From Minisyncoccia bacterium (GTDB taxonomy: Bacteria > Patescibacteriota > Minisyncoccia > Phycocordibacterales > UBA918): a DNA stretch of 64,000 nt. The notes beneath the pieces were generated by a model. That model saw only the letters and a program-made list of their open reading frames with translations, made no database searches and had not been told where the DNA came from. The stretch spans positions 158,428-222,427 of the forward strand of contig JBKBPM010000002.1 in assembly GCA_046293175.1 (NCBI GenBank). Reading direction: 5' to 3'. The translations under genes and the position numbers were made by a program. Below are positions 1 through 64,000 of this stretch, piece by piece; position 1 is the stretch's first letter; every line of letters starts with the position of its first letter.

Positions 1-165
1 CTGGTAAGATACCAAAACCTTCCATCAAATCATCATCGGTCACCACATCATCATCGCTTACTTCATCTAGTAAGTCATCATCAAGGGTTGCTTCATCATC
101 CCCGAGATCAAGATCTTCATCTTCTACTTCATCAGTATTGTCGGTACCAAAATCTTGCGTCATAA
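1..165 (-). CDS. Partial CDS (N-terminal ~55 codons only; continues beyond window start), strongly acidic N-terminus, product unknown
   Basis: ATG at 165 on minus strand, open to window edge; translation MTQDFGTDNTDEVEDEDLDLGDDEATLDDDLLDEVSDDD...; absent from ORF track because truncated. Confidence 0.35.
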
Positions 166-237
166 AAAACATTATAATTATGTGAATGGTTATAACAAAA
201 CTAAAAAAGTTTGCAAGCCCCCTCAATCCAGCTGATT

Positions 238-717
238 CTACCGATTTCGCCCGTACTGCGCAAGGGTGGTGATACCTATCGCAATGGCGTCATATTCGTC
301 ATCTTTCGCTTTTTTTGGGATATTGGGTATCAAGCGCTGTACCATGGCGTAGACCGCAGTTTTATCGCTATTACCATAGCCAGTGACCGCTACTTTCACT
401 TCCTGCGGTCCGTGTTCATAGATAGTTAGTCCGTGATGTTCTGCAATATAGAGTACTACTCCACGCGACTGCGCTACCCCAATACCAGTAGTGATGTTTT
501 TGTTAAAGAAGAGGGTCTCAATACCAAGCGTTGTTGGCTTATATTCGGCAATTATAGTTTCGAGTGCTGCTCCGATAGTCGTGAGGCGTTGGGAAAGTAC
601 AGCTGTCTTATTGGTTGTGATGCAAGTGGAGTAGAGCAATGCTTCTTTACCGTTAACATATTCAAGAACTGCTACGCCGCAGCGGTCAAAACCAGGATCG
701 ATAGCTAGTACTCGCAT
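238..717 (-). CDS. ruvC: Holliday junction resolvase RuvC
   Basis: 159 aa; N-term MRVLAIDPGFDRCG and RNase-H-like fold signature typical of RuvC. Confidence 0.85.
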   Translation of the reverse strand: MRVLAIDPGFDRCGVAVLEYVNGKEALLYSTCITTNKTAVLSQRLTTIGAALETIIAEYKPTTLGIETLFFNKNITTGIGVAQSRGVVLYIAEHHGLTIYEHGPQEVKVAVTGYGNSDKTAVYAMVQRLIPNIPKKAKDDEYDAIAIGITTLAQYGRNR

Positions 718-945
718 ACATGGTTGTAGTATATCATTTGCATTTTTTTAATGTGTAGTAACATCTTAACCAGGAACGTATAAGGGGCGCTTAAACCATA
801 ATTGACGGCTGCGATACGCTCTGCGGAGGAAATCTCATTATTCTGGCTGTCTTGATGTATTCGAACTGATCGCAGGGTAATGACCACTGATGACTTATAT
901 CAAGACAAACCACCCACTATTTTTTGATACTGGACGGTTCCCTAT

Positions 946-1485
946 TTATTCTGGAATATCAGCTGTGGTGAAGATTTCTTGCACATCGTCATGTTCCTCA
1001 AGGGCTTCGATAAGGTTTGCTAAGGCTTCACCATCGGTGTCGTTAAGTTCAATAGGGTTTTGGGGTACGTAACCATCAGCGGTTTTGGTAAAAGCCCACA
1101 TGGCAGTACCCGGCGCACCGAGATTGTAACCAGCTTTAGTGAAGATGTGGCGGATCTCTGGTGAGGTGCGGTTATTGTTATCAGTCACCGCGGTAATGAT
1201 CATACCGACCCCTCCTGGACCAAAGGCTTCAAAGACTACTTCCTCAAGGGCAGCCGCGCCAGCGCCTGCTCCCTTTGCGACCGCGCGGTCAATATTCTCC
1301 TTTGGCATCGAATCTTTCTTGGCGCGATCAATTGCGGCAATGAGACTAGGTGAGGAGAGATTGCCGCCGGCACGACGCGATTCCATCGTGATCATGAGGG
1401 CGTGTTTACTAAACAGCTTACTCTTCTGGGCGTCGGTCGCCGCCTTCTTGTGCTTAATTTTTGACCATTTGTTATGTCCTGACAT
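946..1485 (-). CDS. YebC/PmpR-family probable transcriptional regulator (short form)
   Basis: N-term MSGHNKWSKIKHKK matches YebC/TACO1 family start; 179 aa, shorter than typical ~240 aa. Confidence 0.75.
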   Translation of the reverse strand: MSGHNKWSKIKHKKAATDAQKSKLFSKHALMITMESRRAGGNLSSPSLIAAIDRAKKDSMPKENIDRAVAKGAGAGAAALEEVVFEAFGPGGVGMIITAVTDNNNRTSPEIRHIFTKAGYNLGAPGTAMWAFTKTADGYVPQNPIELNDTDGEALANLIEALEEHDDVQEIFTTADIPE

Positions 1486-1493
1486 ATCAATAT

Positions 1494-1691
1494 TTATCTA
1501 CCAACTTCACGAAAACAAGAGTCTGACTTTTCTCTGTATATGTCATTATCACTACCGTAAAGGGACCACATAGAATCTAGGCAAGAATCGAGCTTTTTAT
1601 CGAGCATGTTAGGCCTAATGACTAAATAATAAAAACTTGAAATACTTATAACGATCCCACAAACAATAAAAATTTTATCTTTAACACTCAT
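1494..1691 (-). CDS. Small hypothetical membrane peptide
   Basis: 65 aa ORF with one hydrophobic helix between ruvB and yebC; no other support. Confidence 0.25.
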   Translation of the reverse strand: MSVKDKIFIVCGIVISISSFYYLVIRPNMLDKKLDSCLDSMWSLYGSDNDIYREKSDSCFREVGR

Positions 1692-1703
1692 ACAATTTCA
1701 ATA

Positions 1704-2696
1704 TTAAATACGCTCTAAATGTTTATACGCCTCACTCGTTGCTACTCGTCCGCGGGGAGTACGTTCTATGAGGCCTTGGCGGATGAGATATGGTTCAATC
1801 ACGTCCTCAATGGTTGATTCTTCTTCACCAGTGGCGGCCGCAATCGTGTTAAGACCAACTGGGCCACCACTAAATTTGTGAATAATTGCCTCAAGGACCG
1901 CTCGGTCCGGGCGGGTGAGACCAATCCTATCAATATCAAGCAGGTCAAAGGTGCGATTAATGATGTCGGCATTAAATGCACCGCCTTCGATCTGAGCTAA
2001 ATCCCGGCAGCGCTTCAAGAGATAATTAGCCGTACGTGGTGTAGCACGGCAGCGCTTCGCGATACCCGATAAAAGTTGGTGTTCTGAGGCGATACCAAGG
2101 AGTTCTGCTGAGCGGGCAAGGATGTTCGTAATCTCTTCGTCACTATAAAATTCGAGGCGGAAGGTCCCACCTGAGAAACGGGAACGGAGTGGGGCTGAAA
2201 GCAGAGAAATACGAGTGGTGGCAGCCACGAGGGTAAACGGAGGGAGCTCGAGCTGAACGGTGCGAGCAGACGGACCTTTACCAATGATGATATCAAGCAC
2301 ACCCGATTCCATAGCAGGATAAAGAACCTCCTCTATACTTTTACTAAGGCGGTGGATTTCGTCGATAAAAAGTACATCACCCGGGGAGAGATTAGTGAGA
2401 ATAGCCGCTAAGTCAGCTACCCGTTCAATGGCCGGGCCAGAGGTGGTGCGCATGTTTGTACCAAGGGTTTTGGCAACCAGGTGTGCTAAGGTAGTCTTGC
2501 CAAGGCCGGGTGGTCCATAGAGGAGAATATGCTCGGCAGCATGACCACGTTCTCGAGCGGCCGTGAGTAAAATACGCAAGTTTTCCTTGGTTTTTGCCTG
2601 TCCGATGTACTCTTCCCAGGATTGTGGACGAAGAGTCTGATCGAGATTCCCAGCATCATCGCGGGTAACTGGTGGGCGGGGGGTTGAGCTAGCCAT
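1704..2696 (-). CDS. ruvB: Holliday junction branch-migration ATPase RuvB
   Basis: 330 aa; Walker A GPPGLGKTT, AAA+ RuvB motifs. Confidence 0.95.
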   Translation of the reverse strand: MASSTPRPPVTRDDAGNLDQTLRPQSWEEYIGQAKTKENLRILLTAARERGHAAEHILLYGPPGLGKTTLAHLVAKTLGTNMRTTSGPAIERVADLAAILTNLSPGDVLFIDEIHRLSKSIEEVLYPAMESGVLDIIIGKGPSARTVQLELPPFTLVAATTRISLLSAPLRSRFSGGTFRLEFYSDEEITNILARSAELLGIASEHQLLSGIAKRCRATPRTANYLLKRCRDLAQIEGGAFNADIINRTFDLLDIDRIGLTRPDRAVLEAIIHKFSGGPVGLNTIAAATGEEESTIEDVIEPYLIRQGLIERTPRGRVATSEAYKHLERI

Positions 2697-3136
2697 AATA
2701 GATTTAGTATATCAGAAAGTGAGCATTGGGGCGGGTAGCTTGACAAATAGTTGAGACTATGCTAGTATAGGTACGTTGAGTTCTCCAGTTCATGTAGTGT
2801 TATATCCAATCGGTATTACCTATTTGGCCGCTCTCCACAAAAAAATAACTAAAAAACGCCCACCAAGGCGCCTTTTATTGTGTTCAAGATGATAACTCTC
2901 TAAGCAACATGAGTACGTTGCGAGGATTGTGGGGTCCCACTCTTGAAGTGGAACACTCTGTATCCCCTTAGCGCGGTATTCACTTTCTATGCGGAAGCTT
3001 GCTTAGAGAGTTATACTCTCGAATACATCTCTATAAAGACGCTGTCAGGGAACTGATTGGTATGTCGACTATAGCGCAGTCATTCTTGTTTGCCTATATT
3101 GACCATATATCCTTTTCTTATTTGAATAAAGTCAAT

Positions 3137-3180
3137 ACAGACGCGCGACCATTTGTGTGGTCGCGCGTCTGTTTGTATTT
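3137..3180. terminator. Bidirectional intrinsic terminator hairpin (15-bp stem ACAGACGCGCGACCA/TGGTCGCGCGTCTGT)
   Basis: Perfect inverted repeat directly at the 3' end of pilB, followed by T-rich tract. Confidence 0.6.
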
Positions 3181-4924
3181 AGACTATATACTTACTGATG
3201 TCGATTTCTTCATCTGACGCTGGCGGTAGGTCTTTAGTTCGTCGTACATTCTGAAGATCAACCACACGCTCGAGTTCATCAATTGTCGTGACACCAGCGA
3301 GTACCTTAATCATACCATCTTCCGCCATACTCGGAATTTTTTGTGGAGCAGCTGCATCAAGAATCATGACTTCACGAGGATCACGAATGACAATTTCCTC
3401 TACCGCATCATCAATAATGATTGCTTCAAATACACCCACTCGACCTTTAAAGCCGGTACCACCACAAACATCACAGCCAACACTTTCATAAATCGTTACT
3501 CCATCTGGGATTGTTACTGGTTCTGGATAATGAGCGAGGGTTTGTCGCATAATAGTTACTTGTTCTGGTGTTGCCACTACCGCTTTTTTACAGTGTGAAC
3601 AAAGGACACGAACGAGTCGTTGTCCGAGCATTACGTTAACTGAACTTCCGATAATACGTGGATCAACACCGAGGTCGATAAGGCGAGGGAAGCCACCAGC
3701 CGCACTGTTGGTGTGTAGTGTAGAAAATACCAAGTGACCAGTCTGGGCTGCGTGAATAGCGGTTTCGGCTACTTCACGGTCACGGATTTCTCCTACCATA
3801 ATGATGTCAGGGTCTTGACGGAGAATGGCACGAAGACCAGAGGCAAATGTGTAATCGGGTCCGATTTGGGTTTGGACAATACCGGTCAGTTTATATTCAA
3901 CAGGGTTTTCAATAGTGATGATTTTTTTCTCACTATCATGAACAGCCCGCAAAAATGCATAAAGGGCAGTGGTTTTACCTGAGCCAGTTGGACCGGTAGT
4001 AATAATAAGACCGTTTGGTCGCTTGAGTTCACGCTCCATCACTGCTTTAAGGTATGGGTTAAGGTCTAGTTTATCGATACTAAAACTCGCAACATTTGGG
4101 TCAAGGAGACGCATTACCATTGATTCGCCACTAGCACCGGGGATTACTGAGGCACGCACTTCAATCTCAGTTTCGCCAAAGACGAATTGAAATCGACCGT
4201 CTTGTGCTTCTTTACGTTCATTGAGGGTCATACCCGACAACAATTTGAGGCGACTCATTAACCGTCCATAGAGGTGACTGTCGATATCAGCAATATCAAG
4301 GAGTACACCATCAAGACGATAGCGGAGTCGAATACCAGTTGCCGCTGGTTCGATATGGATGTCAGATGCCTTGAGTGCGAGGGCTCCTGCGAACATAAGC
4401 TCAAGTGTTTCAGATATTTGGCGTGGGCTGTTAACGGATGAAATTTTTGTGAGACCTTGGTGTACATCACCAATCGTTTTGATGGTACCAGCAGTCGCAT
4501 TAATCGCATCAGTATTGATATCAAGTATCCCTTTCTTACTCGCGGTGGTCATTTTTTGATCTGCGTATCGGATGAGGCCGTGTTCGATACTGGCACGAGA
4601 AGCCAAAAAGACGGAGAGGGTATAACCAGCTTGTTTCAGCTCGTGTAGCAACTGTGCCGTATTTGGTTCTTGAGGGGCCATTACTGCTACCGAGAGGTTT
4701 TGACGCGTCAGGGCAAAAGCGATGACGTTGGCCTGCCTGGCCCGAACTTCCGGCACTTTCATGAGAGCTTCGGGATTGATAGTCACACCATGAAGGTCGA
4801 TATACTTCAGCCCGTATTTTGGTGCCAAACTTTGCATCAAAGCCTCCTCACCTCGCTTGCGAAGGTCAGCGATACGTTTATTAGTATCATCATCATGGAA
4901 CTGATTCATACCCGTATTGTACAT
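3179..4924 (-). CDS. pilB: Type IV pilus/type II secretion assembly ATPase, GspE/PilB family
   Basis: 581 aa; N-terminal GspE_N-like region, Walker A GPTGSGKTT, tetracysteine CSHC..CDVCGGTG motif. Confidence 0.85.
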   Translation of the reverse strand: MYNTGMNQFHDDDTNKRIADLRKRGEEALMQSLAPKYGLKYIDLHGVTINPEALMKVPEVRARQANVIAFALTRQNLSVAVMAPQEPNTAQLLHELKQAGYTLSVFLASRASIEHGLIRYADQKMTTASKKGILDINTDAINATAGTIKTIGDVHQGLTKISSVNSPRQISETLELMFAGALALKASDIHIEPAATGIRLRYRLDGVLLDIADIDSHLYGRLMSRLKLLSGMTLNERKEAQDGRFQFVFGETEIEVRASVIPGASGESMVMRLLDPNVASFSIDKLDLNPYLKAVMERELKRPNGLIITTGPTGSGKTTALYAFLRAVHDSEKKIITIENPVEYKLTGIVQTQIGPDYTFASGLRAILRQDPDIIMVGEIRDREVAETAIHAAQTGHLVFSTLHTNSAAGGFPRLIDLGVDPRIIGSSVNVMLGQRLVRVLCSHCKKAVVATPEQVTIMRQTLAHYPEPVTIPDGVTIYESVGCDVCGGTGFKGRVGVFEAIIIDDAVEEIVIRDPREVMILDAAAPQKIPSMAEDGMIKVLAGVTTIDELERVVDLQNVRRTKDLPPASDEEIDISKYIV

Positions 4925-4996
4925 GAAATACCAGACGGTTAGAGACTAAACGGTGGAAGGCGACAGTGAGTTTTTTCGGTGCTACAATGCGACCAT

Positions 4997-5443
4997 ATGG
5001 AAACCTACGTTGCTCCAACCCTGGCTGCACTCGGTGAGGCTGCCCGAGAGATTCTTACCAACCTGAAGTTATTCCCACGAGCCGGTGCCATGGTACTGAC
5101 ACTCTCTGGAGAACTCGGTGCTGGTAAAACCGCGTTTGTGCAGCAGCTCGGTCTACATCTCGGGATAGCCGACACCATGGTCAGTCCGACCTTTGTGGTA
5201 ATGAAACGATACCAAACTACCGACCAGGTATTTACCAACCTCGTCCATATCGATGCCTATCGCCTCGAAGATGAAGCTGAAACAATACCACTACATTTTA
5301 GTGATATTTTTGCTGAACCACACACACTTATTTGTATCGAGTGGGCTTCTCGTATACCGACAACGATCCCAAGTCCTCATGCCACTTTGTCCATTGTTGA
5401 TGCAGATGGTGTTCGCACACTCACCTATACCAAACCTGTATGA
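4997..5443 (+). CDS. tsaE: tRNA threonylcarbamoyladenosine biosynthesis ATPase TsaE (YjeE)
   Basis: P-loop LSGELGAGKT; ATG at 4997 (METYV...) sits ~8 nt after a TACAAT -10 box, suggesting a leaderless start; ORF track shows GTG at 4979. Confidence 0.75.
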   Translation: METYVAPTLAALGEAAREILTNLKLFPRAGAMVLTLSGELGAGKTAFVQQLGLHLGIADTMVSPTFVVMKRYQTTDQVFTNLVHIDAYRLEDEAETIPLHFSDIFAEPHTLICIEWASRIPTTIPSPHATLSIVDADGVRTLTYTKPV

Positions 5444-7830
5444 CCAAAAAACCTGCCCCTGAAACCCTTGTCCTGTTAGACGCTCACGCGATTTTACACC
5501 GGGCCTTTCATGCGTTGCCTGACTTCACGTCACCAAGTGGAGAACCAACTGGCGCTTTGTATGGGGTAGTAGCTATGCTCTTGCGGATTATTGAAGAGTT
5601 TAAACCAACCTACATTGCTGCTTGTTTTGACTTACCAGAGCCAACCTATCGGCACGATGCGTATGCAGATTACAAAGGGACGCGAACCAAAACGGATGAA
5701 GCACTGGTGATGCAGATCAAACGATCCTATGATATTTTTGCTGCTTTTGGTATTCCCGTCTTTGAAGTAGCTGGGTTTGAGGCTGACGATATGCTCGGTA
5801 CCATTGCCCACCAAATGAAGGAACATAAAACAATTGAAGTTGTTATTGCTTCGGGTGATATGGATACACTTCAGTGTGTAGATAAAAAGCGGGTGAAAGT
5901 ATATACCCTCAAAAAAGGCATTAATGACACCATTCTCTACGACGAGGCAGCAGTGCTCGAACGGTTTGGCTTTCCGCCAAAGCTTGTTCCTGACTACAAA
6001 GGTTTGCGGGGAGACACCTCAGATAACATTCCGGGTATCCGGGGTATTGGCGAAAAGACCGCTAGTGATTTGATTAGGCAATTTGGTAGCCTTGAGGCCA
6101 TCTACAAGGTTCTTAAAAAAGATCCAGAGAAACTCAAAACTGCTGGTATCAAAGATCGGATGATAGGTCTCTTGCGTGATGGGGAAGAGGAAGCGCTTTT
6201 TTCAAAAATGCTCGCGACCATTCGCACCGATGCACCAATTACTATAGATCTTGAAACGATGCGCTGGCGTGAAAAGCTTGATACTGAACGCATTGGCGCC
6301 CTGTTTGGTGAGTTTGGTTTTCGTACCTTAGGAGCTCGGGTCAAAAGTATTATTGGTGCGACGCTTCCGACACCTGATGAGTCTACATTTGGGGCGAGTA
6401 ACGTGAGTCACGAGCAGTTAACTCGACTCCAAATCTATCTTTGGCTGCTTGAGAGTGAGCGTACCAATGCATCCCTTTCAGATATTATCGACTATGGTCG
6501 GGCGTACCTTGGTACCACTGAACCCACTACTATTGAAACCGCGCTCGAGGCACGGCTCAAAGAGGAAGGGACCTGGCGTGTGTACGAAGAAATCGAGGCA
6601 CCTCTGATACCGGTCCTTGCGTACATGCATGAGGTGGGAATTTCACTTGATGTGCCGTACCTGAAGACGCTCTCAGTAAAAATGCACGACGAACTCACCA
6701 AGCTCGAAACCGCGATTTATGAAGCAGCAGGGCAGACCTTTAATATCAATTCTCCAAAACAGCTGGGAGATATCTTGTTTGATACTTTAGGATTAAAACC
6801 AAAGCAGCAAAAGAAAACGGCGGGTGGGCAACGTTCAACCAAAGAGTCTGAACTCGAGAAGATGCGCGATATGCATCCGATCATTGATTACATTATGCGG
6901 TATCGGGAATTACAGAAATTGGTATCGACCTACATCGATAATCTCCCGACCTATGTGGCAAGTGATGGCCGGGTACACACTACCTTCATTCAAACTGGGG
7001 CCGCGACCGGCCGTATGGCGTCACAAAATCCAGGTCTCCAAAATATCCCGGTACGGACCGAAGAGAGTCGAGCTATTAGACAAGCTTTTGTTGCTACGCC
7101 GGGGTACACACTCGTGTCAATCGATTACTCACAAATCGAACTGCGGGTAGCGGCGATTCTCTCGCGTGATGAAAAGCTCATCGATATCTTCAAGCGTGGG
7201 GAGGATGTGCATACGGGGGTCGCTATGCGCGTCTTTGGGGTGACGGCAGAAGAAGTTACGAAGGACATGCGCCGCAAAGCTAAGGTGATCAACTTTGGTA
7301 TTCTTTATGGTATGGGCGTTAATGCGCTGCGGGGTAACCTCGGTGATGATACAAGTCGGGAAGAAGCCCAACAGTTCTACACTGCTTACTTTAATACCTT
7401 CACCACCCTCGCCGCTTACCTTGAAGACACTAAAGCCGCGGCGCGACGTGATGGGTATACAAAAACCCTTTTTGGTCGTCGTCGTCATTTTCCGGGTATC
7501 AATTCAGGTGCACCCTTTATTCGCGCCATGGCCGAACGCATGGCGATTAATGCACCAGTCCAGGGTACGGCAGCCGATATGATGCGGGTAGCGATGATTA
7601 ACATCTACACCCGTCTTACACTTGAGAATAAAACTGATATCGTCCGCATGCTCCTCCAGGTACACGACGAACTCGTTTTTGAGATTAAAGATGAGGTGCT
7701 CGCCAAAGAAATTGGTGTGCTTAAAGCCGAGATGGAAGCGGTACTTGCTGACTTTGAGACCTACGGAGTACCACTGACTGCTGAAGCTGCAACCGGAAAA
7801 AATTGGGGGGAGTTGGTACCCTACAAATAA
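5440..7830 (+). CDS. polA: DNA polymerase I (5'-3' exonuclease + polymerase domains; no obvious 3'-5' exonuclease domain)
   Basis: 796 aa; 5'-3' exo N-terminus, family A polymerase motifs (RRxAKxxNFGxxYG, QVHDELV); start overlaps tsaE stop (ATGA). Confidence 0.9.
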   Translation: MTKKPAPETLVLLDAHAILHRAFHALPDFTSPSGEPTGALYGVVAMLLRIIEEFKPTYIAACFDLPEPTYRHDAYADYKGTRTKTDEALVMQIKRSYDIFAAFGIPVFEVAGFEADDMLGTIAHQMKEHKTIEVVIASGDMDTLQCVDKKRVKVYTLKKGINDTILYDEAAVLERFGFPPKLVPDYKGLRGDTSDNIPGIRGIGEKTASDLIRQFGSLEAIYKVLKKDPEKLKTAGIKDRMIGLLRDGEEEALFSKMLATIRTDAPITIDLETMRWREKLDTERIGALFGEFGFRTLGARVKSIIGATLPTPDESTFGASNVSHEQLTRLQIYLWLLESERTNASLSDIIDYGRAYLGTTEPTTIETALEARLKEEGTWRVYEEIEAPLIPVLAYMHEVGISLDVPYLKTLSVKMHDELTKLETAIYEAAGQTFNINSPKQLGDILFDTLGLKPKQQKKTAGGQRSTKESELEKMRDMHPIIDYIMRYRELQKLVSTYIDNLPTYVASDGRVHTTFIQTGAATGRMASQNPGLQNIPVRTEESRAIRQAFVATPGYTLVSIDYSQIELRVAAILSRDEKLIDIFKRGEDVHTGVAMRVFGVTAEEVTKDMRRKAKVINFGILYGMGVNALRGNLGDDTSREEAQQFYTAYFNTFTTLAAYLEDTKAAARRDGYTKTLFGRRRHFPGINSGAPFIRAMAERMAINAPVQGTAADMMRVAMINIYTRLTLENKTDIVRMLLQVHDELVFEIKDEVLAKEIGVLKAEMEAVLADFETYGVPLTAEAATGKNWGELVPYK

Positions 7831-7840
7831 TAGAGATGCG

Positions 7841-7867
7841 AAAAAGGCGCCCGGAGGCGCCTTTATT
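7841..7867. terminator. Intrinsic terminator hairpin GGCGCC-CGGA-GGCGCC between convergent polA and 7867..8229 ORF
   Basis: GC hairpin flanked by A/T tracts. Confidence 0.5.
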
Positions 7868-8229
7868 CAAGCCGCTTTGTCTTGTTGCAGATTGTTAATC
7901 CAGGCCTTAAGCTCTGGCAACAGTGGCTTACAGTACACAAACGTAACGAGTTGTGAATAAATATGTGCCATCTGTTGTTTGGTTGTGAGGCGATTGCCAA
8001 AGACAAAAATCGGCAACTCCCGATTGCTGACATACCAGTTCTTTCCGATGGTTCGAATAACGCCTGGTTGTGGATCGCTGGGAGCTATGACTCCGTCAAA
8101 AAAGCCATGGGTTTCCTCGAACGCTTTGTTCAGGAGGGCGGCACTTTCGACGATTTCATAATCGACACCAGTTGCATCAAGGTGTCGTTTGATAGTTTTG
8201 GTTGGGGAGATGACTAAGAGACGCATCAC
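7867..8229 (-). CDS. Hypothetical protein
   Basis: 120 aa ORF convergent with polA, no recognisable motif. Confidence 0.4.
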   Translation of the reverse strand: MMRLLVISPTKTIKRHLDATGVDYEIVESAALLNKAFEETHGFFDGVIAPSDPQPGVIRTIGKNWYVSNRELPIFVFGNRLTTKQQMAHIYSQLVTFVYCKPLLPELKAWINNLQQDKAA

Positions 8230-8336
8230 CTTTTCCTTTCATCTTGTACTAATTCGTTTCCGCGCACACTGTAGTCTTTTAATAAGTATCTGTCAACTCA
8301 AGCGAGGTTTACAATGTTTGCTACAATAATGGCACT

Positions 8337-9041
8337 ATGATGAAACTCTTTTATGGGACGGATACGATTAAAGTGAGACAGGTAGCAATGGCCGAAGCTG
8401 ATACTTTGCGCGAGGGTGGGGTAAGCGTCGAGCGGCTTGAAACCAGAGATATCACGACAGCAAGACTGATTGATATTGCTTCCTCAGTGTCACTTTTTGG
8501 AGGTGAGACTGCGTATGTATTTGATACTCCGTCGGAGGATAAAGAAGTAGAAGAAATATTACTAAAGCACTTATCGGCTTTGGCAGAAAGTGGGCATACA
8601 ATACTCATTATTGAGACAGCAGTATTAGCGTCGGTGACAAAGCAGTACGAAAAAGCCGGAGCAGAACTTGTTGAATATAAAAAAGAAACAGGCAAACAAA
8701 CTTTTGACCCGTTTTTATTAGCCGGGGCGCTACTGACCAAAGACAAAAAAACCATGTGGATGTTACTCACTGAATCAGTCAGGCTTGGTATTCCAGCAGA
8801 AGAAACGGTCGGGATTATTTGGTGGCAACTGAAGACCTTGCGTCTCGCGGCGGTGGGGAAGTCGGCAGAGGAAGTGGGACTGAAATCCTATTCATATGAT
8901 AAGGCGAAGCGAGCTTTGCGGAATTTTGCGCCGGGGGAATTGGAGCGGTTGTCGGAGACATTGCTGTCTGTACATCATGAGGCGAGAAGTGGGCGGACGG
9001 AGTTAGGAGTGGGGTTAGAGAAGTGGGTGTTGGGGGTGTAG
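8337..9041 (+). CDS. holA: DNA polymerase III delta subunit-like (HolA-like, short)
   Basis: 234 aa; N-term LFYGTD... and overall pattern resemble short delta subunits; weak assignment. Confidence 0.55.
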   Translation: MMKLFYGTDTIKVRQVAMAEADTLREGGVSVERLETRDITTARLIDIASSVSLFGGETAYVFDTPSEDKEVEEILLKHLSALAESGHTILIIETAVLASVTKQYEKAGAELVEYKKETGKQTFDPFLLAGALLTKDKKTMWMLLTESVRLGIPAEETVGIIWWQLKTLRLAAVGKSAEEVGLKSYSYDKAKRALRNFAPGELERLSETLLSVHHEARSGRTELGVGLEKWVLGV

Positions 9042-9086
9042 GGATCTTCCCCTACGGGACGGTACAGGTTTCGTAACATTATTTGT

Positions 9087-9200
9087 GGTCACGAATCACT
9101 AAGTATATTTCTTCACTACGTTCGAAATCTACTAAGTGTTCGCGACCCCGCCTCGCGGTTTTCTGCTTTGGTCAAGCAGAAAACATCGCTGCGGCTCGCG
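9087..9200 (+). repeat. tRNA-downstream structured module, copy A (18-nt mini-repeat 9087-9104 + ~90-nt main repeat 9112-9200), antisense to tRNA-Lys
   Basis: ~80% identical to reverse complement of 36206-36290; the hairpin shows compensatory changes (GGTTTTCTGCTT/AAGCAGAAAACA here vs GGTTTTCTTTT/AAAAGAAAACA in copy B); partial copies at 32058-32118 and 33237-33302. Confidence 0.6.
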
Positions 9201-9236
9201 CCACCGTCGCAAGCAATACTAATTGCTTGCTAAACC

Positions 9237-9270
9237 AAAAACATCCCCATTAGCTAATGGGGATGTTTTT
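9237..9270. terminator. Intrinsic terminator hairpin AAAAACATCCCCATTAGCTAATGGGGATGTTTTT downstream of tRNA-Lys
   Basis: Perfect 12-bp stem flanked by A5/T5. Confidence 0.6.
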
Positions 9271-9279
9271 GGTTTTCGG

Positions 9280-9356
9280 TGGTGCGCCCAGTAGGGATCG
9301 AACCTACGACCTTCTCCTTAAAAGGGAGCTGCTCTACCGGCTGAGCTATAGGCGCA
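9280..9356 (-). tRNA. tRNA-Lys (anticodon TTT), CCA encoded
   Basis: Manual fold: acceptor GCGCCTA/TGGGCGC, T-arm GGTTCGATCC, anticodon loop CTTTTAA. Confidence 0.9.
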
Positions 9357-9395
9357 TTCTTTTTTATGTAAAAAAGGTGCGAGCACTATACCATA

Positions 9396-9794
9396 TTAGA
9401 TTGGTAAATCAAACGCTAGTGATCCAGCGCCAGTGATAAAGAGCGTGATGCCAATAGCGAGTAGCAGGATGGTGGTTCGGGTATCGGGGAAGCTTGAGTC
9501 ACTGAAGTAGCGTCTGAGGACCAGTAATTTTAGGCACCAGAGAATAGATAATAGTGCTGCCACTTGGGTAAAGAGGCCGATGATAAAAAGTCCACCAATC
9601 ACAAATTCGGTAATGATAATCATCACAACTGCAAATTTTGGCCAAGGCCAAAGCGGAAGACGAAGTGTTTCCGTAAGTCGGGCACCGTCTTGTTTATGGC
9701 GCAGTGCTAGCTCAATCCAAACAAAACCAACTACAATACGGAGAATGGCATACCCAAAGAGAGCAAGGAATTGCAAAGGGACTAGATTCAACAT
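9396..9794 (-). CDS. DoxX-family membrane protein
   Basis: 132 aa, 4 predicted TM helices, DoxX-like pattern. Confidence 0.6.
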   Translation of the reverse strand: MLNLVPLQFLALFGYAILRIVVGFVWIELALRHKQDGARLTETLRLPLWPWPKFAVVMIIITEFVIGGLFIIGLFTQVAALLSILWCLKLLVLRRYFSDSSFPDTRTTILLLAIGITLFITGAGSLAFDLPI

Positions 9795-9818
9795 ACTTAC
9801 TCTGGTAGTCTAGCACAT

Positions 9819-10292
9819 ATGCGGTATGTCATTCTCCATAACATTCGAAGTAAATACAACGTTGGTGCTATTTTTCGTACCGCTGATGCGGCGCGAGTGA
9901 CAACACTTTTTCTTACCGGATATACACCAGGTCCGAAGGACCGTTTTGGTCGGGTTGACCAAGAAATTATGAAAACCTCGCTTGGTGCCGTGGAGACAGT
10001 TCCGTATGAGCATGCCCCCACCGTCGAAGCTGTGGTAGAGAGGCTACAGCGGGAGGGGGTGGAAATTGTGGCTGTAGAGATTGCACCCGGAAGTGTCTCT
10101 CTCTACGATTATCAACCTAGACGGGATGTGGCGTATATATTTGGAAATGAAATCGAGGGTGTACCAAAAAGCGTGTTAGCGAAGGTTGATCGTATTCTAG
10201 AAATCCCAATGGGTGGGATGAAAGAGTCACTTAATGTATCTGTGACGGCTGGAGTGGTATTATTGCATCATCCGTATGATGTCTCGACTTAA
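9819..10292 (+). CDS. SpoU/TrmH-family RNA 2'-O-methyltransferase
   Basis: 157 aa; SPOUT motifs (IFGNE..GVP, EIPM.G...SLNVSV). Confidence 0.8.
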   Translation: MRYVILHNIRSKYNVGAIFRTADAARVTTLFLTGYTPGPKDRFGRVDQEIMKTSLGAVETVPYEHAPTVEAVVERLQREGVEIVAVEIAPGSVSLYDYQPRRDVAYIFGNEIEGVPKSVLAKVDRILEIPMGGMKESLNVSVTAGVVLLHHPYDVST

Positions 10293-11763
10293 GATTTTTT
10301 TTGATTGGTTGGTGGATCATCCGCGTTATGCGGGGATGATAGTCGGGGTGGGGCTCGGATCAGCTTTTGTATGGCCACTTGCCACACCATTTGTCATGGT
10401 GTGTTTATTTTTGGCGGTGTATCTTATTGAACGAGTTCCACTAACAGTCCTCCCGACAGTCCTTATGCTGGTCTTTGGCATAAAGTCGCTTATCGCCTTA
10501 TCGTGGTTTTGGAGTACCTACCCGATTTCATGGTTATTTGAATTAGCACCCAGTACGCAATATATTGCTATATTTTTTTATTGGACCAGCTCCGCTTTAT
10601 GGTTGTCATCAGCTGGGTTGATATTGGCGCTGTTGTGGCGGTTTAGTCCATTGCGGTATCGTCGGTATTTACTGCCAGCAGTATGGGTCTTGGCAGAATA
10701 TCTTGGGGCAGTTGTTTTTTCGATTTTAACTGCAGGTCCGGGATCATATATCACCGGCGCCTTTTCGTTTGGACATATTGGCTATCTTTTTCCGTACCTA
10801 ACACCAATTGCAGTATGGGGTGGGGTATATGCGGTCGGCTTGATTGGACTTATATTGGTGGTGATTATATATGACTACTTCACCACTAAACGACTGTTCC
10901 GTTTTGGGGTGATGATATGTATGTTACTAATAATCATAGCGGGGTCAGTTTTGTACCGAGTACCAGCAACACCATTACCAGTCGTGGTCGCAATTAATAC
11001 TACTTTTCCGGCTGCCACCAATCAAGAGACGCGGCAGGCAGCGCTTGATGAGATGATGAAGGTAGCGGTTAGTTTGCAGCCAGAGTACATTATCTTGCCA
11101 GAAGACTCACGGTATCTCTATACATACAAATCTGATCAGTTGGGAGCTGCTGTTGCGGTAGAGGCCTGGCAAATCCTTCATGCTACCAGTACGGCAATGG
11201 TGATTGATAGTGGTCGTACCACCGATGAAGTAACCGGTAAGATCGTGGCGCGGGCATTTTTATGGGGTACCAGTTCGAGTTTATACACAGCCGATAAACA
11301 GTACTTGGTACCCCAAGGGGAGTACATGCCGTCACTCTATGCATTTGTTTTACGTTTTATTGGGCTTGGTGTAGTAGCTGACGCTTTATCAGAAACCATT
11401 AACTACACTTCAAGTCGGCGTGTGGTGGCAGCGGAGGCCTTACCGTATGTCCCTAACCTCCTTTTTTGTTTTGAGAGTGTCAGTCCGCTGGCAGCTAAAC
11501 GACTGATTGCAAATCGATCAAGTGATTTTATTGTGCACCCGATGTCACATAGTTGGTTTAATGAACCGCGCGTATTGTGGCGACAGCTCGAGACCATGCT
11601 TCGCTATCAGGCGGTGTTTGCGCGTACGCCGATTGTGAGCGTAGGGAATGAAATCCGCGGTCAGGTGTACCAACCAAATGGTGAAATAGAAACATATACC
11701 ACCATTGCTACATTTCCCTTTGGAACTATTGATAGTACCCCGGCGGCACGAGTGGCCAACTAG
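10276..11763 (+). CDS. lnt: Apolipoprotein N-acyltransferase-like (Lnt-like): N-terminal polytopic membrane domain + C-terminal CN-hydrolase-like domain
   Basis: 495 aa; ~7 N-terminal TM helices followed by soluble domain of nitrilase/CN-hydrolase size; architecture-based call. Confidence 0.5.
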   Translation: MMSRLKIFFDWLVDHPRYAGMIVGVGLGSAFVWPLATPFVMVCLFLAVYLIERVPLTVLPTVLMLVFGIKSLIALSWFWSTYPISWLFELAPSTQYIAIFFYWTSSALWLSSAGLILALLWRFSPLRYRRYLLPAVWVLAEYLGAVVFSILTAGPGSYITGAFSFGHIGYLFPYLTPIAVWGGVYAVGLIGLILVVIIYDYFTTKRLFRFGVMICMLLIIIAGSVLYRVPATPLPVVVAINTTFPAATNQETRQAALDEMMKVAVSLQPEYIILPEDSRYLYTYKSDQLGAAVAVEAWQILHATSTAMVIDSGRTTDEVTGKIVARAFLWGTSSSLYTADKQYLVPQGEYMPSLYAFVLRFIGLGVVADALSETINYTSSRRVVAAEALPYVPNLLFCFESVSPLAAKRLIANRSSDFIVHPMSHSWFNEPRVLWRQLETMLRYQAVFARTPIVSVGNEIRGQVYQPNGEIETYTTIATFPFGTIDSTPAARVAN

Positions 11764-11766
11764 TTG

Positions 11767-13035
11767 TTACAGACGAGCCAGTTCTTCTTTTACTACCTCA
11801 GCATCACTCCACACTTGTCGTGTGTTATTTGGTCCCATGATATATGGATCGGTCCCTTTACCTGAAATAAGGACATACCCACCTTCAGGTGCCATAGCAA
11901 GCGCTGCACGGATAGCCTCACGTCGGTCCATAATAATGGTGAGTTTACTTTTGTCGTCTATACCTTTGGCCATATCGTCAACAATCTTGCGTGGGTTTTC
12001 ATCGTACGGATCTTCGTTAGTGAGGATAACCTGATCACAGTAGTGGGCAGCAATACTACCCATCTCGGGTCGCTTCCAGGTATCTCGACCACCACCGGTG
12101 TTACCGAGGATACACACTTTAGGAACATTGGGGAAAGCTTCGTAGAACTGCTTAAGTGAATCAGGGGTATGGGCGTAGTCCACCACGGCAGTCACAGCCT
12201 TTTTGTCTTTGCTGCTGTGGAATTGTTCAACCCGGCCATGGACAGGTGGTAGGGAACGAAAAGCCCGTTCGATAGTGCTCAAATCAACACCAAGTGCCCG
12301 AGCCAAGGTGGTAGCAGCAAGTGCGTTGTAGACATTAAATAATCCAACGAGCGGAACGCGAATCGTAGTGTTTTCTATAACCATAGTGACACTCTCTTTT
12401 TGTAACGTGTACAACGACACATCACTCAGTCCGTAGCCAATTTTGTGTTCAACATCAAAATTAAGGAAATCGACTCCATGCTCATTATCGGTATTGGCAA
12501 TAAGGTAACGTGGCCGCTTCTTTGAACGAAAGACTGCTCCAGCAATACGGAGCTTGGCATTTTTATAATTTTCAAATGACCCATGCGACTCGATATGCTC
12601 CGGACTGAGATTGGTGAAAATGAGGGCATCAAACTCAATAAAGCGGTGACGGAATTGTTTGGCTCCTTCGGAGGTCATCTCAAGTACGACATGCGTACAG
12701 CCGGCATCAGCGGCCTTACGCAAAAATCGCTGGACGAAGAAACGCCCCGGGGTGGTCATCTTAAATAGATTCTTTGTCTCTTCGTCTCCAATCATAAAGC
12801 GGATGGTGGAGAGAGAAGCGACTTTAAACCCATGGGTGCGTAGGAGATGAGCGGTCATTTCAGTCACGGTGGATTTACCCTTGGTGCCAGTAACCGCAAT
12901 CACCGCCAGATGGCGGCTTGGATGGCGATACCAGACTGCACCAGTGTAGGCGAGGAGAAAGTGATAAAGCGGGCGGACCTGTTGTAATAGGGTTTTGGGA
13001 ATAAAACGCTTGAGACGATACAAGATTGAGTCCAT
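11767..13035 (-). CDS. Mur ligase family protein (MurE/MurF-like UDP-MurNAc-peptide ligase)
   Basis: 422 aa; ATP-binding VTGTKGKST motif and Mur ligase middle/C-terminal domain pattern. Confidence 0.8.
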   Translation of the reverse strand: MDSILYRLKRFIPKTLLQQVRPLYHFLLAYTGAVWYRHPSRHLAVIAVTGTKGKSTVTEMTAHLLRTHGFKVASLSTIRFMIGDEETKNLFKMTTPGRFFVQRFLRKAADAGCTHVVLEMTSEGAKQFRHRFIEFDALIFTNLSPEHIESHGSFENYKNAKLRIAGAVFRSKKRPRYLIANTDNEHGVDFLNFDVEHKIGYGLSDVSLYTLQKESVTMVIENTTIRVPLVGLFNVYNALAATTLARALGVDLSTIERAFRSLPPVHGRVEQFHSSKDKKAVTAVVDYAHTPDSLKQFYEAFPNVPKVCILGNTGGGRDTWKRPEMGSIAAHYCDQVILTNEDPYDENPRKIVDDMAKGIDDKSKLTIIMDRREAIRAALAMAPEGGYVLISGKGTDPYIMGPNNTRQVWSDAEVVKEELARL

Positions 13036-13135
13036 ATCTCTTTATTATACGGCGTTCTCATGGCTTTGGCTAATCAGAACAAAACCGGTTTTACTATAGC
13101 AAAGTGACTTCTCCCGCCGTATACTTATAACTGTT

Positions 13136-14083
13136 ATGCTGGGCTATGTTATTAATAAAATTGCCAGTCTACTCATTCCAATAGTGGCCATAGCGGTGGT
13201 GGTTGCACTGGTGCCTGTGCCGCAAAGTTGGACCTTACTCCTCGTTCTGGTGTCGCTGCTTGGGTACACCCACTATTTCATTGGTGCCTACTACCAACAT
13301 CAAGCTTGGCGTCGTCGTGGCATGTATAGACGTTTTTTATATAGATTTACACTACTGAGTGTAGTTTCAGTTGGATTGGTAGTTTTGGCAATCTTGAATG
13401 ATCTCCTTTGGTTAGTAGCAATTTTGACCATTCCATACTTTGTTTGGCATGGGTATGAAAATGAACATACACTCTTCACTCGTGCGACCGGTCAGCAGCT
13501 GTCTGTGTGGTTACTAGGGGGTATTAGCGCCGTCGCTGTTGGAGCGACCATTGATGCCTTTCGGCATACGAGTGCCAACTTCTCTTATTCACTTATCTAT
13601 ACAGCGGGACTCATCCCAAAATTTACAGGTACATTGGCAGAGCTGGATTCGTATTTGTACTTCGTTGGTTTTGGTCTAATGTTAGTGGGGAGTATGGCAA
13701 TTTGGTTCGCTACATTCAAACGCTACTCCAGAGCCAATGTTTTTTGGAGTGTAGCATCAGCTACTGCACTTATATGGTTTTTTATTGACAATCCACTGCC
13801 ATATATTTGGCTATTTGTATTATTACTCGGGTACCATTTTCTCACGTGGGGAATTCACTACGGAGTCGTTTTTTGGCCACAAACAAAAAAATTCTTTAAC
13901 TACCTCATGGTACATGGTCTGGTGGTGGTTGGGGTAGTAGTAGTTTCTATGGGTATTGGTTTGATTACTAGTCAATTTCCACTGGGTTTACTGAATAGTG
14001 AATTCTTTTTGACTGCCACACTTGTGCATATCTCGACTTCATTCTTGAACGACAACTGGTTACAAAAAGCCCTCGGGTTATAA
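13136..14083 (+). CDS. Hypothetical polytopic membrane protein (~9 TM)
   Basis: 315 aa, highly hydrophobic, no motif. Confidence 0.55.
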   Translation: MLGYVINKIASLLIPIVAIAVVVALVPVPQSWTLLLVLVSLLGYTHYFIGAYYQHQAWRRRGMYRRFLYRFTLLSVVSVGLVVLAILNDLLWLVAILTIPYFVWHGYENEHTLFTRATGQQLSVWLLGGISAVAVGATIDAFRHTSANFSYSLIYTAGLIPKFTGTLAELDSYLYFVGFGLMLVGSMAIWFATFKRYSRANVFWSVASATALIWFFIDNPLPYIWLFVLLLGYHFLTWGIHYGVVFWPQTKKFFNYLMVHGLVVVGVVVVSMGIGLITSQFPLGLLNSEFFLTATLVHISTSFLNDNWLQKALGL

Positions 14084-14153
14084 CCAACGTGTATAATATA
14101 TGTAAGAAATATCAGTTGATATTATCGGTACATTACTAACATAATTTTATCAT

Positions 14154-14963
14154 ATGGAACCAGAGATTGAAGGACGTCTCGTGAGCGACCATAAAGTGAT
14201 ATCTCGCCGTACATACAAACGGATTGGAATAACTTTCGTTGGCCTCTGTTTCTTGGTGGGAGCTCTATACACTGGGTATATGTTTTATGCGGCGCCAACC
14301 ATTCGTGAAGATAAACTATGGCAAGAGTTTGAAGCCAAAATAGCTGAAATAGAAGCCAATCCCCCAGCCTTTGAATTCATCGTTGTACCAAATGCTCTCG
14401 AAGCTATTTCTCTCCCAGAACGTATCAATCAAGATCCTGAAGAACTAAAGACTGAGTTCTTGTTGGCTCAAGCCAAAACCTCTCGCGTTAATGAGGAGCC
14501 GCCTACTATCTTTGATATGCCAGTTGGAGAAACTACGTATATCGAATACATCAATAATCTTCCGGTAGAGTTGCAAGAGACGCTGTTCCAAATGCACGAC
14601 GAGTTGCGGGCCGTAACCAGGTCGCTTGGTACGATGTATGAGCAGGTGCCACTAGCCGAGCGTATCGGAGAAGGTGATCAAGTAGCCTACAAAGACTTAC
14701 TGACTCCAGAGAAAGACCAACCACTGGTCTACCCCAGTCTTCGTGTGGTTGAGGCAGAGTTCATTCACCAAGTGTTAGCCACCCAGTTCCCAACAAATGC
14801 GCCTTTTTACCAGGAATATGTGAACTCATACATCGCAGATGGAGTGGGATATGGGTACTATTCTGCACTTGAGGCTGATGTAGCTAAAATGGTGGTAAGT
14901 GATTACCTAGCGGCCGCAAGACAAAATGCCTCTACAGCCGCAGTGTTACAATCATTAGAATAA
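14154..14963 (+). CDS. Hypothetical single-pass membrane-anchored protein
   Basis: 269 aa, one N-terminal TM (ITFVGLCFLVGALYTGYMFYAA), acidic soluble domain. Confidence 0.5.
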   Translation: MEPEIEGRLVSDHKVISRRTYKRIGITFVGLCFLVGALYTGYMFYAAPTIREDKLWQEFEAKIAEIEANPPAFEFIVVPNALEAISLPERINQDPEELKTEFLLAQAKTSRVNEEPPTIFDMPVGETTYIEYINNLPVELQETLFQMHDELRAVTRSLGTMYEQVPLAERIGEGDQVAYKDLLTPEKDQPLVYPSLRVVEAEFIHQVLATQFPTNAPFYQEYVNSYIADGVGYGYYSALEADVAKMVVSDYLAAARQNASTAAVLQSLE

Positions 14964-14967
14964 AGGT

Positions 14968-16752
14968 ATGATATTCACTCTAAAACTTGGTTCTGCATTA
15001 ATAATTATTGCAAGCCTCAGTATATTTGGACTCATTCAGCATGTTGAAGCGGGAGGCGGTGGAGGAAATAGTAATGGTGGAGGAAATAGTAACTCACGGC
15101 CGGCCGCAAGCCCCACATATAATTGGAGTAGAGCAGCTGCAAATGCTACTACTCAAGCCTATAACAACTTAGCTCGGTCACTCAATCGTAATTATACGTA
15201 CAGTACCCGTACAACATATAACTCAACGTATGGTTGGGGTTACACAACAGTAAGAAATGTGCCTGAGCGGGGCGGTGGCAATAACATTAATTTTGGTAGA
15301 GGTATCCCAGACACTCCATCAACAACTTGTGAAAATCAAAACCTCACAACGATTGATATATTTTTTGTTCCTGCCGGTGCACAACCAGCGCCTGGTAACA
15401 CTAATCCTTCAACACAAGGGGTTTCCTTAGCAGTACTCACTTCTAACCCATATCAGCGGCATATAATTCCCAACAATGAACTTGAGGTTGGAGTCTTGTA
15501 TGATCCAATAGTGCAGGTACGAAATTACGCTTTAAATTGGATGCCGAGCACTTGTGCCCCTAGTCCAGCGTCTGGAGCACGAGGCTTTCGTTTAATTCCA
15601 ACCGTGCACGCAGGTGGTGGCAGTAGTGACAGGGGTGCGACACCGCAACCAAACGACTACCCCAATAACTTCCGGACCCAAGCCCCATTTGGCGCAAATG
15701 GCTCGTTCCCAATTCGGGCTCGCATTGATGTAGGGAATAACAATACCTATGAGTGGGAACAGTACCTCAACGCTCTAGGCCCAATCGCTAATGGTCGAAG
15801 TATATTCGTGCGTTTGCCGTCGTTCTCGACACCTGAAGGTGGTACCCATACAATCGAAGTTGTTACCGATATCCGCCACAATGTTGATCCGGGACGTGGC
15901 TGCTTTGCTGCCAGTACACCAGCCTCAGCCGGTTGGGGTTGCGTCCGCGAAACGAGTGAGACTGATAATGATCGCAGTGAAGCCTTCACGACTCGTGTTG
16001 GTAATGCGAGTTACCGACTGGCGGTTGATGTTTCAGATGTTACCGTGCGAGCTGGCTCAATGCTGACCGAGGTACCATTTGTGGGTATCAACACTGGCCT
16101 GGCAACCATTAATGACTATCGATACCGAGTAACCATAAACGGCGCAACTTTCGCGAGCACCACTCGCACCACCAGTCTCGCTCCATCAGCCAGAGAGACT
16201 GTCCGCGCTACTGGTAGCTACACCGCACCTATGACACCAACATCATTACCACTGATAGTTTGTGCTCGGATCGCTACCAGTACCGAAGTATGTGATACCG
16301 CTCGTCTTATTGTGACCACCCCACAGTGTTCAGATACTCGAGATAATGAACCAGACGGCACCTTAGATGCTAATGATCCAGGTTGTTATGGTGACCCACT
16401 GGATCCAACCACCTATGATCCAAACGATGATAACGAAGGGGATATGGCTACCACCTCACCATCGGTAACTATCGAATTCAAACCAGTAGTGAATCCAGTT
16501 CGGTACAATACCGGTGCAGCACTCGAGTACGTGATCAATGGTCCCGCCCTAATGTCCTGTGTGGTAACTGGTGGGGAAACGAATAGTCCTATCATGCATA
16601 CACCACCTCGCACCACCGGACAGATAACCACCGCGCCCGTGACTAGTACCCAACAGTACACACTCCGCTGTACCGTCAGTGTTGGTGGCAGTATCCTCCA
16701 GTTTGAGCGTACAACTACAGTAGATGTCTTGCCACAAATTCAAGAAACGTAA
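14968..16752 (+). CDS. Large secreted protein, Gly/Asn/Thr-rich, with conserved C-terminal Cys-containing domain shared with 17670..19931
   Basis: 594 aa; signal/anchor MIFTLKLGSALIIIASLSIFG; GGGGGNSNGGGNSN low-complexity; C-terminal ~65 aa aligns with C-terminus of next large protein (C..G...H....TTG.I.T.P.TSTQ.(F/Y)TL.C). Confidence 0.6.
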   Translation: MIFTLKLGSALIIIASLSIFGLIQHVEAGGGGGNSNGGGNSNSRPAASPTYNWSRAAANATTQAYNNLARSLNRNYTYSTRTTYNSTYGWGYTTVRNVPERGGGNNINFGRGIPDTPSTTCENQNLTTIDIFFVPAGAQPAPGNTNPSTQGVSLAVLTSNPYQRHIIPNNELEVGVLYDPIVQVRNYALNWMPSTCAPSPASGARGFRLIPTVHAGGGSSDRGATPQPNDYPNNFRTQAPFGANGSFPIRARIDVGNNNTYEWEQYLNALGPIANGRSIFVRLPSFSTPEGGTHTIEVVTDIRHNVDPGRGCFAASTPASAGWGCVRETSETDNDRSEAFTTRVGNASYRLAVDVSDVTVRAGSMLTEVPFVGINTGLATINDYRYRVTINGATFASTTRTTSLAPSARETVRATGSYTAPMTPTSLPLIVCARIATSTEVCDTARLIVTTPQCSDTRDNEPDGTLDANDPGCYGDPLDPTTYDPNDDNEGDMATTSPSVTIEFKPVVNPVRYNTGAALEYVINGPALMSCVVTGGETNSPIMHTPPRTTGQITTAPVTSTQQYTLRCTVSVGGSILQFERTTTVDVLPQIQET

Positions 16753-16771
16753 AAGTTAAAAATAGCAGATA

Positions 16772-16803
16772 CCAAAAAAAGCGCCAGGTTGGCGCTTTTT
16801 TTG
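16772..16803. terminator. Intrinsic terminator AAAAAAAGCGCCAGGTTGGCGCTTTTTTT
   Basis: GC hairpin with flanking A/T runs after 14968..16752. Confidence 0.55.
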
Positions 16804-16828
16804 GTATCCACGAATTTAGTTTTAGAAA

Positions 16829-17665
16829 GTGTCCGTCTTTGTAAGAGCATGCCATAATATGATTATGGATTCGTTACAACAAAAATTCGGCGGAGAACCG
16901 GATATTATTACCCCAAAAAGACCTTGGCTCCCGTTGGTAGGACTCGGCATTATGAGCTTAATCGGATTTGGAGTGATTGGTTACTGGTGGTTACAACCAG
17001 CTCCAACTCCAATAGTGAAAGACGTTGTTCCCGTGACACTGACAGTTGAAGAGGTGGAGTCATATCGTGCGTCATTACCACGTACCTTCAATGGTGCTGA
17101 ACCGGTAGTAGAAGGATCCACTTCGGAAGAACTTATTGTGCCAACAAAACAAACGTTGACAGATCCGATGATTGAAAATTTTGATGAGAATAACAATGCT
17201 GGGAATGTCACTAATGATGTAGCGGTATCGTATGTGCCACCAGCTGAGGCGGTAGGTGTGCCGGTTACGATTGCGATGGGTAGTGACGCGACGGCCAACA
17301 TGACCAGTGTCATGCCAAACAACACCTCATATGTCGAGGGAGACGTTACGATTAGTGACGTTACTATTACACAGCCAGATCGTAGCGAAAAGACTCCTTT
17401 TTCGGCCACCGGTGTTGTTAACGGTACTGACGACAATTTACAGAAAGTGAGCGTTTCAAGTAACGGGGAAGTGATTGAGCTTGAGGTGTCTGGTGGATCT
17501 ATTAAAACAACTGATGGTCGATTAATTCCATTTTCGGCATTACGTACAAACGATATTGTTGAAATTTATGGACAACGATATAAGGACGTCCCAGTGGTAG
17601 CTGAAGTCACCATAACTTTGATTGGTGTCCAAGAATTTATTCCGGCGATTGATATTGGTGTATAA
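16829..17665 (+). CDS. Hypothetical single-pass membrane protein
   Basis: 278 aa; TM LPLVGLGIMSLIGFGVIGYWW, Thr/Val-rich extracytoplasmic part. Confidence 0.5.
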   Translation: MSVFVRACHNMIMDSLQQKFGGEPDIITPKRPWLPLVGLGIMSLIGFGVIGYWWLQPAPTPIVKDVVPVTLTVEEVESYRASLPRTFNGAEPVVEGSTSEELIVPTKQTLTDPMIENFDENNNAGNVTNDVAVSYVPPAEAVGVPVTIAMGSDATANMTSVMPNNTSYVEGDVTISDVTITQPDRSEKTPFSATGVVNGTDDNLQKVSVSSNGEVIELEVSGGSIKTTDGRLIPFSALRTNDIVEIYGQRYKDVPVVAEVTITLIGVQEFIPAIDIGV

Positions 17666-17669
17666 ACAT

Positions 17670-19931
17670 ATGAAAAAGGTAATAATTTTAGCTCTGGCCC
17701 TACTATTCCTTCAAACTGCGTCACCAGCGGTAGCGGCTGTCGGCGGCTGGGAACACTTTCAAGCCCAGCAATTAGGACGCCATAATGGTGATTGTTCATC
17801 AGGGCAGTCAAAGCGCGACTTCATTCTCAAAGACTATAGTAATAATGACATTAACCCGCAAGGGTTACGAATGAAAGCACAGGTTGTTGGTCGTAATGAT
17901 GGTAATGGTGCTTGGGAGGTTACAAGAGAAACTGAGTGGGTAACCAACACAAACATTAGTCCGGCTGTTTGTTACAGTCCCGATACCGAGTCTACCCGAG
18001 TAGTAGTAGAAGCGGCCGATAGTTCACCGTACATGCCCTTTTACGGGGCTGGTTGGTGGGGGGAAACGGCAGCTTCACGTGAGGTTGAGCGTGGTCGCTA
18101 TCAGCGCGGCGTGGTCCACCTAAAAGCCAAAGGGGTACCCACAATCGATCTTATGGCACCCGCTGAAGTGTTCCTACGAACCAGTACGCCAACTTTTATC
18201 GTCCGCACTAATGATGCCCCATTGCTCTACAATGCTACCGCAATGTCGAGAACTTTTATTGGGTTTTGGCAAAACAACCGTCGTACTGCTCGTTTTGCTC
18301 AAGAGCACGGTGGGCTCAGTGGAGTACGGCAATTTACTCCAGGCAATTTTCCAGATGGTTTATATACCTGGACAGTAGTGCAACAGCTCAACGGTGTAGC
18401 CGATGTTGAGCAAATGCTCAATACCTTCGATCGGTCATGTGGTGCTGCCGTGGAGCGTGTTGATTATGCACTTCGAGAACAGGGAGGTATCAGGCCAATA
18501 AACCCTCGTGATATAACAGCGAGTGTCGTCGTGCGAAATAGTAGAACGCAGGCAATTGTCAGTGAAACCCCATTTGCTGCTGGCTCGACAGTTTCTCCGG
18601 CGGTTTGTTACGACCAGAGTACTCAGAGCATCGGTTTAAGATTACAGGTTGATGCAAATGCTTACTACTTCAATGGTGGTACTGAGACAGTACGGCAAAG
18701 TTCACAAGTAACCGCAAACGCCCAAGGAAAATTGTACTTCCGTATCATTGCCGAACTTCCTGCTCGAACAAGACAGGTTACTGAACCAATCAATATGCAA
18801 TTTACTCCAATCGGGAACATCAACACCCTCAAAGACTTGTATACACAACGGTGGAGGTGGGTTCCGGGGACTGGTATTTCAGAAACCAAACAGTTCTATA
18901 TTGATAGAACATTACCAACCTTAACAGCCTCATTGCAGGCTGCTACATCAACAGCTGGATCGCAGGCGATTGCTACCGTAAACGCTCGTGATATGGGTTC
19001 AGGTCTGCGACAAATTAATATGGTTTTCACACCTGTTAGCGGACAAGGAAGTGTTGCCACAGTAACAATTCCATTTGCAGTCGGAACCGGCATCATCGGT
19101 GGTCCAAAAGATACTCAAGTGGTTACTTGGCGTACAAATCTCCGACCAGGCACTACGTACCGCTACGTTGCTACTGCTGTTGATGTGGCCGGCAACACAA
19201 TGAGTACTGCTGCCCGCACCTTCACTGCGCCAACACTAACGCCTGATATTGCCTTCCAAAACTTCTTTATCCGCAGCACGTGTACACCTGAGGCAGTGAA
19301 CTTTGTGGTAGATGCATTTTGTCCATTAACCACCGTAGCTATGGCGATTCGTAATACCAGTAATGGTGTTATCAACCGCGGGGTGAATATTCCGTATCGT
19401 ATTGAGTACCGCTACCCAGGTAATGACACGGGTGTTTGGACTGAGGTTTATCGTGGCAATTATGCGGGTGGCTTAGAAGCCCAGGCTACTACACCGGTAT
19501 TTAATGTCGCTATAGCCCGAAGTATGCGGGGAAGTGGACAGCTACGCGCCTTGGTCAATATGGCGCCCCAAACGAACAATTCGATTGGTGAAACAGAATT
19601 CAGTAATAACACCAGCCCAACCCGTACCATTGTATTTGCGACAACGCCGCCGACGCTCACCCTCACTACCGATCGTAGTACTGTCAGAAGTGGACAAACG
19701 GTCACTCTAACGTACAACATTGAGTCACCACAGCCGTTTACTTGTGAATTGCGTGGCAATGGTACACCAACGGTTATTCGTCATGAAGGTGGAGACACGA
19801 CTGGTTCAATCCAAACTACTCCTATCACCAGTACTCAGACGTTTACCCTATCTTGTGTCAGTGATATGGGTGGTGAACCAACGGAGCAAAGTATAACGGT
19901 TGAAGTGATACCGTTTATTGATGAGGTCTAA
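17670..19931 (+). CDS. Large secreted protein, paralogous C-terminal domain with 14968..16752
   Basis: Start moved to MKKVIILALALLFLQTASPAVAAVGG (classic signal peptide) inside ORF 17622..19931; 753 aa; shared C-terminal domain. Confidence 0.65.
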   Translation: MKKVIILALALLFLQTASPAVAAVGGWEHFQAQQLGRHNGDCSSGQSKRDFILKDYSNNDINPQGLRMKAQVVGRNDGNGAWEVTRETEWVTNTNISPAVCYSPDTESTRVVVEAADSSPYMPFYGAGWWGETAASREVERGRYQRGVVHLKAKGVPTIDLMAPAEVFLRTSTPTFIVRTNDAPLLYNATAMSRTFIGFWQNNRRTARFAQEHGGLSGVRQFTPGNFPDGLYTWTVVQQLNGVADVEQMLNTFDRSCGAAVERVDYALREQGGIRPINPRDITASVVVRNSRTQAIVSETPFAAGSTVSPAVCYDQSTQSIGLRLQVDANAYYFNGGTETVRQSSQVTANAQGKLYFRIIAELPARTRQVTEPINMQFTPIGNINTLKDLYTQRWRWVPGTGISETKQFYIDRTLPTLTASLQAATSTAGSQAIATVNARDMGSGLRQINMVFTPVSGQGSVATVTIPFAVGTGIIGGPKDTQVVTWRTNLRPGTTYRYVATAVDVAGNTMSTAARTFTAPTLTPDIAFQNFFIRSTCTPEAVNFVVDAFCPLTTVAMAIRNTSNGVINRGVNIPYRIEYRYPGNDTGVWTEVYRGNYAGGLEAQATTPVFNVAIARSMRGSGQLRALVNMAPQTNNSIGETEFSNNTSPTRTIVFATTPPTLTLTTDRSTVRSGQTVTLTYNIESPQPFTCELRGNGTPTVIRHEGGDTTGSIQTTPITSTQTFTLSCVSDMGGEPTEQSITVEVIPFIDEV

Positions 19932-19938
19932 CTAATTA

Positions 19939-19980
19939 AAAAACAAAACACCCCACTTTGGTGGGGTGTTTTGTTTTTTA
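19939..19980. terminator. Bidirectional terminator AAAACAAAACACCCCACTTTGGTGGGGTGTTTTGTTTTTT between convergent genes
   Basis: Perfect GC-cored hairpin with symmetric A/T tracts. Confidence 0.6.
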
Positions 19981-20541
19981 ATTGAGTTGCCGCAGAGCTT
20001 CTCCGACAATTGCACTGGTCGAATCACCAGAACCAATCGCGTCAAGTACCTGCCGTACTGACTGTGGGTTGTACCCGAGCGTGACGAGTGTATCAAAGGC
20101 GTCTTGGTAGACGGTACCGCGTACCGGTGCAGTTGGTACAATTGTCGTATCAAGTTTGTCTTTGAGTCCGAGGATAATTTTTTCGGCCGTTTTTTTTGAA
20201 ATACTCGAGAGTTTTGTCAGGTGTAGTGGGTCTTCAGCAGCCACCGCTTCAACAATTAATGTACGATCAGCCTGGTCCATAATTTGGAGAGCACTTTTTG
20301 GTCCAATACCGGAGATGGTAAGGAGGAGTTCAAAGAGGTCGAGATCTTCACGGTTCACAAATCCATAGAGGTCTAAGGCGGTTTCGCGTACTGCCAGGTG
20401 CGTATAGAGACGAATGATTTCCCCTGGAAGGGTAATTAGTCGGTGGGTGACCGCTACCATATACCCAACGCCACTTGAGGTCTCAATAATAAGTGTGTTA
20501 CCGCTAGTCTCGACGACAGTGCCAGAAATGAGGCGAATCAT
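19978..20541 (-). CDS. ruvA: Holliday junction DNA helicase subunit RuvA
   Basis: Start taken at MIRLISGTVVE (canonical RuvA N-terminus) within ORF 19978..20583; HhH motifs ISGIGPKSA. Confidence 0.85.
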   Translation of the reverse strand: MIRLISGTVVETSGNTLIIETSSGVGYMVAVTHRLITLPGEIIRLYTHLAVRETALDLYGFVNREDLDLFELLLTISGIGPKSALQIMDQADRTLIVEAVAAEDPLHLTKLSSISKKTAEKIILGLKDKLDTTIVPTAPVRGTVYQDAFDTLVTLGYNPQSVRQVLDAIGSGDSTSAIVGEALRQLN

Positions 20542-20633
20542 AGTGTTTCTATTGTACACTAATCTGCGGCGGATGGTCGCCATTGATTTATTTTGTCAAA
20601 TACCGTATAGTACGCACCACATAACAAATCAAT

Positions 20634-20906
20634 ATGGCAATTACTAAAAATGCAAAAAAAGCAGTCCGCAGTAGTGAGCGAAAGCGTGTATACAACCTTC
20701 GCCGTATTACCGCAATGCGCGAAGTAGTGAAGTCGGTCCGAAAGTCGGCTGCTCTAGGTACTGTTACAGACGCCAAGGCTGATCTCGCAAAGGCGTACAA
20801 AGCTATTGATAAGGCTGCTAAGCGTGGTGTTATCAAAGCTAATACTGCAGCACGAAAGAAGTCTCGTTTGGCTGCTGCAGTCAAAAAGTCAACCAAAAAG
20901 GATTAA
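20634..20906 (+). CDS. rpsT: 30S ribosomal protein S20
   Basis: 90 aa, MAITKNAKKAVRSSERKR... lysine/alanine-rich S20 pattern. Confidence 0.9.
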   Translation: MAITKNAKKAVRSSERKRVYNLRRITAMREVVKSVRKSAALGTVTDAKADLAKAYKAIDKAAKRGVIKANTAARKKSRLAAAVKKSTKKD

Positions 20907-20968
20907 ATCTTGGTAACAGAACAAAAACCACTCGCATGATGTGAGTGGTTTTTGTATACTAGTGGCAT

Positions 20969-21754
20969 ATGAAAGCAACCTACATGATTGTGGTGCTGAT
21001 GTTATTTACGCTTATCGGTGGTTTGGGATGGCTCATGAGTCGTTACCTTGATACCACACCAACGTCAATATCAGAAGACGAAGCTGCACGTTTTGCAGAT
21101 GCTACAAAAGTTTTTTATAAAAGCGAAGCAGGGGAGATCACTGTTGAATATATAAGTAATCTAGCGCGGGTATCGGGTGGAGCTTACGACGGGATGGTTT
21201 TTAGGCAAGTGGTGGCTGCTTCCGGTGCAAAGTACAAAGGCGAAAGAGGTGTTACTTTATGGACTAAAAATAATGAGGTGCGCATTGAAACCCCACAGCA
21301 GGTGGTCTATACCGGAACTGCGGTGCCGAGAGAGGAGCCGGTTCCAACACCGCCTCCAATAGTTCCTGAGACGCTGGTCGCCACATCATCAGTCGCAACA
21401 ACATCCCCTGAAACGAGTAGTCTCACTGAAAAAACCTGGGTATGGGAGTCTGCGATTCAAGGTAGTGAAACCATACAACCGAAGAAAGCTGATGCTTTTT
21501 CACTTATCTTTACGGCTGACGGTACGATGCAAGGAAAAACCGATTGTAATGGCTTTGGTGGGGAGTACACTATTGCTGGTTCAGAAATCAAACTAGGCGC
21601 GCTCCAGTCAACGCTCATGTTCTGCGAAAACTCAGAAGAAGGACTGTTTGTAAGCTTGATAGAAAGTCCTTTGACGATTGTTGCAGTGACTGACACTACA
21701 CTTGAATTCAAAAATGCTTCGGGTGATATGTTGCGCTTTAAGCGTGGGGAGTAG
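20969..21754 (+). CDS. Membrane-anchored protein with MliC-like (lysozyme-inhibitor) N-domain and META/HslJ-like C-domain
   Basis: 261 aa; N-terminal TM; YKSEAGEITVEY...GVTLWTKNNEVRIE (MliC-like); TDCNGFGGEY...LMFC (META/DUF306-like two-Cys pattern). Confidence 0.55.
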   Translation: MKATYMIVVLMLFTLIGGLGWLMSRYLDTTPTSISEDEAARFADATKVFYKSEAGEITVEYISNLARVSGGAYDGMVFRQVVAASGAKYKGERGVTLWTKNNEVRIETPQQVVYTGTAVPREEPVPTPPPIVPETLVATSSVATTSPETSSLTEKTWVWESAIQGSETIQPKKADAFSLIFTADGTMQGKTDCNGFGGEYTIAGSEIKLGALQSTLMFCENSEEGLFVSLIESPLTIVAVTDTTLEFKNASGDMLRFKRGE

Positions 21755-21769
21755 CTCTCTTACCAATGC

Positions 21770-22400
21770 GCTAGTCTCTTTAACTATTACTCGGATATAT
21801 TCATCGGTGCAACACGATACTACAATTTACTTGATTGGAGTGAAATAAAGATTTCGTTATCGTAGCTGATTCCTTGATAATAGATTCGTACTATGAGACT
21901 TTGATTTTCAAAGTAATCTTTTGGACGAATAGATATTTTACGGTGATATATCTTGTTCAGTTTTAAGGGTATAACATCAATTTGGTATCGAAGTGGTTTA
22001 CCAGGAAGTGGTTCAAGGCTAAGTATTTCAATTTTTTCCGTCCCATTTATTACTTGTATCTCCATTTCTTTCGAAGGATATAACCATTCTAAAAGTACAC
22101 TTGGGATTCTAAAACGAAAGAGTCCATATCACACTTTTGGTTTAAGTGAAAAACTTATATCAGTTACAGTTAGATTGAAAGCCGCAGCTTCTGGCCAGAA
22201 TATGTTTTTTGATTTAAGAAATTATGAACTATGGATGTCTAAATCCTCTGGAATAAAGAAAACCTTAAACGTAAGAGGTATAAATTTCTTTAACAATGGT
22301 TTCATTGTAAATTTAATTACTCCTAGAATCAATGCCAAGCCAATAGTTATTTTAATCATAATGTTACATTTTACCACCTGAGAGAGATTCGGTCGCTACA
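21770..22400. other. AT-rich islet (~33% GC vs ~50% flanks) abutting the 3' end of tRNA-Ser; possible remnant of foreign DNA
   Basis: Compositional break visible by eye; only weak ORFs; ends at an inverted copy of the tRNA-Ser 3' end. Confidence 0.5.
21820..22065 (-). CDS. Hypothetical small protein inside AT-rich islet
   Basis: 81 aa, MEIQVINGTEKIEILSLEPLPGKPLRYQIDVIPLK; plausible beta-rich protein, no homology assignable. Confidence 0.3.
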   Translation of the reverse strand: MEIQVINGTEKIEILSLEPLPGKPLRYQIDVIPLKLNKIYHRKISIRPKDYFENQSLIVRIYYQGISYDNEIFISLQSSKL

Positions 22401-22496
22401 CGACCAGTACACCTTTTGGGTACTTTATTTCGCACGGCTCATAAAGTTCTGCAAAAGGTTTTCGAATCCCTACGCACAAGCTCCCAGCTTGTGCTC

Positions 22497-22556
22497 TCTC
22501 TCCGCGAACAAAAAAGGCGCCAAACGGCGCTCTATTTTGTACTCGCGGAGAGAGAG
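22497..22556. repeat. 14-bp perfect inverted repeat (CTCTCTCTCCGCGA / TCGCGGAGAGAGAG) made of the tRNA-Ser 3' acceptor end and an inverted copy, flanking a GC hairpin
   Basis: Read directly; inverted copy continues into a degenerate T-arm-like TTCGAATCCCT at 22474-22484. Confidence 0.6.
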
Positions 22557-22632
22557 GGATTCGAACCCTCGAGGAGCTTTCACCCCTAACAGTTTTCAAG
22601 ACTGCCGCCTTCAACCACTCAGCCATCTCTCC
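22546..22632 (-). tRNA. tRNA-Ser (anticodon TGA), long variable arm
   Basis: Manual fold: acceptor GGAGAGA/TCTCTCC, anticodon loop CTTGAAA, variable arm ~18 nt, T-arm GAGGGTTCGAATCCCTC; ORFs 22396..22749(-) and 22489..22815(+) are translation artefacts of this gene. Confidence 0.9.
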
Positions 22633-22756
22633 AATATATGCAATTTTTGTAGGTGGTTGAAGGTTCGTCCACCTGGCACTGGTTCGCTTTCGCTCACATC
22701 GTGCCTCCGCGATTTGATCGCGGAACGGATCAAAAGTGAAACTTTTCACTTTTCAT

Positions 22757-22774
22757 CCACTCAGCCATCTCTCC
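22757..22774 (-). repeat. Direct partial copy of tRNA-Ser 5' end (GGAGAGATGGCTGAGTGG) 125 nt upstream of the gene
   Basis: 18/18 identity to 22615-22632; followed by hairpin-rich sequence, no matching 3' half. Confidence 0.55.
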
Positions 22775-22899
22775 AAATATATTCAGTTGTGGCATGCACT
22801 ATAGCATTTTTTTGATTTTATACAACCATAGCTCGTAGGGGTGCGAGGGTAGGGGAAAGACCACTTTGACGTCCATCCCCATGCTAAAATAAAATTACT

Positions 22900-23370
22900 A
22901 TGAATGAAGCAATGCGGAGCATTACCTGGGAAGCCCCAGAACGTGCGCGTGGCGACAAAGGCGGGGATTGGTACTTTGCACTAAGTATTTTAACGGTGGC
23001 GGTAGTGATTGCCGCTATTATTTTTGGTAACTTCCTTTTTGCAATTTTGGCTGGTCTCTCTGGGGCGTCGCTCGCGGTCGCTGCGTCACAACCACCGCGG
23101 ATTATCCGGTACGGGGTCAGCGTCCGTGGGGTGCTTGAGGAGAACATCGTTCATCCTTTTGCGTCACTGCGGGCTTACTCGATTAATGAAGATGACCCGC
23201 GTGGGCCACAACTTCTCATTCTTTCGACGAAGACATTTGCCCCGATGATTGTCATGCCGATTCCCGAGGAATACATTGATGATATTGATGCTATCTTGTC
23301 TGAACGACTACCAGAGGAAGCTCTCGAGGAACCACTGTTTAATCGGTTGCTTGAACTAGCTGGATTCTGA
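22900..23370 (+). CDS. Hypothetical membrane protein (2 TM)
   Basis: 156 aa; TM YFALSILTVAVVIAAIIFGNFLFAILAGLSGASLAVA. Confidence 0.5.
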   Translation: MNEAMRSITWEAPERARGDKGGDWYFALSILTVAVVIAAIIFGNFLFAILAGLSGASLAVAASQPPRIIRYGVSVRGVLEENIVHPFASLRAYSINEDDPRGPQLLILSTKTFAPMIVMPIPEEYIDDIDAILSERLPEEALEEPLFNRLLELAGF

Positions 23371-23427
23371 TACTATCTTTCCCGTAACGTGACAAACAAA
23401 AAAGCTTGTGGTACTATGCCACGCATC

Positions 23428-23499
23428 GCTCTCATAGTTTAATGGATAGAATGCCGGTTTGCGGTACCTGCGATCCAGGTTCGATTCCTGGTGAGAGCA
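23428..23499 (+). tRNA. tRNA-Arg (anticodon GCG by manual fold; one C-T mismatch in anticodon stem)
   Basis: Perfect 7-bp acceptor GCTCTCA/TGAGAGC, T-arm CCAGGTTCGATTCCTGG, D-arm TAGTTTAATGGATAGAAT; TACTAT -10-like box 10 nt upstream; ORF 23406..23618 is an artefact. Confidence 0.7.
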
Positions 23500-23566
23500 C
23501 AAACGGCCGACCCATATGCGCAAGCATATGGGTCGTTGCCGTTTGTAGCTCTCACCAGGAATCGAA
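23481..23566. repeat. ~38-bp imperfect inverted repeat: tRNA-Arg 3' end plus trailer pairs with an inverted copy (loop CGCAAG)
   Basis: Arm 23481-23518 vs arm 23525-23566; followed by second GC hairpin 23569-23601. Confidence 0.6.
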
Positions 23567-23762
23567 AGACTGTTCCGGGGTCCCCTTAGGGCCGGAACAG
23601 TCCGGGTCGGGCGAATGAGATATTTTATGAGGCACGAAATAAAATATCCATGAGCGTGACCGATTCCTTCTAAAGAATTGCGTTAGGAATCGAAGCCCGA
23701 TTGAGCTGGATTATGAGCTTGCGAAATAATCCAGCCAATTGGGTGACTTCCCCTGTAAGGAC

Positions 23763-23782
23763 CGATTCCTGGTGAGAGCACA
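23763..23782 (+). repeat. Direct repeat of tRNA-Arg 3' end (CGATTCCTGGTGAGAGCACAA) ~270 nt downstream of the gene
   Basis: 20/20 identity with 23483-23502; att-like duplication signature but no integrase nearby. Confidence 0.55.
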
Positions 23783-23899
23783 ACTACGAAAAAGCGCACC
23801 CTTATGAGTGCATTTTTCGTTCGTGCTCCCATCAAAAACTACCTGAAGCATAATGTAAAACAGCATCCCTTTCGGGAGCTGTTTTACATGAGCTAATTA

Positions 23900-25795
23900 T
23901 TAATCGACAATTGTTACAACACTTGTCTCAAAGCGGTTTGCCGGAGCTGCTGTCCATGTTTGGTTTGGATTAGTAGCAGTTGCAGCATACTCGAGAGTGA
24001 GGAGTCGAAGTCGGCTTGATGTTAGCGGTGACTGTGGCTGGTGGGTAACTGAGAGGGTAACCGTCCTGGTCTGTCCTTCTGGAATAAAGAAGTAGTTCCC
24101 TTGTTCTCGAGCCGATGATGAGATGACGGCAGTACCAGTTGCAGAAAGACTATTTCCACTTGCGTCGCGAAGTTCATATGATATCGCAGCTGTATTTGAT
24201 GGCATATACACATCTTGGTTAATCGCTGTGACATCAATTGAAATCTGATAGGTGGCATAGTCATTTAGGCTGCCATTTGTACTTGTGACTACTGCATTGG
24301 TATTTTTGATAGTCACTGCCGCTCCAGCTGTTTGAAGAATATGGGTATCACCAGATACTGTGCCTGAGAGTTGGTTGCCGCTGAGATCGTCAGCACCTTC
24401 GGCTTTGATAGTCGAGCCAACCACGCGGCCTGAAATTGTGGTCCCTTCATACATTGCAGGTAAGGCTTTGAAGTCTACCTCAACAATAGCGGTGACTCTG
24501 TCGCCAGCATCTATGACCAGCTCATTGCTTTTAAAGTCGAATGTGACAATTCCTGTTGTGCCGTCAACAAGTGCTTTACGGGTATAGGTTTTACCATCAA
24601 TTATGATTCGCACGTCGCGCACCAACGTATTCATGGTTCCTGTACTGACGGATAATTCTATTGGTAGGCTGTTAATTTCTATGTCATTGATACTGTCATC
24701 AGTATCAAGGTCAAAGGCAAATACAGGGGTGAATCCTGAACGAGTAGTTCGATTGAGTACCAAAGTGGTGGCATCAATGTCATCATCACTAGTACGAATC
24801 ATCAATTCGTCACCAGTCCCCGCTTCTTCAAGTGTAATTTCAACTTGTTCACTATTATTGCCGATCTCAACCGTTGTTCGCTCTGCATCAAGAGCACGAA
24901 TACCGTTGTTTGGTACATAAACCGTCCAGTTTTCTCCATCACTGATACCGCGGATACTATTTGCAGCAGATACCTTAACTGTTAATTGTGTATCACTGTC
25001 TTCGGCTAGGAAGTGATTGAGACCTGAAATACGGAGCGTTGCTTCTCCTGTAGATCGGTTTATATCACGCCAAGCTGATTTTGAACTAGTATTAATGCGG
25101 GCAATACGGTTATTACCGTCCCAGATGCTCACGTCACTGAAAGTGTCCCAAGCATCCTTTTCATTGTTAGCAGTATTTGGTTTAAAAACCAAATCAATAC
25201 GTTGTAGTGTTGCGTCCCCGTCTTCTACGGTAAACTCGATATCAGCAATCGAACGGTTCTCGTCACGTTCTTCAAGAGTGGTATCATCTCCTGCTTTAAA
25301 TTGATAATCTCGAAACGAAGCTTCTCCCTGTGGGGTTGGATTTGTTGGAGTGGTGGTACCAGTGCCAGGGTTAATTGGAGTTGATACACAAGTTGCATTT
25401 ACTTTAGATCGAGTAACGGGACCGAAGTAACCAACGGCTGGTGTAATGTTTTGACTTCGCTGATAACTGCTAAGCGCTTGTCTTGTTTGTTCACCAAAAT
25501 ATCCTGTCGCTCCAGCAGAAATAGTGTGCCCTTTCGCTATAAGATACTGTTGTAGACGAGTAACTTCACTCCCGGTACGTCCAACCGTTAGATCTGATGT
25601 AAACGGAAGACAAGTCGTTGGGGCAGTGTTATTGCGCAATGCCTCAAGCTGTGCAAGTAATTGTGTAATCTGAGCTTGTAGATCTGCTACCGTGGTGTTA
25701 GCAGAGGCTGTGGGCGCAGGGACGCCCGCTGTCAAAAGGGAAAGTGCGAGCATACTGCCCACCACACCTTTCTGGATTTTAGAATACGGTTTCAT
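23900..25795 (-). CDS. Large secreted protein with peptidoglycan-binding (PG_binding_1-like) domain and long beta-rich C-terminal region
   Basis: Start moved to MKPYSKIQKGVVGSMLALSLLTAGVPAPTASA (signal peptide); TRLQQYLIAKGH...GYFGEQTRQALSSYQ resembles PG-binding repeat. Confidence 0.65.
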   Translation of the reverse strand: MKPYSKIQKGVVGSMLALSLLTAGVPAPTASANTTVADLQAQITQLLAQLEALRNNTAPTTCLPFTSDLTVGRTGSEVTRLQQYLIAKGHTISAGATGYFGEQTRQALSSYQRSQNITPAVGYFGPVTRSKVNATCVSTPINPGTGTTTPTNPTPQGEASFRDYQFKAGDDTTLEERDENRSIADIEFTVEDGDATLQRIDLVFKPNTANNEKDAWDTFSDVSIWDGNNRIARINTSSKSAWRDINRSTGEATLRISGLNHFLAEDSDTQLTVKVSAANSIRGISDGENWTVYVPNNGIRALDAERTTVEIGNNSEQVEITLEEAGTGDELMIRTSDDDIDATTLVLNRTTRSGFTPVFAFDLDTDDSINDIEINSLPIELSVSTGTMNTLVRDVRIIIDGKTYTRKALVDGTTGIVTFDFKSNELVIDAGDRVTAIVEVDFKALPAMYEGTTISGRVVGSTIKAEGADDLSGNQLSGTVSGDTHILQTAGAAVTIKNTNAVVTSTNGSLNDYATYQISIDVTAINQDVYMPSNTAAISYELRDASGNSLSATGTAVISSSAREQGNYFFIPEGQTRTVTLSVTHQPQSPLTSSRLRLLTLEYAATATNPNQTWTAAPANRFETSVVTIVD

Positions 25796-25944
25796 TATAA
25801 GTTTATTAGATGTTTTGTAAGTAGACGATGGGTCGTCAGTACGCGTCCGTACAAATATATAGACACGAGACCTTGGCAAATCTCACACGAAGTAATAGTT
25901 GACAGTGGCAGTCGTCATAGTACTGTGAGGAAACAGAGCGAGCG

Positions 25945-26463
25945 GTGTCTATATATATGGATAAAGAAACATGGTTTACAAAATTGTACGACTCTCACGC
26001 AGATGCAATCTGGCGATATTTTATGGTACGTCTTGCAAATGCAGAGCGCGCAAATGAATTAACTCATGACACATTTTTGCGAGTCTGGGAGGTTGTCACA
26101 AAAGGGGATATTATAGAATATGAACGGACTTATCTTTACGTAGTAGCAAAACGTTTGTTTCTCAATGAGATTCGCAATAAAAAGATCATGACATCACTAG
26201 ATGACTTAACAGAAATTGGTTTTGATATCCCTGATACTGAAGTTTTGCCAGACCGTGCAGCTGAGCACCAAGAGCTCTGGCAAAATCTCAGTATGATCTT
26301 ACCGTCGTATCAAGAAGTTCTTATTTTGCGATACGTGGACGGTTTGCCGGTCAATGAGATAGCCAAACTCCTGGAGGTGCAGGAAACGAATGTATCGATG
26401 AGAATTAAACGAGGAATTGATGCACTGCTAAACCTATATCAAAAAAAACCGCACACGACATGA
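25945..26463 (+). CDS. ECF-type RNA polymerase sigma factor (sigma-70 regions 2 and 4)
   Basis: 172 aa; region 2 (DTFLRVWE) and region 4 HTH (LRYVDGLPVNEIAKLLEVQETNVSMRIKRG). Confidence 0.85.
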   Translation: MSIYMDKETWFTKLYDSHADAIWRYFMVRLANAERANELTHDTFLRVWEVVTKGDIIEYERTYLYVVAKRLFLNEIRNKKIMTSLDDLTEIGFDIPDTEVLPDRAAEHQELWQNLSMILPSYQEVLILRYVDGLPVNEIAKLLEVQETNVSMRIKRGIDALLNLYQKKPHTT

Positions 26464-27299
26464 AAAATCAACACGACATCGAACAACTACTTTCTACATT
26501 ATCTCCCGACGATACGTCATTTGACCGTGCCGGTGTAAAGTCACGGCTGATGAAAAAAATTTCAGAAAAACCAATTCCATCATTGTATTATTCACATGTG
26601 CGTAGGTTTGGAGTAAGTATTGCAATGCTTTGTATATTGTTCACGGGGACTAGTTATGCATCACTTTCGAGTCTTCCAGGTGAACCACTGTATATAGTTA
26701 AAGTTAATGTGGCTGAAGAGTTGGTTGCTCTAACAAAACGTTCACCGGATACAGCACTTGATTATGCGATTGAACGCCTCGAAACCCGGCAATTTGAGCT
26801 TGTTACACTGCAGCGTGGTCAAACACCATTAGTTACATCTGTGGCTGATGATTTGAGTGAGCAATTAACCGAAGATATCAATACCATTGAAAGTATTGTA
26901 GATAGTATTAAAGTTGATGCAAAAACTGAAGAGGTTCTCTCAAAGCTTGCTAGAATGAAGTCTTTAGTTATCACTAATAATGATTTAACAGCTGATTTAT
27001 TGGCGACAACTAGTGTTTCTGTTGCTGGCCTTGCTTCAGAAAATAATGCCGTTGAAATATTTGAAAGCGAAGTGGCAGAATATGTCGCCTCGACTGCTAC
27101 CTCAACAGTAATAGACTTTGTTTCAGATCAGTTGTCAGAAATTGAAGACGTCTTATTGGCATCTTCAACCCCAAACACCTTGCACTATGAGAGTGAAATG
27201 AAGTTACAGACGATGATCGATTACCTGAATGAGGAAAATTTCACCGAAGCAATTATTGAGACATTAGAGTTAGCAGAAACCTTAGATGTAAATAGCTAA
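26460..27299 (+). CDS. Putative anti-sigma factor / membrane protein (translationally coupled to ECF sigma)
   Basis: 4-bp overlap with sigma gene; cytoplasmic N-terminus, one TM (GVSIAMLCILFTGTSYASL), acidic extracytoplasmic domain. Confidence 0.5.
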   Translation: MKNQHDIEQLLSTLSPDDTSFDRAGVKSRLMKKISEKPIPSLYYSHVRRFGVSIAMLCILFTGTSYASLSSLPGEPLYIVKVNVAEELVALTKRSPDTALDYAIERLETRQFELVTLQRGQTPLVTSVADDLSEQLTEDINTIESIVDSIKVDAKTEEVLSKLARMKSLVITNNDLTADLLATTSVSVAGLASENNAVEIFESEVAEYVASTATSTVIDFVSDQLSEIEDVLLASSTPNTLHYESEMKLQTMIDYLNEENFTEAIIETLELAETLDVNS

Positions 27300-27349
27300 C
27301 TTATAGCAAGTCAGCAGTTTGCAATTAGTGATTAAAAATTAGGTATAAG

Positions 27350-27382
27350 AAAATCGGCCTCTTTGAGGCCGATTTTCTTTAT
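27350..27382. terminator. Bidirectional terminator AAAATCGGCCTCTTTGAGGCCGATTTTCTTT
   Basis: GC hairpin between convergent genes. Confidence 0.55.
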
Positions 27383-27408
27383 ATGTGCAGGTTTTGTTAC
27401 CTCACAAT

Positions 27409-28467
27409 TTACATAGACAACTTGAGCTTAAGTAGTTGCTGCAAGAGACTTATGATTTGCTGCATTAATTTGATGTTCAATTCGTTATTTTCAACAGCTT
27501 CGACAACTTCCTCGACTTCATCCACTTCTTCTTCCTCTACCACTTCTTCATCTTCGTCAGTGTTATCCGGAGCACTGACGTAGTTTACTCCTTGGTTAAT
27601 GACTATGTTAGGGTTTTGCTTACGGGCTTCGTAATTAAGATGAACCTTGCTCGGTTGGAAGTTTATTTCACGCCAAATGTTTGGAACACTACCAGTATAT
27701 TTGGCAATCGAATCAGATGTTACATAGCCCCAGTGACCATCAGCCACACGGAGCTTGTACCAAGTTTTTCCACCAATCGTTTGCGGTGTATAGAAGTACA
27801 GAATTTCCGTCAGACTCCCTTTGGCGACAACGAACTTACGGTTGCCGTTTGGTGCATCGTAGTAGGTGGCGTCTTTACTCAATACCACAATTTCACCACC
27901 CTTGAATTCTTTCGTAGGGGTTGGAGTAGGAGTTGGTGTTGGGGTCGGTGTTGGGGTAGGAGTTGGTGTTGGAGTTGTATTCCCGCCACTATTTGCAGGA
28001 GCTCCCGCTGGTGGGGTAACGTAATTAACTCCTTGGTCAATAACGATATTGTAATTTACTTTACGAGCTTCGTAGTTGAGGTGTACCTGACTTGGTTGGT
28101 AGTCAATTTCACGCCAAATAGTTGGAACGGTACCTGTATATTTGGAAATCAAACTTTCTCGCACATATCCGTAATATCCGTCGGCCACACGTAGTTTGCG
28201 CCAGATTTGCCCATTGCGCACTTCCGGATCGGCGAAGTAAAGTACTTCTGCTAAGGTGCCTGGCGCGACCACAAATCGCACTGCCTCATTTCCTGGTTCG
28301 TAATGGAATGGTGTGTTTTGGTTAAGTATAACAATCTCAGACCCAGCAAAAGCGCTTGTCTGGGCGTGGGTAACAGCTGGGCTAAAACAAACTATATATG
28401 CCGTAGCGATAAACGCCATTCCGACTACAAGTTTGCGAAACAAACTTTGGTAACTAATTATTTGCAT
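27409..28467 (-). CDS. Secreted protein with two SH3b-like repeats separated by a (TP)n linker and an acidic C-terminal tail
   Basis: 352 aa; signal peptide; two ~110-aa internal repeats (..KLRVADG.WGYV..IAKYTG.VP.IWREI..QPS.VHLNYEARK..NIVI.QGVNYV); TPTPTPTPTPTPTPT linker; EDEEVVEEEEVDEVEEVVE tail. Confidence 0.6.
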   Translation of the reverse strand: MQIISYQSLFRKLVVGMAFIATAYIVCFSPAVTHAQTSAFAGSEIVILNQNTPFHYEPGNEAVRFVVAPGTLAEVLYFADPEVRNGQIWRKLRVADGYYGYVRESLISKYTGTVPTIWREIDYQPSQVHLNYEARKVNYNIVIDQGVNYVTPPAGAPANSGGNTTPTPTPTPTPTPTPTPTPTPTKEFKGGEIVVLSKDATYYDAPNGNRKFVVAKGSLTEILYFYTPQTIGGKTWYKLRVADGHWGYVTSDSIAKYTGSVPNIWREINFQPSKVHLNYEARKQNPNIVINQGVNYVSAPDNTDEDEEVVEEEEVDEVEEVVEAVENNELNIKLMQQIISLLQQLLKLKLSM

Positions 28468-28627
28468 AAAATGCTTCTGCAGAATTTAGGTAGTGATTAA
28501 TAATTTTGAACGAAAATATGGTCAGATCACAATCTGACCACACCTCCCCTTATTATAGAGTACCCAAAACCGTGAATTTCCCGCCCTGGGCATAAGAATT
28601 TGTAGGCAAAACCATTAATTTTTGCCA

Positions 28628-28661
28628 ACCCAAACATTTTCGCCTACAATACGACACATAT
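28628..28661 (+). promoter_or_regulatory. Sigma-70-like promoter (TTGCCA-17-TACAAT) immediately upstream of ruvX
   Basis: Hexamers and 17-nt spacing read from sequence. Confidence 0.4.
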
Positions 28662-29040
28662 GCGACTCATGGGAATTGATTACGGTACCAAAAAAGTAGG
28701 GATTGCCTTCACCGATGAGAGTGGGACGATGGCCTTTCCCCACGCAGTGGTGCCCAACACTCCCAAGCTTCTTGATGTTATTACTGGTTTGATCAATGAA
28801 AAAGGGGTTGGTGCGGTTGTCATTGGTCACTCGCTTGATAAAGAAGGAAAGCCAAACGCGGTTCATGCCGCAGTTGAAGCGCTCATGCTCGACCTCACGC
28901 TTGCGACCGGCCTCCCAATCCATCTTGAGCCAGAACAGTACTCAACCCAGGCCGCTATGCAGCTACAAGGACGAAATGCTAACACCGATGCTTCCGCTGC
29001 CGCCCTGATTCTCGACGGATTCCTTACTCGCAAAAAATAA
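28660..29040 (+). CDS. ruvX: Putative pre-16S rRNA nuclease / Holliday junction resolvase-like YqgF (RuvX)
   Basis: 126 aa; MRLMGIDYGTKKVGIA... RNase H-like YqgF signature. Confidence 0.85.
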   Translation: MRLMGIDYGTKKVGIAFTDESGTMAFPHAVVPNTPKLLDVITGLINEKGVGAVVIGHSLDKEGKPNAVHAAVEALMLDLTLATGLPIHLEPEQYSTQAAMQLQGRNANTDASAAALILDGFLTRKK

Positions 29041-29051
29041 TCATTATCTCT

Positions 29052-29384
29052 ATGGAACAAATCAGCTACGAAGATTTTGCAAAATTACACATTGGTATTG
29101 GTACCATTCTGTCCGTTGAAATTGTAGAGGGAGCCGATAAGCTCCTTAAGCTCGCGGTTGAAGTAGGGGAGGAGACACCGCGGCAGATTCTCTCTGGTAT
29201 TCGTGAATACTTTGAAGATCCACAATCACTCGTTGGAAAACAATTTCCGTTTGTACTCAATCTCGCACCGAGAGTGATTCGTGGCTTTGAAAGTCAGGGG
29301 ATGATTTTGGCAGCGAGTCACGAAGACAGTCTCGCCTTATTGGCACCAACTATCGTCGTACCACCAGGAACAAAAGTTAAGTAG
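29052..29384 (+). CDS. tRNA-binding domain protein (CsaA/Myf/EMAP-like OB fold)
   Basis: 110 aa; pattern F..L....G.I......E.ADKL.....VG.E..RQI.SGI resembles MetRS C-terminal/CsaA domain. Confidence 0.65.
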   Translation: MEQISYEDFAKLHIGIGTILSVEIVEGADKLLKLAVEVGEETPRQILSGIREYFEDPQSLVGKQFPFVLNLAPRVIRGFESQGMILAASHEDSLALLAPTIVVPPGTKVK

Positions 29385-29441
29385 AAATAGTTGGGGGTTT
29401 TGGCTGAGATTTTTAACCCACCTACCCGTATAATAGAAGGA

Positions 29442-30536
29442 ATGTCGATTAGTTCGTTACTCGCGCGCTATTTACCGCCGCCCCAGTTCCTTTCTATGCC
29501 AAGCCTTGGGGTGGATATTTCTGATACCTCACTCAAGTACGTACAGTTTGGTGATGAAAAGCGGGGGATGCGCCCGCTCAAAATGTGGGGAGAAATTGAT
29601 ATTCCTACTGGGGTACTCGATCGGGGGTATGTCCACGATCAAAAGAAGTTGGCTGAAGTACTTAAAGAGTGTAAGCAAAAGACTAATGCTACCTTTGTGC
29701 GAGTTTCTCTTCCAGAGGAACGAGCGTACCTATTTGAAACCGAAATAAAACGTTCAACTCCGACCAAAGAGATCCGTAGTCTCCTCGAATTTCGCCTAGA
29801 AGAAAACGTTCCCATCCCAGCCCGGGAAGCCTTTTTTGATTTTGATATCCTCAAAGGGGAGACGACTGATAAGACCGTACGTGTAGTGGTAGCAGCGTAT
29901 GCACGTGAGACCATCCTCAATTATTTTGATGCCTGTAATGAAGCTGGACTCATACCACTCTCTTTTGAAGTAGAGGCGCAGGCGATGGTGCGTTCCGTGT
30001 TACCAACTGGCGCACGTGGTGCCCATATGTTGGTGGACTTTGGGAAGACGCGTACCGGGGTGGGGATAGTGCTTGATGGCACTTTGATGTACACCTCCAC
30101 TATCGACTTTGGTGGGAATCAACTTTCAGAGGTGTTACGTAAGGTACATGGACAAATTACTGAAGGGGAGCTCACCACCATCAAAAATACCCAAGGACTC
30201 ATTAAGGGGGTGCACGATACACGTAGCTATGATGCACTTATTTCGACTATCTCGGTGATTAAAGATGAACTTTCGTCTCGGATTCAATACTGGCACGGTG
30301 GTAATTACAAAACCGACTCCCGTCGCATTCAGTCAGTGACGCTCTGTGGTGGTAGTTCAAATCTCAAAGGCCTGCCGGAATACTTTACCGAGACGCTTGG
30401 TATTCCGACCTCACGGGCGAGTGTCTGGCAAAATGCTTTTCGAGTTGATGACTACATCCCACCAGTGAGTGTCCGATATTCGTATGGCTATGCTACTGCG
30501 ATTGGTCTCGCGTTGCCGTCACAAAATCCTCTATGA
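29442..30536 (+). CDS. pilM: Type IV pilus assembly protein PilM (actin-like ATPase fold)
   Basis: Start chosen at ATG preceded by GAAGGA SD and TATAAT; LGVDISDTSLKYVQF N-terminus and actin-like motifs typical of PilM. Confidence 0.75.
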   Translation: MSISSLLARYLPPPQFLSMPSLGVDISDTSLKYVQFGDEKRGMRPLKMWGEIDIPTGVLDRGYVHDQKKLAEVLKECKQKTNATFVRVSLPEERAYLFETEIKRSTPTKEIRSLLEFRLEENVPIPAREAFFDFDILKGETTDKTVRVVVAAYARETILNYFDACNEAGLIPLSFEVEAQAMVRSVLPTGARGAHMLVDFGKTRTGVGIVLDGTLMYTSTIDFGGNQLSEVLRKVHGQITEGELTTIKNTQGLIKGVHDTRSYDALISTISVIKDELSSRIQYWHGGNYKTDSRRIQSVTLCGGSSNLKGLPEYFTETLGIPTSRASVWQNAFRVDDYIPPVSVRYSYGYATAIGLALPSQNPL

Positions 30537-31069
30537 TAAACCTGATTCCACCTAGTGCTGAAAAGCTAATCATCAAAGAGTATTGGCTCCGCGTCTTGGC
30601 GGTATGGTTGTTCTTGTTTGGAACAGGCTGCTTGATTGTGGCGAGTTTACACCTCCCGACCTATGTGCTGTTGCGCAATGAGCTCACCAGTCTCCGCGAA
30701 CAGGTCGCGAACAACGCTGCAGAGACGGCTTCGTTTGATACTGGTTCAGCAGCGCTTGCTACCGCTATGGCCGAAGCTGCGCTCTTGCAATCGGCAGGTA
30801 CGAGTAGTGCTCTTCATGTAGATGACATCAAAGCTCTAACTGAAATTGCTGGGAGTGAAGTCATCTTGTCATCTTTTGTGTTTACCAAGGCGGATAGTAC
30901 AACAATGGTGACCCTGATCGGGACGGCGCGCACCCGCGCCGCTCTGGCAAATTTTCGTGATGCTATTGAGGCTGATCAACGTTTTGCTGATGCGATTTTG
31001 CCAATTTCGAGTCTCATCAAAGATCGCAATATTGACTTTACTATGACCGTAACAAGTACCCACCTATGA
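30533..31069 (+). CDS. pilN: PilN-like inner-membrane pilus assembly protein
   Basis: 178 aa; N-terminal TM after conserved INLIP motif; overlaps pilM stop. Confidence 0.6.
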   Translation: MINLIPPSAEKLIIKEYWLRVLAVWLFLFGTGCLIVASLHLPTYVLLRNELTSLREQVANNAAETASFDTGSAALATAMAEAALLQSAGTSSALHVDDIKALTEIAGSEVILSSFVFTKADSTTMVTLIGTARTRAALANFRDAIEADQRFADAILPISSLIKDRNIDFTMTVTSTHL

Positions 31070-31575
31070 CCAAACAAACTGTCACAACGCTTGGTGTTGC
31101 TTCTCTCTACTTTGTGATTGTGGCGTCGGTTATGGTGTATGCGTTTATATCGGTACGTTCGCAAAAAGCTGATGCGCTGGCACTGGCGACTACATTGGCA
31201 GAACAGACGAGTAAACAATCGGTCGCTCGCACAGTAGCCACTACCATTGAATCAACCGCCGCACTTCGCGAAGAGGTCAGCACGTACTTTTTAGAAGAGA
31301 AAGAAACCATCTCGTTTATTACCGAGATTGAAGGTCTCGCTGGTGTACTTGGAGTGACGATTGAAACAACCTCCCTAGATATGACTAAAACAGAAGGTGG
31401 TCGGGGTGAGCTCAAAACTGGCTTTTCAGTAAAAGGCACCCGAGCAGCGGTGCTCCGTTTTATGGAGGCAATTGAAACACTCCCATACCATAGTCGGATT
31501 GCGACCATGCAGGTGACCGGTGAGGGTAATGAATGGCGTGGACAGGTAGATATCTTTGTTACAATAAAACCATGA
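31066..31575 (+). CDS. pilO: PilO-like pilus assembly protein
   Basis: 169 aa; single N-terminal TM, coiled-coil, position after pilN with 4-bp overlap. Confidence 0.5.
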   Translation: MTKQTVTTLGVASLYFVIVASVMVYAFISVRSQKADALALATTLAEQTSKQSVARTVATTIESTAALREEVSTYFLEEKETISFITEIEGLAGVLGVTIETTSLDMTKTEGGRGELKTGFSVKGTRAAVLRFMEAIETLPYHSRIATMQVTGEGNEWRGQVDIFVTIKP

Positions 31576-32030
31576 TAGACCAAGCGCGTATTCAACAAAT
31601 AGTAAAACGTCTTCTGAAGTCGCCTTCGGTCGAGGAACGACAAGCCATTAATCCACCACGGGAATGGGCCCTTGGTATTATGCTTTCACTAATTGGTGTT
31701 GGGGTAGGAGGGGCGGTGAGTTACCTTTCATATCTAAATACCGTATCGGTTGAGGTGGTGGCTCCGGTAGTTGTTGAACCTGCAGCGTATAGCGGGGTAG
31801 TAGTCGAAGGTGCCGCGATGCAATTCCGAGAGCGGGCAGCGCGGTTTGCCGAGCTGCGCGGGGACACTAGTGTTCCGGTTCCAGCGCCAATTGAAACTGT
31901 GGCAACTACAACAAAAGCCGAAGTACCGCCACCGACAGAAGTTGAAGTTGTGCCGGAGATACCAGAGACACCAGTCGATGAGGCTCCGGCTTCGGAACCG
32001 GATGGTTTGACACCGGAGTTGGGTGTGTAG
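31572..32030 (+). CDS. Hypothetical membrane protein with Pro/Glu/Val-rich C-terminus (possible PilP/PilQ-associated)
   Basis: Start taken at ATGA overlap with pilO stop; one TM (ALGIMLSLIGVGVGGAV). Confidence 0.45.
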   Translation: MIDQARIQQIVKRLLKSPSVEERQAINPPREWALGIMLSLIGVGVGGAVSYLSYLNTVSVEVVAPVVVEPAAYSGVVVEGAAMQFRERAARFAELRGDTSVPVPAPIETVATTTKAEVPPPTEVEVVPEIPETPVDEAPASEPDGLTPELGV

Positions 32031-32057
32031 GGTACAGTTACAAATCGTGAATCATTT

Positions 32058-32118
32058 GGTCACCAGTCACTAATTATAATTGTTCACTACGTTCGAAATC
32101 TACTAAGTGTTCACGACC
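32058..32118 (+). repeat. tRNA-downstream module, partial copy C (mini-repeat + first ~36 nt of main repeat), antisense to tRNA-Arg(TCT)
   Basis: TTCACTACGTTCGAAATCTACTAAGTGTTC identical to copy A for 30 nt. Confidence 0.5.
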
Positions 32119-32249
32119 TTGGCTTGGAATCGTCCTGACGGTCACCAAGCTAGATTGTTTCGTATACACTCACAATCTAGCAGGTGCCGCGGGACACGGC
32201 TCGCCGGCCCTAAACTTGCAAAAGCGTCCCACGCTTTCTCACCCGGCTT

Positions 32250-32340
32250 TGCCGTTCGATTCCAAGCCGTGCCTACAAATGGCAACAGCCAGAACGCATG
32301 CGCGTGCTGGCTGGCCATTTGTGCCCCGGCTTGGAATCGA
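32250..32340. repeat. ~36-bp inverted repeat: tRNA-Arg(TCT) T-arm/acceptor/trailer pairs with an inverted copy; inner palindrome CGCATGCG
   Basis: Arm GTTCGATTCCAAGCCG.GGCACAAATGGC.AGCCAG on both strands; same architecture as at tRNA-Arg(GCG). Confidence 0.6.
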
Positions 32341-32392
32341 ACCAAGAATAACGGCTTAGAAGTCCGCAGTTATATCCATTTAACTACCGGGA
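32321..32392 (-). tRNA. tRNA-Arg (anticodon TCT)
   Basis: Manual fold: acceptor GTCCCGG/CCGGGGC (one G-U), D-arm GTTAAATGGATATAAC, anticodon loop CTTCTAA, T-arm CTTGGTTCGATTCCAAG; 72 nt; ORFs 32107..32406(+) and 32142..32345(-) are spurious. Confidence 0.7.
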
Positions 32393-32487
32393 CGCACCCC
32401 ATCTAAAGATGAGGTGAAGCTAGCATAGCAAAAAAATGCTGTGTCGGAAACTTCGTAAATCGTGGCAGGTTTTGTATACTAAGGCGT

Positions 32488-33225
32488 ATGCAAACACGAC
32501 CGACTATTCTCTTGGTACAATTCAGACAAACTCCTGCTGCAGATTTGCTTGAACGACAGAGTATTGAACGTGAAGTTTCTCCTTTTGTAACTGTAAAAAC
32601 AATTTGTGGTGTCACTGAAGATGTTCGGGCAGTATTAAACGAAGTCGATGGAGTGATTCTTGGTGGTTCGGGCGACTACGACTTTGATGGGGCGCGGTCA
32701 GTTGATGATCCGGTGCGGGCTCGTACTGAGAGCCTCTTCCGTTCTCTTGGTCCGACGCTTGATTATTTATTTACTATCGATAAACCCCTCCTTGGTATCT
32801 GTTTTGGACACCAGCTCATGGGTGCCTTTCGAGGGGCTAGTGTCTATCATGATAAAGAGCAGAGTAAGTTGAAGACTCACACGGTGACCATGCATGAGGA
32901 AGGGCGAAATCATCGCCTGTTCGCGAACATGCCGACTACCTTTGATGCGCAGTATGGGCACAAGGATGTACTTGCACATATTCCGACGGGCGCAACGTTG
33001 CTCGCCCACGGCGGTGAGTCGTGTCGGGTCTCAGCGCTCGCGTATAGTGATAATATTATCTCGACACAATTCCATCCCGAATTGACCTTAACCGATATGT
33101 ATGACCGTGTGGCCCATATTCCACACTATTTGCCTGAGGGAACGACCGTGGATGAAATGTTTTTTGATACTCCGCACGCGCGGACGATTTTGCATAATTT
33201 TGCGAAGGTGGTGGCGGTGGGGTAG
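32488..33225 (+). CDS. Class I glutamine amidotransferase-like protein
   Basis: 245 aa; nucleophile elbow GICFGHQLM and His/Glu region typical of GATase1. Confidence 0.7.
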   Translation: MQTRPTILLVQFRQTPAADLLERQSIEREVSPFVTVKTICGVTEDVRAVLNEVDGVILGGSGDYDFDGARSVDDPVRARTESLFRSLGPTLDYLFTIDKPLLGICFGHQLMGAFRGASVYHDKEQSKLKTHTVTMHEEGRNHRLFANMPTTFDAQYGHKDVLAHIPTGATLLAHGGESCRVSALAYSDNIISTQFHPELTLTDMYDRVAHIPHYLPEGTTVDEMFFDTPHARTILHNFAKVVAVG

Positions 33226-33236
33226 GGGCGGGACTT

Positions 33237-33302
33237 GGTCATAAGTCACTAAGCTTTTTATTGAACTCAGTTCATAAAAATCTAAGTACTTGCGACCCCT
33301 CC
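33237..33302 (+). repeat. tRNA-downstream module, partial copy D, antisense to tRNA-Val
   Basis: GGTCATAAGTCACTAAGC + TTCATAAAAATCTAAGTACTTGCGACCCCTCC; ~75% identity to copy A. Confidence 0.5.
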
Positions 33303-33418
33303 TTGACTCTCTCTTTCTCCGCTTCGCTCCGAAATTCGCATGAGTCCCCGGCTTTCAAGTCCCTTATCGCCAGACCAACAGCAACGGCCGGAACACTAAC
33401 GTGTTCCGGCCGGCTGAT

Positions 33419-33494
33419 TGGTGGGCGATGAGGGACTTGAACCCCCGACCTTCTCAGTGTAAATGAGCTGCTCTACCAACTGAGCTAATCGCCC
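33419..33494 (-). tRNA. tRNA-Val (anticodon TAC), CCA encoded
   Basis: Manual fold: acceptor GGGCGAT/ATCGCCC, anticodon loop TTTACAC, T-arm GGGGGTTCAAGTCCCTC. Confidence 0.9.
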
Positions 33495-33573
33495 GCACTT
33501 AGTTGCCTAAGGTAGCCACTATACTACCTGCTTTTGAAAATATTTCAATAGCTGCTCATTATTAGGTATACTG

Positions 33574-33855
33574 GTGACTATGATAGAGCTGCACGCAACC
33601 GTAACCGGAAAAGTCCAAGGCGTCCGCTACCGGGACTATGTTCAACAAGTAGCTACCAATATGGGATTGGTTGGTTCGGTCGAGAATCGGAGAGATGGTT
33701 CAGTTTTTGTGATTGCCCAAGGTATGCCTGACGTACTTAAGGAATTTGTTGAGTACCTCCATGAGGGATCTCTCCTTTCTAAGGTAGATGGGGTAGCGGT
33801 TGAGTGGCGGAGCCAGGCGAAGGTTTACCAAGAGTTCTCCATTCTTTTTACTTAG
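33574..33855 (+). CDS. acyP: Acylphosphatase
   Basis: 93 aa; V.G.VQGV.YR motif (VTGKVQGVRYRDY) and GxVxN (GSVENRRDG). Confidence 0.85.
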   Translation: MTMIELHATVTGKVQGVRYRDYVQQVATNMGLVGSVENRRDGSVFVIAQGMPDVLKEFVEYLHEGSLLSKVDGVAVEWRSQAKVYQEFSILFT

Positions 33856-33859
33856 CTGT

Positions 33860-34546
33860 ATGACAGATAGCCCAATACGTCCCACCTGCGTTGGTTTTAT
33901 CATGGATGGTAACCGTCGCTGGGCACTCGAGCAAAATGCGGAAACAATCTTTGGTCACGAAGCCGGTGAAAAAAAATTTTATGAAGTGGCACAGTGGATA
34001 AAAGAAGCGCATATTCCACACGCGGTCTTTTATGCGTTTTCCAGTGAGAACTGGAAGCGTAGTTTGCTTGAGGTGACCTATCTTCAAGAACTCTTTTTGC
34101 GCTTCACGAAGCGAATGTTGGCCGAAGTGCACCAATGGCAGGTGAGAGTCAACGTTTTTGGAGATCTCTCCCTATTTAGTGATGAGCTGCGACAAGCAGT
34201 TGGTGAACTCATGCAGGAAAGTGCCCGCTATGAGACTACTACTATTTGGGTAGCGCTCTCTTATGGTGGGCGAGCAGAGATAGTGGCGGCAGTCAACAAA
34301 GCAATCGTTGTAGGGCGACCAGTTGATGATGTGACCTTTGCTCGTCACCTGGCTACCGCTGGAATGCCAGACCCTGACCTTATTATTCGGACTGGGGGAG
34401 ACGTTCGACTGTCTAATTTTTTACCGTGGCAGTCGGTCTACAGCGAGCTTATGTTTACTCCTACCTATTGGCCGGCATTTACTAAAGACGAATTTATGAG
34501 TATGCTGACGCAGTATGGAGATAGAAAACGTCGTTTCGGACGCTAA
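33860..34546 (+). CDS. uppS: Undecaprenyl (isoprenyl) diphosphate synthase, cis-prenyltransferase
   Basis: Start at MTDSPIRP...; motifs FIMDGNRRWA, ENW.R, RTGG..RLS.FLPWQ. Confidence 0.85.
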   Translation: MTDSPIRPTCVGFIMDGNRRWALEQNAETIFGHEAGEKKFYEVAQWIKEAHIPHAVFYAFSSENWKRSLLEVTYLQELFLRFTKRMLAEVHQWQVRVNVFGDLSLFSDELRQAVGELMQESARYETTTIWVALSYGGRAEIVAAVNKAIVVGRPVDDVTFARHLATAGMPDPDLIIRTGGDVRLSNFLPWQSVYSELMFTPTYWPAFTKDEFMSMLTQYGDRKRRFGR

Positions 34547-35291
34547 AGATATAACTGAGCCAGTGGTCCTCTTTGAAAATGAGGCTGTGTTGGTCGTGAA
34601 TAAGCCCTACGGTATGCTCGTTCACGAGGATTGGCAAAAAGCCGATACGACACTTGTCGATTGGTTCTTGATCCGCTGTCCGGAGGCGAAGGGAGTGGGG
34701 GAAGCGACCGCGACCCCTGATGGGAAGCCACTTGAACGCTCTGGGGTAGTCCACCGACTCGACCGTGATACTTCCGGCGTCATGATCCTGGCAAAGACGG
34801 CGGAGGCTCATGCGCACCTCAAGGCCCAGTTCCATGATCGTCACGCCAAAAAAGAATATCGTGCCTTTGTCTACGGTCGCCTCAATGAACGGTGGGGAAC
34901 GATTAATCGCCCGATTGGTCGCAATACCCAGAACTTCCGCCTACGCTCCGCCCAGCGGGGTGCCAAAGGTACGTTGCGCAGTGCCGTGACAGATTGGGAA
35001 CGAATTGCGGCCGGCGAGTACGCAGGAGAGCCCTTTTCCTATGTAAAGCTTATCCCGAAGACTGGACGTACTCACCAGCTGCGCGTCCACCTCAAAGCCA
35101 TTGACCGACCAATTGTGGGGGATGTCCTCTACAGCGGCAAAAAGCGAGAACTTTCTAACAATCTTGAGCTCGACCGTTTGGCCCTCCATGCTCATGTCCT
35201 TGAGCTTACGTTGCCAAATGGAAGCCTTGAACGCTTTATTGCTCCGGTACCCCACAGCTTTGAACTAGCAGCGGAACGTATTGCAGAATAA
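34515..35291 (+). CDS. RluA-family pseudouridine synthase
   Basis: 258 aa; catalytic HRLDRDTSGVMILAKT motif. Confidence 0.8.
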   Translation: MEIENVVSDAKDITEPVVLFENEAVLVVNKPYGMLVHEDWQKADTTLVDWFLIRCPEAKGVGEATATPDGKPLERSGVVHRLDRDTSGVMILAKTAEAHAHLKAQFHDRHAKKEYRAFVYGRLNERWGTINRPIGRNTQNFRLRSAQRGAKGTLRSAVTDWERIAAGEYAGEPFSYVKLIPKTGRTHQLRVHLKAIDRPIVGDVLYSGKKRELSNNLELDRLALHAHVLELTLPNGSLERFIAPVPHSFELAAERIAE

Positions 35292-35357
35292 GGGAGCTTG
35301 TGGTAGATTAGGGCACGTTTTACACGGACCAGAGGCATTTATTGTTATTATTATTGT

Positions 35358-35930
35358 ATGAACACAGCATTACAAGGCGTTGCTATCTCGCCAGTACAGA
35401 TGGCAGACCGCAAAGCGCTCGGCATCAAGCCAGGTGACACAGTTAAGGTGCACCAGAAAATCGTCGATAAGGGAAAGACTCGTCTTCAGGTATTTGAAGG
35501 TGTGGTCCTTGCTCGTAAGCATGGCAATGAGCCAGGCGCTACATTCACCGTCCGTAAGGTTTCAAGTGGGGTTGGCGTAGAGAAGATTTTCCCGCTCTAC
35601 ACACCACTGATTGAAAAAATTGAAATTGTGAAGCGCGCCAAGGTCCGTCGTGCCAAGCTCTATTACATCCGCGAGAAGGTGGCGCGTGAAATCAAGCGTC
35701 AAATGCGCCGCATGTCTCTCGTTTCGATGTCTACTGAAAGTGAGACTGAAGCGAACGCTCGTATTGAAGCAGAAGCAAACGCGGTCGCCGAAGCTGCCGC
35801 CGCTGCAGAAGCAGCAGCACTCGCAGCTGCAGCACCAGCGATAGAAGAAACTCCAGCTGAAGCCACACCAGCGGTGGCTGAAGAAACTTCGGCTGTTGAA
35901 ACACCCGCTGAAGAAGAGAAGAAGGACTAA
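35358..35930 (+). CDS. rplS: 50S ribosomal protein L19 with Ala/Glu-rich C-terminal extension
   Basis: N-terminal 115 aa canonical L19; ~70-aa low-complexity AEAxAAA tail. Confidence 0.9.
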
Positions 35931-36040
35931 AGAATTTTCCTCACAAAAACCGAACGCCTCGTGCGCTCGGTTTTTGTTATGGTTGCAAATTACGTACTTT
36001 CCGTGCATAATGTCGCCACTTGAGAAATCAAGGGACACCT

Positions 36041-36124
36041 GCCCAGGTGGCGAAATTGGTAGACGCACTACCTTGAGGTGGTAGCGCCTTCACAGGCATG
36101 CTGGTTCAAATCCAGTCTTGGGCA
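36041..36124 (+). tRNA. tRNA-Leu (anticodon GAG), long variable arm, CCA not encoded
   Basis: Manual fold: acceptor GCCCAGG/CTTGGGC, anticodon stem CTACC/GGTAG loop TTGAGGT, T-arm CTGGTTCAAATCCAG. Confidence 0.9.
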
Positions 36125-36127
36125 CAA

Positions 36128-36155
36128 TATAAAAGACGCACCGAGGTGCGTCTTT
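36128..36155 (+). terminator. Intrinsic terminator AAAAGACGCACCGAGGTGCGTCTTTT after tRNA-Leu
   Basis: Perfect hairpin with A4/T4 flanks. Confidence 0.6.
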
Positions 36156-36205
36156 TATATTGTGCCCAAGAAGAAAAGCATTAATATGCTTTTCGTCTGG
36201 ATTTG

Positions 36206-36290
36206 AAAGCCGCAGCGTTGTTTTCTTTTAACAAAAAAGAAAACCGCGAGGCGGGGTCGAGAGTACTTAGATTTTTATGAACGAAGTGAA
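36206..36290 (-). repeat. tRNA-downstream module, copy B main repeat (reverse complement of copy A), antisense to tRNA-Leu; mini-repeat at 36523-36540
   Basis: ~80% identity to 9112-9200 with compensatory hairpin substitutions; mini-repeat ACTTAGTGATTCGTGACC identical to copy A. Confidence 0.6.
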
Positions 36291-36592
36291 ATAAAAAGCT
36301 TTGTAACTTGTGACCTAATCCAGTCTTGGTTATTCATAATACCGAAACGGGTGAGCCCTGGGTGAGAAATGGGAAAGGGACCCATTTCGCAAGACCTTTT
36401 GAGAAATCTTTTATTTCCAAAAGGGGTACTGCTCCTGTAAGGAGGAAGTTCTTACTAGAATTGGAGCGAAGCAAACAATTATAGTTAGCAACTTGACCCC
36501 AGTGAAAATACGCACCTCAAAAACTTAGTGATTCGTGACCAAGACAAACAACTTCTGACCAAATCCACTCTCTACACCACCGTCTATAGCTG

Positions 36593-37999
36593 ATGATATA
36601 CTACTCCCGTATGACCTACTCGCTTGCCCCACAGTTTCTAAAAGCCTTCAAAGATGCTGATATTCGTGGGACCTATCCCGAAGAGATTAACGAGGGAGTT
36701 GCCTACGCTGTAGCGCGTGCCTTTGTGGAGGAGTTTGCCTATACCAAGGTGGTGGTGGGACGAGATATGCGACTGTCTTCACCAGAGCTACACACCGCTT
36801 TTGTGGCTGGTGTGCGAGACGCCGGTGCGGACGTTATTGATGTGGGGATGGTAGCGACCCCACAGCTCTACTTTGCCTCTGGGTCCATGGATATCCCCGG
36901 GGTGATGATTACCGCCTCGCACAGTCCAGCTGAATATAATGGGATGAAGCTCGTGCATGCACAGGCGATACCGCTCACTAAGCGCAATGGCCTCGCGCAA
37001 CTCCTCAAACGAGTGAAAAAAGGGCAGCGGGTGACACCGAATAAAAAAGGAAAGTACACCAAAAAGAATATTGACGCTGGCTATCAGAAGCAAGTCCTCG
37101 CCGGCATCAAACCAAAGCGCTACGCCGGTATTCGTCTCGCGACCGATATTGGTAACGGGATGGCGCATGATATTGTGCCACTCTTAGCCGCAAAGCTCCC
37201 CATTAAGTTTGATACAATTTTTGCCCGCCGTGATGGTCATTTCCCGAATCGGGACTCTGATCCAAACCTCCGCGAGAATCAAATTGCGCTTGATAATAAA
37301 ATTGATCACGGTCACTATGACTTCGGTATCTCCTTTGATGGTGATGCTGACCGTATTGCTTTCTTAGACGAACATGGTAACTACGTAAACAGTGCCGCTA
37401 TTGGTGCCTTGATTGCGAAGCGTATTTTGGCTCGCGAACCAAAAGCGAAGATCGCCTCAACTAATCTCAATAGCCGTATCTACGACGAAACGATTAAAAA
37501 GCATGGAGGGAAAGTAGTAATGGCACGTACGGGACACACCTTTGTGAAAGAAGCGATGCGCAAACATCAAGCTGTCTTTGGTTGCGAATACTCAGGCCAC
37601 TTCTTCTTTCGTGATTTCTTTTATACCGATTCGGTGGTATTAACCCTCCGTGAGGTGCTTGATGCCTATGTCGAAGGTAAAGCCGCTGGGCAGACCTTCA
37701 GCCAGCTTATGGCACCGTACCTCATCTACGAACAGACCGAAGATATTGTCATACCAGTTAAAGATAAGGATGTCGCTATGGCGAAGGTTCATGACTATCT
37801 CGTCTCTCTAAAACCTAAAACACTCAAGAAATTTGATGGCTACTTTGTTGATTTCGGTGACGTGTGGGGTGCGGTCAAAATGAGTGTGACCGAATACGGC
37901 GTGAAGTTGATGTTTGAATCAACGAGCAAAACGAAAGCTCAAAAGCTTCAGCGGAAGATTCAGCAGTTTGTGAAATCGATTACCAAAGATACTCAATAG
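36593..37999 (+). CDS. Phosphoglucomutase/phosphomannomutase family protein
   Basis: 468 aa; active-site ITASHSPAEYNGMK, metal loop FDGDADR. Confidence 0.8.
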   Translation: MIYYSRMTYSLAPQFLKAFKDADIRGTYPEEINEGVAYAVARAFVEEFAYTKVVVGRDMRLSSPELHTAFVAGVRDAGADVIDVGMVATPQLYFASGSMDIPGVMITASHSPAEYNGMKLVHAQAIPLTKRNGLAQLLKRVKKGQRVTPNKKGKYTKKNIDAGYQKQVLAGIKPKRYAGIRLATDIGNGMAHDIVPLLAAKLPIKFDTIFARRDGHFPNRDSDPNLRENQIALDNKIDHGHYDFGISFDGDADRIAFLDEHGNYVNSAAIGALIAKRILAREPKAKIASTNLNSRIYDETIKKHGGKVVMARTGHTFVKEAMRKHQAVFGCEYSGHFFFRDFFYTDSVVLTLREVLDAYVEGKAAGQTFSQLMAPYLIYEQTEDIVIPVKDKDVAMAKVHDYLVSLKPKTLKKFDGYFVDFGDVWGAVKMSVTEYGVKLMFESTSKTKAQKLQRKIQQFVKSITKDTQ

Positions 38000-38001
38000 C
38001 A

Positions 38002-39126
38002 TTAATCAACCATGACCTCAGAGGCAATGGGGAAGGAGTTGTAGCCACGAGCACGCATACTGGCACAGTAGGCGCCGGTGTCATAGATACGGACCTCGTC
38101 ACCAATGTGAGCAGTTTTAAGTTTCCTTGGGGCAACTGATTCTGAGTCACCTGGTACGGTCGTGAAAATATCACCTGACTCGCAATTGTGTCCGACTACC
38201 ACATATTCCTCGTAGGTTTCTTCATCATTTATCACGGCAATCTTGTGTTGCGCGCCGTACATAGTAGTGCGAAGAAAGTCATTCATACCAGTGTTGAGTT
38301 TGAGGAAGGTGTAGCCGTTTTTACCAGTATCGACGATATCATCAATGGTGGCCACAAGCGTACCAGCATGCGCAATAAAGTAGGTGCCGGGTTCAATTTC
38401 AAGTGCTAACTGGCGTCCGGTGGAGGCGGCAAAAGCTTCGAGTTGTCGTTTGAATTCGGCAGCGATGATAGACATATCGGCTTCTTTTTCTTCGGCAAAG
38501 CGATGGACTTTATACCCACCACCAATATCAAGTGTGGTGACGTCAGGAAAGAGAGTAACTATCTCGAGCGCTCGAGCCATTACTTCACTCCAAACTTTTG
38601 GGTCAGCCCCGGAACCGATGTGGAGATGGAGACGATCAATGGTCCCTCCTGCCGCATCAGTACGTGCGAGGATATCAGGTATGTACTCATACCAGATACC
38701 AAAACTGGCGGACACCCCACCGGTACTCGTGCGAGCATTATGACCCATGCCCAAATCAGGATTAATGCGGACTGCAACGGTATCCGGACGACCTGGCGTA
38801 TCCAGAAAAAGCTCGAGTTGATGAAGTGATGTCGCTACAAACTGGACTTTGGCTGCGAGTAACTCGGGAAGATTGTGTGGCGTTTGCTGGGAAGAGAGTG
38901 AGATATGTGCGCCAGGGATACCAAGTGCGAGGAGCTCGCTTGCTTCATAGCTTGAGCTCGCATCAAAGTGCACACCATTTTTATGCATCAGAGCGATGAT
39001 GTCGGGGAAGGGGTTAGCTTTAACCGCGTACCGAACCGTGAGGCCGTAGGGTAGATCAAGGTTGGTGAGGAGATTAATTCGATCGCTAATGACCTGACGA
39101 CTATACTCGTAACGTGGGGTAGACAT
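38002..39126 (-). CDS. PLP-dependent group IV decarboxylase (diaminopimelate/ornithine decarboxylase-like)
   Basis: 374 aa; YAVKAN PLP-lysine motif, GGG loop, TIM-barrel + beta-sandwich pattern. Confidence 0.7.
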   Translation of the reverse strand: MSTPRYEYSRQVISDRINLLTNLDLPYGLTVRYAVKANPFPDIIALMHKNGVHFDASSSYEASELLALGIPGAHISLSSQQTPHNLPELLAAKVQFVATSLHQLELFLDTPGRPDTVAVRINPDLGMGHNARTSTGGVSASFGIWYEYIPDILARTDAAGGTIDRLHLHIGSGADPKVWSEVMARALEIVTLFPDVTTLDIGGGYKVHRFAEEKEADMSIIAAEFKRQLEAFAASTGRQLALEIEPGTYFIAHAGTLVATIDDIVDTGKNGYTFLKLNTGMNDFLRTTMYGAQHKIAVINDEETYEEYVVVGHNCESGDIFTTVPGDSESVAPRKLKTAHIGDEVRIYDTGAYCASMRARGYNSFPIASEVMVD

Positions 39127-39177
39127 TGTTCAAGTATAGAATAGTAGCAGGTTAGACGCCAGATGGCATTTTTATTG

Positions 39178-39250
39178 GGCGGCTACCGGGAATTGAACCC
39201 GAATTGAGAGTTCCACAAACTCCAGTAATAACCATTATACCATAGCCGCC
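39178..39250 (-). tRNA. tRNA-His (anticodon GTG) with genomically encoded G-1
   Basis: Manual fold: G-1 + acceptor GCGGCTA/TAGCCGC, anticodon loop TTGTGGA, T-arm TCGGGTTCAATTCCCGG. Confidence 0.85.
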
Positions 39251-39466
39251 ATATGTGTCGGCGAGCAATTGGTTGCTCGCGTGACCACTGTTATACCTAT
39301 TTTTTGGGAAAAAGTCGAGCCCTGTGTTGTCATTGGTAGTTAGCGAGATATTTTGTATACTTACGTATACCACTATGGATCAAGAAACCCTCTTAATTGC
39401 TATTTTCTTCACCTTTATGATTGGTGCGGGAATTGGTTTTTACGCCACCAAAGTTATTATTGGCGT

Positions 39467-40597
39467 ATGAGTCGCTGGTTGTTTGGGGTAGTGACTGGTC
39501 TTTCCCTACTTATCGGGGGAGTATCGGTCTCTGCTCAGGAGGTTCACCAGGAACTGCAAGAGACCGTACGAGCCGAGGTCCTTGAGATTGTTGAGCAATA
39601 TGACCGAGATATCCTTGGTACCGGAGCGACGACCACAGTCCAGGAGCTTCGTGCTAAGCTCCTCTCGGGGAGTAAAGAAGGTGAGGTGGTGCGATTTGAA
39701 AACGACCTTATGGTACTTGAGGTGGGGGATAAGATATTCGTCAATCGTCTGATTGCCATTGATGGCGAGGAATACTATACCTTTAAGGATATCGAGCGGC
39801 GACCGCAGCTGTTGATTCTAGCGATTGTGCTTTCCATCCTCGTCGTGGTGTTTGCGCGCTGGCAAGGGCTGCGGGCGCTCCTGAGTCTCGCCCTCAGTGC
39901 GATCGCGATTATCTTCCTTCTTGTACCCGCCCTCCTCGCCGGCTATGATCCGGCGCTCGCAAGCTTTGCGATTGCAGCGGTCATCCTTGCCCTTACGCTC
40001 TTTTTGACCCATGGGTTTGGCATCTATGTGCGGATTGCGTATTTTGGCACTATGGCGGCGGTGGGGGTGACCTGTCTTATTGCTTGGGTGTCAGTCTCGT
40101 GGCTCCACCTCACGGGCTTTAGTGCGGATGCATCGGTGTATCTCAACTTCGCCACGGGCGGACAGCTTGATCTTGCTGGGCTCCTTCTTGGCGGAATTAT
40201 CATTGGGCTCCTGGGGGTTCTCGACGATGTCTCGATTACTCAGGCTTCAGTGGTCCAGGAGCTTCGCCGAGCCAACCCTACCCTCGGTATCCGGTCACTC
40301 TATGAACGAGGGGTACGGGTAGGTCGAGATCACGTTGGGTCGCTTGTTAATACCTTGGCGCTAGCCTATGTTGGTACCACACTCCCGCTTGTACTCCTCT
40401 ACGCCCAATCACAAGCGCCATTTTTGGATATTCTTAATCAGGAAGTAGTAGCCGCCGAGCTTGTGCGTATTATTGTGGGGAGTATTGGCCTTGTTCTGGC
40501 CGTACCATTCACCACTCTGGTCGCTGCTTACTACTTTTCTCGTCACGAAATTGACAACGATTCGTCCCCATCGCACAACCACCACCATTATCATTAG
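39467..40597 (+). CDS. YibE/F-family polytopic membrane protein with His-rich C-terminal tail
   Basis: Start at MSRWLFGVV (signal-like) inside ORF 39353..40597; many TM helices; ends ...SPSHNHHHYH. Confidence 0.6.
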   Translation: MSRWLFGVVTGLSLLIGGVSVSAQEVHQELQETVRAEVLEIVEQYDRDILGTGATTTVQELRAKLLSGSKEGEVVRFENDLMVLEVGDKIFVNRLIAIDGEEYYTFKDIERRPQLLILAIVLSILVVVFARWQGLRALLSLALSAIAIIFLLVPALLAGYDPALASFAIAAVILALTLFLTHGFGIYVRIAYFGTMAAVGVTCLIAWVSVSWLHLTGFSADASVYLNFATGGQLDLAGLLLGGIIIGLLGVLDDVSITQASVVQELRRANPTLGIRSLYERGVRVGRDHVGSLVNTLALAYVGTTLPLVLLYAQSQAPFLDILNQEVVAAELVRIIVGSIGLVLAVPFTTLVAAYYFSRHEIDNDSSPSHNHHHYH

Positions 40598-40651
40598 AAG
40601 CGTATACTATTATTACCTTTATTTAATCAAGGGTAATTTTTAAACAAAATT

Positions 40652-41044
40652 ATGAAAGCATTTTTAGAAGAATTCAAAGCCTTCGCCATGCGAGGGAACG
40701 TTGTTGATTTGGCCGTAGCGGTGATTATTGGTACCGCTTTTGGCAAGATTGTCTCATCACTCGTTGAGAACATCTTTATGCCAATCATTGGCATCTTGGT
40801 CGGTGGGGTGGACTTTACCGGCTGGACATTGACTGTTGGCGAAGCAAATATTACCTACGGCGCGTTTATTCAGAGTGTTTTTGACTTTATCATTGTGGCC
40901 CTCGTCATCTTTATGGTGGTGAAGGCGATGGCTAAAATGAAGAAGACTGCAGAAGAAGCACCAACAAAGCCAGTAGAACCATCAGCTGAGGTAAAGCTGT
41001 TGACCGAAATCCGCGACAGTCTTCGCCACCATCACCACAACTAA
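40652..41044 (+). CDS. mscL: Large-conductance mechanosensitive channel MscL (His-rich C-terminus HHHHN)
   Basis: 130 aa; [24 protein letters not shown]... canonical MscL. Confidence 0.9.
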
Positions 41045-41521
41045 AGATAAAGATTGTTGTGGCGAGATACAACCCGCAAAACAGCCAAAGCGCGTGACAG
41101 CATAGTCACGTGCTTTTGCTTTCTCTCGCCAAAGTCATAAATCAGTATTCCAATACGTACTGTCCACCAGTTATCCACATTTGGTGGGGTGTGGTGGCGA
41201 ATATAACTATATTTTTCAATCCTATTTCCGAAAAGACTGGTCTTTTTACAAGAAAGCAAAACCACTCTATGATAGAGGTACCGCACGAGTTCTCCAATCG
41301 TGCGTGTCGGAGGTATAGACACGCCACGTGCACGCCAATTTCATGACGTGAACCATGGCCAGCATGTTCTGGTGTGTCTTTATTTCCCTCATTCTTTCCC
41401 AGACCCAATCGGCACGTAGGACACTAGAGTTAGTCGCTTGAGTACTATACGCACCACCACAGATTGTGTTTGGATGAGAAACCAATTATTACCACTGTCG
41501 CCTAACTGTTCTTGTTGTGAT

Positions 41522-42835
41522 ATGGAAATTAAGCAGATAAAAAAGCGTGACGGTTCAATCAAGCCTTTTGATATTGCAAAGATTGAGCACGCCATTCTGA
41601 GGGCTCTCATGGAGACCAATGCCGGTGGAGAAGCAGATGCCAAAAAAGTTGCAACGCTCGTCCATCAAAAAGTAGTATCAATGTGTGTCCAAGCCGGCAC
41701 GGCTGAAGCTGGTGATCCAAAGGCGCAGAAATGTGTTGATGGATACCCAACCGTCGAAGAAATCCAAGACCTGGTTGAGGCGTCACTCATGGAGCTTAAC
41801 TATTTTGATACCGCCAAGGCGTACATCATTTATCGTAATGAGCGGAAGAAGATGCGTGAGCGAGATATTTTCCGCAAACGCCAGCACCTCAAGCCCTACG
41901 AGTACCCAGAACTGTACGAGTATGTTGATGCTATCCGCCACTCCTACTGGGTACACACTGAATTCAACTTTACCGGTGACGTGCAGCACTTCCACGTGAA
42001 CGTCAACGATGCTGAACGAAACGCTATCAAGAACACAATGCTTGCTATCGCGCAGATTGAAGTCGCGGTGAAAAGCTTTTGGGGGGACATATACAAGAAG
42101 ATGCCAAAGCCAGAGATTGGGGCGGTGGGGTCTACTTTTGCGGAATCTGAGATTCGTCACACTGATGCCTATTCACACCTGCTTGAAATTCTTGGTCTCA
42201 ATAATGAGTTTGCCAAGATCAAAGATATTCCTGTGATTAAGCAGCGTATGGACTACCTTGATAAGGTAGCTGAACTCTCACGTACGCAGGAGAACCGTGA
42301 GTACGCACACGCGATCATGCTCTTCTCACTTTTTATAGAACATGTGTCATTGTTCTCACAGTTCCTCATCATGATGTCATTTAACAAGCACAAGAACTTG
42401 TTTAAAGGTATCAGTAATGCGGTCGAGGCAACCAGTAAAGAAGAGAACCTTCACGGCCTCTTTGGTATTGATGTGATCAACATCATTAAAGAAGAACACC
42501 CAGAATGGTTTGATAAGGCGATGCAAGAAGCAATCTTAAAGGCATGTGAAGAAGCGTACGAAGCTGAAAGTCGCGTGGTGGACTGGATTTTCGAAGCGGG
42601 AGAACTCGACTTTTTGCCGTCACAGAACGTGAAGGAATTTATCAAGAATCGTCTCAATAACTCACTTGCGGCTATTGGTATGCCTCGCCACTTTGAAGTA
42701 AGTGAAGCTCTCCTTGAGGAAACTGATTGGTTTGATAATGAAGTCATTGCGACCAAACACGTCGACTTCTTCGATAAGCGTTCAATCAACTACAACAAAC
42801 GCGCTGCCAGTGTCACCAGTGAAGATTTATTCTAG
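41522..42835 (+). CDS. nrdB: Class I ribonucleotide reductase small (beta/R2) subunit with N-terminal ATP-cone domain
   Basis: Start at MEIKQIKKRDGSIKPFDIAKIEHAI (ATP-cone pattern K.RDG....F...KI); remainder is a ferritin-like R2 fold with the metal-ligand E..H pair (AESEIRHTDAYS); the N-terminal 28 codons of the ORF-track call are discarded. Confidence 0.75.
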   Translation: MEIKQIKKRDGSIKPFDIAKIEHAILRALMETNAGGEADAKKVATLVHQKVVSMCVQAGTAEAGDPKAQKCVDGYPTVEEIQDLVEASLMELNYFDTAKAYIIYRNERKKMRERDIFRKRQHLKPYEYPELYEYVDAIRHSYWVHTEFNFTGDVQHFHVNVNDAERNAIKNTMLAIAQIEVAVKSFWGDIYKKMPKPEIGAVGSTFAESEIRHTDAYSHLLEILGLNNEFAKIKDIPVIKQRMDYLDKVAELSRTQENREYAHAIMLFSLFIEHVSLFSQFLIMMSFNKHKNLFKGISNAVEATSKEENLHGLFGIDVINIIKEEHPEWFDKAMQEAILKACEEAYEAESRVVDWIFEAGELDFLPSQNVKEFIKNRLNNSLAAIGMPRHFEVSEALLEETDWFDNEVIATKHVDFFDKRSINYNKRAASVTSEDLF

Positions 42836-42856
42836 TAATGCTGTATTTCTGTCCAT

Positions 42857-44551
42857 ATGTCTATTAACTACCAAGAGCCGTGGTACTGGGTAAATGAAAA
42901 TACCCGAGCCTTCATGTCCCGGGGGTACCTCGTTGACGGTCAGACGACCGAAGAACGAGTTCGTTACATTGGCGAGTACGCCGAAAAAGTATTAAATAAA
43001 CCAGGCTTTGCGAAGAAGTTTGAGGATTATATGAGTCGTGGCTGGATTTCGCTCGCCACACCAGTATGGGCCAACTTTGGTCTTAAGCGTGGTCTACCAA
43101 TCAGTTGTTTTGGCTCGTTTGTGGCAGATGATATGGCGAACATTCTCCATACGCAGGCCGAAGTTGGGATGATGAGTAAGTACGGTGGGGGATGCTCTGC
43201 TTATTTTGGTGATCTTCGTCCACGTGGTAGCGAAATTACCCAGAATGGACACTCATCTGGTCCAGTCCACTTCATGCAGCTGTTTGAAAAGATTCTTGAT
43301 GTGGTGAGTCAAGGAGCAACTCGTCGTGGTGTTTTTGCTGCCTACCTGCCGGTTGAACATCCCGATATTCTTGAGTTTCTCGATATTGGCACCGAAGGGA
43401 ATCCGATTCAAAAAATCAACCATGCAGTGACGGTAACTAATAAGTGGATGGAAGAGATGGTGGCGGGCGATGCTGATAAGCGTGCAATTTGGGCGAAGGT
43501 GATACAGCGCCGCGGTGAAATCGGCTACCCGTACATTATCTTCATTGATAATGCGAACGAAGGGAAGCCAGACGTCTACAAGGACAAGAATCTCCCGATT
43601 TATGCAAGTAATGTCTGTAGTGAGATTATGCTCCCGAGTAACCGTGATTGGTCATTTGTGTGTTGTCTCTCGTCTATTAACATCATGCATTATGATGACT
43701 GGAAGGATACTGATCTCGTCGAAACGATGACCTACTTCCTTGACGCGGTGATGAGTGAGTTTATCTCGAAGCTCGAAGTCATGCGTGATCACGAGGATAA
43801 GGACAAGCGTCTAGCCTTCCGTTTTATGGAACGACCATACAACTTTGCGGTGGCGAACCGTGCGCTGGGACTTGGGGTGCTGGGGTACCACTCATACTTA
43901 CAGTCAAAAGGTCTGCCGTTTGAAAGTGAAGAAGCTAGACGTATCAACAAAGAGATTTTTGCCTTGATGCAAGAGCGGTCACTGAAGGCTTCAGCTGAAA
44001 TGGCTAAAGAGTACGGTGAACCAGAAATCCTTAAGGGTTATGGCCGCCGCCACACAACCACCATGGCGATTGCCCCGACTACCTCATCAGCCTTTATTCT
44101 TGGTCAGGTGTCACAGGGGATTGAACCAATCTGGTCCAACTGCTACATTAAGGACGTGGCGAAGCTCAAGGTGGTTATTAAGAACCCAACACTTGAAACC
44201 TTGCTTGATGAGAAAGGGAAGAACACCAAAGAAGTCTGGGACAGTATTCGTGACAACGATGGTTCGGTGCAACACCTTGATTTTCTCTCTGATGATGAAA
44301 AGGCGGTATTCCGCACCTTTGCCGAGATTGATCAGAGCAAGCTCATTATGCACGCTGGTGAACGGCAAAAGTTTATTGACCAAGGGCAATCACTCAATGT
44401 GATGGTGGCGCCTGATACGCCAGTAAAGGAAATCAACCAGCTCTACCTCCAGGCCTGGAAGCAGGGTTGCAAGGCACTCTACTACCAACACAGTATGAAC
44501 GCCGCACAGCAGTTGACTCGCAAGAAGATTCAGGAACGAGCGCAGAAGTGA
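42857..44551 (+). CDS. nrdA: Ribonucleotide reductase large (alpha) subunit, short form lacking N-terminal ATP-cone
   Basis: 564 aa; conserved catalytic core motifs (CFG...NLC..I pattern: ISCFGSFV, SNVCSEI); paired with ATP-cone NrdB upstream. Confidence 0.85.
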   Translation: MSINYQEPWYWVNENTRAFMSRGYLVDGQTTEERVRYIGEYAEKVLNKPGFAKKFEDYMSRGWISLATPVWANFGLKRGLPISCFGSFVADDMANILHTQAEVGMMSKYGGGCSAYFGDLRPRGSEITQNGHSSGPVHFMQLFEKILDVVSQGATRRGVFAAYLPVEHPDILEFLDIGTEGNPIQKINHAVTVTNKWMEEMVAGDADKRAIWAKVIQRRGEIGYPYIIFIDNANEGKPDVYKDKNLPIYASNVCSEIMLPSNRDWSFVCCLSSINIMHYDDWKDTDLVETMTYFLDAVMSEFISKLEVMRDHEDKDKRLAFRFMERPYNFAVANRALGLGVLGYHSYLQSKGLPFESEEARRINKEIFALMQERSLKASAEMAKEYGEPEILKGYGRRHTTTMAIAPTTSSAFILGQVSQGIEPIWSNCYIKDVAKLKVVIKNPTLETLLDEKGKNTKEVWDSIRDNDGSVQHLDFLSDDEKAVFRTFAEIDQSKLIMHAGERQKFIDQGQSLNVMVAPDTPVKEINQLYLQAWKQGCKALYYQHSMNAAQQLTRKKIQERAQK

Positions 44552-44659
44552 AATGAGCCAAGGAGGCTACAAGCCGACTATGGTGAATTTCCACCTGTGA
44601 GGCTTATCTTTAATGGCCTCATCGACGCACTACCACTTTGTTTATTAAATTGCCAAAGA

Positions 44660-44698
44660 AAAAGCCCGCCGATGTCCGTATCGACGGGCTTTTTTGGT
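44660..44698 (+). terminator. Intrinsic terminator AAAAAGCCCGCCGATGTCCGTATCGACGGGCTTTTTT after nrdA
   Basis: GC stem-loop with flanking A5/T6. Confidence 0.6.
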
Positions 44699-44708
44699 GG
44701 GAGAGTAA

Positions 44709-45029
44709 TCAGTGGGCAAACTGCTCGCAGAGGATGGCGAGCATGTTTTCGGCCGTAAGCGCATCCTTGTCGCGCTTTTGCCAGTCCTTTTCAAGCTGGC
44801 GAAAGGTTTTTGGTCGCTGACAGCCAAGTATCTCGCCGATAGCGAAGAGCAGATTGATCAGATGATCGTTGACCTGTTTCTTGCGTAGACTGAGTTGACC
44901 AAAACGAAGCCTCTGGTCTTCTTTTTCGAGTTTACGAAACTCGGCGACCACCTCGGGGAGGGTGATGCTGCCATCGGTCAGATGGATATTGGCAGCGTGC
45001 ATGAACGGGGAGATGGGAAGATCAGTCAT
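44709..45029 (-). CDS. Hypothetical protein
   Basis: Start taken at MTDLPISPF within ORF 44709..45080; no motif. Confidence 0.4.
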   Translation of the reverse strand: MTDLPISPFMHAANIHLTDGSITLPEVVAEFRKLEKEDQRLRFGQLSLRKKQVNDHLINLLFAIGEILGCQRPKTFRQLEKDWQKRDKDALTAENMLAILCEQFAH

Positions 45030-45595
45030 CAGTCGTCCTTTCTGCCACAACGGGCTTGGTTGATGTTTCCGCACTACCATACAACAGTCCTTTGATTTTG
45101 TATACAGTAGCCGTGGATATGTCCCTTCGGTAACTGCACACCTCGTGTATGATAGAGGGTAAGGAAGCCAAAGCGGTGTTGGGCAGGGACTATGTTTCGC
45201 GACGACATGGTCCCCGCCGAGTACCGCTTTGCTTTATATACATGGGCTGATACACTAAATGGTAGTGTAGTCTCAATTGGCGCAGGGAGGTGTCAATGTT
45301 CCCGTTTTTTCTAAACGTGTCTGGTCTCCTCTTTGGGAGCGCTGAGATAGTACTACGGCCCAACTTTCCTTCGTGTGAGCGGTGGGAAGCGCCACAGGTA
45401 CAAGTCGAGCAAGTGGCTTGCTTGTGCAAAGAAGTAGCAGGTCTAGATTTTTGTGTGGGAAATTTACTTCGCCGTACAAAATTCATCGAGGTGTATCTAA
45501 TCCCGCGAAATGGACAACATCCGCTTCTGTACTTGAAGATGAAGTTGGAAAAACAATGAACGGGGCGACCAACGGTCGCCCCTTCGCCTGCAATT

Positions 45596-45991
45596 TTGTA
45601 TAATATCATCATGGATTCATACCTTGACCAAGTAATACAAAGTCCCTCGCGTGTGCTTGCCACCTATGGTCCGGCTGGACTAAATGTGGTGCCGGTGTCT
45701 GTAGTTACCAAAGAGGGTGACACACTCACCCTCTACGATTTTTTTATGGGGAAGACTGTCGTTAATATCAAAGCTACTGGTGAGGTGGCATTAACCGCTT
45801 GGGATGGACTGTCAGGTATTCAAATCAAGGGTCAGGCTTGTTACGAATCATCAGGGGAATCGTATACTAATGCGGTGACCGTCATGCGCGGGCGGTTTCC
45901 AGAACGAACGCTTCGTGGCCTTATTCGTATTAGTCCAAAGACGGTATTTTTGGTTTCACCTGGTACTGAGGCTGGACAACAATTAGTATAG
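45596..45991 (+). CDS. PNPOx/flavin-reductase-like split-barrel protein (putative FMN-binding)
   Basis: 131 aa; pattern resembles pyridoxamine 5'-phosphate oxidase-like fold; weak. Confidence 0.45.
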   Translation: MYNIIMDSYLDQVIQSPSRVLATYGPAGLNVVPVSVVTKEGDTLTLYDFFMGKTVVNIKATGEVALTAWDGLSGIQIKGQACYESSGESYTNAVTVMRGRFPERTLRGLIRISPKTVFLVSPGTEAGQQLV

Positions 45992-46001
45992 GCATATTGG
46001 T

Positions 46002-46943
46002 ATGCTCAGAACTCTGTCGTTATTATTAATAGTCTCTTTAGCGCTCTACTGGTATGCGGCGGTGGGACAGGTGTGCCAGGCGCCACTCTCGTACCAGATT
46101 GTCGGACCAATCGATGAACGATTTGGTATCACTGAGGCAGAAGCCGCCGAAGCAGTCAAAGAGGCAGAGACGGTCTGGGAAGAAGCGCTCGGGCGAGAGC
46201 TCTTCTATGTGGCAGCGGGAAGTCGCGCTGACGTCACGATTAATTTCGTATTTGGTGAGCGACAAGCTACCGCAATCGCTGAAGCTGACTTTAGGGAGCG
46301 TCTTCTCGACAAACAAATGTCTTCAAGTGATTTGCAGGCAGAGTACGATAAGCTCGTCAGTGCATATCAAGCCGCCCGAAAGGCACACGAAGCTCGGGTA
46401 GGAACCTACGAAGCACGACTAGCCTCATACAATGCAGAGGTTGCTCGCTACAACAATGAGGGCGGAGCACCGCCTGATGTGTATGAACGGTTAGATCAAA
46501 CTGAAGGGGAGTTGGCTAAAGAAGCCGACTCCCTCGAGGCCGAAGCCGCTGTGCTCCAAGAGCAGGCCGCTGAGATCAATAAACTCGGTGAAGCTGGTAA
46601 CCAAATTATTCGCCAGTACAACGCCGGTGTAGAGTCGTACAACGAGCAATTTGGCACCGCTGAAGAGTTTACCGAAGGGGACTACCAAGATGGTCGTATC
46701 AATATCTATACTTTTGCCAATGAGGCAGAATTAGTGAAGGTACTCGCGCATGAACTTGGGCACTCCTTATCAGTGTCTCACGTTGAGGGGAGCAATTCCG
46801 TGATGTATTATTTACTCGAGGATCAACCGACGCCTTTGACCTTATCACCACAAGATACTGCTGCCGTGACAGCTGTCTGTGGAGAGACCGGCAGTGTTGG
46901 GACGAAAGTAAGAACACTTATTAATCGTTATATATTATTATAG
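46002..46943 (+). CDS. Membrane-anchored zinc metallopeptidase (metzincin-type HExxHxxxxxH)
   Basis: 313 aa; N-terminal TM; VLAHELGHSLSVSHVEGSNSVMYY; coiled-coil middle region. Confidence 0.65.
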   Translation: MLRTLSLLLIVSLALYWYAAVGQVCQAPLSYQIVGPIDERFGITEAEAAEAVKEAETVWEEALGRELFYVAAGSRADVTINFVFGERQATAIAEADFRERLLDKQMSSSDLQAEYDKLVSAYQAARKAHEARVGTYEARLASYNAEVARYNNEGGAPPDVYERLDQTEGELAKEADSLEAEAAVLQEQAAEINKLGEAGNQIIRQYNAGVESYNEQFGTAEEFTEGDYQDGRINIYTFANEAELVKVLAHELGHSLSVSHVEGSNSVMYYLLEDQPTPLTLSPQDTAAVTAVCGETGSVGTKVRTLINRYILL

Positions 46944-46945
46944 TT

Positions 46946-47734
46946 ATGAATAGTTTGTTTAGTACTGTGCTCAATCGTACCTTAGCGACACTTGTTCTCG
47001 TTGGGATCGTAGCTGCGCTTGGTAGTTATGCGTACGTAACGCTCAAAAATGCAGGCGGTTGGGTTGGGCCAACAACAATTAATGTGGTTGGTAATGGTGA
47101 AGTAACGGCCGTGCCTGATATTGCAACCTTCTCATTTTCAGTGAAGGCGGAAGGGGCTGATGCAGCCGCCGCTCAGGCCAAGTCAACTGAAGCAATGAAG
47201 GCCGTCAATGATTACTTGAAGGGTGAGGGGGTTGAAGAAAAAGATATCAAAACAACAGGATACAATTTGATGCCAAAGTACACCTACGAAACAAAACCTT
47301 GTGCGATGGGTATGTGGTGTCCACCTGGGGAGCAGAAGCAAGATGGCTTTGAGGTTTACCAAACGGTGACCGTCAAGGTGCGCGATACCGCAAAGGCTGG
47401 CAACCTGCTCACTGGAGTTGGAAGCAAGGGAGCTACTGATATCAGTGGTCTTGGTTTCACCATCGATGATGACGAGAAGTACAAAGCTGATGCTCGCAAG
47501 CTTGCTATTGAAGACGCCAAGGCACAAGCTGAAGCGCTTGCGGAACAGCTCGGTGTCCGTTTGGTTGAGATGACAGGCTACTACGAAGAGTCGCCAATGA
47601 ACCCAATGCCATACTACGGTATGGGTGGTGACATGGCGATGTCTGCCAAGGCAGAGATGGCGCCAGCCGCTGATGTACCAATGGGTGAAAACACTATCAC
47701 CAGTCGCGTCAATTTGACCTACACAATTCGCTAG
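46946..47734 (+). CDS. SIMPL-domain (DUF541) secreted/periplasmic protein
   Basis: 262 aa; N-terminal TM/signal; NVVGNGEVTAVPDIATFSFSV...DYLK pattern typical of SIMPL/26-kDa periplasmic immunogenic protein family. Confidence 0.65.
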   Translation: MNSLFSTVLNRTLATLVLVGIVAALGSYAYVTLKNAGGWVGPTTINVVGNGEVTAVPDIATFSFSVKAEGADAAAAQAKSTEAMKAVNDYLKGEGVEEKDIKTTGYNLMPKYTYETKPCAMGMWCPPGEQKQDGFEVYQTVTVKVRDTAKAGNLLTGVGSKGATDISGLGFTIDDDEKYKADARKLAIEDAKAQAEALAEQLGVRLVEMTGYYEESPMNPMPYYGMGGDMAMSAKAEMAPAADVPMGENTITSRVNLTYTIR

Positions 47735-47750
47735 TTTAATCGATTTAGGC

Positions 47751-47783
47751 AACACAAAAGACCCCGCCGGGGTCTTTTGTTTT
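47751..47783 (+). terminator. Intrinsic terminator AAAAGACCCCGCCGGGGTCTTTTGTTTTG
   Basis: GC hairpin plus U-tract. Confidence 0.6.
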
Positions 47784-47882
47784 GCCTGCGGTTGACACCC
47801 TCATAACGGGGGAGTATAGTAGTACTAAATCGCCCCCGAGGCGTTTTTATTTTGACCACCTATTCGTTAATTAATTACTATT

Positions 47883-48071
47883 ATGGAACGTTTTTCTCGT
47901 TACATTCGCGCTACCATCGCTGAAATGAAGCATGTAAAGTGGCCAACTCGCCATCAGGCTGGGGTGTATACCGTGCTCGTTATTGGTATTTCTGCTATCG
48001 TGATGGTTTTTGTGTCACTCGCAGACTTTGTCTTTACCTCTGGTATCGACTTTATTATTAATCGCTTCTAA
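47883..48071 (+). CDS. secE: Preprotein translocase subunit SecE
   Basis: 62 aa; ..EMKHVKWPTR....T..V.. single TM; position before nusG. Confidence 0.85.
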   Translation: MERFSRYIRATIAEMKHVKWPTRHQAGVYTVLVIGISAIVMVFVSLADFVFTSGIDFIINRF

Positions 48072-48076
48072 ATCGT

Positions 48077-48622
48077 ATGGCCAAACAACATTCAACCGGT
48101 GAACGTCGTTGGTATGCTATCCATACCTATTCTGGTTACGAAAATGCGGTAGCCCGTAACCTTCGCCAGCGTATTGATTCACTCAACATGCAGGAGAAGA
48201 TTTTTGATGTGGTTGTCCCGTCAGAGAAGAAGATTCGGGTCAAAGGAGGTAAGCGTGTCACTGAAGAAGAGAATCTTTTCCCCGGGTATGTCTTGGTGGA
48301 AATGATTGTAGACGACGAATCATGGTACGTCGTGCGTAATACGCCTCGGGTTACCGGCTTTGTTGGTTCAGGCACCCAACCGGTACCACTCTCAGAGGCT
48401 GAATATCGCGCGCTCGTGCGTCAAATGTCTGATGACACGCCAACCCACAAGGTTGATCTCTCAGTTGGTGACATGGTTATTATTGCCGATGGTCCATTTA
48501 AGGATCTTGAAGGTAAGGTAGGGGAGGTAGATGAGAAGTCAGGTAAGGTGAAGGTACTTGTGGCGATGTTTGGGCGGGAGACTCCCGTGGAACTCGACTT
48601 CCTCCAGATTAAAAAAGTATAA
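48077..48622 (+). CDS. nusG: Transcription termination/antitermination factor NusG
   Basis: 181 aa; NGN domain (WYAIHTYSGYENAV) and KOW (GDMVIIADGPFKDLEGKV). Confidence 0.9.
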   Translation: MAKQHSTGERRWYAIHTYSGYENAVARNLRQRIDSLNMQEKIFDVVVPSEKKIRVKGGKRVTEEENLFPGYVLVEMIVDDESWYVVRNTPRVTGFVGSGTQPVPLSEAEYRALVRQMSDDTPTHKVDLSVGDMVIIADGPFKDLEGKVGEVDEKSGKVKVLVAMFGRETPVELDFLQIKKV

Positions 48623-48755
48623 ACGGGCAAATAGCTTTGTCGGTACGAAGTTTTTCTCAGTCATCGTACAAGAAGTACGCCTTCTTCCAAAAATTTCTAG
48701 CCTCCTCGCTCTTTATCCCGTTTCTACATTTTTAGAAGTCTAAGCAAGACAATAA

Positions 48756-48786
48756 AGACGCCGGCCTATAGGCCGGCGTCTTTAGA
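48756..48786 (+). terminator. Intrinsic terminator AAAGACGCCGGCCTATAGGCCGGCGTCTTT after nusG
   Basis: Perfect 11-bp stem. Confidence 0.6.
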
Positions 48787-48900
48787 TGGTTGCAAAATAG
48801 CCGTTTTCTTGTATACTGCGTGAGCTTCTAAAAGCTAGACGCTCGTGGCTATGGAAAACACGGCGGGTAGCGCACACGTTAATTATTTCAATCACACACC

Positions 48901-49329
48901 ATGGCAAAGAAACTTGTAAAGAAAATCAAGGTTCAGGCAGTGGGCGGTAAGGCAACTCCCGCTCCACCACTTGGACCAGTACTCGGTCAGGCCGGTATCA
49001 ATATCGGTGAATTCGTTAACCAGTTCAACGAACAAACTCGTGCCGAACGCATGGGCGAAGTGGTCCCGGTAGAACTCTCAGTCTTTGATGACCGTTCGTT
49101 CACGTTCATCCTCAAGACCTCACCGGCTTCACGTCTTATCCTCAAGAAGATGGGCAAGGAGAAGGGTTCACAGAAGCCAGGTACCCAGAGTGGTGGTACT
49201 ATCACCAAGGCGCAGATTCGCGAGATCGCCGAAATCAAGGCTGTTGACCTCACTGCCGCTTCAGTTGAAGCAGCGATGCGCAGTATCGAAGGTACTGCAC
49301 GATCAATGGGTGTAAAGGTCGTAGATTAA
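48901..49329 (+). CDS. rplK: 50S ribosomal protein L11
   Basis: 142 aa; canonical L11 sequence (VGGKATPAPPLGPVLGQAGINI...). Confidence 0.95.
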   Translation: MAKKLVKKIKVQAVGGKATPAPPLGPVLGQAGINIGEFVNQFNEQTRAERMGEVVPVELSVFDDRSFTFILKTSPASRLILKKMGKEKGSQKPGTQSGGTITKAQIREIAEIKAVDLTAASVEAAMRSIEGTARSMGVKVVD

Positions 49330-49355
49330 TCCACATCTTATACTCTAAACAAAAT

Positions 49356-49380
49356 GCACCCACCAGGGTGCTTTTTGTTT
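49356..49380 (+). terminator. Intrinsic terminator GCACCCACCAGGGTGCTTTTTGTTT after rplK (no rplA follows)
   Basis: GC hairpin and T-run. Confidence 0.55.
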
Positions 49381-49527
49381 ACGGGTCTGAGATTACGGTT
49401 GACGCACTCATGCTGTTGTCCTCTTATGTACCCATTATCTTGGTCTCTGTAAGAAATAGGGAAGTGAGGCGTCAAAGGGTTTGGAGCCCCAATAATGGGG
49501 TGAGTTCAATAATACAATGGGGCAGAG

Positions 49528-49932
49528 ATGCTTGACCAACTATTAACTATCAAGAGGCCCGAACTTGTTATCGTGGTCCACGATCCAGTCCCAGGCGAGT
49601 CACCCTTTTCTAGACCTTCGCCGCGGATTGTCTCGACTATGGTTGCAAAGCAACCTTCAATCTGGGGTGTTGCCAAACGTGTGCAGATGTTACTTGTCCC
49701 ACCGAATGACCGTGTAACCAATTCGTTCACTGTCCACGAGTCTCGGCGCGTTGAAGTGAATGGTGTCGACCGATTCTACTTCATGGTTAGCGGTCATAAC
49801 TTTAGCTTTGGCAAACGACTTCGGAGGCAGTTCTTCCAACCAGGTTCAGCGGCCGCTATGTTTGGTCCGGTTGATGGTCCGGTCGTCGAAGAGATGATTC
49901 AAAAGTTCCTCGACGAACTAAAGCGGAAGTAA
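49528..49932 (+). CDS. Hypothetical protein (first gene of the deoxynucleotide island)
   Basis: 134 aa; no recognisable motif. Confidence 0.4.
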   Translation: MLDQLLTIKRPELVIVVHDPVPGESPFSRPSPRIVSTMVAKQPSIWGVAKRVQMLLVPPNDRVTNSFTVHESRRVEVNGVDRFYFMVSGHNFSFGKRLRRQFFQPGSAAAMFGPVDGPVVEEMIQKFLDELKRK

Positions 49933-50061
49933 GTCGCTAATACATCAGCCATGCTGACAATCCACCCGTCCAGTTCGTGTAACTGGGCGGTTTTTGCATG
50001 TGATTGCGTTTGGGTTCATAGTTTGTTACCTTTGTCCCAGTTGTTGGACAAGGAGATCCAC

Positions 50062-50490
50062 ATGTTAGAAGTGTACGTTGGTGCTGCTCTTACCGGAGCT
50101 CCGCCTGAATTCGTCAATAACTTCCTGCCGGCACTTAAGGCAGGAATTCGCCAGATGGATATCCATGTGTTCGACTTCATCGGTCTGGAGGGAGAAACGG
50201 CACTCAAGGTCTATATTCATGACCGGAACTGCACCGAGCTGGCCGATGTCTGTGTTTTTTTGGTTGGTGAACCATCGACTGGCCTCGGCATGGAAATCAT
50301 GCTGCGGGAGGGGACAGGGAAACCTGCTCTGTTCTTTGCACAGGAGAACGCTCGTGTGACCCGCATGCTTCTCGGTTTTCTCGAGGTGCGCGGGCAGAAA
50401 CTCCACCGCTACAACACTGCCGAAGACATTTGTCATGTGCTGCGGGAGCATGTCCTCGCTCGGGATCCGAACTACTGGTCGCGCGGCTAG
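50062..50490 (+). CDS. Nucleoside 2-deoxyribosyltransferase-like / Rcl(DNPH1)-like protein
   Basis: Start at ATG preceded by AGGAGA SD (inside ORF 49951..50490); N-terminal VYVGAALTG..F and C-terminal ADVCVFLVGEPSTGLGMEIMLREGTGKPAL match the NDT-family A-D/G/E-x-GT-x-E-x-G-x-A-x-GKP signature. Confidence 0.6.
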   Translation: MLEVYVGAALTGAPPEFVNNFLPALKAGIRQMDIHVFDFIGLEGETALKVYIHDRNCTELADVCVFLVGEPSTGLGMEIMLREGTGKPALFFAQENARVTRMLLGFLEVRGQKLHRYNTAEDICHVLREHVLARDPNYWSRG

Positions 50491-50507
50491 GGGCAGAGCT
50501 GAATCAA

Positions 50508-50540
50508 AGAAAGGGCGCGGGAGACTGCGCCTTTTTCTTA
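50508..50540 (+). terminator. Intrinsic terminator GGCGCGGGAGACTGCGCCTTTTTCTT
   Basis: GC hairpin plus T-run after NDT-like gene. Confidence 0.5.
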
Positions 50541-50570
50541 TCTCATATCACTGCTATACTACTAACCAAT

Positions 50571-51674
50571 ATGGAATTGTCGCGACAGGGAGCCTTGCCC
50601 GCCCAACAGCTACAACAGCTTATGGACAGTGGTTTTATAAAAGGAGCAGACACCACTCATGTGTCACCAGCTTCACTTGATCTCACCGTCAGTGATGAGG
50701 TGTATGAAATTGAAGGGCTCCTCTTACCAAAAAGTGGGGAGACCATTAAGAGTCTCTTGCCACTTATGGATGCAAGGCGTATTGATTATAGTAATCCCTG
50801 TCGAGCGAAGAAACTTTACCTCGCTCGCCTCAATGAATCCCTCGAGCTTCCATCTGCTATCTATGGGTACTGCAATCCGAAATCATCAACCGGAAGACTT
50901 GATGTCCATGTACGGGTGCTCGCTGATGGGGTACCACGCTTTGATTCAGTGACTCCAAAGGGTTTTGTAGGTGAGTTATGGGTGGCGATTATCCCGCAGT
51001 CTTTTTCTGTCCAACTTCATGTGGGAACGCCGCTGACCCAGCTCCGCCTTTTTACCGCTGATACCCGCTTTTCAGAACTTGATTTAGAAATTGCCATGAA
51101 AGAAGGTTTGGTCTATAGTCGTGAATCTGGTGAAAAACTTTCGTATAGTGAATTGGTAACTAACGATCAAGATGGGGCAGTGGTACTCACCGCTTTAGTC
51201 GAAGAAGGGCTTTGTGGCTATGAGTGTATAGCGATCCCTGACCAAATTATTGACGTGGCACAAGTGGGTGGCTATGAAGCAGCCGAGTTTTTTAAACCGC
51301 TAACCATTGACCGCGGGGCACTGCGTCTTAAGCGCGACCGCTTTTACATACTCTCGGGTGCTGAAGCCGTACGGATTCCACCAGGATTAGCCTCTGAGAT
51401 GGTGCCAATGGATGAACGCAGTGGTGATTTTCGCTCCCACTATGCCGGTTTCCTTGACCCTGGATGGGGCTACGGACAGGACGGTGCTGGGAAGGGGCGC
51501 CCGTTTACGCTTGAGGTCCGACCGTTTGAGGATTTAGTAGTGAGACCAGGTCAACCAATCGCGAAGATTCGTTTTGAGCGAATGGCTGAGGTGCCCACCT
51601 TTCATTACGACACAAAACAATCAAACTACCTCATCCAGTTTGGTCCAAAACTTGGAAAGCAATTTAAGAGCTAA
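50571..51674 (+). CDS. Tandem dUTPase-fold dCTP deaminase-like protein (PF06559 'DCD'-like)
   Basis: Start at MELSRQG.. (upstream 47 codons overlap previous gene and terminator); both halves resemble Dcd (KSSTGRLDVHVRV ~ GRSSLARLGLMVHV; FLDPGWGYG...FTLEVRPFEDLVVRPGQPIAKIRFERM ~ IDPGWSG..IVLEFYN...LRPGMLIGALSFE). Confidence 0.65.
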   Translation: MELSRQGALPAQQLQQLMDSGFIKGADTTHVSPASLDLTVSDEVYEIEGLLLPKSGETIKSLLPLMDARRIDYSNPCRAKKLYLARLNESLELPSAIYGYCNPKSSTGRLDVHVRVLADGVPRFDSVTPKGFVGELWVAIIPQSFSVQLHVGTPLTQLRLFTADTRFSELDLEIAMKEGLVYSRESGEKLSYSELVTNDQDGAVVLTALVEEGLCGYECIAIPDQIIDVAQVGGYEAAEFFKPLTIDRGALRLKRDRFYILSGAEAVRIPPGLASEMVPMDERSGDFRSHYAGFLDPGWGYGQDGAGKGRPFTLEVRPFEDLVVRPGQPIAKIRFERMAEVPTFHYDTKQSNYLIQFGPKLGKQFKS

Positions 51675-51678
51675 ACAA

Positions 51679-51708
51679 AAACCCCGCGACAATGTCGCGG
51701 GTTTTTTT
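51679..51708. terminator. Bidirectional terminator AAAAACCCCGCGACAATGTCGCGGGTTTTTTTG between convergent DCD-like and thyX-like genes
   Basis: Perfect GC hairpin with A5/T7 flanks. Confidence 0.6.
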
Positions 51709-51714
51709 GTTTAG

Positions 51715-53076
51715 CTAGTCCTTTTTTACGATATCGTGCTCACCACGTTTGATATTGAAGCGCCCTGGTTCAGGGTCAAGATGGAGTATAAGGCCACTGT
51801 CACCATAAGCATCTTCAAGCATGTGGGCCATCTCAGCCGCTCTTGCGGCGAGGGTGGGGTGGACGACACTCGTAGCCCGGAGTTCAACGAGATACACCAG
51901 AGCCGGTAGGTCACCGGTGAGGTAATTACTGATGTTGTTGCCCATGGCGTGGTAGTACTGAGCGATATACGCATCATTGGTCAAGGCTTCAATAGCAGCT
52001 TTTTGATTAGCAATAAGCGCTTCTGCTTCGCTGCGCAGGGTTGGGGTGAGTTCATCAAGATACCACTCATGGAAACCGATTTCAGTGGTGAGGAGTGGCA
52101 TGCGCTGTGTCACTGCGCGGTGGCGCTGGATGTCACGGAAGGAACCAAAGTCGAGCGTAAAAGCAAAAGCTACTTCACCAGTTGTACCGAGCCACTTTGG
52201 CAACTCAGTTTTGGCCGGGCGGTTTTTAAGCAGAGACTCGTACGGAATCAGTTCAGTGCGATCAATGCCATCACGCACCAGAGCGAGAGATGGAGTTTCT
52301 GGATCGTGATAGTAATAGTGTGCCATGGTCTCGGCCACATATGCCTCCGTTGCTTCATAGCGCTTCTTTTCGCGACTAAATGAGTTGGGATAGGCAGCAA
52401 TCATGCCGTCTTCGAGCTTCTGCGCAATATCACGTACTTCTGGCAGTGGATGGTGGCGGAGAATAACAATCCGATCTGCAAATTGACGAAGGGTACCACT
52501 CCACGCGAGGTTCGTTGAAGCACCAGCCGGGAGGAAGCCACGACAGATATCAAAAGCTCTAGCGGCAATAGCCTTATCGTATACGGCTTCCTTCTCACCG
52601 TCGCCAAGTGGGTACCGCTCTTTGAGAGCGTCTTTCATCTCGGCGACAGCTTTGAGATAAAAGGCCCGCCAGTTTTCGAGAATGCTTGTACCGGCGTCTG
52701 AAGCAATTGGGTTAATAAACGGTTGATGAGCAAAATCTATATAACGAGTTGATGCCTCCTGGCCGTTGTAGAGCTTGTAGTCCTGAATCGCTTTAGCGGC
52801 GAGCATTGATACTCCTTCAATAAAAACGACCGCAAAACCGCAGTCACCAATTGATTTATGGCCGTAGCCGACATAGTACGTCGACATGAATTTGTCTGCG
52901 CCTTTTTCGGCAAGTACAGTGAGGTGTTCAGCGACACCACCAACCGAGCGAGAGTGGAGCGCTTGGAGCATTGCGAGCGCTTCAGCGGTGAGAGTGGCGC
53001 CTGGATCAATAATAACAATATGACCACCGTCTTTAAGTAATTCTTTTTGATGATTAAGGGATTCAATTGATTGCAT
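51715..53076 (-). CDS. thyX: Flavin-dependent thymidylate synthase ThyX-like, tandem-fused (two ThyX folds in one 453-aa chain)
   Basis: First half aligns to ThyX core but has QDYK in place of RHR while keeping Q.S.RY-like QEASTRY; second half has RHR (DIQRHRAVTQRMP) but lacks the S..S.RY segment; both halves retain the C-terminal R..LP / R.L..F pattern. Confidence 0.7.
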   Translation of the reverse strand: MQSIESLNHQKELLKDGGHIVIIDPGATLTAEALAMLQALHSRSVGGVAEHLTVLAEKGADKFMSTYYVGYGHKSIGDCGFAVVFIEGVSMLAAKAIQDYKLYNGQEASTRYIDFAHQPFINPIASDAGTSILENWRAFYLKAVAEMKDALKERYPLGDGEKEAVYDKAIAARAFDICRGFLPAGASTNLAWSGTLRQFADRIVILRHHPLPEVRDIAQKLEDGMIAAYPNSFSREKKRYEATEAYVAETMAHYYYHDPETPSLALVRDGIDRTELIPYESLLKNRPAKTELPKWLGTTGEVAFAFTLDFGSFRDIQRHRAVTQRMPLLTTEIGFHEWYLDELTPTLRSEAEALIANQKAAIEALTNDAYIAQYYHAMGNNISNYLTGDLPALVYLVELRATSVVHPTLAARAAEMAHMLEDAYGDSGLILHLDPEPGRFNIKRGEHDIVKKD

Positions 53077-53230
53077 ATATCTCTATTGTACGCTTTTTCT
53101 AGGGCAACAATTAAACGATTCTCGGTTTTGACAGGGGACAGTCACTTTGACTAGATTGACCGTTGAGCAAAGCTGTTTTTGAGTGCCTCGAATATTTGGC
53201 TTGAAACCGTGGTATTAGGTAAAATAGCGT

Positions 53231-53926
53231 ATGCCTGGAACTTTAATTGTCCTTGATGGTGCTGATGGCGCTGGCAAGGCTACTCAAACTCGTTTACTCG
53301 TTGATCGCTTAAATGCTGAAGGGTATGTCGTTCATACTCTCGATTTCCCGCAATACACCCAGAATCATTTTGGTCGTCTCCTCCGTGAATGTCTCGATGG
53401 TAAGCGCGGTGATTTTATTGGCCTTGATGCCCGGTTGGCCTCAACGATTTTTGCTGCCGACCGTTTTGAATCAGCGCCGATTATTCGAGAATGGCTTGAA
53501 AGTGGGGCAGTGGTAATTCTCGACCGGTATGTGAGCTCAAATATGCTGCATCAAGGTGCCAAGATTTATGATGCCGAAGAACTATCAAACTTTTTAACCT
53601 GGCTTGATCATATGGAACATGGTGTCTTTGGCATTCCTCGTCCCGACACTATCGTGTATCTTGATGTGCCATTTGATGTTCGAAAAAAGCTCAAAGCTGA
53701 AGCGGTGGCAGCTGGAAAACATGGGGTAGAAGTAAAACTCGATCAAGCCGAAGCTAACGACCAGCATCAGCAAGATGCTGAGGAGAATGCTAAACGTTTA
53801 GTGGCGCTTCATAATGAATGGCGGACGGTAGTTTGTGTAGATGGTGATACACTTTTATCTCGTGAAGCTATCCATGAGCAAGTCTACGAAACCGTAAAGC
53901 CAATCTTGCCGCCACGTTACGAGTAG
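53231..53926 (+). CDS. tmk: Thymidylate kinase-like P-loop kinase (paralog 1)
   Basis: 231 aa; P-loop IVLDGADGAGKATQ, DRY motif (LDRYVSSNMLHQG), Tmk length. Confidence 0.7.
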   Translation: MPGTLIVLDGADGAGKATQTRLLVDRLNAEGYVVHTLDFPQYTQNHFGRLLRECLDGKRGDFIGLDARLASTIFAADRFESAPIIREWLESGAVVILDRYVSSNMLHQGAKIYDAEELSNFLTWLDHMEHGVFGIPRPDTIVYLDVPFDVRKKLKAEAVAAGKHGVEVKLDQAEANDQHQQDAEENAKRLVALHNEWRTVVCVDGDTLLSREAIHEQVYETVKPILPPRYE

Positions 53927-53929
53927 GGT

Positions 53930-54352
53930 ATGGAACTCAAAGTCAAAAAGCTACACCCCGATGCCAAGCTACCGAGCTATGCGCACGCGAGTGATGCGGG
54001 GATGGATTTGTATACGGTTGAGTATTTTGTTATCGAACCAGGAGCGCATGTGATTGCAAAGACCGGTATCGCCCTTGTTATACCAGATGGGTATGCCGCC
54101 CTTGTATGGGACAAAGGTGGTATTGCGAACAAACGTCACCTCAAAACCGTGGGCGGCGTGTTTGATACTGATTATCGGGGGGAGTATCTCATCGGCCTCT
54201 ACAATTTTGGGACGGAAGCACAGGCTTTTAAGGCAGGTGATAAGATTGCGCAGCTCATTATACAACGAGTTGAACACCCGACTCTCATTGAGGTGACTGA
54301 ACTCGATGCAACACCCCGTGGGGAAGGCCGATTTGGTAGTACTGGAGAGTAG
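53930..54352 (+). CDS. dut: dUTP diphosphatase (dUTPase)
   Basis: 140 aa; all five dUTPase motifs (ASDAGMDLY, KTGIAL, GVFDTDYRGE, RGEGRFGSTG). Confidence 0.9.
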   Translation: MELKVKKLHPDAKLPSYAHASDAGMDLYTVEYFVIEPGAHVIAKTGIALVIPDGYAALVWDKGGIANKRHLKTVGGVFDTDYRGEYLIGLYNFGTEAQAFKAGDKIAQLIIQRVEHPTLIEVTELDATPRGEGRFGSTGE

Positions 54353-54361
54353 CGTACAATA

Positions 54362-55051
54362 ATGAAAACATTTATGGAAAAAGCAAAATTGATTGTCGTA
54401 GACGGTGGGGCAAATATTGGTAAGGCGACACAAGCCGACATGCTCATGAACCGGCTCATGAATGAAGGGTATACGGTTGGGAAGATGGATTTCCCGCGCT
54501 ACAACCAAAACACTATTGGCCACTTCATCAATGAGTTTATTGATAGTGATAGTCCATCTTTGGCGACCTTGCCACCCAAGTGTTTTGCGATTCTCTTTGC
54601 GGCTGACCGTTTTGAATCAAAAAAGCAGATTGAAGAATGGATAGCCGAAGGACGGGTGATTATCTTTGACCGGTACGTCAGCGCCTCGATGCTGCACCAG
54701 GGGAGTAAGATTACCGATATCGATGCGCGGGAGGAGTTCCTTCGTTGGGTAGAGCACGTGGAGTATGAAATATTTGGTATGCCGCGCCCCGACCTCACGG
54801 TCTATCTTGATGTACCACCAAATGAGAGTGATAAGCTTCTCGGTTATGTAGAAGAGCTTGGGGTGAAAGTCATAAACGATGAAAGTAAGGCAAAGATCGA
54901 CCAAGCCAAAGTTTCTGATTGCGCAAAGTACCTTGCTGCTATTAATCACAACTGGGTGACGGTACCGTGTATGGCTGATGGTAACCTCCGCAACCGTGAT
55001 GATATTCACGAAGAAGTGTATCAGGCGGTCAAAAGTAAGGTGTTGATTTAA
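54362..55051 (+). CDS. Thymidylate kinase-like P-loop kinase (paralog 2, divergent P-loop)
   Basis: 229 aa; IVVDGGANIGKATQ, FDRYVSASMLHQG; clear paralog of 53231..53926. Confidence 0.6.
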   Translation: MKTFMEKAKLIVVDGGANIGKATQADMLMNRLMNEGYTVGKMDFPRYNQNTIGHFINEFIDSDSPSLATLPPKCFAILFAADRFESKKQIEEWIAEGRVIIFDRYVSASMLHQGSKITDIDAREEFLRWVEHVEYEIFGMPRPDLTVYLDVPPNESDKLLGYVEELGVKVINDESKAKIDQAKVSDCAKYLAAINHNWVTVPCMADGNLRNRDDIHEEVYQAVKSKVLI

Positions 55052-55172
55052 GAGTCTAGTCAAAAAAGCCTGCAGACAAGGAACGAGAGCGAGTAAATGT
55101 GAAGCGTATTAGATATACGATGAACTTTTACGAGCGAGCAGTGACGTCGTATCCAGGTTTTTTGGACGGACT

Positions 55173-55544
55173 CTAGTACATGGCGGTGCGAGCCCGGTTT
55201 ACTATCTCCTTTACATCATGACTTGCTTTTACGATGTAGTCTTCTGGCTTGAGTGATACCGCCTCATAGACATTTTCTGGAGCGCTGTAGTTTGTAAGGT
55301 AGATGACCTTGGCGGTTCGTCCCCAAGCATCTTCACGGATTTTTTTCATCGCTTCATATCCATCCATATTTGGCATATCAATATCCATGAGAATGAGTGA
55401 CGGGTGATATTCAAGCGCAAGAGCAATCGCCTCAGTATTGTCTTTGGCGATTAACACATTGATACCGGCCTCACTAAACGCAAAGCGGTACATTTCGCTC
55501 AGTACCATATCATCATCAACGAGTAAAATAGTTTTTTGGTCCAT
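55173..55544 (-). CDS. Stand-alone response-regulator receiver domain (CheY-like)
   Basis: 123 aa; LLVDDD...LILMDIDMPNMDG...K motif set of receiver domains; no output domain. Confidence 0.8.
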   Translation of the reverse strand: MDQKTILLVDDDMVLSEMYRFAFSEAGINVLIAKDNTEAIALALEYHPSLILMDIDMPNMDGYEAMKKIREDAWGRTAKVIYLTNYSAPENVYEAVSLKPEDYIVKASHDVKEIVNRARTAMY

Positions 55545-55704
55545 ATTGACAGTATATCACCTGCGTAGGCTAGTGGGTAGCAAATCGTTTTCTTTAGCTT
55601 CACTGCCAAAAATCTTGTATACTACAGCTACTAAATATCCGCCCTATGATCTAAGTACCTGCGACATTGATGAGAGGAATTATCTAAAGCTAATTTACTA
55701 TCGT

Positions 55705-56973
55705 ATGGAACACTATTCATTCATCAAAGCGCAGGATCCAGAATTGTATACCGCTCTTGTTGGCGAAGAGGCCCGCGAAGCGCGCGGGGTAGAGCTTATC
55801 CCAAGTGAGAACTACGTCTCACGAGCGGTACTTGAGGCCAATGGTTCTGTGTTTACCAATAAGTACTCTGAGGGGTATCCCGGCAAGCGGTACTACGGCG
55901 GACAAGAGTATACTGATATTGCGGAGACGCTCGCTATCGAGCGGGCCAAAGAACTTTTTAAGGCCAAATATGCTAATGTGCAGCCACTTGGGGGTGCAGC
56001 AGCGAACGTCGCGATGTACTTTGCTTTGATGGAGCCAGGTGATACCGTCCTTGGTATGGATCTCAGTCATGGGGGACACCTCACCCATGGACATCCCACT
56101 ACTGCCATAAACAAAGTCTTCAACTTTGTCCGCTATAAGATGAAAGATGTTGAGACGGGAGAAATCGATTACGAGGAATTACGTCGTGTCGCCCTCGAAT
56201 ATAAACCAAGGGTTATCCTGGCTGGCTTCTCTGCGTATAGTCGTGAGCTTGATTATCAAAAGTTTGTTGATATCGCCAAAGAAGTTGGTGCGTACACCGT
56301 CGCAGATATGGCTCATATTGCTGGACTGATTGCCGGTGGGGTAGCGAAGAATCCGTTTGACTTCGGTTTTGATGTGATTACCACCACTACCCACAAGACA
56401 CTTCGTGGTCCACGTGGGGGAATGATTCTTGTTCGTGATGATGAAGAGATTGCGAAGAAAATCAATAAGGCAGTTTTCCCCGGTATGCAAGGTGGTCCAC
56501 ATATGCACATTATTGCAGCGAAGGCGGTCGCTTTTGGAGAGGCGCTCACACCAGCCTTTAAGGTCTATGCGGCCCAGATTCTCAAAAATGCCAAAGCAAT
56601 GGAAGCGGTCTTTAAGGCTGAAGGTGTACGTCTGCTCTGTGGCGGAACAGATAACCATCTCCTCGTGGCTGATGTCTTTGGAAGTCTTGGGGTCACTGGT
56701 CAGGAGGCCGAGACGGTGCTTGATGAGGTCGGTATCACCCTTAATAAGAATATGATTGCCGACGATACTCGTACGGCGATGGATCCGTCTGGTATTCGCT
56801 TTGGTACCCCAGCGATGACTACTCGAGGCATGAAAGAAGGGGAAGCGACCAAGCTCGCCGAAATCATGATTACTGCCATGCGCGCGAAGTCCGATGCTAG
56901 GAAGAAAGCCGAACTCCAGAAAGAGGTGCAAGCGCTTTGTGAGGCGTTCCCCGTCCCAGAGAAAATGGTTTAA
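55705..56973 (+). CDS. glyA: Serine hydroxymethyltransferase
   Basis: Start at MEHYSFIK (inside ORF 55438..56973; upstream part overlaps the receiver gene on the other strand); PLP-lysine motif TTTTHKTLRGPRGG. Confidence 0.9.
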   Translation: MEHYSFIKAQDPELYTALVGEEAREARGVELIPSENYVSRAVLEANGSVFTNKYSEGYPGKRYYGGQEYTDIAETLAIERAKELFKAKYANVQPLGGAAANVAMYFALMEPGDTVLGMDLSHGGHLTHGHPTTAINKVFNFVRYKMKDVETGEIDYEELRRVALEYKPRVILAGFSAYSRELDYQKFVDIAKEVGAYTVADMAHIAGLIAGGVAKNPFDFGFDVITTTTHKTLRGPRGGMILVRDDEEIAKKINKAVFPGMQGGPHMHIIAAKAVAFGEALTPAFKVYAAQILKNAKAMEAVFKAEGVRLLCGGTDNHLLVADVFGSLGVTGQEAETVLDEVGITLNKNMIADDTRTAMDPSGIRFGTPAMTTRGMKEGEATKLAEIMITAMRAKSDARKKAELQKEVQALCEAFPVPEKMV

Positions 56974-57126
56974 ATCGCGTTTTCTAAACCCACATACTTT
57001 GTCGTGTTTCATTCGTTAATATTCACCGTATAACAAATACGTCTCACATCCCCCTCAATCACACTCCTCGTCTCTGGGGTCATAAAACCCGATTTATCAT
57101 GACTGCATTTAGTGTTGAATCTCAAA

Positions 57127-57165
57127 ACCACCGGCCTAAAGGGCCGGTGGTTGCTTTTTTGTTTC
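57127..57165 (+). terminator. Strong intrinsic terminator AAAACCACCGGCCTAAAGGGCCGGTGGTTGCTTTTTTGTTT
   Basis: 11-bp GC stem, T-run. Confidence 0.65.
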
Positions 57166-57186
57166 TGATGTGTCATAATCATGTTG

Positions 57187-57290
57187 AGGCACGGGACCGG
57201 AACCCCGTAACTCTCTTCACTGTCCCTCGTTCCGCGACTGGGCGCCTGAGAGCAATCTTGGGCGCCATTTTTTATTTAGCCCGTTAGAAG
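57187..57290 (+). ncRNA. Candidate small RNA (~100 nt) between two intrinsic terminators
   Basis: Putative promoter TTGCTT-17-CATAAT (57152-57180) then hairpin ACGGG/CCCGT and terminal hairpin GGGCGCC...GGGCGCC + T6 at ~57250-57290; no ORF. Confidence 0.3.
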
Positions 57291-57387
57291 TTTCCATATA
57301 GCGTTTTTTAGCGTTTTTTATAGTAACGATGACACTTCATTAAAAATTGAAGAAATTCTAACGGGCTCTATCTGCTACAATACCTCT

Positions 57388-58479
57388 ATGGACGACGAGC
57401 GGGAACCATTTTTAAAACGTATCAAGCATACGGTCAAACACCACTGGCTGACACTGGCTTTTGTCGGTGGATTTATCACTGACTTCCTCCTCCTCAATCG
57501 TGTTGATGATGCAATTGATAATGCGATTCTTACCGCGTATGTGGTACTCGCCACCATCTCACTGCTGCTCTTTTATGCTGGCATTGCGCAGCGCTTTGGG
57601 TACATCTGGTCGCCACGCGTGCAAAAAGGGGCGAGTATCGTCATGCAGTATGCGTACGGTGGTCTCTTCTCGGGCATGCTCATTTTTTATGGCAAGAGCG
57701 GCGCGATTCTCTCGAGTTGGCCGTTTCTCCTTCTTATCATTATTGCGATTCTCGGCAACGAATTGATTAAGAATCGGGGACAGCAGCTGGTCTTTAACCT
57801 CTTTGCCTATTTTGTTGGACTCTTCTCGTTTATGGTACTTCAAGTACCTGTCTTAAGTGGTTACATGGGTGGCTGGATATTTTTTGGTTCGGGGCTTCTC
57901 GCACTCTTTGGGGTGTACATTGTCATCCAATTGCTGACCTTTATTATTCCCAACTACCTCCTTCTCGAGATGCGGAAGATTGTCTTTGTGATTCTCGGTA
58001 CGTTTGTCGTCTTTCAGGGTTTCTATATTACAAACATCATTCCACCAATCCCACTATCACTAAAGGAAATTACTATTGCGCAATCCGTTGTTCGGGTAGG
58101 GAATGATTATGAGGTAGTCTATGAACCGGCACCGTGGTGGCAGTTCTGGGTGCGCGCACATGAGACCTTTCATCCCGCCACAGGATCAGTGGCTTGCTTT
58201 ACTCGGGTCTTTGCACCAACAAAGCTCTCGACTGAAATAGAGCATGTCTGGGAATACAAAGACCCCAAGACGGGGAAGTGGGTGCACCATTTTAGCTTGC
58301 CATTTCCGATTGTCGGTGGAGGTGAAAATGGCTATCGGGGCTTTACCGCTATTTCGAGTTATCGCGATGGTACCTGGCGCTGTCGGGTGACGACGAAGCG
58401 TGGCCAGGTGATTGGTCAACAGATATTTACGATTGATTCGACCGAAAAACCTGGTCGGACTGAACGACGGGTTGAGTAG
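57388..58479 (+). CDS. Hypothetical polytopic membrane protein with C-terminal soluble domain
   Basis: 363 aa; ~7 TM helices then ~120-aa hydrophilic domain. Confidence 0.55.
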   Translation: MDDEREPFLKRIKHTVKHHWLTLAFVGGFITDFLLLNRVDDAIDNAILTAYVVLATISLLLFYAGIAQRFGYIWSPRVQKGASIVMQYAYGGLFSGMLIFYGKSGAILSSWPFLLLIIIAILGNELIKNRGQQLVFNLFAYFVGLFSFMVLQVPVLSGYMGGWIFFGSGLLALFGVYIVIQLLTFIIPNYLLLEMRKIVFVILGTFVVFQGFYITNIIPPIPLSLKEITIAQSVVRVGNDYEVVYEPAPWWQFWVRAHETFHPATGSVACFTRVFAPTKLSTEIEHVWEYKDPKTGKWVHHFSLPFPIVGGGENGYRGFTAISSYRDGTWRCRVTTKRGQVIGQQIFTIDSTEKPGRTERRVE

Positions 58480-58515
58480 TTCATAATTTAGGGTTTTCTG
58501 TTATAGTGTGCCCAT

Positions 58516-60201
58516 ATGGAAGCTGTTATCTGTGCTGCTATCAAAGACGCGCTGGTCGAACTTGGTCTCCCCGAGGTAGTTTTTTCCATTGAGCACCCGA
58601 AGATCCTTGATCATGGTGATTACGCCTGCAACATAGCGATGGTTCTGGGTAAGCAGGTGGGGCAGGCACCACGCACGCTAGCGGAGCAAATCCTTGCGAA
58701 GCTTCAAGGTCAGATTGAGTATGTTGAGCGGATCGAAATCGCTGGTCCGGGTTTTTTGAACTTTTACCTCAGTCGAGACTTGTTCTCAGCTGAAGCTGTC
58801 CGTGTTTTACAGCTGGGAGACACTTGGGGTAAAAATGATAGTTGGTCAGACAAAAAAGTAGTTGTTGAATATACCGACCCCAATCCGTTTAAAGAGTTTC
58901 ATATTGGTCATCTTTTTACCAATGCCGTTGGTGAATCAATCGCTCGTCTTTTTATGATGAATGGAGCTGAAGTGAAGCGTGTTTGTTACCAAGGTGATGT
59001 TGGTCTTCATGTGGCGTATGCGCTTTGGGGTATGCAAGAACTTGGTATTACTGCGCAGAGCGATTTTACTGCAAAGGATTTGGGTCGTGCCTATGCCCTT
59101 GGTGCCACCACGTACAAAAACGATGAGTCCAAGCAAGAGATGATTCGATCGATTAATAAGGCGGTGTATGATCGTAGTAACGAAGAACTAAACGCCCTTT
59201 ATGACGCAGGACGAACTATTTCTCTAGCGTATTTTGAAACTATTTATCAGACAGTAGGAACCAAGTTCGACGAGTACTTTTTTGAAAGTGAAGCTGGTCC
59301 ACGCGGCAAACAGCTGGTTTTAGATAACCCTACCCATTTCGGAGAAAGTGATGGTGCGCGTGTATTTAAGGGTGAAGACTACGGGCTTCATACTCGAGTA
59401 TTTCTAAATAAAGAAGGTCTCCCGACGTACGAAGCAAAAGAGCTTGCACTTGCAAAAATGAAAGAAGAAAAGCTTGGTGTTTACGATCACTCAGTCATTT
59501 CTACCGCCAAAGAAATCAATGAGTATTTCAAGGTACTTCTAAAGGCTATGAGTTTTGTCTATCCCGATTTAGCTGCTAAGACCGAACATATTGGTCATGG
59601 TATGGTTCGTCTTACTACTGGGAAGATGTCATCGCGAACAGGTGATGTTATTCCAGCTCTTGAATTTATTGAGGATGTCGCAGCTACTGCGCGCGAACGA
59701 ATTGATGCGTCAGGTGTTTCCAGAGCTACCGATACACTTGCGACCCAAATCGCTGTGGCCGCTATAAAGTACGCAACTCTAAAGGGAAGTATTTTCCAAG
59801 ACTCTGTTTTTGATAAAGAGAAAGCCCTCTCTTTTGAAGGGGACTCCGGTCCATACCTGCAATACACGTATGCGCGCTGTCTTTCAGTCCTTGAGAAAGC
59901 GAGGGACGTAGGAATCGAGCCGCAACTTGCGCCAGCACCTGAAGTCCCATACGTGCTAGAACGTATTCTCTACCGTTTTCCCGAAGCGGTGGAGGAGGCG
60001 CTAGACGAGCGAGCGCCACACACTGTCGTAACATACCTCACCGAACTGGCCGGAGAATTTAATTCTTTCTATGCGCATGAAATGATTGCAGATGCGAGTG
60101 ATATATACGCACCATACAAAACCTTACTGACCAGTGCGGTGGCGACCACACTCAAGAACGGCCTTTGGGTCCTTGGTATTGAAGCACCAGAACGACTCTA
60201 A
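58516..60201 (+). CDS. argS: Arginine--tRNA ligase
   Basis: 561 aa; HIGH-type motif PNPFKEFHIGHL, class I ArgS C-terminal anticodon-binding pattern. Confidence 0.9.
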   Translation: MEAVICAAIKDALVELGLPEVVFSIEHPKILDHGDYACNIAMVLGKQVGQAPRTLAEQILAKLQGQIEYVERIEIAGPGFLNFYLSRDLFSAEAVRVLQLGDTWGKNDSWSDKKVVVEYTDPNPFKEFHIGHLFTNAVGESIARLFMMNGAEVKRVCYQGDVGLHVAYALWGMQELGITAQSDFTAKDLGRAYALGATTYKNDESKQEMIRSINKAVYDRSNEELNALYDAGRTISLAYFETIYQTVGTKFDEYFFESEAGPRGKQLVLDNPTHFGESDGARVFKGEDYGLHTRVFLNKEGLPTYEAKELALAKMKEEKLGVYDHSVISTAKEINEYFKVLLKAMSFVYPDLAAKTEHIGHGMVRLTTGKMSSRTGDVIPALEFIEDVAATARERIDASGVSRATDTLATQIAVAAIKYATLKGSIFQDSVFDKEKALSFEGDSGPYLQYTYARCLSVLEKARDVGIEPQLAPAPEVPYVLERILYRFPEAVEEALDERAPHTVVTYLTELAGEFNSFYAHEMIADASDIYAPYKTLLTSAVATTLKNGLWVLGIEAPERL

Positions 60202-60275
60202 TGACCTTGACGGTAATACTGACGGGTGTACGATTATAGTCTATCCGCTTCAGAGAGGAGATGATGAAGATGGGG

Positions 60276-60377
60276 TGATGTTTTTTGTGGTAATTATCGG
60301 TCTGTTAGGACTGATGCTCTACGACATACTCGAAATAAGTATGCGTTGTGGTCGAGCAAGGAAACTGAGCGGGTAAC
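60276..60377 (+). CDS. Candidate small hydrophobic peptide (33 aa, one TM helix)
   Basis: GAGGAG SD-like at 60252; MFFVVIIGLLGLMLYDILEISMRCGRARKLSG; followed by terminator GAGCGGGTAACACCCGCTCTTTGCTTTG. Confidence 0.3.
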
Positions 60378-60516
60378 ACCCGCTCTTTGCTTTGTATCAT
60401 TCGCCAAACCAAAGAATCGTGGTACTATCTGAATTACCGGCCTGATATGTCGGTGTAAGTAAGGGGTCCGACCCCTAACTGGCATTAATAATGTCTGATA
60501 TACATTTTATATTTTT

Positions 60517-63500
60517 ATGTCTAAACAACACGGTCGTGAAAACGACAGTGTCGAGGTAGTAACCTCGACCCCAAAGAGTGACGTTGCTCTGCGCGAAGAG
60601 ACTATTCTCGCGTTTTGGCAAGAGCACGATATTTTTAATAAAACACTAGCGACCCCAGCTGGGGAAGCACCAATTGGTGACTACGTCTTCTATGACGGAC
60701 CACCGTTTGCGACCGGGACACCACACTACGGTCATATACTAGCAAGTACCATCAAGGACGCTGTGCCACGCTTTTGGACTATGCGCGGTTACCGCGTCCC
60801 ACGGAAGTGGGGCTGGGACTGTCATGGTCTGCCACTTGAAAACCTCATCGAGAAGAAACTTGGCCTCGCCACGAAGCGCGACATCGAAGACTATGGCGTG
60901 AAGAACTTCAACGAAGCCGCGCGTGGCACCGTGATGGAGTATGCTGATTATTGGAAGATGGCTATCCCTCGGATGGGACGCTGGGCCGACATGGAGAATG
61001 ACTACAAGACCATGGACAGTACCTACACCGAAAGTGTTTGGTGGGTCTTCTCTGAACTCTACAAAAAAGGTCTTGCCTTTGAAGGCTTCAAGACTATGCA
61101 CCTCTGTCCACGCTGTGGGACAACCCTCTCAAACTTTGAAGTAAACCAGGGCTATAAAGATATCAAAGATATCGCGGTGACGGTGAAGTTGCCACTCCTT
61201 GATGAACAGGGTGCTGTGACTGATACCTCACTCCTCGTGTGGACGACCACTCCCTGGACACTCCCAGGGAACTTGGCGGCTGCTATCAATCGTGAGTTTG
61301 ATTATGTGAAGGTGGCGTTGACTTCCGATGGCGTAACAGAAAATCTTATTATCGCCAAAGGACGCCTCGTACAGCTCGGTGATGCATCGTACGACATAAT
61401 CGAAGAAATGAAGGGCGAAGCCTTGATTGGTCGACGTTATCAACCACCATTTCCATTTTTGGCAGGACAGTCGTTTGACCAGACGAATGCCTGGAAGATT
61501 TGGCATGCGGACTATGTCGAGCTCGGTGAAGAGGGGACCGGTGCTGTGCATATTGCTCCTGCTTATGGTGAGGATGACATGCAGCTCGCGAAGACTAATG
61601 GCGTGCCAATTGTTCACCACGTCGACGAGAGCGGTCGCTTCAAAGACTGGGTGACGGGCTTTAACTGTGCGCTGGTGAAGCCAAAAGATGATGATGCTGC
61701 AGGTGTCGATCACAAAGACACTGATATCGAAATCCTCAAGTCTCTCCAGGCCGCGGGCAAGATTTTTAAGAAAGAGAACATCACGCACAGCTACCCACAC
61801 TGTTGGCGCTGTGATACGCCACTCCTCAATTACGCGACTACCTCGTGGTTTGTGAACGTACCAAAGATCAAAGACGAACTCGTCGCCGTGAACAGCGAAG
61901 TTAATTGGGTGCCAGATCACGTCGGTACCAATCGCTTCGGGAAGTGGCTTGAAGGCGCCCGCGACTGGGCTATCTCTCGTCAGCGCTACTGGGGAGCACC
62001 ACTCCCAATCTGGAAAAATCCGACCACTGGTGAGGTGAAGGTTATTGGCTCGCTTAAGGACCTCCAGTCATATATTCGTAAGAGTGGCAACACCTACACC
62101 ATCACCCGTCATGCTGAGGCAGAGAGTAATATCACGGGTGTGATTGACGCGTTTGCCGATGAGAGCAATCACCTCACTGATAATGGTCGGGCACAGGCCA
62201 AAGCTACTGCCGAGACACTTCGATCTCGCGGTGTTACCCGAATTGTCCACTCGGGAATGACCCGAGCCCGCGAGACGGCCGAACTTATTGCAGCCGAACT
62301 CGGACTTCCGAGTGATGCTGTCATTGCCGATGTAAGACTACAAGAATTTAAGGTAGGAACCGAGTGGGAAGGTAAGACCTGGGCCGAGTTCAACTCGCAG
62401 TTTGCCACTGAGGAAGAAAAGTTTGAGAAGACTTTTACTGGAGGAGAGAGTCGGTACGATCTCCTCAAGCGTGTCGGAGCGTGGCTTTATGAATATGAGT
62501 CCAAGCACCAAAATGAACATACTCTGGTTGTTGGGCACGGTAGTTCACTGTTTGCCCTTGAGGCGGTAGCGCGTGGAGCCAATCACGTAGAAATGATGAC
62601 ACTCAAAAAACAGGGTTACCTGAGCAATAGTGAAGTCCGTGACTTGCCATTTACACCGGTCCCACACAATGACCTCTTCCAGCTCGACTACCATCGACCA
62701 TATATCGACGAGATAGAACTCTTCGATACTGACGGTACGAAGCTCGAGCGTATCAAAGACGTCTTTGACTGTTGGTTTGAAAGTGGGTCGATGCCGTACG
62801 CGCAGCACCACTACATGGGAGAGAATCCTGAAGCCTTTGTGGGTACCTGCTTCCCAGCACAGTTTATCGCCGAAGGGCTGGATCAGACACGTGGATGGTT
62901 CTACTCACTGATTGTGCTTGGTACCGCACTTTTTGGTCGCTCTCCGTACGAGAACGTGATCGTAAACGGTCTGGCACTCGCGGAAGATGGCAAGAAAATG
63001 TCGAAGAGTCTCCGCAATTATCCTGATCCGATGGAGCTCGTAGACCGGGTTGGTGCCGACGCTATCCGTTACTACATGATGTCTGCGCCAATTATTCGTG
63101 GCGAAGACCTCAACTTCAGTGAGAAGGAAGTAACTGAACAACAGCGCAAGAATATTGGTCGTTTGCACAATGTACTCGCCATGTACGAGATGTACGCAGA
63201 TGGTACCAAGGCAGATGGTACATCGAGCAATGTCCTCGACTGCTGGATTGTCTCACGCCTCAATCAGCTGATTGGGGAAGTGACAGCTGGCTACGAAAGC
63301 TACGAGCTTGATAAAGCCACTCGTCCACTGGCTGACTTTATCGATGATGTGTCTGTCTGGTACCTCCGCCGCAGTCGTGAGCGCCTGAAGCAGGATTCGA
63401 AAATTGAGGCATCTCCGTCGTTGCGGGTCCCAGCCGATTCTTTCGCCGTAGCAGAAAGTACGTCTCCATCATCAGCTTTCCCGCGCCTTGCATCTGACAC

Positions 63501-64000
63501 TCAATTATCAAATCCTGAGACAAGCGATAAAGAATTGGCATTAGGAACCCTCCGCTTTATCCTGCGAGAACTGGCGAAGGTAATGGCACCAGCCATGCCG
63601 TTCTACGCTGAGTATCTCTACCGCGCGGTGCGCGATGAGAGCGAAGCTGAGAGTGTGCATCTCACGAAGTGGCCGGTAGCAGGGGATACAAACGAGGAGG
63701 TTGTTGAATTGATGAAGCAGGTACGAGAAGTGGTGACCGCAGCCCTTGAAGCACGCACCAAGTCTGGTATCAAAGTGCGTCAGCCCATCGCGAGTGTCAC
63801 TGGTCCAGAGTTGCCAGCGGAGTACCAGTCAATTGTCCTCGATGAACTTAATGCCAAGAGCTATCTAGTAGGGGAGATGATAGCGATTGATACCAACCTC
63901 ACCCCAGAACTTATCGCCGAAGGAGCGGTGCGCGAACTCATGCGGGCCATCCAGGATATGCGTAAAAAGGCCGACCTTACTCCAGCGGATCTCGTTATAC
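60517..64000 (+). CDS. ileS: Isoleucine--tRNA ligase, 5' partial (runs off window end), with inserted histidine-phosphatase-like domain
   Basis: My own frame-1 translation (no track ORF, because no stop in window): PPFATGTPHYGH (HIGH), ...KMSKS; insertion ~62030-62760 contains RHAEAESN...LVVGHGSS (histidine phosphatase/PGAM signature). Confidence 0.9.
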   Translation, partial: MSKQHGRENDSVEVVTSTPKSDVALREETILAFWQEHDIFNKTLATPAGEAPIGDYVFYDGPPFATGTPHYGHILASTIKDAVPRFWTMRGYRVPRKWGWDCHGLPLENLIEKKLGLATKRDIEDYGVKNFNEAARGTVMEYADYWKMAIPRMGRWADMENDYKTMDSTYTESVWWVFSELYKKGLAFEGFKTMHLCPRCGTTLSNFEVNQGYKDIKDIAVTVKLPLLDEQGAVTDTSLLVWTTTPWTLPGNLAAAINREFDYVKVALTSDGVTENLIIAKGRLVQLGDASYDIIEEMKGEALIGRRYQPPFPFLAGQSFDQTNAWKIWHADYVELGEEGTGAVHIAPAYGEDDMQLAKTNGVPIVHHVDESGRFKDWVTGFNCALVKPKDDDAAGVDHKDTDIEILKSLQAAGKIFKKENITHSYPHCWRCDTPLLNYATTSWFVNVPKIKDELVAVNSEVNWVPDHVGTNRFGKWLEGARDWAISRQRYWGAPLPIWKNPTTGEVKVIGSLKDLQSYIRKSGNTYTITRHAEAESNITGVIDAFADESNHLTDNGRAQAKATAETLRSRGVTRIVHSGMTRARETAELIAAELGLPSDAVIADVRLQEFKVGTEWEGKTWAEFNSQFATEEEKFEKTFTGGESRYDLLKRVGAWLYEYESKHQNEHTLVVGHGSSLFALEAVARGANHVEMMTLKKQGYLSNSEVRDLPFTPVPHNDLFQLDYHRPYIDEIELFDTDGTKLERIKDVFDCWFESGSMPYAQHHYMGENPEAFVGTCFPAQFIAEGLDQTRGWFYSLIVLGTALFGRSPYENVIVNGLALAEDGKKMSKSLRNYPDPMELVDRVGADAIRYYMMSAPIIRGEDLNFSEKEVTEQQRKNIGRLHNVLAMYEMYADGTKADGTSSNVLDCWIVSRLNQLIGEVTAGYESYELDKATRPLADFIDDVSVWYLRRSRERLKQDSKIEASPSLRVPADSFAVAESTSPSSAFPRLASDTQLSNPETSDKELALGTLRFILRELAKVMAPAMPFYAEYLYRAVRDESEAESVHLTKWPVAGDTNEEVVELMKQVREVVTAALEARTKSGIKVRQPIASVTGPELPAEYQSIVLDELNAKSYLVGEMIAIDTNLTPELIAEGAVRELMRAIQDMRKKADLTPADLVI

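Follow-up and report, generated by a model that had tools for sequence, protein, structure and literature searches.

A conserved, probably housekeeping dTTP-supply gene cluster in a fluid chromosomal slot of Kaiserbacteria-like Patescibacteria

Non-orthologous displacement between ThyA/FolA and ThyX is an established pattern in comparative genomics. Classical ThyX (FDTS; PF02511), as in T. maritima TM0449 and M. tuberculosis Rv2754c, is a homotetramer, and long ThyX proteins also occur in Chlamydiae. Described counterparts exist for the neighbouring steps as well: the two-domain 2'-deoxycytidine 5'-triphosphate deaminase of A. tumefaciens (2R9Q; PF06559/PF22569; PRK07559), the M. tuberculosis-type thymidylate kinase (1G3U; PRK07933), and DNPH1/Rcl, a 2'-deoxynucleoside 5'-phosphate N-hydrolase and 5-hydroxymethyl-dUMP hydrolase, with the MilB/BcmB CMP N-glycosidases. 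Compact clusters serving the dNTP pool are also known from phage pyrimidine hypermodification, for example the dCMP hydroxymethylase, dNMP kinase and dCTPase of T4.

Here we report that a nine-gene region in the window (the 64-kb stretch of DNA analysed as a whole) probably serves as the housekeeping cluster for dTTP supply in a Kaiserbacteria-like bacterium of the Patescibacteria (CPR). All nine open reading frames are real and lie on the strands given in an earlier note, with start codons corrected for the NDT-like, dCTP deaminase (DCD) and glyA genes (Table 1), and the gene identities proposed there are borne out by Pfam, NCBIfam and PDB profile searches and by fold searches. When relatives were compared through neighbourhoods of about 20 kb each, Kaiserbacteria-like Paceibacteria were found to share the order NusG–L11–(dC-to-dU step)–(thymidylate synthase)–Tmk–dUTPase–SHMT–DUF2914–ArgRS, with a ribonucleotide reductase (RNR) upstream. 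In the form NusG-L11-DCD-ThyX-Tmk-Dut/MazG-SHMT-DUF2914-ArgRS, it is shared by about 25 related loci (L001-L027); the RNR lies at an equal position in L003, L004 and L088, and ThyX still adjoins NusG/L11 in more distant Patescibacteria. The cluster is conserved and lineage-typical, not fortuitous, and its co-localisation is far beyond chance. No second thyA, folA, dCMP-deaminase, MazG or canonical tmk gene was found within the window, and no defence-system match was found for the core enzymes.

Table 1. Features of the deoxynucleotide neighbourhood, in window coordinates
Feature	Coordinates	Strand	Basis or remark
Ribonucleotide reductase (RNR)	41438..44551	+	Upstream end of conserved deoxynucleotide neighbourhood
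RNR small subunit with N-terminal ATP-cone	41438-42835	+	Pfam Ribonuc_red_sm and ATP-cone
RNR large subunit, short	42857-44551	+	Pfam Ribonuc_red_lgC
Ribosomal protein L11 (rplK)	48901..49329	+	ORF; conserved left flank of variable thymidylate slot
134-aa protein, no family	49528..49932	+	Real, poorly conserved gene
DNPH1/Rcl/MilB-like protein, nucleoside 2-deoxyribosyltransferase (NDT) fold	50062..50490 (corrected start, 142 aa)	+	Profile and fold search
Two-domain dCTP deaminase DCD_N + DCD_C, predicted dCTP to dUTP	50571..51674 (corrected start, 367 aa)	+	PF06559, PF22569, PF22769
Bidirectional terminator-like hairpin	51683..51701	.	Between convergent DCD and ThyX genes
Tandem Thy1-Thy1 flavin-dependent thymidylate synthase ThyX, predicted dUMP to dTMP	51715..53076 (453 aa)	-	
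Tmk1, M. tuberculosis-type thymidylate kinase	53231..53926	+	PF02223, E = 2e-19
Trimeric dUTPase (Dut), predicted dUTP to dUMP	53930..54352	+	Passes TIGR00576 and NF001862 cut-offs
Tmk2, second thymidylate-kinase paralogue	54362..55051	+	PF02223, E = 4e-18; 41% identical to Tmk1
Stand-alone receiver (CheY-like) domain	55173..55544	-	PF00072, E = 1.5e-21
Serine hydroxymethyltransferase SHMT (GlyA)	55705..56973 (corrected start, 422 aa)	+	PF00464, E = 4e-154

As judged from homology, the RNR encoded a few kb upstream would provide deoxynucleotides, the two-domain deaminase would convert dCTP to dUTP, Dut would hydrolyse dUTP to dUMP, and the tandem ThyX would draw on methylene-THF and reduced flavin to turn dUMP into dTMP, with release of THF; Tmk would then phosphorylate the dTMP. 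Since SHMT would recharge this THF from serine, regenerating 5,10-methylene-THF for ThyX, DHFR would not be needed. The logic first proposed for the region, a path from dCTP through dUTP, dUMP and dTMP to dTDP with SHMT as the one-carbon donor, is supported.

The N half of ThyX is a Pfam Thy1 domain (E = 1.2e-13) and the C half is also Thy1, the family being matched by 12 of 17 orthologous C halves (best E = 7.8e-6); hhalign detected no mutual similarity between the halves. Unlike the classical enzyme, the protein carries two diverged Thy1 domains in one chain, and neither half has the full 'RHR-X7-8-S' motif. The N half retains H73, E107, S109, R111, Y112, R179 and R207, including the His, Glu-x-Ser-x-Arg-Tyr and Arg motifs, with 'DYK' replacing RHR; the C half retains R318-H319-R320 and R400 and lacks the Ser/Arg loop. 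All hallmark residues of dUMP methylation are kept, divided between the halves, and these split catalytic residues are invariant from Patescibacteria to phages. This arrangement suggests a fused pseudo-heterodimer with half as many active sites as usual, in which the RHR would come from the C domain and the residues of the substrate loop and the flavin side from the N domain; because the halves are complementary, a dimer may mimic the classical homotetramer with two complete active sites instead of four. The protein scores 24 bits against the TIGR02170 equivalog, far under the cut-off of 87.9. Its homologues are 64-97% identical among the best 120 of more than 4000 matches, GTDB species genomes of Patescibacteria with the tandem form number at least 292, and jumbo phages carry homologues, one adjoining a dCMP deaminase. 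On sequence grounds, tandem ThyX is the predicted standard thymidylate synthase of the lineage.

The two-domain DCD is likewise the lineage-standard form, belonging to a Pfam family for which a structure has been solved. It matches DCD_N + DCD_C (E about 1e-36), is collinear over 341 aligned residues with 2R9Q, whose architecture it shares (E = 1.5e-48), and has orthologues at the equal position in relatives (57-96% identical). It differs from the PRK07559 family in falling under the equivalog cut-off (NF005734; 248.5 bits against 283), and it gives way in relatives to a dCMP deaminase (L085-L087) or, in L088, to a single-domain Dcd. The hairpin that separates the convergently transcribed DCD and ThyX genes has a GC-rich 8-bp stem followed by a T-run on either strand.

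Between L11 and SHMT lies a slot that is fluid in evolution, each step having been replaced in situ in relatives. On its left L11 is always found (80-94% identical in L085, L086, L018, L007 and L010); on its right GlyA, which scores 562 bits against NF000586 (cut-off 335), is syntenic and 72-93% identical in relatives. In loci L085, L086 and L087 the flanks are the same (NusG 96, 91 and 88% identical), but the slot contains DHFR, dCMP deaminase, ThyA, Dut and Tmk2; L088 holds DHFR, single-domain DCD, ThyA and Tmk2, and the ThyA proteins of all four pass the TIGR03284 cut-off. In L010, a canonical Tmk is found with MazG and Tmk2. Across relatives, a dCMP deaminase or a single-domain DCD stands in for the two-domain DCD, ThyA with DHFR for tandem ThyX, MazG for Dut, and Tmk2 or a canonical Tmk for Tmk1. 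The in-situ exchange of ThyX and ThyA modules argues that the module makes plain dTMP.

Dut passes both family cut-offs (130.7 bits against 102.55 for TIGR00576; 119.7 against 103 for NF001862). Tmk1 and Tmk2 form sister clades and share the 'GK-x-T' P-loop and the 'FPRY', 'DR' and 'DRYV' boxes of the M. tuberculosis-type kinase; unlike that type, the window has two paralogues in one operon, both under NCBIfam equivalog cut-offs (129.6 bits against NF005923 for Tmk1). Tmk1, with P-loop Asp and DRY/Asn box intact, is the type linked to the ThyX module (tree and P-loop table). It sits on a long branch (63% identical to its L018 counterpart, against 88% for ThyX) and is unusually diverged where Tmk2 coexists. 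Tmk2, with more than 120 homologues at 55-92% identity, belongs to a subfamily travelling with ThyA modules (tree; contexts of L085-L088 and L010). Compared with L018, the window proteins are 91% (DCD) and 88% (ThyX) identical; compared with L085, they are 79% (Dut) and 85% (Tmk2) identical, and in L085, too, Dut precedes Tmk2. Because Tmk2 falls in the ThyA-module subfamily, the window looks like a mosaic of a ThyX module (NDT-like, DCD, ThyX, Tmk1) and the Dut-Tmk2 pair common to its closest ThyA-type relative, and the joining of the two by module exchange would account for the two kinases.

The NDT-like protein alone gave no Pfam match. A 14-sequence profile matched Rcl/DNPH1 (E = 9e-11), MilB (1.5e-5) and NDT (1.8e-4) in PDB, and the predicted fold matches MilB, NDT and DNPH1 at TM 0.6-0.7. 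With DNPH1 and MilB it has in common the NDT fold, the 'PS-x-G-x-G-x-E' nucleophile motif, an upstream Asp and an N-terminal Tyr, and a Ser/Thr aligns with the DNPH1 'LSAM' segment; a Tyr, two Asp and the Glu of 'PSxGLGxE' are invariant. It differs from them in identity (just ~15-22%), in having 'YVGxALTxAP' and no Gly/Arg-rich N-terminal phosphate loop, and in forming a clade apart, with about 500 unannotated cluster representatives (544; those checked carry only the name 'hypothetical'), some fused to cytidine-deaminase (CDA)-fold domains. We read the unannotated protein as a putative (deoxy)nucleoside 5'-monophosphate N-glycosidase of the DNPH1/MilB type, most likely acting on pyrimidine (deoxy)nucleotides in salvage or pool sanitation beside the C-to-U deamination step.

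Two further genes are less readily placed. The 134-aa protein had no match in Pfam, NCBIfam, PHROG, PADLOC or PDB; its homologues (55% identical in L018, 36% in L085, 29% in L007) lie between L11 and the next pathway gene in both loci with mapped neighbours, and accompany ThyX and ThyA modules alike. The receiver gene, which had been taken to suggest phospho-relay control, has its sole tblastn match among the compared loci in the near-identical L005; this speaks against such control, and we read the gene as an unrelated insertion peculiar to the lineage, without visible connection to the pathway.

The two kinases could also be explained by sub-functionalisation, Tmk2 having shifted its specificity (e.g., to dUMP, dCMP or 5-substituted dUMP) or become regulatory while Tmk1 or a canonical Tmk performs the dTMP step. 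Alignment with M. tuberculosis TMPK shows that, in the subclade to which the window's Tmk2 belongs, the P-loop Asp and the counterpart of Asn N100 are both missing: the former is Ala or Val throughout the Kaiserbacteria-like subclade, the latter Ser or Thr in the nearest members, and the window has Ala in 'DGGANIGKAT' and Ser in 'DRYVSASM'. Another Tmk is present in all three ThyX lineages with Tmk2 (window/L005, L007 and L010), so that Tmk2 could be no plain dTMP kinase, and the tight Tmk1-Dut-Tmk2 operon (spacings of 3 and 9 nt) favours the same view. However, Tmk2 is the sole Tmk-like gene of the slot in L085, L086, L087 and L088, directly after ThyA/Dut, distant members of its family retain Asp or Glu, 'FPRY' and 'DR', the motifs in contact with thymine, do not vary, and both kinases fall within one Tmk class. 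We consider sub-functionalisation unlikely; redundancy left by module exchange, as part of the housekeeping reading, is the probable explanation. That paralogous kinases imply new chemistry, as had been supposed, is countered by the fact that, in relatives, the ThyA module comes with a Tmk of the Tmk2 type.

The earlier note had also raised the possibility that the NDT-like protein, ThyX and the second kinase make or salvage a modified pyrimidine deoxynucleotide for DNA. Consistent with this, DNPH1 relatives act on 5-hydroxymethyl-dUMP and MilB on hydroxymethyl-CMP (molecule names of the matches), the Tmk2 P-loop is atypical, and long-form ThyX occurs in jumbo phages. Yet the catalytic set of this lineage-standard ThyX is complete and invariant, and the closest relatives carry at its position a bona fide, equivalog-passing ThyA with DHFR and dCMP deaminase, DHFR being needed, by the established coupling of ThyA and FolA, only where true thymidylate synthase chemistry oxidises folate. 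Moreover, the window has no ThyA-family hydroxymethylase and no glycosyl-, amino- or other hypermodification-type transferase, the NDT-like gene accompanies the ThyX module and, in L087, a ThyA module, and PADLOC and PHROG returned nothing beyond ordinary thymidylate enzymes. Nothing points to a modified base, and we regard this proposal as very improbable and not supported. Least credible is the reading that unrelated, functionally unlinked housekeeping genes lie together by chance in a compact genome: the genes are divided among at least four transcription units on the two strands, and CPR genomes are gene-dense, but the order is kept across loci whose ThyX is just 60-70% identical, substitutes for replaced steps occupy the same slot, and conserved synteny contradicts it. 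The genes do look like housekeeping orthologues, and in relatives they are clustered, not dispersed as chance proximity would have it.

Having set these alternatives against the housekeeping dTTP-supply reading, we find the earlier interpretation supported in part, in its gene identities, pathway logic and enzyme forms, and not in its modified pyrimidine, kinase chemistry and phospho-relay. The tandem DCD, tandem ThyX, two Tmk proteins and DNPH1/NDT-like protein are indeed all unlike those of E. coli, but as lineage-standard forms they are not unusual. The cluster resembles phage hypermodification systems in its compactness and in combining a dUTPase-fold enzyme with dNMP kinases; it differs from them in having no such hydroxymethylase or transferases, in not excluding the canonical base, and in a synthase exchangeable with genuine ThyA. 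As in the general displacement of ThyA/FolA and ThyX, ThyX loci here are without DHFR and ThyA loci have an adjoining DHFR; unlike that pattern, the exchange takes place at a single fixed position of the chromosome, among relatives at the level of genus or family, and the deaminase, dUTPase and kinase steps are also exchanged as whole modules.

The cluster represents a modular and conserved supra-operon for thymidylate in Patescibacteria, and its members are lineage-standard forms of known families. An ORF listing together with Pfam and NCBIfam scans bore out the nine genes and strands of the earlier note (see table), and the gaps within the Tmk1, Dut and Tmk2 run are just 3 and 9 nt. Dut scores above both of its NCBIfam cut-offs (TIGR00576, 130.7 against 102.55; NF001862, 119.7 against 103), while DCD, Tmk1, Tmk2 and ThyX lie above the Pfam gathering scores and below the NCBIfam equivalog cut-offs. 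The 64-kb window has each cluster gene once only, and it lacks ThyA, DHFR, dCMP deaminase, MazG, canonical Tmk and single-domain Dcd. An Rfam scan of the cluster returned no significant family, riboswitch or leader; PADLOC assigned the core enzymes to no defence system, and the sole PHROGs families seen were thymidylate synthase, thymidylate kinase and dCTP deaminase. In the upstream ribonucleotide reductase (RNR) it is the small subunit that bears the ATP-cone, the short large subunit having none; a related locus (L003) shares this arrangement, and a ThyA-type locus (L088) has the ATP-cone on the large subunit.

Features of the thymidylate cluster and of neighbouring genes in the window
Feature	Position	Strand	Remarks
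Class I ribonucleotide reductase	41438-44551		Upstream of cluster
RNR small subunit	41438-42835		Radical-generating
RNR large subunit	42857-44551		564 aa
134-aa ORF	49528-49932	+	Family-less (ORF listing, Pfam and NCBIfam scans)
NDT-fold protein	50062 (ATG start)		142 aa; true start
Two-domain dCTP deaminase (DCD)	50571-51674		DCD_N + DCD_C; N terminus MELSRQGALP agrees with orthologues
Terminator-like hairpin	51683-51701		Bidirectional; between convergent DCD and ThyX
ThyX-like protein	51715-53076	-	453 aa; convergent with DCD
Tmk1	53231-53926		Pfam PF02223
Dut	53930-54352		NCBIfam cut-offs passed
Tmk2	54362-55051		Pfam PF02223
Stand-alone receiver	55173-55544	-	PF00072
SHMT	55705-56973		Curated NCBIfam cut-off passed
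ArgRS	58516-60201		
IleRS	60517-63999	+	Continues past window end

The co-localisation on which the earlier note remarked is real. Neighbourhood maps and a tblastn presence/position matrix of 84 loci revealed the order RNR, M10 peptidase, SIMPL, SecE, NusG, L11, a variable stretch, DCD, ThyX (on the opposite strand), Tmk, Dut and/or MazG, SHMT, DUF2914, ArgRS and IleRS in nearly every locus with a ThyX identity of 60% or more, with MazG replacing or joining Dut in several. In more distant Patescibacteria ThyX lies 1-3 kb from NusG/L11, and SHMT is often close. Because the order is conserved across loci, we regard the clustering as selected and not as a chance effect of a compact genome.

Several features of the flanks deserve mention in their own right. 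The window and its near-identical relative L005 share DUF2914, SHMT, Tmk2, ThyX and DCD at 93-97% identity and ArgRS at just 64% (L005, 3098-4774), which suggests that argS was locally replaced or underwent recombination. The window IleRS carries a His_Phos_1 domain (PF00300, residues 529-691, E = 5.5e-30) inserted between two parts of its catalytic tRNA-synt_1 domain, an insertion kept in four other loci (L001, L003, L086 and L087). In some relatives (L001, 13068-13802; L088, 5699-6409) L11 is separated from the deaminase or DHFR gene by an F420-ligase-like gene (PF01996, a CofE-type gamma-glutamyl ligase), which the window lacks and which may be folate-related.

The stretch between L11 and SHMT behaves as a slot for exchangeable modules. 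Three loci (L085, L086 and L087) have flanks matching those of the window (NusG 96, 91 and 88% identical, respectively), and L085 has the highest NusG/L11 identity among loci including those genes. Between L11 and SHMT these relatives encode DHFR, a nucleotidyltransferase-like gene, dCMP deaminase, a few unknown genes, ThyA, Dut and Tmk2; DCD, ThyX and Tmk1 are absent from the slot. This alternative module (L085, 4790-9415; L086, 4633-9431; L087, 4758-9570) includes a CTP_transf_like nucleotidyltransferase, a dCMP deaminase of 281 aa whose N terminus is extended by about 150 aa, and a weakly HIT-like 155-aa gene among several ORFs without a family; a HIT identity was not adopted for these ORFs, as the HIT-like matches were all sub-threshold. 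The equivalent slot of L088, on a 1.08-Mb contig, holds DHFR, a single-domain Dcd, ThyA and Tmk2, and L010 has, in this order, DCD and tandem ThyX, a canonical bacterial Tmk (exceeding TIGR00041), MazG and Tmk2. The ThyA proteins of L085-L088 exceed the TIGR03284 thymidylate synthase equivalog cut-off and the L088 Dcd exceeds TIGR02274. Among the loci compared DHFR was found with ThyA only, as fits the fact that only ThyA chemistry yields dihydrofolate. From these replacements it follows that every step of the pathway is open to in-situ non-orthologous replacement in one chromosomal slot.

This exchange also bears on what the cluster makes. The earlier note had raised the possibility that part of it produces or salvages a modified pyrimidine deoxynucleotide. 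We found no ThyA-family dCMP/dUMP hydroxymethylase or base-modifying transferase: scans of the cluster and of flanking genes recognised no Thymidylat_synt or transferase domain, and two ThyA queries had no tblastn match in the 64-kb window. Near relatives have either the tandem-ThyX module or a certified ThyA + DHFR module in its stead, and for this reason the former very probably makes ordinary dTMP; the exchange lends indirect backing to an FAD- and CH2-THF-dependent conversion of dUMP to dTMP as the predicted reaction of tandem ThyX. As a candidate for new DNA modification the cluster fails: it is the lineage's standard dTTP pathway. What stands of the original interpretation is the pathway itself and the non-canonical architectures; the modified pyrimidine and the phospho-relay control are not supported.

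The same comparison explains the paired kinases, which had been listed among possible hints of new chemistry. The window shares 79% (Dut) and 85% (Tmk2) identity with L085, and 91% (DCD) and 88% (ThyX) with L018, a ThyX-type locus having only Tmk1. By these identities the window, L005 and L007 look mosaic, with a ThyX module set beside Dut-Tmk2, and such a makeup accounts for paralogous kinases without new chemistry.

Two further genes of the cluster appear peripheral to its function. The receiver (PF00072, E = 1.5e-21) has, by our reading of its sequence, the expected acidic pocket, phospho-acceptor Asp, Thr and Lys. Of the loci compared, L005 alone shares its gene, and no histidine kinase was detected among the larger ORFs Pfam-scanned between 35 and 64 kb (a scan of ORFs above 100-110 aa); nothing here supports the proposed phospho-relay control. 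An unrelated two-component insertion is present elsewhere in the L088 locus. The 134-aa ORF, which had no match in any library searched, is conserved at 29-55% identity in L018, L085 and L007; where neighbours were mapped it lies between L11 and the next pathway gene and accompanies both ThyX and ThyA module types, and it is probably not pathway-specific.

The most distinctive member of the cluster is ThyX. The window protein belongs to the ThyX fold, its N half matching Thy1 (PF02511) at 51.7 bits against a gathering cut-off of 24.8, and at 24 bits it falls short of the TIGR02170 equivalog cut-off of 87.9. Its own C half gave no Thy1 match at E <= 10. Scanned singly against Pfam, the C halves of 12 of 17 orthologues do match Thy1 (best E = 7.8e-6), and it is these scans that settle the tandem nature of the protein, not hhalign, which detected no similarity between the N and C halves of 19 close sequences. 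Against five canonical phage ThyX proteins hhalign gave the C halves a weak collinear match in the C-terminal third only (E = 0.0037, probability 9%), and a C-half profile had no match among PDB sequences.

Catalytic residues were mapped by HMMER alignment to Corynebacterium ThyX, by a family alignment, and by comparison with canonical phage ThyX and with jumbo-phage homologues 20-33% identical. The motif RHR-X7-8-S is complete in neither domain, and becomes complete only when both halves are combined. The N half has D99-Y-K instead of RHR, and keeps H73 of 'GH', the loop E107-x-S109-T-R111-Y112, R179 of 'R-x-x-LP' and R207. The C half keeps R314-D-x-x-R318-H319-R320 and R400; there RHR is followed by AVTQRMPLL, the loop Glu, Ser and Arg are replaced by M326, L328 and T330, and Tyr stands at the place of the 'R-x-x-LP' Arg. 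The mapped residues of both halves are invariant from Patescibacteria to phages. Most simply, this pattern would reflect a fused pseudo-heterodimer whose C domain donates RHR to a site otherwise formed by the N domain, giving two complete sites per dimer. The residue set, as predicted from these alignments, gives no hint of altered chemistry.

This form of ThyX is widespread. Among more than 4000 ThyX-like homologues the top 120 all measure about 450-495 aa and are 64-97% identical, the few named ones being Parcubacteria or Paceibacterota. Two conserved peptides, searched in one genome per GTDB species, identified 292 loci encoding tandem ThyX, nearly all labelled Patescibacteria and including Kaiser-, Nomura-, Uhr-, Magasanik-, Moranii-, Dojka- and Buchananbacteria. 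Long-form ThyX also occurs in jumbo and large phages: Vibrio phage BONAISHI (480 aa), vB_VmeM-Yong (461 aa), Tunturiibacter phage Tunturi_5 (518 aa) and Microcystis phage Ma-LMM01 (491 aa). The long tandem proteins of four phage loci (L089-L092) are 20-33% identical and keep the split catalytic motifs, and where annotated such proteins are named thymidylate synthase. In Tunturi_5 (gp49-gp50; L090, 411-1373) a 320-aa dCMP deaminase precedes the long tandem ThyX. Long ThyX proteins exist in Chlamydiae too. The literature searched holds no description of a tandem or fused ThyX, or of ThyX in CPR, and the split-motif tandem form is apparently new to it.

The two-domain DCD, by comparison, belongs to an established Pfam and NCBIfam family. 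Its DCD_N and DCD_C domains score 125.8 and 122.6 bits (PF06559/PF22569; cut-offs 21.4 and 22), and it is collinear with the solved two-domain DCD of Agrobacterium (2R9Q, E = 1.5e-48), scoring 248.5 against the NF005734 equivalog cut-off of 283. Dictyostelium Dcd2 lies in a clade nested within CPR sequences, in a paper from which its domain architecture is absent.

The NDT-like protein is more divergent. Alone it matches PDB entries weakly (DNPH1, E = 0.004; MilB, E = 1.4) and has no Pfam match, PF05014 included, at E <= 0.01; fused relatives reach 23-28.6 bits against the PF05014 cut-off of 28.8. A 14-sequence profile recovers Rcl/DNPH1 (E = 9e-11), MilB (1.5e-5) and NDT (1.8e-4), and an AF2 model (pLDDT 78) aligns in Foldseek with MilB, cyanobacterial NDT and DNPH1 at TM 0.6-0.7. 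A Tyr, D55, D63 and E79 are invariant in the 14 sequences, the Glu lying in 'G-x-G-x-E'/'PS-x-G-L-G-M-E'; we take the Tyr, Asp and Glu to be equivalent to the Tyr/Asp/Glu triad of Rcl. The one clue to N-glycosidic cleavage of (d)NMPs, and to the preferred substrate, comes from S73 and T100, which fall opposite the 'PSLG' and 'LSAM' segments of DNPH1. By fold, catalytic Glu motif, Asp and Tyr the window protein is a member of the DNPH1/Rcl-NDT superfamily. An exhaustive profile search found 544 cluster representatives at E <= 1e-3, and all those checked are named 'hypothetical protein'.

In the window an 80-nt gap separates the NDT-like gene from the downstream DCD; the gene also occurs in the ThyA-type locus L087. 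In two relatives the NDT-like part is joined to a cytidine/deoxycytidylate-deaminase-fold domain, the domain order being reversed between them; this domain is below the Pfam threshold and has a visible H-x-E ... C-x-x-C motif. Other relatives are NDT-NDT tandems. Fusions and tandems in the clade include P0260 (340 aa), P0346 (317 aa) and P0256/P0270/P0303. P0346 is unusually Trp-rich where homologues have Gly, which suggests an organism with UGA=Gly (code 25) translated with the wrong genetic code. No NDT-like domain is present in the long dCMP deaminases of L085-L087 and of phage Tunturi_5. Our best guess is a putative pyrimidine (deoxy)nucleotide N-glycosidase acting in salvage or pool sanitation, coupled to C-to-U deamination.

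Both kinases are of the M. tuberculosis class, with 'GKAT' P-loop, 'FPRY', 'AADRFES' and 'DRYVS' boxes. They are 41% identical to each other, match PF02223 at 70.3 (Tmk1) and 66.3 bits (Tmk2) against a cut-off of 27, have Walker A and the DRY box, and reach no NCBIfam Tmk equivalog cut-off. In a neighbour-joining tree they form sister clades, and the canonical Tmks that neighbour ThyX in more remote lineages fall outside these. With more than 120 homologues at 55-92% identity, Tmk2 is no isolated oddity, and the gene neighbourhoods of four of them provided the decisive comparison. Its sequence nevertheless raises the alternative that the kinases have been sub-functionalised, Tmk2 no longer being a plain dTMP kinase. 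Tmk1 has counterparts of the acidic P-loop residue (D9 in M. tuberculosis) and the thymine-contacting Asn (N100), in whose place Tmk2 has Ala and Ser. The D9 counterpart is Ala or Val throughout a Kaiserbacteria-like Tmk2 subclade (window, L005, L007, L010 and L085-L087; 'DGGANIGKAT' in the window) and is directly followed by a near-invariant Asn, while all other Tmk sequences compared are acidic there; the N100 counterpart is Ser or Thr in the window Tmk2, P0130 and P0135, and more distant members of the Tmk2 family retain Asp/Glu and Asn. All three ThyX lineages with Tmk2 also keep another Tmk. Between the window/L005 and L018, Tmk1 identity drops to 63% while ThyX and DCD stay at 88% and 91%; other pairs with ThyX at 83-87% have Tmk1 at 79-90%. 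With each of the remaining Tmk1 sequences the window/L005 protein shares only about 55-64% identity, which suggests that Tmk1 has evolved faster, or been replaced, in genomes also having Tmk2. Against these points, Tmk2 is the sole Tmk in the slot in all four ThyA-type loci, and we consider a loss of plain dTMP kinase activity unlikely; nor do the kinase oddities single out another substrate.

A bolder alternative would have the DNPH1/MilB-like protein and the Asp-less Tmk2 jointly handle a non-canonical pyrimidine dNMP, either to sanitise or salvage 5-hydroxymethyl-dUMP or a related base or to supply such a base to DNA. We give this reading very little credence. On a separate and far likelier reading, tandem ThyX is a natural obligate pseudo-heterotetramer with just two active sites, an uncharacterised architecture that would serve as the main thymidylate synthase of Patescibacteria and some jumbo phages.

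Based on these observations, we propose the L11-SHMT slot as a clear case of whole-module in-situ non-orthologous replacement among close relatives, with ThyX/DCD/Tmk1 exchanged for ThyA/DHFR/dCMP deaminase/Tmk2. The unannotated DNPH1/MilB-like clade, linked to C-to-U deamination, merits a substrate screen. As the prevailing thymidylate synthase of a large uncultured radiation, tandem ThyX could inform work on ThyX mechanism and inhibitors. The active site of ThyX was reportedly located by inter-subunit complementation experiments, and a tandem protein with complementary half-motifs may be viewed as their natural counterpart.

What the first reader, a model, noticed from the sequence alone, without database searches (positions are those of the whole stretch)
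51715..53076. Tandem-fused ThyX with complementary motif loss between halves
The N-terminal ThyX fold has lost the RHR triad (QDYK instead) but keeps the Q.S.RY-like substrate-binding segment (QEASTRY). The C-terminal fold keeps RHR but has lost S..S.RY. In homotetrameric ThyX each active site is built from several subunits, so a fused pseudo-heterodimer with complementary halves would assemble half the number of complete sites, or sites with altered specificity such as a different pyrimidine substrate or one-carbon chemistry.
Basis: inference. Interest (0 to 1): 0.6.

Follow-up and report, generated by a model that had tools for sequence, protein, structure and literature searches.

The report
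Long two-domain ThyX thymidylate synthase
This gene encodes a double-length flavin-dependent thymidylate synthase whose two halves each keep only part of the catalytic residues, so a pair of chains should build two working sites instead of four; it is real, but it is the standard enzyme form in this group of tiny bacteria and belongs to an already annotated 'long ThyX' class.

Summary

The N half has D99-Y100-K101 where canonical ThyX has RHR, but keeps Q106-EASTRY-112, R179 and S75. The C half keeps R318-H319-R320 and R400 and has lost the S-x-R-Y loop.

This split holds across more than 370 diverse relatives. The family has over 4,000 90%-identity clusters, hits in 580+ species genomes (the best 80 all Patescibacteria), and a second clade that NCBI labels Alphaproteobacteria MAGs. 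The same split occurs in distant long ThyX proteins of Euzebya, Parabacteroides, a cyanophage and jumbo vibriophages.

Mapped onto the published three-subunit active site, the retained residues complement each other. A dimer of this chain should therefore form a pseudo-tetramer with two complete FAD/dUMP sites. This is inferred, not shown.

The gene lies among dcd, dut, two tmk, glyA and ribonucleotide reductase genes, which argues for ordinary dTMP synthesis rather than new chemistry.

A duplicated ThyX was noted in 2009 as uncharacterised, and no such structure is solved. I file this as a new, divergent member of a known kind, of moderate interest.

The parts
51715..53076 (-). Whole ORF, 453 aa plus stop: long (two-domain) ThyX / flavin-dependent thymidylate synthase
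52369..53076 (-). N half (residues 1-236): ThyX fold lacking RHR, carrying the dUMP-loop residues
   Evidence: Pfam Thy1 E 3.5e-13 on this half alone. hhalign to T. maritima ThyX E 1.2e-4. Alignment to Mtb ThyX.
51718..52368 (-). C half (residues 237-453): divergent ThyX fold carrying RHR and the R174/R199-type arginine
52774..52782 (-). D99-Y100-K101, the position of the canonical RHR triad (lost)
   Evidence: Translation. Alignment to Mtb R95-H96-R97. Family consensus is D-x-P, with D in 111/134.
52741..52761 (-). Q106-E-A-S109-T-R111-Y112: retained substrate loop (Tm N85-E86-L-S88-G-R90-Y91)
   Evidence: S109 and R111 134/134, Y112 130/134, E107 131/134.
52852..52860 (-). H73-K74-S75 of the invariant YGHKSIGDCG motif; S75 aligns with Mtb Ser71 (FAD phosphate contact from a neighbouring subunit)
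   Evidence: S75 134/134, H73 130/134. Role from PMC6514825.
52540..52542 (-). R179 of the R-G-F-L-P motif (Tm R147 / Mtb R172 equivalent), kept only in the N half
   Evidence: 128/134. The C-half equivalent is Q373/Y374.
52486..52488 (-). R197 (Mtb Arg190 / Tm R165 equivalent), kept in the N half of this subfamily
   Evidence: 108/134; 118/120; 120/120. The C-half equivalent is P391.
52117..52125 (-). R318-H319-R320: the only RHR triad of the protein, within the invariant FRD-x-QRHR motif
   Evidence: R318 and R320 134/134, H319 121/134. In-register hhalign to Tm R78-H79-R80.
51877..51879 (-). R400 of E-L-R (Tm R174 / Mtb R199 equivalent), invariant only in the C half
   Evidence: 134/134; 120/120. 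The N-half equivalents 205-207 vary between lineages.
51745..51747 (-). R444 in the C-terminal tail K-R-G-x-x-D-I: invariant, with no canonical ThyX counterpart; role unexplained
   Evidence: 134/134 and 120/120. The tail has low confidence in the monomer model.
51683..51701 (.). GC-rich hairpin with T-runs on both strands: bidirectional terminator-like site between the convergent dcd and thyX genes
50430..51674 (+). Neighbour: two-domain dCTP deaminase (DCD_N + DCD_C); the real start is probably near residue 49 of this ORF
   Evidence: Pfam and NCBIfam.
53231..55051 (+). Neighbours: tmk (53231-53926), dut (53930-54352) and a second tmk (54362-55051), divergent from thyX
   Evidence: Pfam. The tmk paralogues are 43% identical.
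55438..56973 (+). Neighbour: serine hydroxymethyltransferase (regenerates CH2-H4folate)
   Evidence: Pfam SHMT E 7e-154.

Best explanation
This is the organism's flavin-dependent thymidylate synthase (dUMP + CH2-H4folate + NAD(P)H -> dTMP). It takes the 'long' form, in which two ThyX domains are fused in one chain and have specialised. The C half supplies the RHR triad (R318-H319-R320) and R400. In canonical ThyX these residues belong to the subunit that holds the FAD phosphates and flavin and polarises the uracil. The N half supplies the S109-T-R111-Y112 loop, E107 and R179, which in canonical ThyX come from a different subunit and clamp and cover dUMP. In this subfamily the N half also supplies S75 and R197, which in canonical ThyX reach the FAD from a third subunit. 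Two chains would therefore assemble into a pseudo-tetramer (2 N + 2 C domains) resembling the canonical 222 homotetramer, but with two complete active sites and two degenerate ones. Shown here: the two ThyX folds, the complementary and family-wide conservation pattern, and the thymidylate-pathway gene context. Inferred: the dimeric assembly, the number of sites, which N domain (own or partner chain) serves which role, and catalytic activity itself.

For: Residue roles: review PMC6514825 assigns RHR plus Arg199 to subunit A, Ser71 plus Arg190 to subunit B, and Ser105/Arg107/Tyr108 to subunit C of one Mtb ThyX site.

Mapping: for the N half versus Mtb; for both halves versus Tm.

Conservation: A-role residues are invariant or nearly so in the C half and absent from the N half. 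C-role residues are invariant or nearly so in the N half and absent from the C half.

Generality: the same split is seen in Euzebya, Parabacteroides, Ma-LMM01 and BONAISHI long ThyX. The alignment to the P. distasonis protein is collinear over both halves, E 3e-17.

Context: dcd, tmk, dut, tmk, glyA and RNR genes in the window. In 80 related loci, tmk occurs in 40-43, dut in 34, glyA in 29 and dcd in 13. No thyA or short thyX is found in the 64-kb window. A decayed thyA remnant lies directly downstream of the tandem thyX in a Dojkabacteria MAG.

Precedent: the title of Leduc et al. [quoted passage not shown]
Against: There is no experimental or multimer-model evidence for the assembly; only monomer AF2 models were available. 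The protein scores 24 bits against the thyX equivalog TIGR02170, whose cut-off is 87.9. The third-subunit (B-role) assignment is not robust across long forms. In Euzebya and Parabacteroides the Arg190 equivalent is Arg in the C half and Gln in the N half, the opposite of this subfamily. Several invariant residues have no assigned role in this model: K95, Q98, D99 at the 'dead' positions, and W338, Y339, H406, R444. I could not scan a whole genome of this lineage for a second thymidylate synthase. The assignment of R147 (Tm) to the dUMP-loop subunit is from memory, not from a source read here.
Confidence: 0.72

Rival explanations
1. The complementary split goes with a changed reaction: a different pyrimidine nucleotide (UMP, dCMP) or different one-carbon chemistry, as in PolB-type UMP/dUMP methylases.
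Against: PolB scores no better than genuine ThyX enzymes in the same searches. All mapped dUMP contacts (S109, R111, Y112, E107, R179, R318, R400) are conserved. The conserved neighbours make dUMP (dcd, dut), consume dTMP (tmk) and supply CH2-H4folate (glyA). No other thymidylate synthase is seen in the window. A thyA remnant lies beside the gene in one relative.
Confidence: 0.07
2. All four sites are still used. The apparently degenerate pair is rebuilt from non-canonical residues (K95, Q98, D99, W338, Y339, R444 tail) and binds FAD/dUMP, or a second ligand such as NAD(P)H or a regulator, in a new way.
For: K95 is 132/134, Q98 116/134, D99 111/134, Y339 and R444 134/134, and none has an assigned role. 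D99 and R197 co-occur in 91/134 sequences.
Against: No arginine-rich phosphate clamp is present at the N-half RHR position. The C half lacks any S-x-R-Y-like loop and R147/R165 equivalents. More canonical-looking long forms (Euzebya, Parabacteroides) have different residues at 99-101 and 197, so no shared alternative site is evident.
Confidence: 0.12
3. The protein is a catalytically dead ThyX relic or a purely regulatory or structural paralogue.
For: Neither half has a complete ThyX motif on its own. It scores below the equivalog cut-off.
Against: Active-site residues are strongly and precisely conserved across thousands of sequences and several clades. It is annotated as the thymidylate synthase in these genomes. 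It is clustered with thymidylate-pathway genes.
Confidence: 0.03

Closest known systems
Canonical short ThyX / FDTS (T. maritima TM0449, PDB 1O26/5CHP; M. tuberculosis 2AF6; Pfam PF02511, TIGR02170)
   Different: Short ThyX is a ~220-250 aa chain with RHR-x7-S-x-R-Y in one segment, forming a homotetramer with four identical three-subunit sites. Here the motif is split between two fused, highly diverged domains (N versus C profile E 0.013, 18% identity). At most two canonical sites per two chains are possible. The protein scores 24 against a cut-off of 87.9 bits on TIGR02170.
Long (duplicated, Thy1-Thy1) ThyX of other bacteria and phages: Parabacteroides distasonis WP_009276148.1 (539 aa), Euzebya pacifica WP_164711104.1 (516 aa), Microcystis phage Ma-LMM01 gp020 (491 aa), Vibrio phage BONAISHI ORF269 (480 aa); 'ThyX with a domain duplication' of Chloroflexi (Valas & Bourne 2009, PMC3224940)
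   Same: Two ThyX domains in one chain, with one STRY in the N half and one RHR in the C half. The YSRS, G-[HD]-x-S, R-x-x-L-P, F/Y-RD-x-QRHR, Q-Y and E-L-R...H motifs are shared. Homology is collinear over both halves. All are annotated FAD-dependent thymidylate synthase.
   Different: Only 22-33% identical. Pfam recognises both halves in the Euzebya and Parabacteroides proteins but only the N half here. The Arg190-type residue sits in the N half here and in the C half there. This subfamily is shorter (about 450 aa) and has its own C-terminal K-R-G-x-x-D-I tail. Whether the Chloroflexi proteins mentioned in 2009, or the roughly 529-aa chlamydial ThyX (length and biochemical characterisation recalled from memory), have the same split was not checked here.
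Engineered or mixed ThyX heterotetramers (Leduc et al. 2004, PNAS 101:7252; title seen, content from memory)
   Same: The principle that a ThyX site is assembled from residues of different subunits, so that chains defective in different residues can complement one another.
   Different: That was a laboratory demonstration with point mutants of a homotetramer. Here the complementation is fixed by evolution in one fused chain. The paper could not be read here.
tRNase Z long form (tRNase ZL), an analogy only
   Same: A tandem duplication of a homodimeric enzyme followed by divergence of the halves (abstract of PMC2942849).
   Different: Unrelated fold and chemistry.

Membership tests
ThyX / flavin-dependent thymidylate synthase (PF02511, TIGR02170) | ThyX fold | tested here: met
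ThyX / flavin-dependent thymidylate synthase (PF02511, TIGR02170) | Contiguous ThyX motif RHR-x7-S(-x-R-Y) within one domain | tested here: not met
   The N half has DYK...STRY. The C half has RHR followed by AVTQRMPLL. The motif exists only split across the two domains.
ThyX / flavin-dependent thymidylate synthase (PF02511, TIGR02170) | Score above the curated equivalog cut-off | tested here: not met
   TIGR02170 gives 24 bits against a cut-off of 87.9. The Pfam gathering score is met (51.7 against 24.8).
ThyX / flavin-dependent thymidylate synthase (PF02511, TIGR02170) | Full complement of FAD and dUMP contact residues (Mtb R95/H96/R97, R199, S71, R190, S105, R107, Y108) | tested here: met
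   Present collectively: R318/H319/R320 and R400 in the C half; S75, R197, S109, R111 and Y112 in the N half. All are conserved.
ThyX / flavin-dependent thymidylate synthase (PF02511, TIGR02170) | Homotetramer with four active sites; bound FAD; dTMP synthase activity | not testable with these tools
   Only monomer AF2 was available. The prediction from residue mapping is a dimer with two sites.
ThyX / flavin-dependent thymidylate synthase (PF02511, TIGR02170) | Thymidylate-pathway genomic context | tested here: met
   dcd, tmk, dut, tmk, glyA and RNR genes in the window. Recurs in 80 related loci.
Long, duplicated ThyX (Thy1-Thy1 architecture) | Two ThyX domains in one polypeptide | tested here: met
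Long, duplicated ThyX (Thy1-Thy1 architecture) | Collinear homology over both halves to named long ThyX proteins, with the same one-STRY / one-RHR distribution | tested here: met
   BLASTP to P. distasonis, E 3e-17, query residues 36-420. tblastn to BONAISHI, 96% coverage, E 4e-54. Motif table.
Long, duplicated ThyX (Thy1-Thy1 architecture) | Both halves recognised by Pfam Thy1 | tested here: not met
   Two stretches in Euzebya and P. distasonis, but only one here. The C half of this subfamily has diverged beyond the Pfam model.
PolB-type UMP/dUMP C5-methylase (PDB 4P5A) | Closer to PolB than to genuine ThyX; nucleoside-antibiotic gene context | tested here: not met

The most novel reading that the evidence does not exclude
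The two 'degenerate' pockets of the pseudo-tetramer are not dead space. They may have been repurposed, for example as a dedicated NAD(P)H or folate entry site or as an allosteric nucleotide site. They would be built from the subfamily-invariant residues K95, Q98, D99, W338, Y339 and the C-terminal R444 tail. That would make the long form a functionally asymmetric ThyX rather than a half-active one. In addition, the long form could be a shared derived character linking Patescibacteria with Chloroflexi-like lineages.
Probability: 0.12. Interest if true: 0.55.

Novelty: new member of a known kind. Interest (0 to 1): 0.35.

Why it matters
ThyX is an antibiotic target and a textbook case of an active site shared by three subunits. 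The long form is a natural, evolution-fixed version of inter-subunit complementation. A structure of it would show which subunit contacts are truly needed for catalysis. It would also show whether halving the sites buys asymmetry, regulation or stability. It appears to be the usual thymidylate synthase of the very large Patescibacteria radiation: 580+ species genomes have a hit, and the best 80 are all Patescibacteria. Relatives occur in jumbo phages. Yet the C half escapes Pfam and the protein fails the NCBI equivalog cut-off, so automated metabolic reconstructions may treat it inconsistently. None of this changes what the enzyme most probably does.

Tried and rejected
- An N-versus-C profile comparison on 121 close homologues found no similarity. 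With 134 diverse representatives it was only E 0.013. The tandem-fold claim therefore had to rest on structure prediction.
- Pfam on the C half alone at E<=10 gave nothing.
- phmmer of the single protein against PDB gave only E 0.12. The family profile gave E about 1e-6, for the N half only.
- The AFDB Foldseek library was not available, so I could not list UniProt proteins with the same two-domain fold.
- Leduc 2004 (PMC409905) and Liu & Yang 2004 (PMC515151, 'distinctive ThyX motifs') are not held.
- Nine literature searches found no paper describing the complementary split. The only mention of a duplicated ThyX was Valas & Bourne 2009. Stern et al. 2010 does not mention duplication.
- The listing of cluster members gave no taxonomy for ten divergent representatives.
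- I could not retrieve a chlamydial or Chloroflexi ThyX sequence to test whether they share the split.
- I tested whether Arg at position 197 (N half) and Arg at 391 (C half) are mutually exclusive across the family. They are not. Conservation alone therefore cannot fix which domain plays the third-subunit role.
- A promoter scan of the thyX-tmk intergenic region was no better than shuffles.

Full report
**Numbering.** Residues are numbered from Met1 of the ORF. Alignments A1 and A2 and the full-length AF2 model were built from a reference that omitted Met1, so their printed numbers are one lower.

**1. What is there.**
- Window 51715-53076 is one minus-strand ORF of 453 aa.
- Pfam Thy1 matches residues 56-230 only (E 1.2e-13).
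- The NCBI thyX equivalog TIGR02170 scores 24 bits against a cut-off of 87.9.
- Translating the exact codons gives D99-Y100-K101, Q106-EASTRY-112 and R318-H319-R320.
- A hmmsearch of the family profile against PDB aligns the N half to M. tuberculosis ThyX residue by residue. In that alignment S75 pairs with Ser71, D99/Y100/K101 with R95/H96/R97, E107 with Q103, S109/R111/Y112 with S105/R107/Y108, R179 with R172, and R197 with R190.

**2. Is the C half a ThyX fold?**
- Sequence methods barely see it. There is no Pfam hit at E<=10, and a shallow N-versus-C profile comparison finds nothing.
- With 134 diverse representatives, hhalign of the T. maritima ThyX sequence against the C-half profile gives E 1.6e-4 over 171 columns, in register. 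The register is FRDIQRHR under ARQWFRHR, AQYY..MG under VARIVLP, and ELRATSVVHPTL under NLRADSHAQWEI.
- The full-length model (pLDDT 83, pTM 0.81) shows the ThyX succession of strands and helices twice.
- The tandem fusion is established.

**3. How general is the pattern?**
- The protein has 4237 hits among 90%-identity clusters.
- It has 702 representatives at 50% identity with E<=1e-30, almost all full-length at 430-500 aa.
- In one-genome-per-species contigs, 580 or more loci encode a relative. The best 80 are all Patescibacteria lineages: Kaiser-, Pacei-, Moranii-, Uhr-, Dojka-, Magasanik-, Komeili-, Nomura- and Yonathbacteria.
- A more distant clade is labelled Alphaproteobacteria MAGs by NCBI and named FAD-dependent thymidylate synthase.
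- Conservation in 134 diverse representatives and in 120 members of the second clade:

| Half | Residue | Representatives (of 134) | Second clade (of 120) |
|---|---|---|---|
| N | S42 | 133 | 120 |
| N | R43, S75, S109, R111 | 134 | 120 |
| N | Y112 | 130 | 119 |
| N | E107 | 131 | 120 |
| N | R179 | 128 | 120 |
| N | R197 | 108 | 118 |
| C | R314, D315, R318, R320, R400, H406, R444 | 134 | 120 |
| C | H319 | 121 | 120 |

- The RHR position of the N half is D-x-P.
- N-half positions 205-207, which correspond to the R174/R199-type arginine, vary by lineage.
- The C half has no S-x-R-Y. It has Q373/Y374 in place of the R147-type arginine and mostly Pro at 391 in place of the R165/R190-type arginine.

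**4. Mechanistic reading.**
- The review PMC6514825 describes one M. tuberculosis ThyX site as built from three subunits:
  - A: R95-H96-R97, binding the FAD phosphates, ribityl and flavin, plus Arg199 on dUMP.
  - B: Ser71 and Arg190, on the FAD phosphates.
  - C: Arg87, the Gln103 backbone, Ser105, Arg107 and the Tyr108 lid, on dUMP.
- In this family the A-role residues survive only in the C half. The C-role residues survive only in the N half.
- In this subfamily the B-role residues also survive only in the N half.
- In a 222 tetramer, if the A position is a C domain and the B and C positions are the two N domains, two of the four symmetry-related sites are complete and two lack RHR. A homodimer of the fused chain can realise exactly this.
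- It remains an inference. I had no multimer prediction and no access to model coordinates.
- The B-role assignment is not secure. In the long ThyX of Euzebya and Parabacteroides the Arg190 equivalent is Arg in the C half (NAR...ELR) and Gln in the N half. There is no either/or pattern between positions 197 and 391 across the family.
- Under the alternative geometry, in which the two C domains form the FAD-sharing A/B pair, the count is again two complete sites.

**5. Function.**
- The window holds, around the gene:
  - an ATP-cone-bearing RNR small subunit and an RNR large subunit (41438-44551);
  - a two-domain dCTP deaminase (50430-51674);
  - tmk (53231-53926), dut (53930-54352) and a second tmk (54362-55051);
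  - SHMT (55438-56973).
- Together these are the steps that make dUMP, use dTMP and regenerate CH2-H4folate.
- In the 80 related loci, tmk lies within the ±8 kb flanks in 40-43, dut in 34, glyA in 29 and dcd in 13.
- tblastn with E. coli ThyA and T. maritima ThyX finds no other thymidylate synthase in the window.
- In a Dojkabacteria MAG, a 92-aa C-terminal remnant of thyA (DTHIYLNH...) lies immediately downstream of the tandem thyX. This looks like displacement of ThyA by this enzyme.
- I see no support for a changed substrate or changed chemistry.

**6. Relation to what is known.**
- Long ThyX proteins exist in named organisms and phages:
  - Euzebya pacifica, 516 aa;
  - Parabacteroides distasonis, 539 aa;
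  - Miltoncostaea oceani;
  - Microcystis phages Ma-LMM01 and MaMV-DC;
  - a Tunturiibacter jumbo phage;
  - jumbo vibriophages BONAISHI and vB_VmeM-Yong, which are 32% identical to the query over 94-96% of its length.
- Each of the four I translated has exactly one STRY, in the N half, and one RHR, in the C half. They share the other family motifs.
- The P. distasonis protein aligns collinearly with the query over both halves (E 3e-17).
- Pfam recognises two Thy1 stretches in the Euzebya and Parabacteroides proteins. The tandem architecture is therefore already catalogued, and PGAP names these proteins FAD-dependent thymidylate synthase.
- Valas & Bourne 2009 (PMC3224940) wrote that the Chloroflexi ThyX 'contains a domain duplication' and 'has not been characterized'.
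- No long ThyX is in the PDB.
- In the held literature I found no explicit description of the complementary residue split. The likeliest sources, Liu & Yang 2004 and Leduc et al. 2004, could not be read.
- From memory only: chlamydial ThyX is about 529 aa and was shown to be an active FDTS. I could not check whether it has the same split.

**7. Verdict.**
- The 'two complete sites per dimer' interpretation is well supported by residue mapping but unproven.
- The 'new specificity' alternative is unlikely.
- The gene is a divergent, Patescibacteria-typical member of the already annotated long-ThyX class.
- It is worth a structural study, but it is not a new kind of system.

Noticed in passing
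window 41438-42835 (+) and 42857-44551 (+): The ribonucleotide reductase small (radical-generating) subunit ORF carries an N-terminal ATP-cone (Pfam E 9e-21). The 564-aa large subunit shows no ATP-cone. This is an unusual placement of the allosteric domain.
   Followed up: no
window 50430-51674 (+): The adjacent dCTP deaminase is the two-domain DCD_N + DCD_C long form (PRK07559-like, 248.7 bits against a cut-off of 283). It is a second internally duplicated nucleotide-metabolism enzyme, right next to the duplicated ThyX. The TTG-initiated ORF probably over-extends by about 48 codons.
   Followed up: partly
window 53231-53926 and 54362-55051 (+): Two thymidylate kinase paralogues, 43% identical, flank dut. 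Only 2 of 80 related loci show two distinct tmk genes near thyX.
   Followed up: partly
L036 9351-9629 (Candidatus Dojkabacteria MAG JAYRWD010000044.1): A 92-aa ORF is a C-terminal remnant of ThyA, 43% identical to E. coli ThyA residues 205-264 and containing DTHIYLNH. It lies directly downstream of the tandem thyX and is apparently a decayed thyA beside its replacement.
   Followed up: partly
L083 1465-2907 (Vibrio phage BONAISHI ORF269); also vB_VmeM-Yong phages, Tunturiibacter phage Tunturi_5, Microcystis phages Ma-LMM01/MaMV-DC: Jumbo phages and cyanophages encode full-length long ThyX proteins with the same one-STRY / one-RHR split. The vibriophage ones resemble the Patescibacteria type (AAKAIQD..., FHEWY, KRG tail).
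   Followed up: partly
window 51683-51701: An 8-bp GC-rich hairpin with T-runs on both strands lies between the convergent dcd and thyX genes. It looks like a bidirectional intrinsic terminator.
   Followed up: no
window 51745-51747 (R444) and 52060-52065 (W338-Y339): These residues are invariant or nearly so in this subfamily (R444 and Y339 134/134, W338 130/134). They have no counterpart in short ThyX and no assigned role. R444 sits in a C-terminal tail that is disordered in the monomer model.
   Followed up: no
window 52840-52902 (residues 59-79, KGADKFMSTYYVGYGHKSIGDC): The most conserved motif of the N half is the lowest-confidence segment of the full-length monomer model (pLDDT <50). That would fit a segment that orders only in the oligomer or with FAD bound.
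   Followed up: no
window 55438-56973 (+): The SHMT ORF has about 96 residues upstream of the Pfam match. This is probably an over-long TTG-initiated ORF rather than a real extension.
   Followed up: no

Follow-up and report, generated by a model that had tools for sequence, protein, structure and literature searches.

ThyA and ThyX have a well-established, complementary distribution among bacterial genomes. Of the thymidylate kinases (TMPKs) with solved structures, that of M. tuberculosis (TMPKmt; PRK07933; 1g3u, 1gsi) is the best relative by sequence of both kinases considered here. In TMPKmt the bound dTMP stacks on Phe70; Arg74 and Asn100 contact the thymine, Arg95 and Tyr39 contact the phosphate, and Asp9, the carboxylate of the P-loop, binds the 3′-OH (PMC3619541). 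A gene annotated as Tmk does not always encode a TMPK in vivo, as PP_3363 of P. putida (PMC10653934) and PPK3 of Sulfolobus (PMC12995831) demonstrate. A genomic island of P. putida KT2440 brings in a T4-like dNMP kinase, and there the resident tmk is disrupted (PMC10653934). The Sulfolobus polyphosphate kinase PPK3 is a heteromer of two Tmk-like paralogues, one of which has reduced catalytic features; its subunits are always co-encoded, in an operon with the polyphosphate genes ppx, CHAD, SixA and pst (PMC12995831). Nothing specific to Tmk paralogues of Patescibacteria/CPR emerged from a search of the literature.

How does the present locus compare with these systems? The window, by which we mean the whole stretch of 64,000 nucleotides analysed, comes from the chromosome of a Candidatus Paceibacteria (CPR) bacterium and not from a phage, since Tmk1 is 100% identical to a protein of a Candidatus Paceibacteria MAG (256-kb contig), seven tRNAs are scattered across the window, and the neighbouring genes are housekeeping genes. 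The two kinases belong to a conserved dTTP-synthesis cluster in the order dCTP deaminase, ThyX, Tmk1, dut, Tmk2, SHMT, flanked on the chromosome by secE–nusG–rplK and argS–ileS. Its features are as follows.

50059..50490, plus strand: orf142, a small conserved open reading frame of 143 aa that opens the variable block; weak DNPH1/Rcl-like match
50571..51674, plus strand: dcd2, two-domain dCTP deaminase, 367 aa from ATG 50571; Pfam DCD_N, DCD and DCD_C
51715..53076, minus strand: long, divergent ThyX-like flavin-dependent thymidylate synthase, 453 aa; Pfam Thy1; oriented divergently from Tmk1
53077..53230, no strand: divergent intergenic region between thyX and tmk1–dut–tmk2, with promoter-like sites
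53231..53926, plus strand: Tmk1 (T1 clade), 231 aa; PF02223; predicted M. tuberculosis-type dTMP kinase with the complete catalytic set
53930..54352, plus strand: dut, trimeric-type dUTPase, 140 aa; PF00692 and TIGR00576
54362..55051, plus strand: Tmk2 (T2 clade, sub-clade without the P-loop Asp), 229 aa; PF02223
55173..55544, minus strand: stand-alone response-regulator receiver domain between Tmk2 and glyA; PF00072, 77 bits
55705..56973, plus strand: glyA, serine hydroxymethyltransferase (SHMT), 422 aa; PF00464, E 7e-154; the constant right flank

The initial annotation had described two paralogous Tmk-like genes around dut. The open reading frames, found at exactly the coordinates that it gave, the PF02223 scores and a mutual identity of 43% all bear this out. 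Tmk1, dut and Tmk2 lie on the plus strand with gaps of 3 and 9 nt, and form one tight operon. Tmk2 probably starts at ATG 54374 (Met5), because about 90% of its orthologues start there and a sister genome is homologous to the window at the DNA level from 54373 onwards. Upstream of tmk1, sigma-70-like matches on the plus strand at 53128–53157 (10/12) and 53196–53225 (9/12), a count not above the shuffled expectation, are only suggestive of promoter-like sites.

The neighbours were compared across a sample of about 120 related loci (labelled L001 etc.), in which kinases were counted at the level of the cluster. For orf142, which has no Pfam or PHROG match, a phmmer search of the PDB returned DNPH1 (4fyh, E 0.0039, residues 50–107), a weak likeness to a 2′-deoxynucleoside 5′-phosphate N-hydrolase; homologues stand at the same position in L004, L007, L011–13 and L119, and are absent in L006. 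In dcd2 the DCD_N, DCD and DCD_C matches have E-values of 1e-36 to 1e-39, and NCBIfam PRK07559 scores 248.7 bits, under its cutoff of 283; its mechanical open reading frame begins at 50430, upstream of the assigned ATG. The ThyX-like protein matches Pfam Thy1 at 51.7 bits (cutoff 24.8) over residues 56–230 only, and TIGR02170 at 24 bits against a cutoff of 87.9. No sequence match to it was found in the PDB by phmmer, nor any internal duplication when its halves were compared by BLASTP. The dUTPase scores 94.8 bits for PF00692 and 130.7 bits for TIGR00576, over the cutoff of 102.55. The receiver-domain gene occurs in the window, L004, L006 and L119–121, close relatives all, and no copy of it was detected in L115, L118, the L008–L014 group or the other lineages compared. 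The mechanical start of glyA at 55438 is an over-extension; its homology begins at about 55695–55708. In most related loci glyA adjoins a Tmk gene.

What are the two kinases? Both exceed the Pfam threshold for PF02223 (thymidylate kinase, EC 2.7.4.9; 70.3 bits for Tmk1 and 66.3 for Tmk2; cutoff 27), but neither reaches equivalog level for TIGR00041 (72.3 and 67.6 bits; cutoff 83.25) or PRK07933 (129.6 and 100.9 bits; cutoff 193). Under the NCBIfam cutoffs, as divergent members, they are not assigned a function automatically. TMPKmt is the best PDB sequence match for both (Tmk1, E 1.5e-19 to 1g3u; Tmk2, E 1e-12). In Foldseek searches of the PDB with the AF2 models (pLDDT 84.6 for Tmk1 and 81.0 for Tmk2) the top 50 matches are all thymidylate kinases, with TM-scores, normalised to target length, of about 0.63–0.85. 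The predicted fold of both proteins is that of a thymidylate kinase of the M. tuberculosis type.

Aligned by BLASTP, Tmk1 and Tmk2 share 43% identity over 221 aa (E 3e-63), far beyond chance, and each is 55–96% identical to orthologues elsewhere. They were rightly called clearly distinct paralogues: they are old and represent separate orthogroups, each conserved to 55–65% identity in other Patescibacteria, and T1 and T2 form separate sister clades in a neighbour-joining tree, which, like all the trees here, carries no support values. Recent tandem duplication, which the initial annotation had named as one alternative, is ruled out by the 43% mutual identity, the closer orthologues elsewhere and the separate clades. 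Degeneration of one copy, the other, is contradicted by dN/dS values of 0.08 (Tmk1) and 0.03 (Tmk2), which indicate strong purifying selection on both. The value for Tmk2 matches the 0.03–0.04 of genomes with T2 only; there is no relaxation.

Which residues of TMPKmt persist in the two kinases? In all three proteins the DRY helix is followed by an insertion and the LID is long; also common to them are FPxY with Tyr39, the aromatic stack (Phe70), Arg74 and DRY (Arg95). Arg14 of TMPKmt is Ala, and Tyr103 is His, in both window kinases. Across the two clades the dTMP contacts are kept as FP[QR]Y, [YF]AxDR, DRY and Asn (the last in 100% of T1 and 86% of T2); the common base- and phosphate-binding set is FPxY, the aromatic stack, the Arg of xDR, DRY and Asn/His/Gln. 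The Walker A motif GxxxxGK with its Lys, and DR[YH], occur in both proteins (K16/T18 and D98-R99-Y100 in Tmk1, K21/T23 and D103-R104-Y105 in Tmk2) and are invariant in their clades. A shared motif DRYxxSxxxHQG had been proposed. It fits Tmk1 (DRYVSSNMLHQG) but not Tmk2 (DRYVSASMLHQG, with Ala at the sixth position); the motif truly common to both is DRYVSxxMLHQG.

Tmk1 resembles TMPKmt further in D9, D163 and E166. Its thymine and phosphate contacts are F74, R78, N104 (the equivalent of Asn100) and Y42, and the residues D12, K16, T18, F39-P40, Y42, R78, D98-R99-Y100, N104, R151, D171 and E174 are 100% conserved in T1. In Tmk2 these contacts are F79, R83 and Y47, with Ser109 in place of Asn100, although Asn is found in 86% of T2 orthologues.

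The comparison of LID and base-recognition residues that the initial annotation had proposed thus finds the base contacts largely common and Tmk2 the more divergent protein, altered in its P-loop and LID. The P-loops had been read correctly as DGADGAGKAT (Tmk1) and DGGANIGKAT (Tmk2; A17, N18). Relative to TMPKmt, Tmk2 has Ala for D9 and Asn for G10 and lacks the LID Arg. All aligned characterised TMPKs carry a P-loop carboxylate (Mtb D9, human D15, E. coli E12), as does Tmk1 (D12, 100% conserved), whereas Tmk2 has A17. Only 37% of the T2 clade keep this Asp, and the window Tmk2 falls in the Asp-less sub-clade, whose P-loop consensus is DGG[A/V/S]N[VI]GKATQAD. Besides D17 the sub-clade has lost the conserved G65 and D66, and in its shortened LID it has gained E164 (92%) and E174 (59%). 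The candidate basic catalytic residues, which in class I come from the P-loop and in class II from the LID, are R151 (LID, 100%) and K163 (88%) in Tmk1. Tmk2 has no Arg in either P-loop or LID, only K158 (93%), and differs in both carboxylate and P-loop/LID Arg from every characterised TMPK aligned. Its LID (S156, K158, Y162) is 4 aa shorter, the acidic pair equivalent to D163/E166 is out of register, and the class-I Arg position is Asn in 97% of T2. T2 has arginines of its own, R123 (invariant) and R98 (near-invariant).

Many relatives have one paralogue or the other as the only Tmk gene of the same cluster, which speaks for both being functional dTMP kinases. Tmk2 stands alone in ThyA-using relatives (L006, 92–93% identical; L115–118, 78–87%; L007–L012). 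The arrangement thyA(−)–dut–T2–glyA is found in L007–9, L011–12, L017–19, L048 and L115–118, with a MazG-like gene at the position of dut in L010 and L015, and thyA–T2–glyA is found in L001, L006 and L050. T1 is alone in L002, L020, L032–35 and L065, arranged thyA/thyX(−)–T1–dut–glyA. L113/114 have thyX(−)–E. coli-type Tmk–MazG–glyA. Within the genus Tmk1 is present only in thyX-type members, and comes and goes with ThyX and the two-domain dCTP deaminase; dcd2 accompanies thyX in nearly all thyX loci, the exception being L122 with a short dcd1. In L014 and L124 an E. coli-type Tmk plus MazG occupies the Tmk1–dut slot and T2 is kept, so that L124 has three Tmk genes. Two supposed remnants were rejected: the weak ‘T1’ match in L014 is not a Tmk1 pseudogene but the intact E. 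coli-type Tmk, followed by the MazG-like gene, and the 153-aa open reading frame in the Tmk2 slot of L113 has no Tmk similarity.

The breakpoints are sharp. Between the window and L006, T2 and glyA are 92–94% identical, and DHFR–CYTH–dcd1–thyA replaces orf142–dcd2–thyX–T1–dut; the DNA homology ends at 49994 and resumes at 54373. With the thyA-type loci L115, L118 and L007 the homology picks up again precisely where dut begins (53929/53930) and extends across Tmk2. L012 and L013 are 96% identical in glyA and 86% in T2, yet dcd2–thyX–T1 is present in L013 only, and dut is just 59% identical. The T1 of L013 shares more identity with that of T1-only lineages (72–76%) than with the window T1 (66%). 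Neither the T2 tree nor the glyA+DUF2914 tree separates thyX loci from thyA loci; the two kinds are interleaved. The contrast of L012 with L013, the affinity of the L013 T1 and the interleaved trees suggest that the block was exchanged in several independent events. Across the Paceibacteria dTTP cluster, swaps at gene borders involve thyA/thyX, dut/MazG, the route to dUMP (three variants) and the Tmk (three kinds).

On balance we favour, and hold to be fairly probable, the reading that Tmk1 and Tmk2 are both working dTMP kinases of the M. tuberculosis type in a housekeeping cluster, paired by exchange of a thyX block. The two-domain dCTP deaminase would convert dCTP to dUTP, dut would convert dUTP to dUMP, ThyX would make dTMP from dUMP with methylene-THF from the neighbouring SHMT, and Tmk would phosphorylate dTMP with ATP to dTDP; both kinases are presumably active in this last step. 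Tmk2 would be the resident kinase of the lineage, always beside glyA and fixed while the upstream genes change. Tmk1 would belong to an exchangeable block (orf142, dcd2, thyX, tmk1) with borders at gene starts, alternating in the genus with at least two ThyA/DHFR-based blocks. Since the block carries its own Tmk, its recipient ends with two kinases. The two would flank dut because the block, recombining at gene borders, set the incoming kinase upstream of dut and left the resident one downstream; the direction of transfer presumably ran this way. The pair would then be two old kinase lineages side by side, the product of neither a recent duplication nor a modification module.

This resembles thyA/thyX displacement, in that one chromosomal slot holds ThyA with DHFR or ThyX without DHFR in sister genomes (L006 and L115 have ThyA plus DHFR where the window has its ThyX-like gene), as would be expected if the latter is a true thymidylate synthase. 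Here, however, the unit is a multi-gene block that also swaps the dUMP-producing enzyme (dcd1, dcd2 or dCMP deaminase). The P. putida island is alike in that foreign DNA encoding the same essential activity lands at its locus and leaves more than one ‘Tmk’ annotation per genome. In the window, by contrast, purifying selection acts on two intact Tmk-family genes, and no genes of mobile elements are seen. Against two working kinases stand the lack of a P-loop carboxylate and of a P-loop/LID Arg in Tmk2, and the failure of both proteins to reach the NCBIfam equivalog cutoffs. Moreover, two Tmk copies kept under purifying selection in a streamlined genome exceed what simple redundancy would lead one to expect.

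Might the Asp-less Tmk2, then, have ceased to phosphorylate dTMP efficiently or exclusively, so that the canonical activity comes from Tmk1 or from an E. coli-type Tmk where one is present? Tmk2 may have altered its recognition of the sugar 3′-OH, taken another substrate (e.g. dUMP), or changed its phosphate donor or regulation. The loss of D17 (a 3′-OH/Mg ligand), G65 and D66, the gain of E164 and E174, and Asn at the class-I Arg position all point this way, as does the purifying selection on both copies. So does the distribution. In the sampled T2 lineages a second Tmk accompanies T2 in 6/6 thyX loci (one with three Tmk genes) and 1/16 thyA loci, a difference with a Fisher p = 9e-5 in a test that ignores phylogeny; it accompanies only Asp-less T2 in the sample, Asp-bearing T2 loci having none (0/7). 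L014 and L124, moreover, keep T2 beside an E. coli-type Tmk. But physical linkage fully explains this co-occurrence: every thyX of a donor-type locus has a Tmk as its divergently oriented neighbour. The residues that bind base and phosphate have not changed, and in dTMP clusters that are otherwise complete (L006, L115–118) Asp-less T2 stands without a second Tmk gene, no other kinase being present within ±8–10 kb. The small unassigned open reading frames of L115 have no kinase match, no T1 orthologue on the long T2-only contigs (388, 126, 89, 72 and 62 kb) was among the best 120 T1 matches, and close relatives of the L014-type Tmk number only about 11, none of them on the long Tmk2-only contigs. 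The Tmk2-only genomes presumably have no further Tmk elsewhere. We regard such a functional divergence of Tmk2 as rather unlikely. Its stronger form, to which we give a slim chance, is that Asp-less Tmk2, with its LID glutamates relocated and its LID Arg gone, is a functionally shifted TMPK descendant whose activity suffices with ThyA but not in ThyX genomes; this would account for the additional, fully canonical Tmk at every ThyX locus of the T2 lineage. If true, this would be a previously unrecognised coupling of thymidylate-synthase type to dTMP-kinase type, or a new substrate or donor specificity in the Tmk fold. The initial annotation had suggested that one copy has shifted specificity. 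The alterations of the Tmk2 P-loop and LID agree with this in part, but dCMP or a modified dUMP as substrate is not indicated, the base and phosphate contacts being the same in both clades.

Could the two kinases instead form a catalytic plus regulatory pair like PPK3, or Tmk2 be a pseudo-kinase partner? They are adjacent, co-transcribed paralogues of equal length, the catalytic set is weakened in Tmk2, and Saci_2019/2020 provide a precedent of two adjacent Tmk-family paralogues, one catalytically reduced (PMC12995831). Tmk1 also has a weak local match to the PPK3 chains 9h8j_B and 9gp9_A (E ~4e-4, 49 residues); this is confined to the P-loop, beyond which there is no meaningful similarity, and Tmk2 has no PPK3 match at E ≤ 1e-3. 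The PPK3 subunits are always together, whereas each window kinase is found without the other in most related loci and the two are not obligate partners. The PPK3 operon has ppx, CHAD and SixA; here the neighbours are dut, thyX and glyA, all dTTP-pathway genes, with no ppx, CHAD, SixA or pst nearby. Both kinases retain the dTMP-binding residues. On context, co-occurrence and similarity we reject such a pair as very improbable.

That one kinase acts on a modified dNMP (e.g. hm-dUMP) or on dCMP for non-canonical DNA, by the analogy with phage nucleotide-modification modules drawn in the initial annotation, is scarcely credible: two dNMP-kinase-like genes next to dut, the unusual divergence of the nearby ThyX-like gene and the weak DNPH1-like match of orf142 would suit it, but the cluster is a conserved chromosomal one without phage context, it has no ThyA-type hydroxymethylase and no glycosyl- or amino-transferases, its ThyX-like gene alternates with ordinary ThyA plus DHFR in sister genomes, and the persistence of thymine contacts of the Arg74 and Asn100 types speaks against cytosine. 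Phage origin was likewise rejected, the kinases having only generic ‘thymidylate kinase’ PHROG matches and distant phage tblastn matches, at best 30% identical, to ordinary Tmks.

A duplicated nucleotide kinase that seems suspicious at first sight can therefore stem from ordinary exchange of pathway blocks, which is a caution against taking paralogue pairs for modification modules. The Paceibacteria dTTP cluster is an exchange hot spot, and knowing this is useful for the annotation of CPR genomes. The P-loop Asp of TMPK governs the discrimination of 3′-modified nucleotides such as AZT-MP. The Tmk2 clade provides a natural TMPK variant without this Asp for the sugar 3′-OH; if fully active, it would revise the set of residues held to be essential in the TMPK active site.

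Do the two thymidylate-kinase-like genes on either side of dut belong to a phage-like modification module, as the initial annotation proposed? The genes concerned are these:

41438–42835 and 42857–44551, +, class I ribonucleotide reductase
50059–50490, +, orf142, conserved 143-aa protein
50571–51674, +, dcd2, two-domain dCTP deaminase
51715–53076, −, long ThyX-like gene
53231–53926, +, Tmk1, 231 aa
53930–54352, +, dut, 140 aa, standard trimeric-type dUTPase
54362–55051, +, Tmk2, 229 aa
55173–55544, −, stand-alone response-regulator receiver domain, between Tmk2 and glyA
55705–56973, +, glyA (SHMT), then a DUF2914 protein, then ArgRS
60517–64000, +, isoleucyl-tRNA synthetase, extending past the window end

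The positions of Tmk1, dut and Tmk2, and the identification of the middle gene as a dUTPase, are as originally annotated. The Tmk1/dut and dut/Tmk2 gaps are 3 and 9 nt, and Tmk2 probably starts at the ATG at 54374. The identified enzymes of the cluster all fit the route dCTP to dUTP, dUMP, dTMP and dTDP, with the one-carbon donor replenished by SHMT. Nearby lie secE, nusG, rplK, argS, ileS and the class I ribonucleotide reductase; the window holds seven dispersed tRNA genes, and a Candidatus Paceibacteria MAG protein on a 256-kb contig is 100% identical to Tmk1. The DNA is cellular, not viral. This setting, and a single dTTP-pathway cluster, do not support a modification module.

Several features of the neighbourhood deserve mention. 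The mechanically called dcd2 (50430–51674, +) and glyA (55438–56973, +) ORFs are over-long; homology and orthologue lengths make starts at 50571 and 55705 most likely. Orf142 matches DNPH1/Rcl (2'-deoxynucleoside 5'-phosphate N-hydrolase) weakly (E 0.004), with no Pfam or PHROG family found; in several lineages it bounds the dTMP cluster on the left, beside dcd2 or DHFR. The ThyX-like protein (453 aa) is unusually long and divergent. Pfam Thy1 is confined to residues 56–230, TIGR02170 scores 24 bits, phmmer against the PDB gave no match and BLASTP no internal repeat; by eye, a QxSxRY-like motif lies in the N-terminal half and an RHR motif in the C-terminal half. Its orthologues (about 430–470 aa) are kept in all dcd2–thyX blocks. 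The receiver domain, on the strand opposite to Tmk2 and glyA, was seen only in the window and its close relatives (loci L004, L006 and L119–121 of other genomes or contigs), and no partner kinase was found near it. The reductase carries its ATP-cone on the small, NrdB-like subunit (residues 33–138), the short large subunit (564 aa) giving no ATP-cone match. The isoleucyl-tRNA synthetase holds a histidine-phosphatase domain (PF00300, 104.9 bits, residues 529–691) inside its catalytic tRNA-synt_1 domain, as do its orthologues in L111, L118, L119, L122 and L124.

Are both kinases thymidylate kinases? Their sequences are 43% identical across 221 residues (E 3e-63). Both pass the Pfam threshold for thymidylate kinases, in line with the original identification; neither reaches the NCBIfam equivalog cutoffs. 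The closest solved structure by sequence is M. tuberculosis (Mtb) TMPK (Tmk1, E 1.5e-19; Tmk2, E 1e-12), and for the AlphaFold models (pLDDT 84.6 and 81.0, respectively) the top 50 PDB matches are thymidylate kinases only. We built an alignment of the enzymes of Mtb, human and E. coli with 120 orthologues per kinase, taking residue roles from the Mtb enzyme (PMC3619541: Tyr39, phosphate; Phe70, stacking; Arg74, thymine O4). Common to both clades are FPxY (Tyr39), the stacking aromatic (Phe70), Arg74 and D-R-Y (Arg95). Asn100 is present in 100% of the Tmk1 clade and 86% of the Tmk2 clade, with Ser109 in the window Tmk2. The shared motif noted initially as DRYxxSxxxHQG in fact has the form DRYVSxxMLHQG, Tmk2 having Ala at the Ser first indicated. 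At the Mtb Tyr103 position both clades have His (about 98–100%). Tyr or Phe stands there in the Mtb, human and E. coli enzymes, is said to exclude the ribose 2'-OH, and is kept in more basal Patescibacteria Tmks.

Since the base- and phosphate-site residues are shared across the clades, nothing in the base pocket points to a change towards cytosine or a modified uracil, the shifted specificity first suggested for one copy. The P-loops (GADGAGKAT and GGANIGKAT) had been quoted correctly, and the LID comparison that had been called for separates the clades.

Clade-specific features of Tmk1 and Tmk2
P-loop, Tmk1: DG[GA]DGAGKATQ; Asp invariant
P-loop, Tmk2: DGGxN[VI]GKATQAD; Asn 97%, Asp only 37%
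LID, Tmk1: R151 invariant; K163/H164; acidic D171/E174 (Mtb D163/E166)
LID, Tmk2: 4 aa shorter; S156, K158, Y162; acidic pair variable
Own invariant or near-invariant residues, Tmk1: none listed
Own invariant or near-invariant residues, Tmk2: D26, K41, R46, R98, D121, R123, E125

The window Tmk2 falls in a monophyletic sub-clade lacking the P-loop Asp, in which G65 and D66 are lost and E164 (92%) and E174 (59%) gained. Intermediates in other loci suggest that the P-loop may have changed stepwise, from DGADGAGKAT through DGADNSGKAT and DGGDNVGKAT to DGGANVGKAT. The alignment places the Tmk2 change on the 3'-OH/Mg and phosphoryl-transfer side, not in the base pocket.

How did two such kinases come to lie together? 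Using reference proteins and clade-specific HMMs, we annotated about 120 related loci. In Patescibacteria as a whole, the usual companions of such a Tmk are glyA, dut, and thyA or thyX, with a single Tmk in nearly every locus.

Slot between thymidylate synthase and glyA in the Paceibacteria subgroup holding the window
Tmk1–dut: L002, L020, L032–35, L065
dut–Tmk2: L007–12, L015, L017–19, L048, L115–118 (MazG-like in the dut place in L010, L015)
Tmk2 alone: L001, L006, L050
E. coli-type Tmk plus MazG: L113/114
Tmk1–dut–Tmk2: window, L004, L013, L119–121
Tmk1–(MazG-like)–Tmk2: L122, L123
E. coli-type Tmk–MazG–Tmk2: L014
Tmk1–E. coli-type Tmk–MazG–Tmk2: L124

For each kinase type there are thus genomes in which it is the sole Tmk gene of a dTMP cluster that is otherwise complete. 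A MazG/PRA-PH-like pyrophosphatase occupies the dut position in several loci (cf. L014:8932–10690, L123:5956–7672), and a run of three Tmk-family genes lies at L124:1358–3866.

Close relatives resemble the window in Tmk2 (78–96% identical) and glyA (90–96%) and differ upstream: DHFR–CYTH–dcd1–thyA (dcd1 being the short dCTP deaminase) in L006; DHFR, dCMP deaminase and thyA(−)–dut in L115–118 and L007; orf142–dcd2–thyX(−)–Tmk1–dut in the window, L004 and L119–121. DNA homology with L006 ends at 49994 and restarts at 54373, the Tmk2 start; with L115, L118 and L007 it restarts at 53929/53930, the dut start. The exchange borders thus lie at gene starts. The pattern recurs in a second, distant pair: L013 closely resembles L012 (glyA 96%, Tmk2 86%), with dcd2–thyX–Tmk1 only in L013, whose dut is 59% identical to that of L012 versus 73–74% to those of thyX-type loci, and whose Tmk1 is 72–76% identical to those of Tmk1-only lineages versus 66% to the window Tmk1. 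In both the Tmk2 and the glyA+DUF2914 trees, thyX and thyA loci intermingle. Between L004 and L119, dS rises from Tmk1 (0.11) through thyX (0.24), dcd2 (0.38), dut (0.49) and Tmk2 (0.89) to glyA (1.26), a pattern suggesting that recombination has recently spread the thyX block among strains; with the window itself as one of the pair, the rise is weaker and non-uniform. On the simplest reading, Tmk2–glyA would be the resident part, and the thyX block, together with the Tmk next to it, would have been exchanged by recombination several independent times. Whether a given event was a gain or a loss is inferred.

Is either copy degenerate? Within the genus Tmk1 has a dN/dS of 0.08 and Tmk2 one of 0.03 (glyA, thyX, dcd2 and dut, 0.02–0.04), and Tmk2 is not more relaxed in two-kinase than in Tmk2-only genomes. 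Neither gene is decaying. The best explanation, and a reasonably probable one, is that dTMP kinases from two sister clades, with the same function, were juxtaposed by exchange of the thymidylate-synthase block; neither a modification-type module nor a duplicate with shifted specificity is supported. The main rival, that the Asp-less Tmk2 has in part diverged in function, we consider rather unlikely. Among the Tmk2 lineages sampled, a second Tmk accompanies 6/6 thyX lineages versus 1/16 thyA lineages (Fisher p = 9e-5, phylogeny-uncorrected), and the seven loci that retain the P-loop Asp in Tmk2 all carry thyA with no second Tmk. Most of this is explained by physical linkage, since every thyX in donor-type loci lies beside a Tmk in divergent orientation. 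Even so, that a streamlined genome should keep two or three kinases for long would still fit some division of labour. Indirect evidence on further kinases in Tmk2-only genomes is that none of the best 120 Tmk1 matches lies on their long contigs. Tmk annotation has hidden other functions in P. putida PP_3363 (PMC10653934) and the Sulfolobus PPK3 pair (PMC12995831); the PPK3 model fails here on context, co-occurrence and similarity. The biochemical interest of the pair lies in one TMPK lineage without the P-loop carboxylate.
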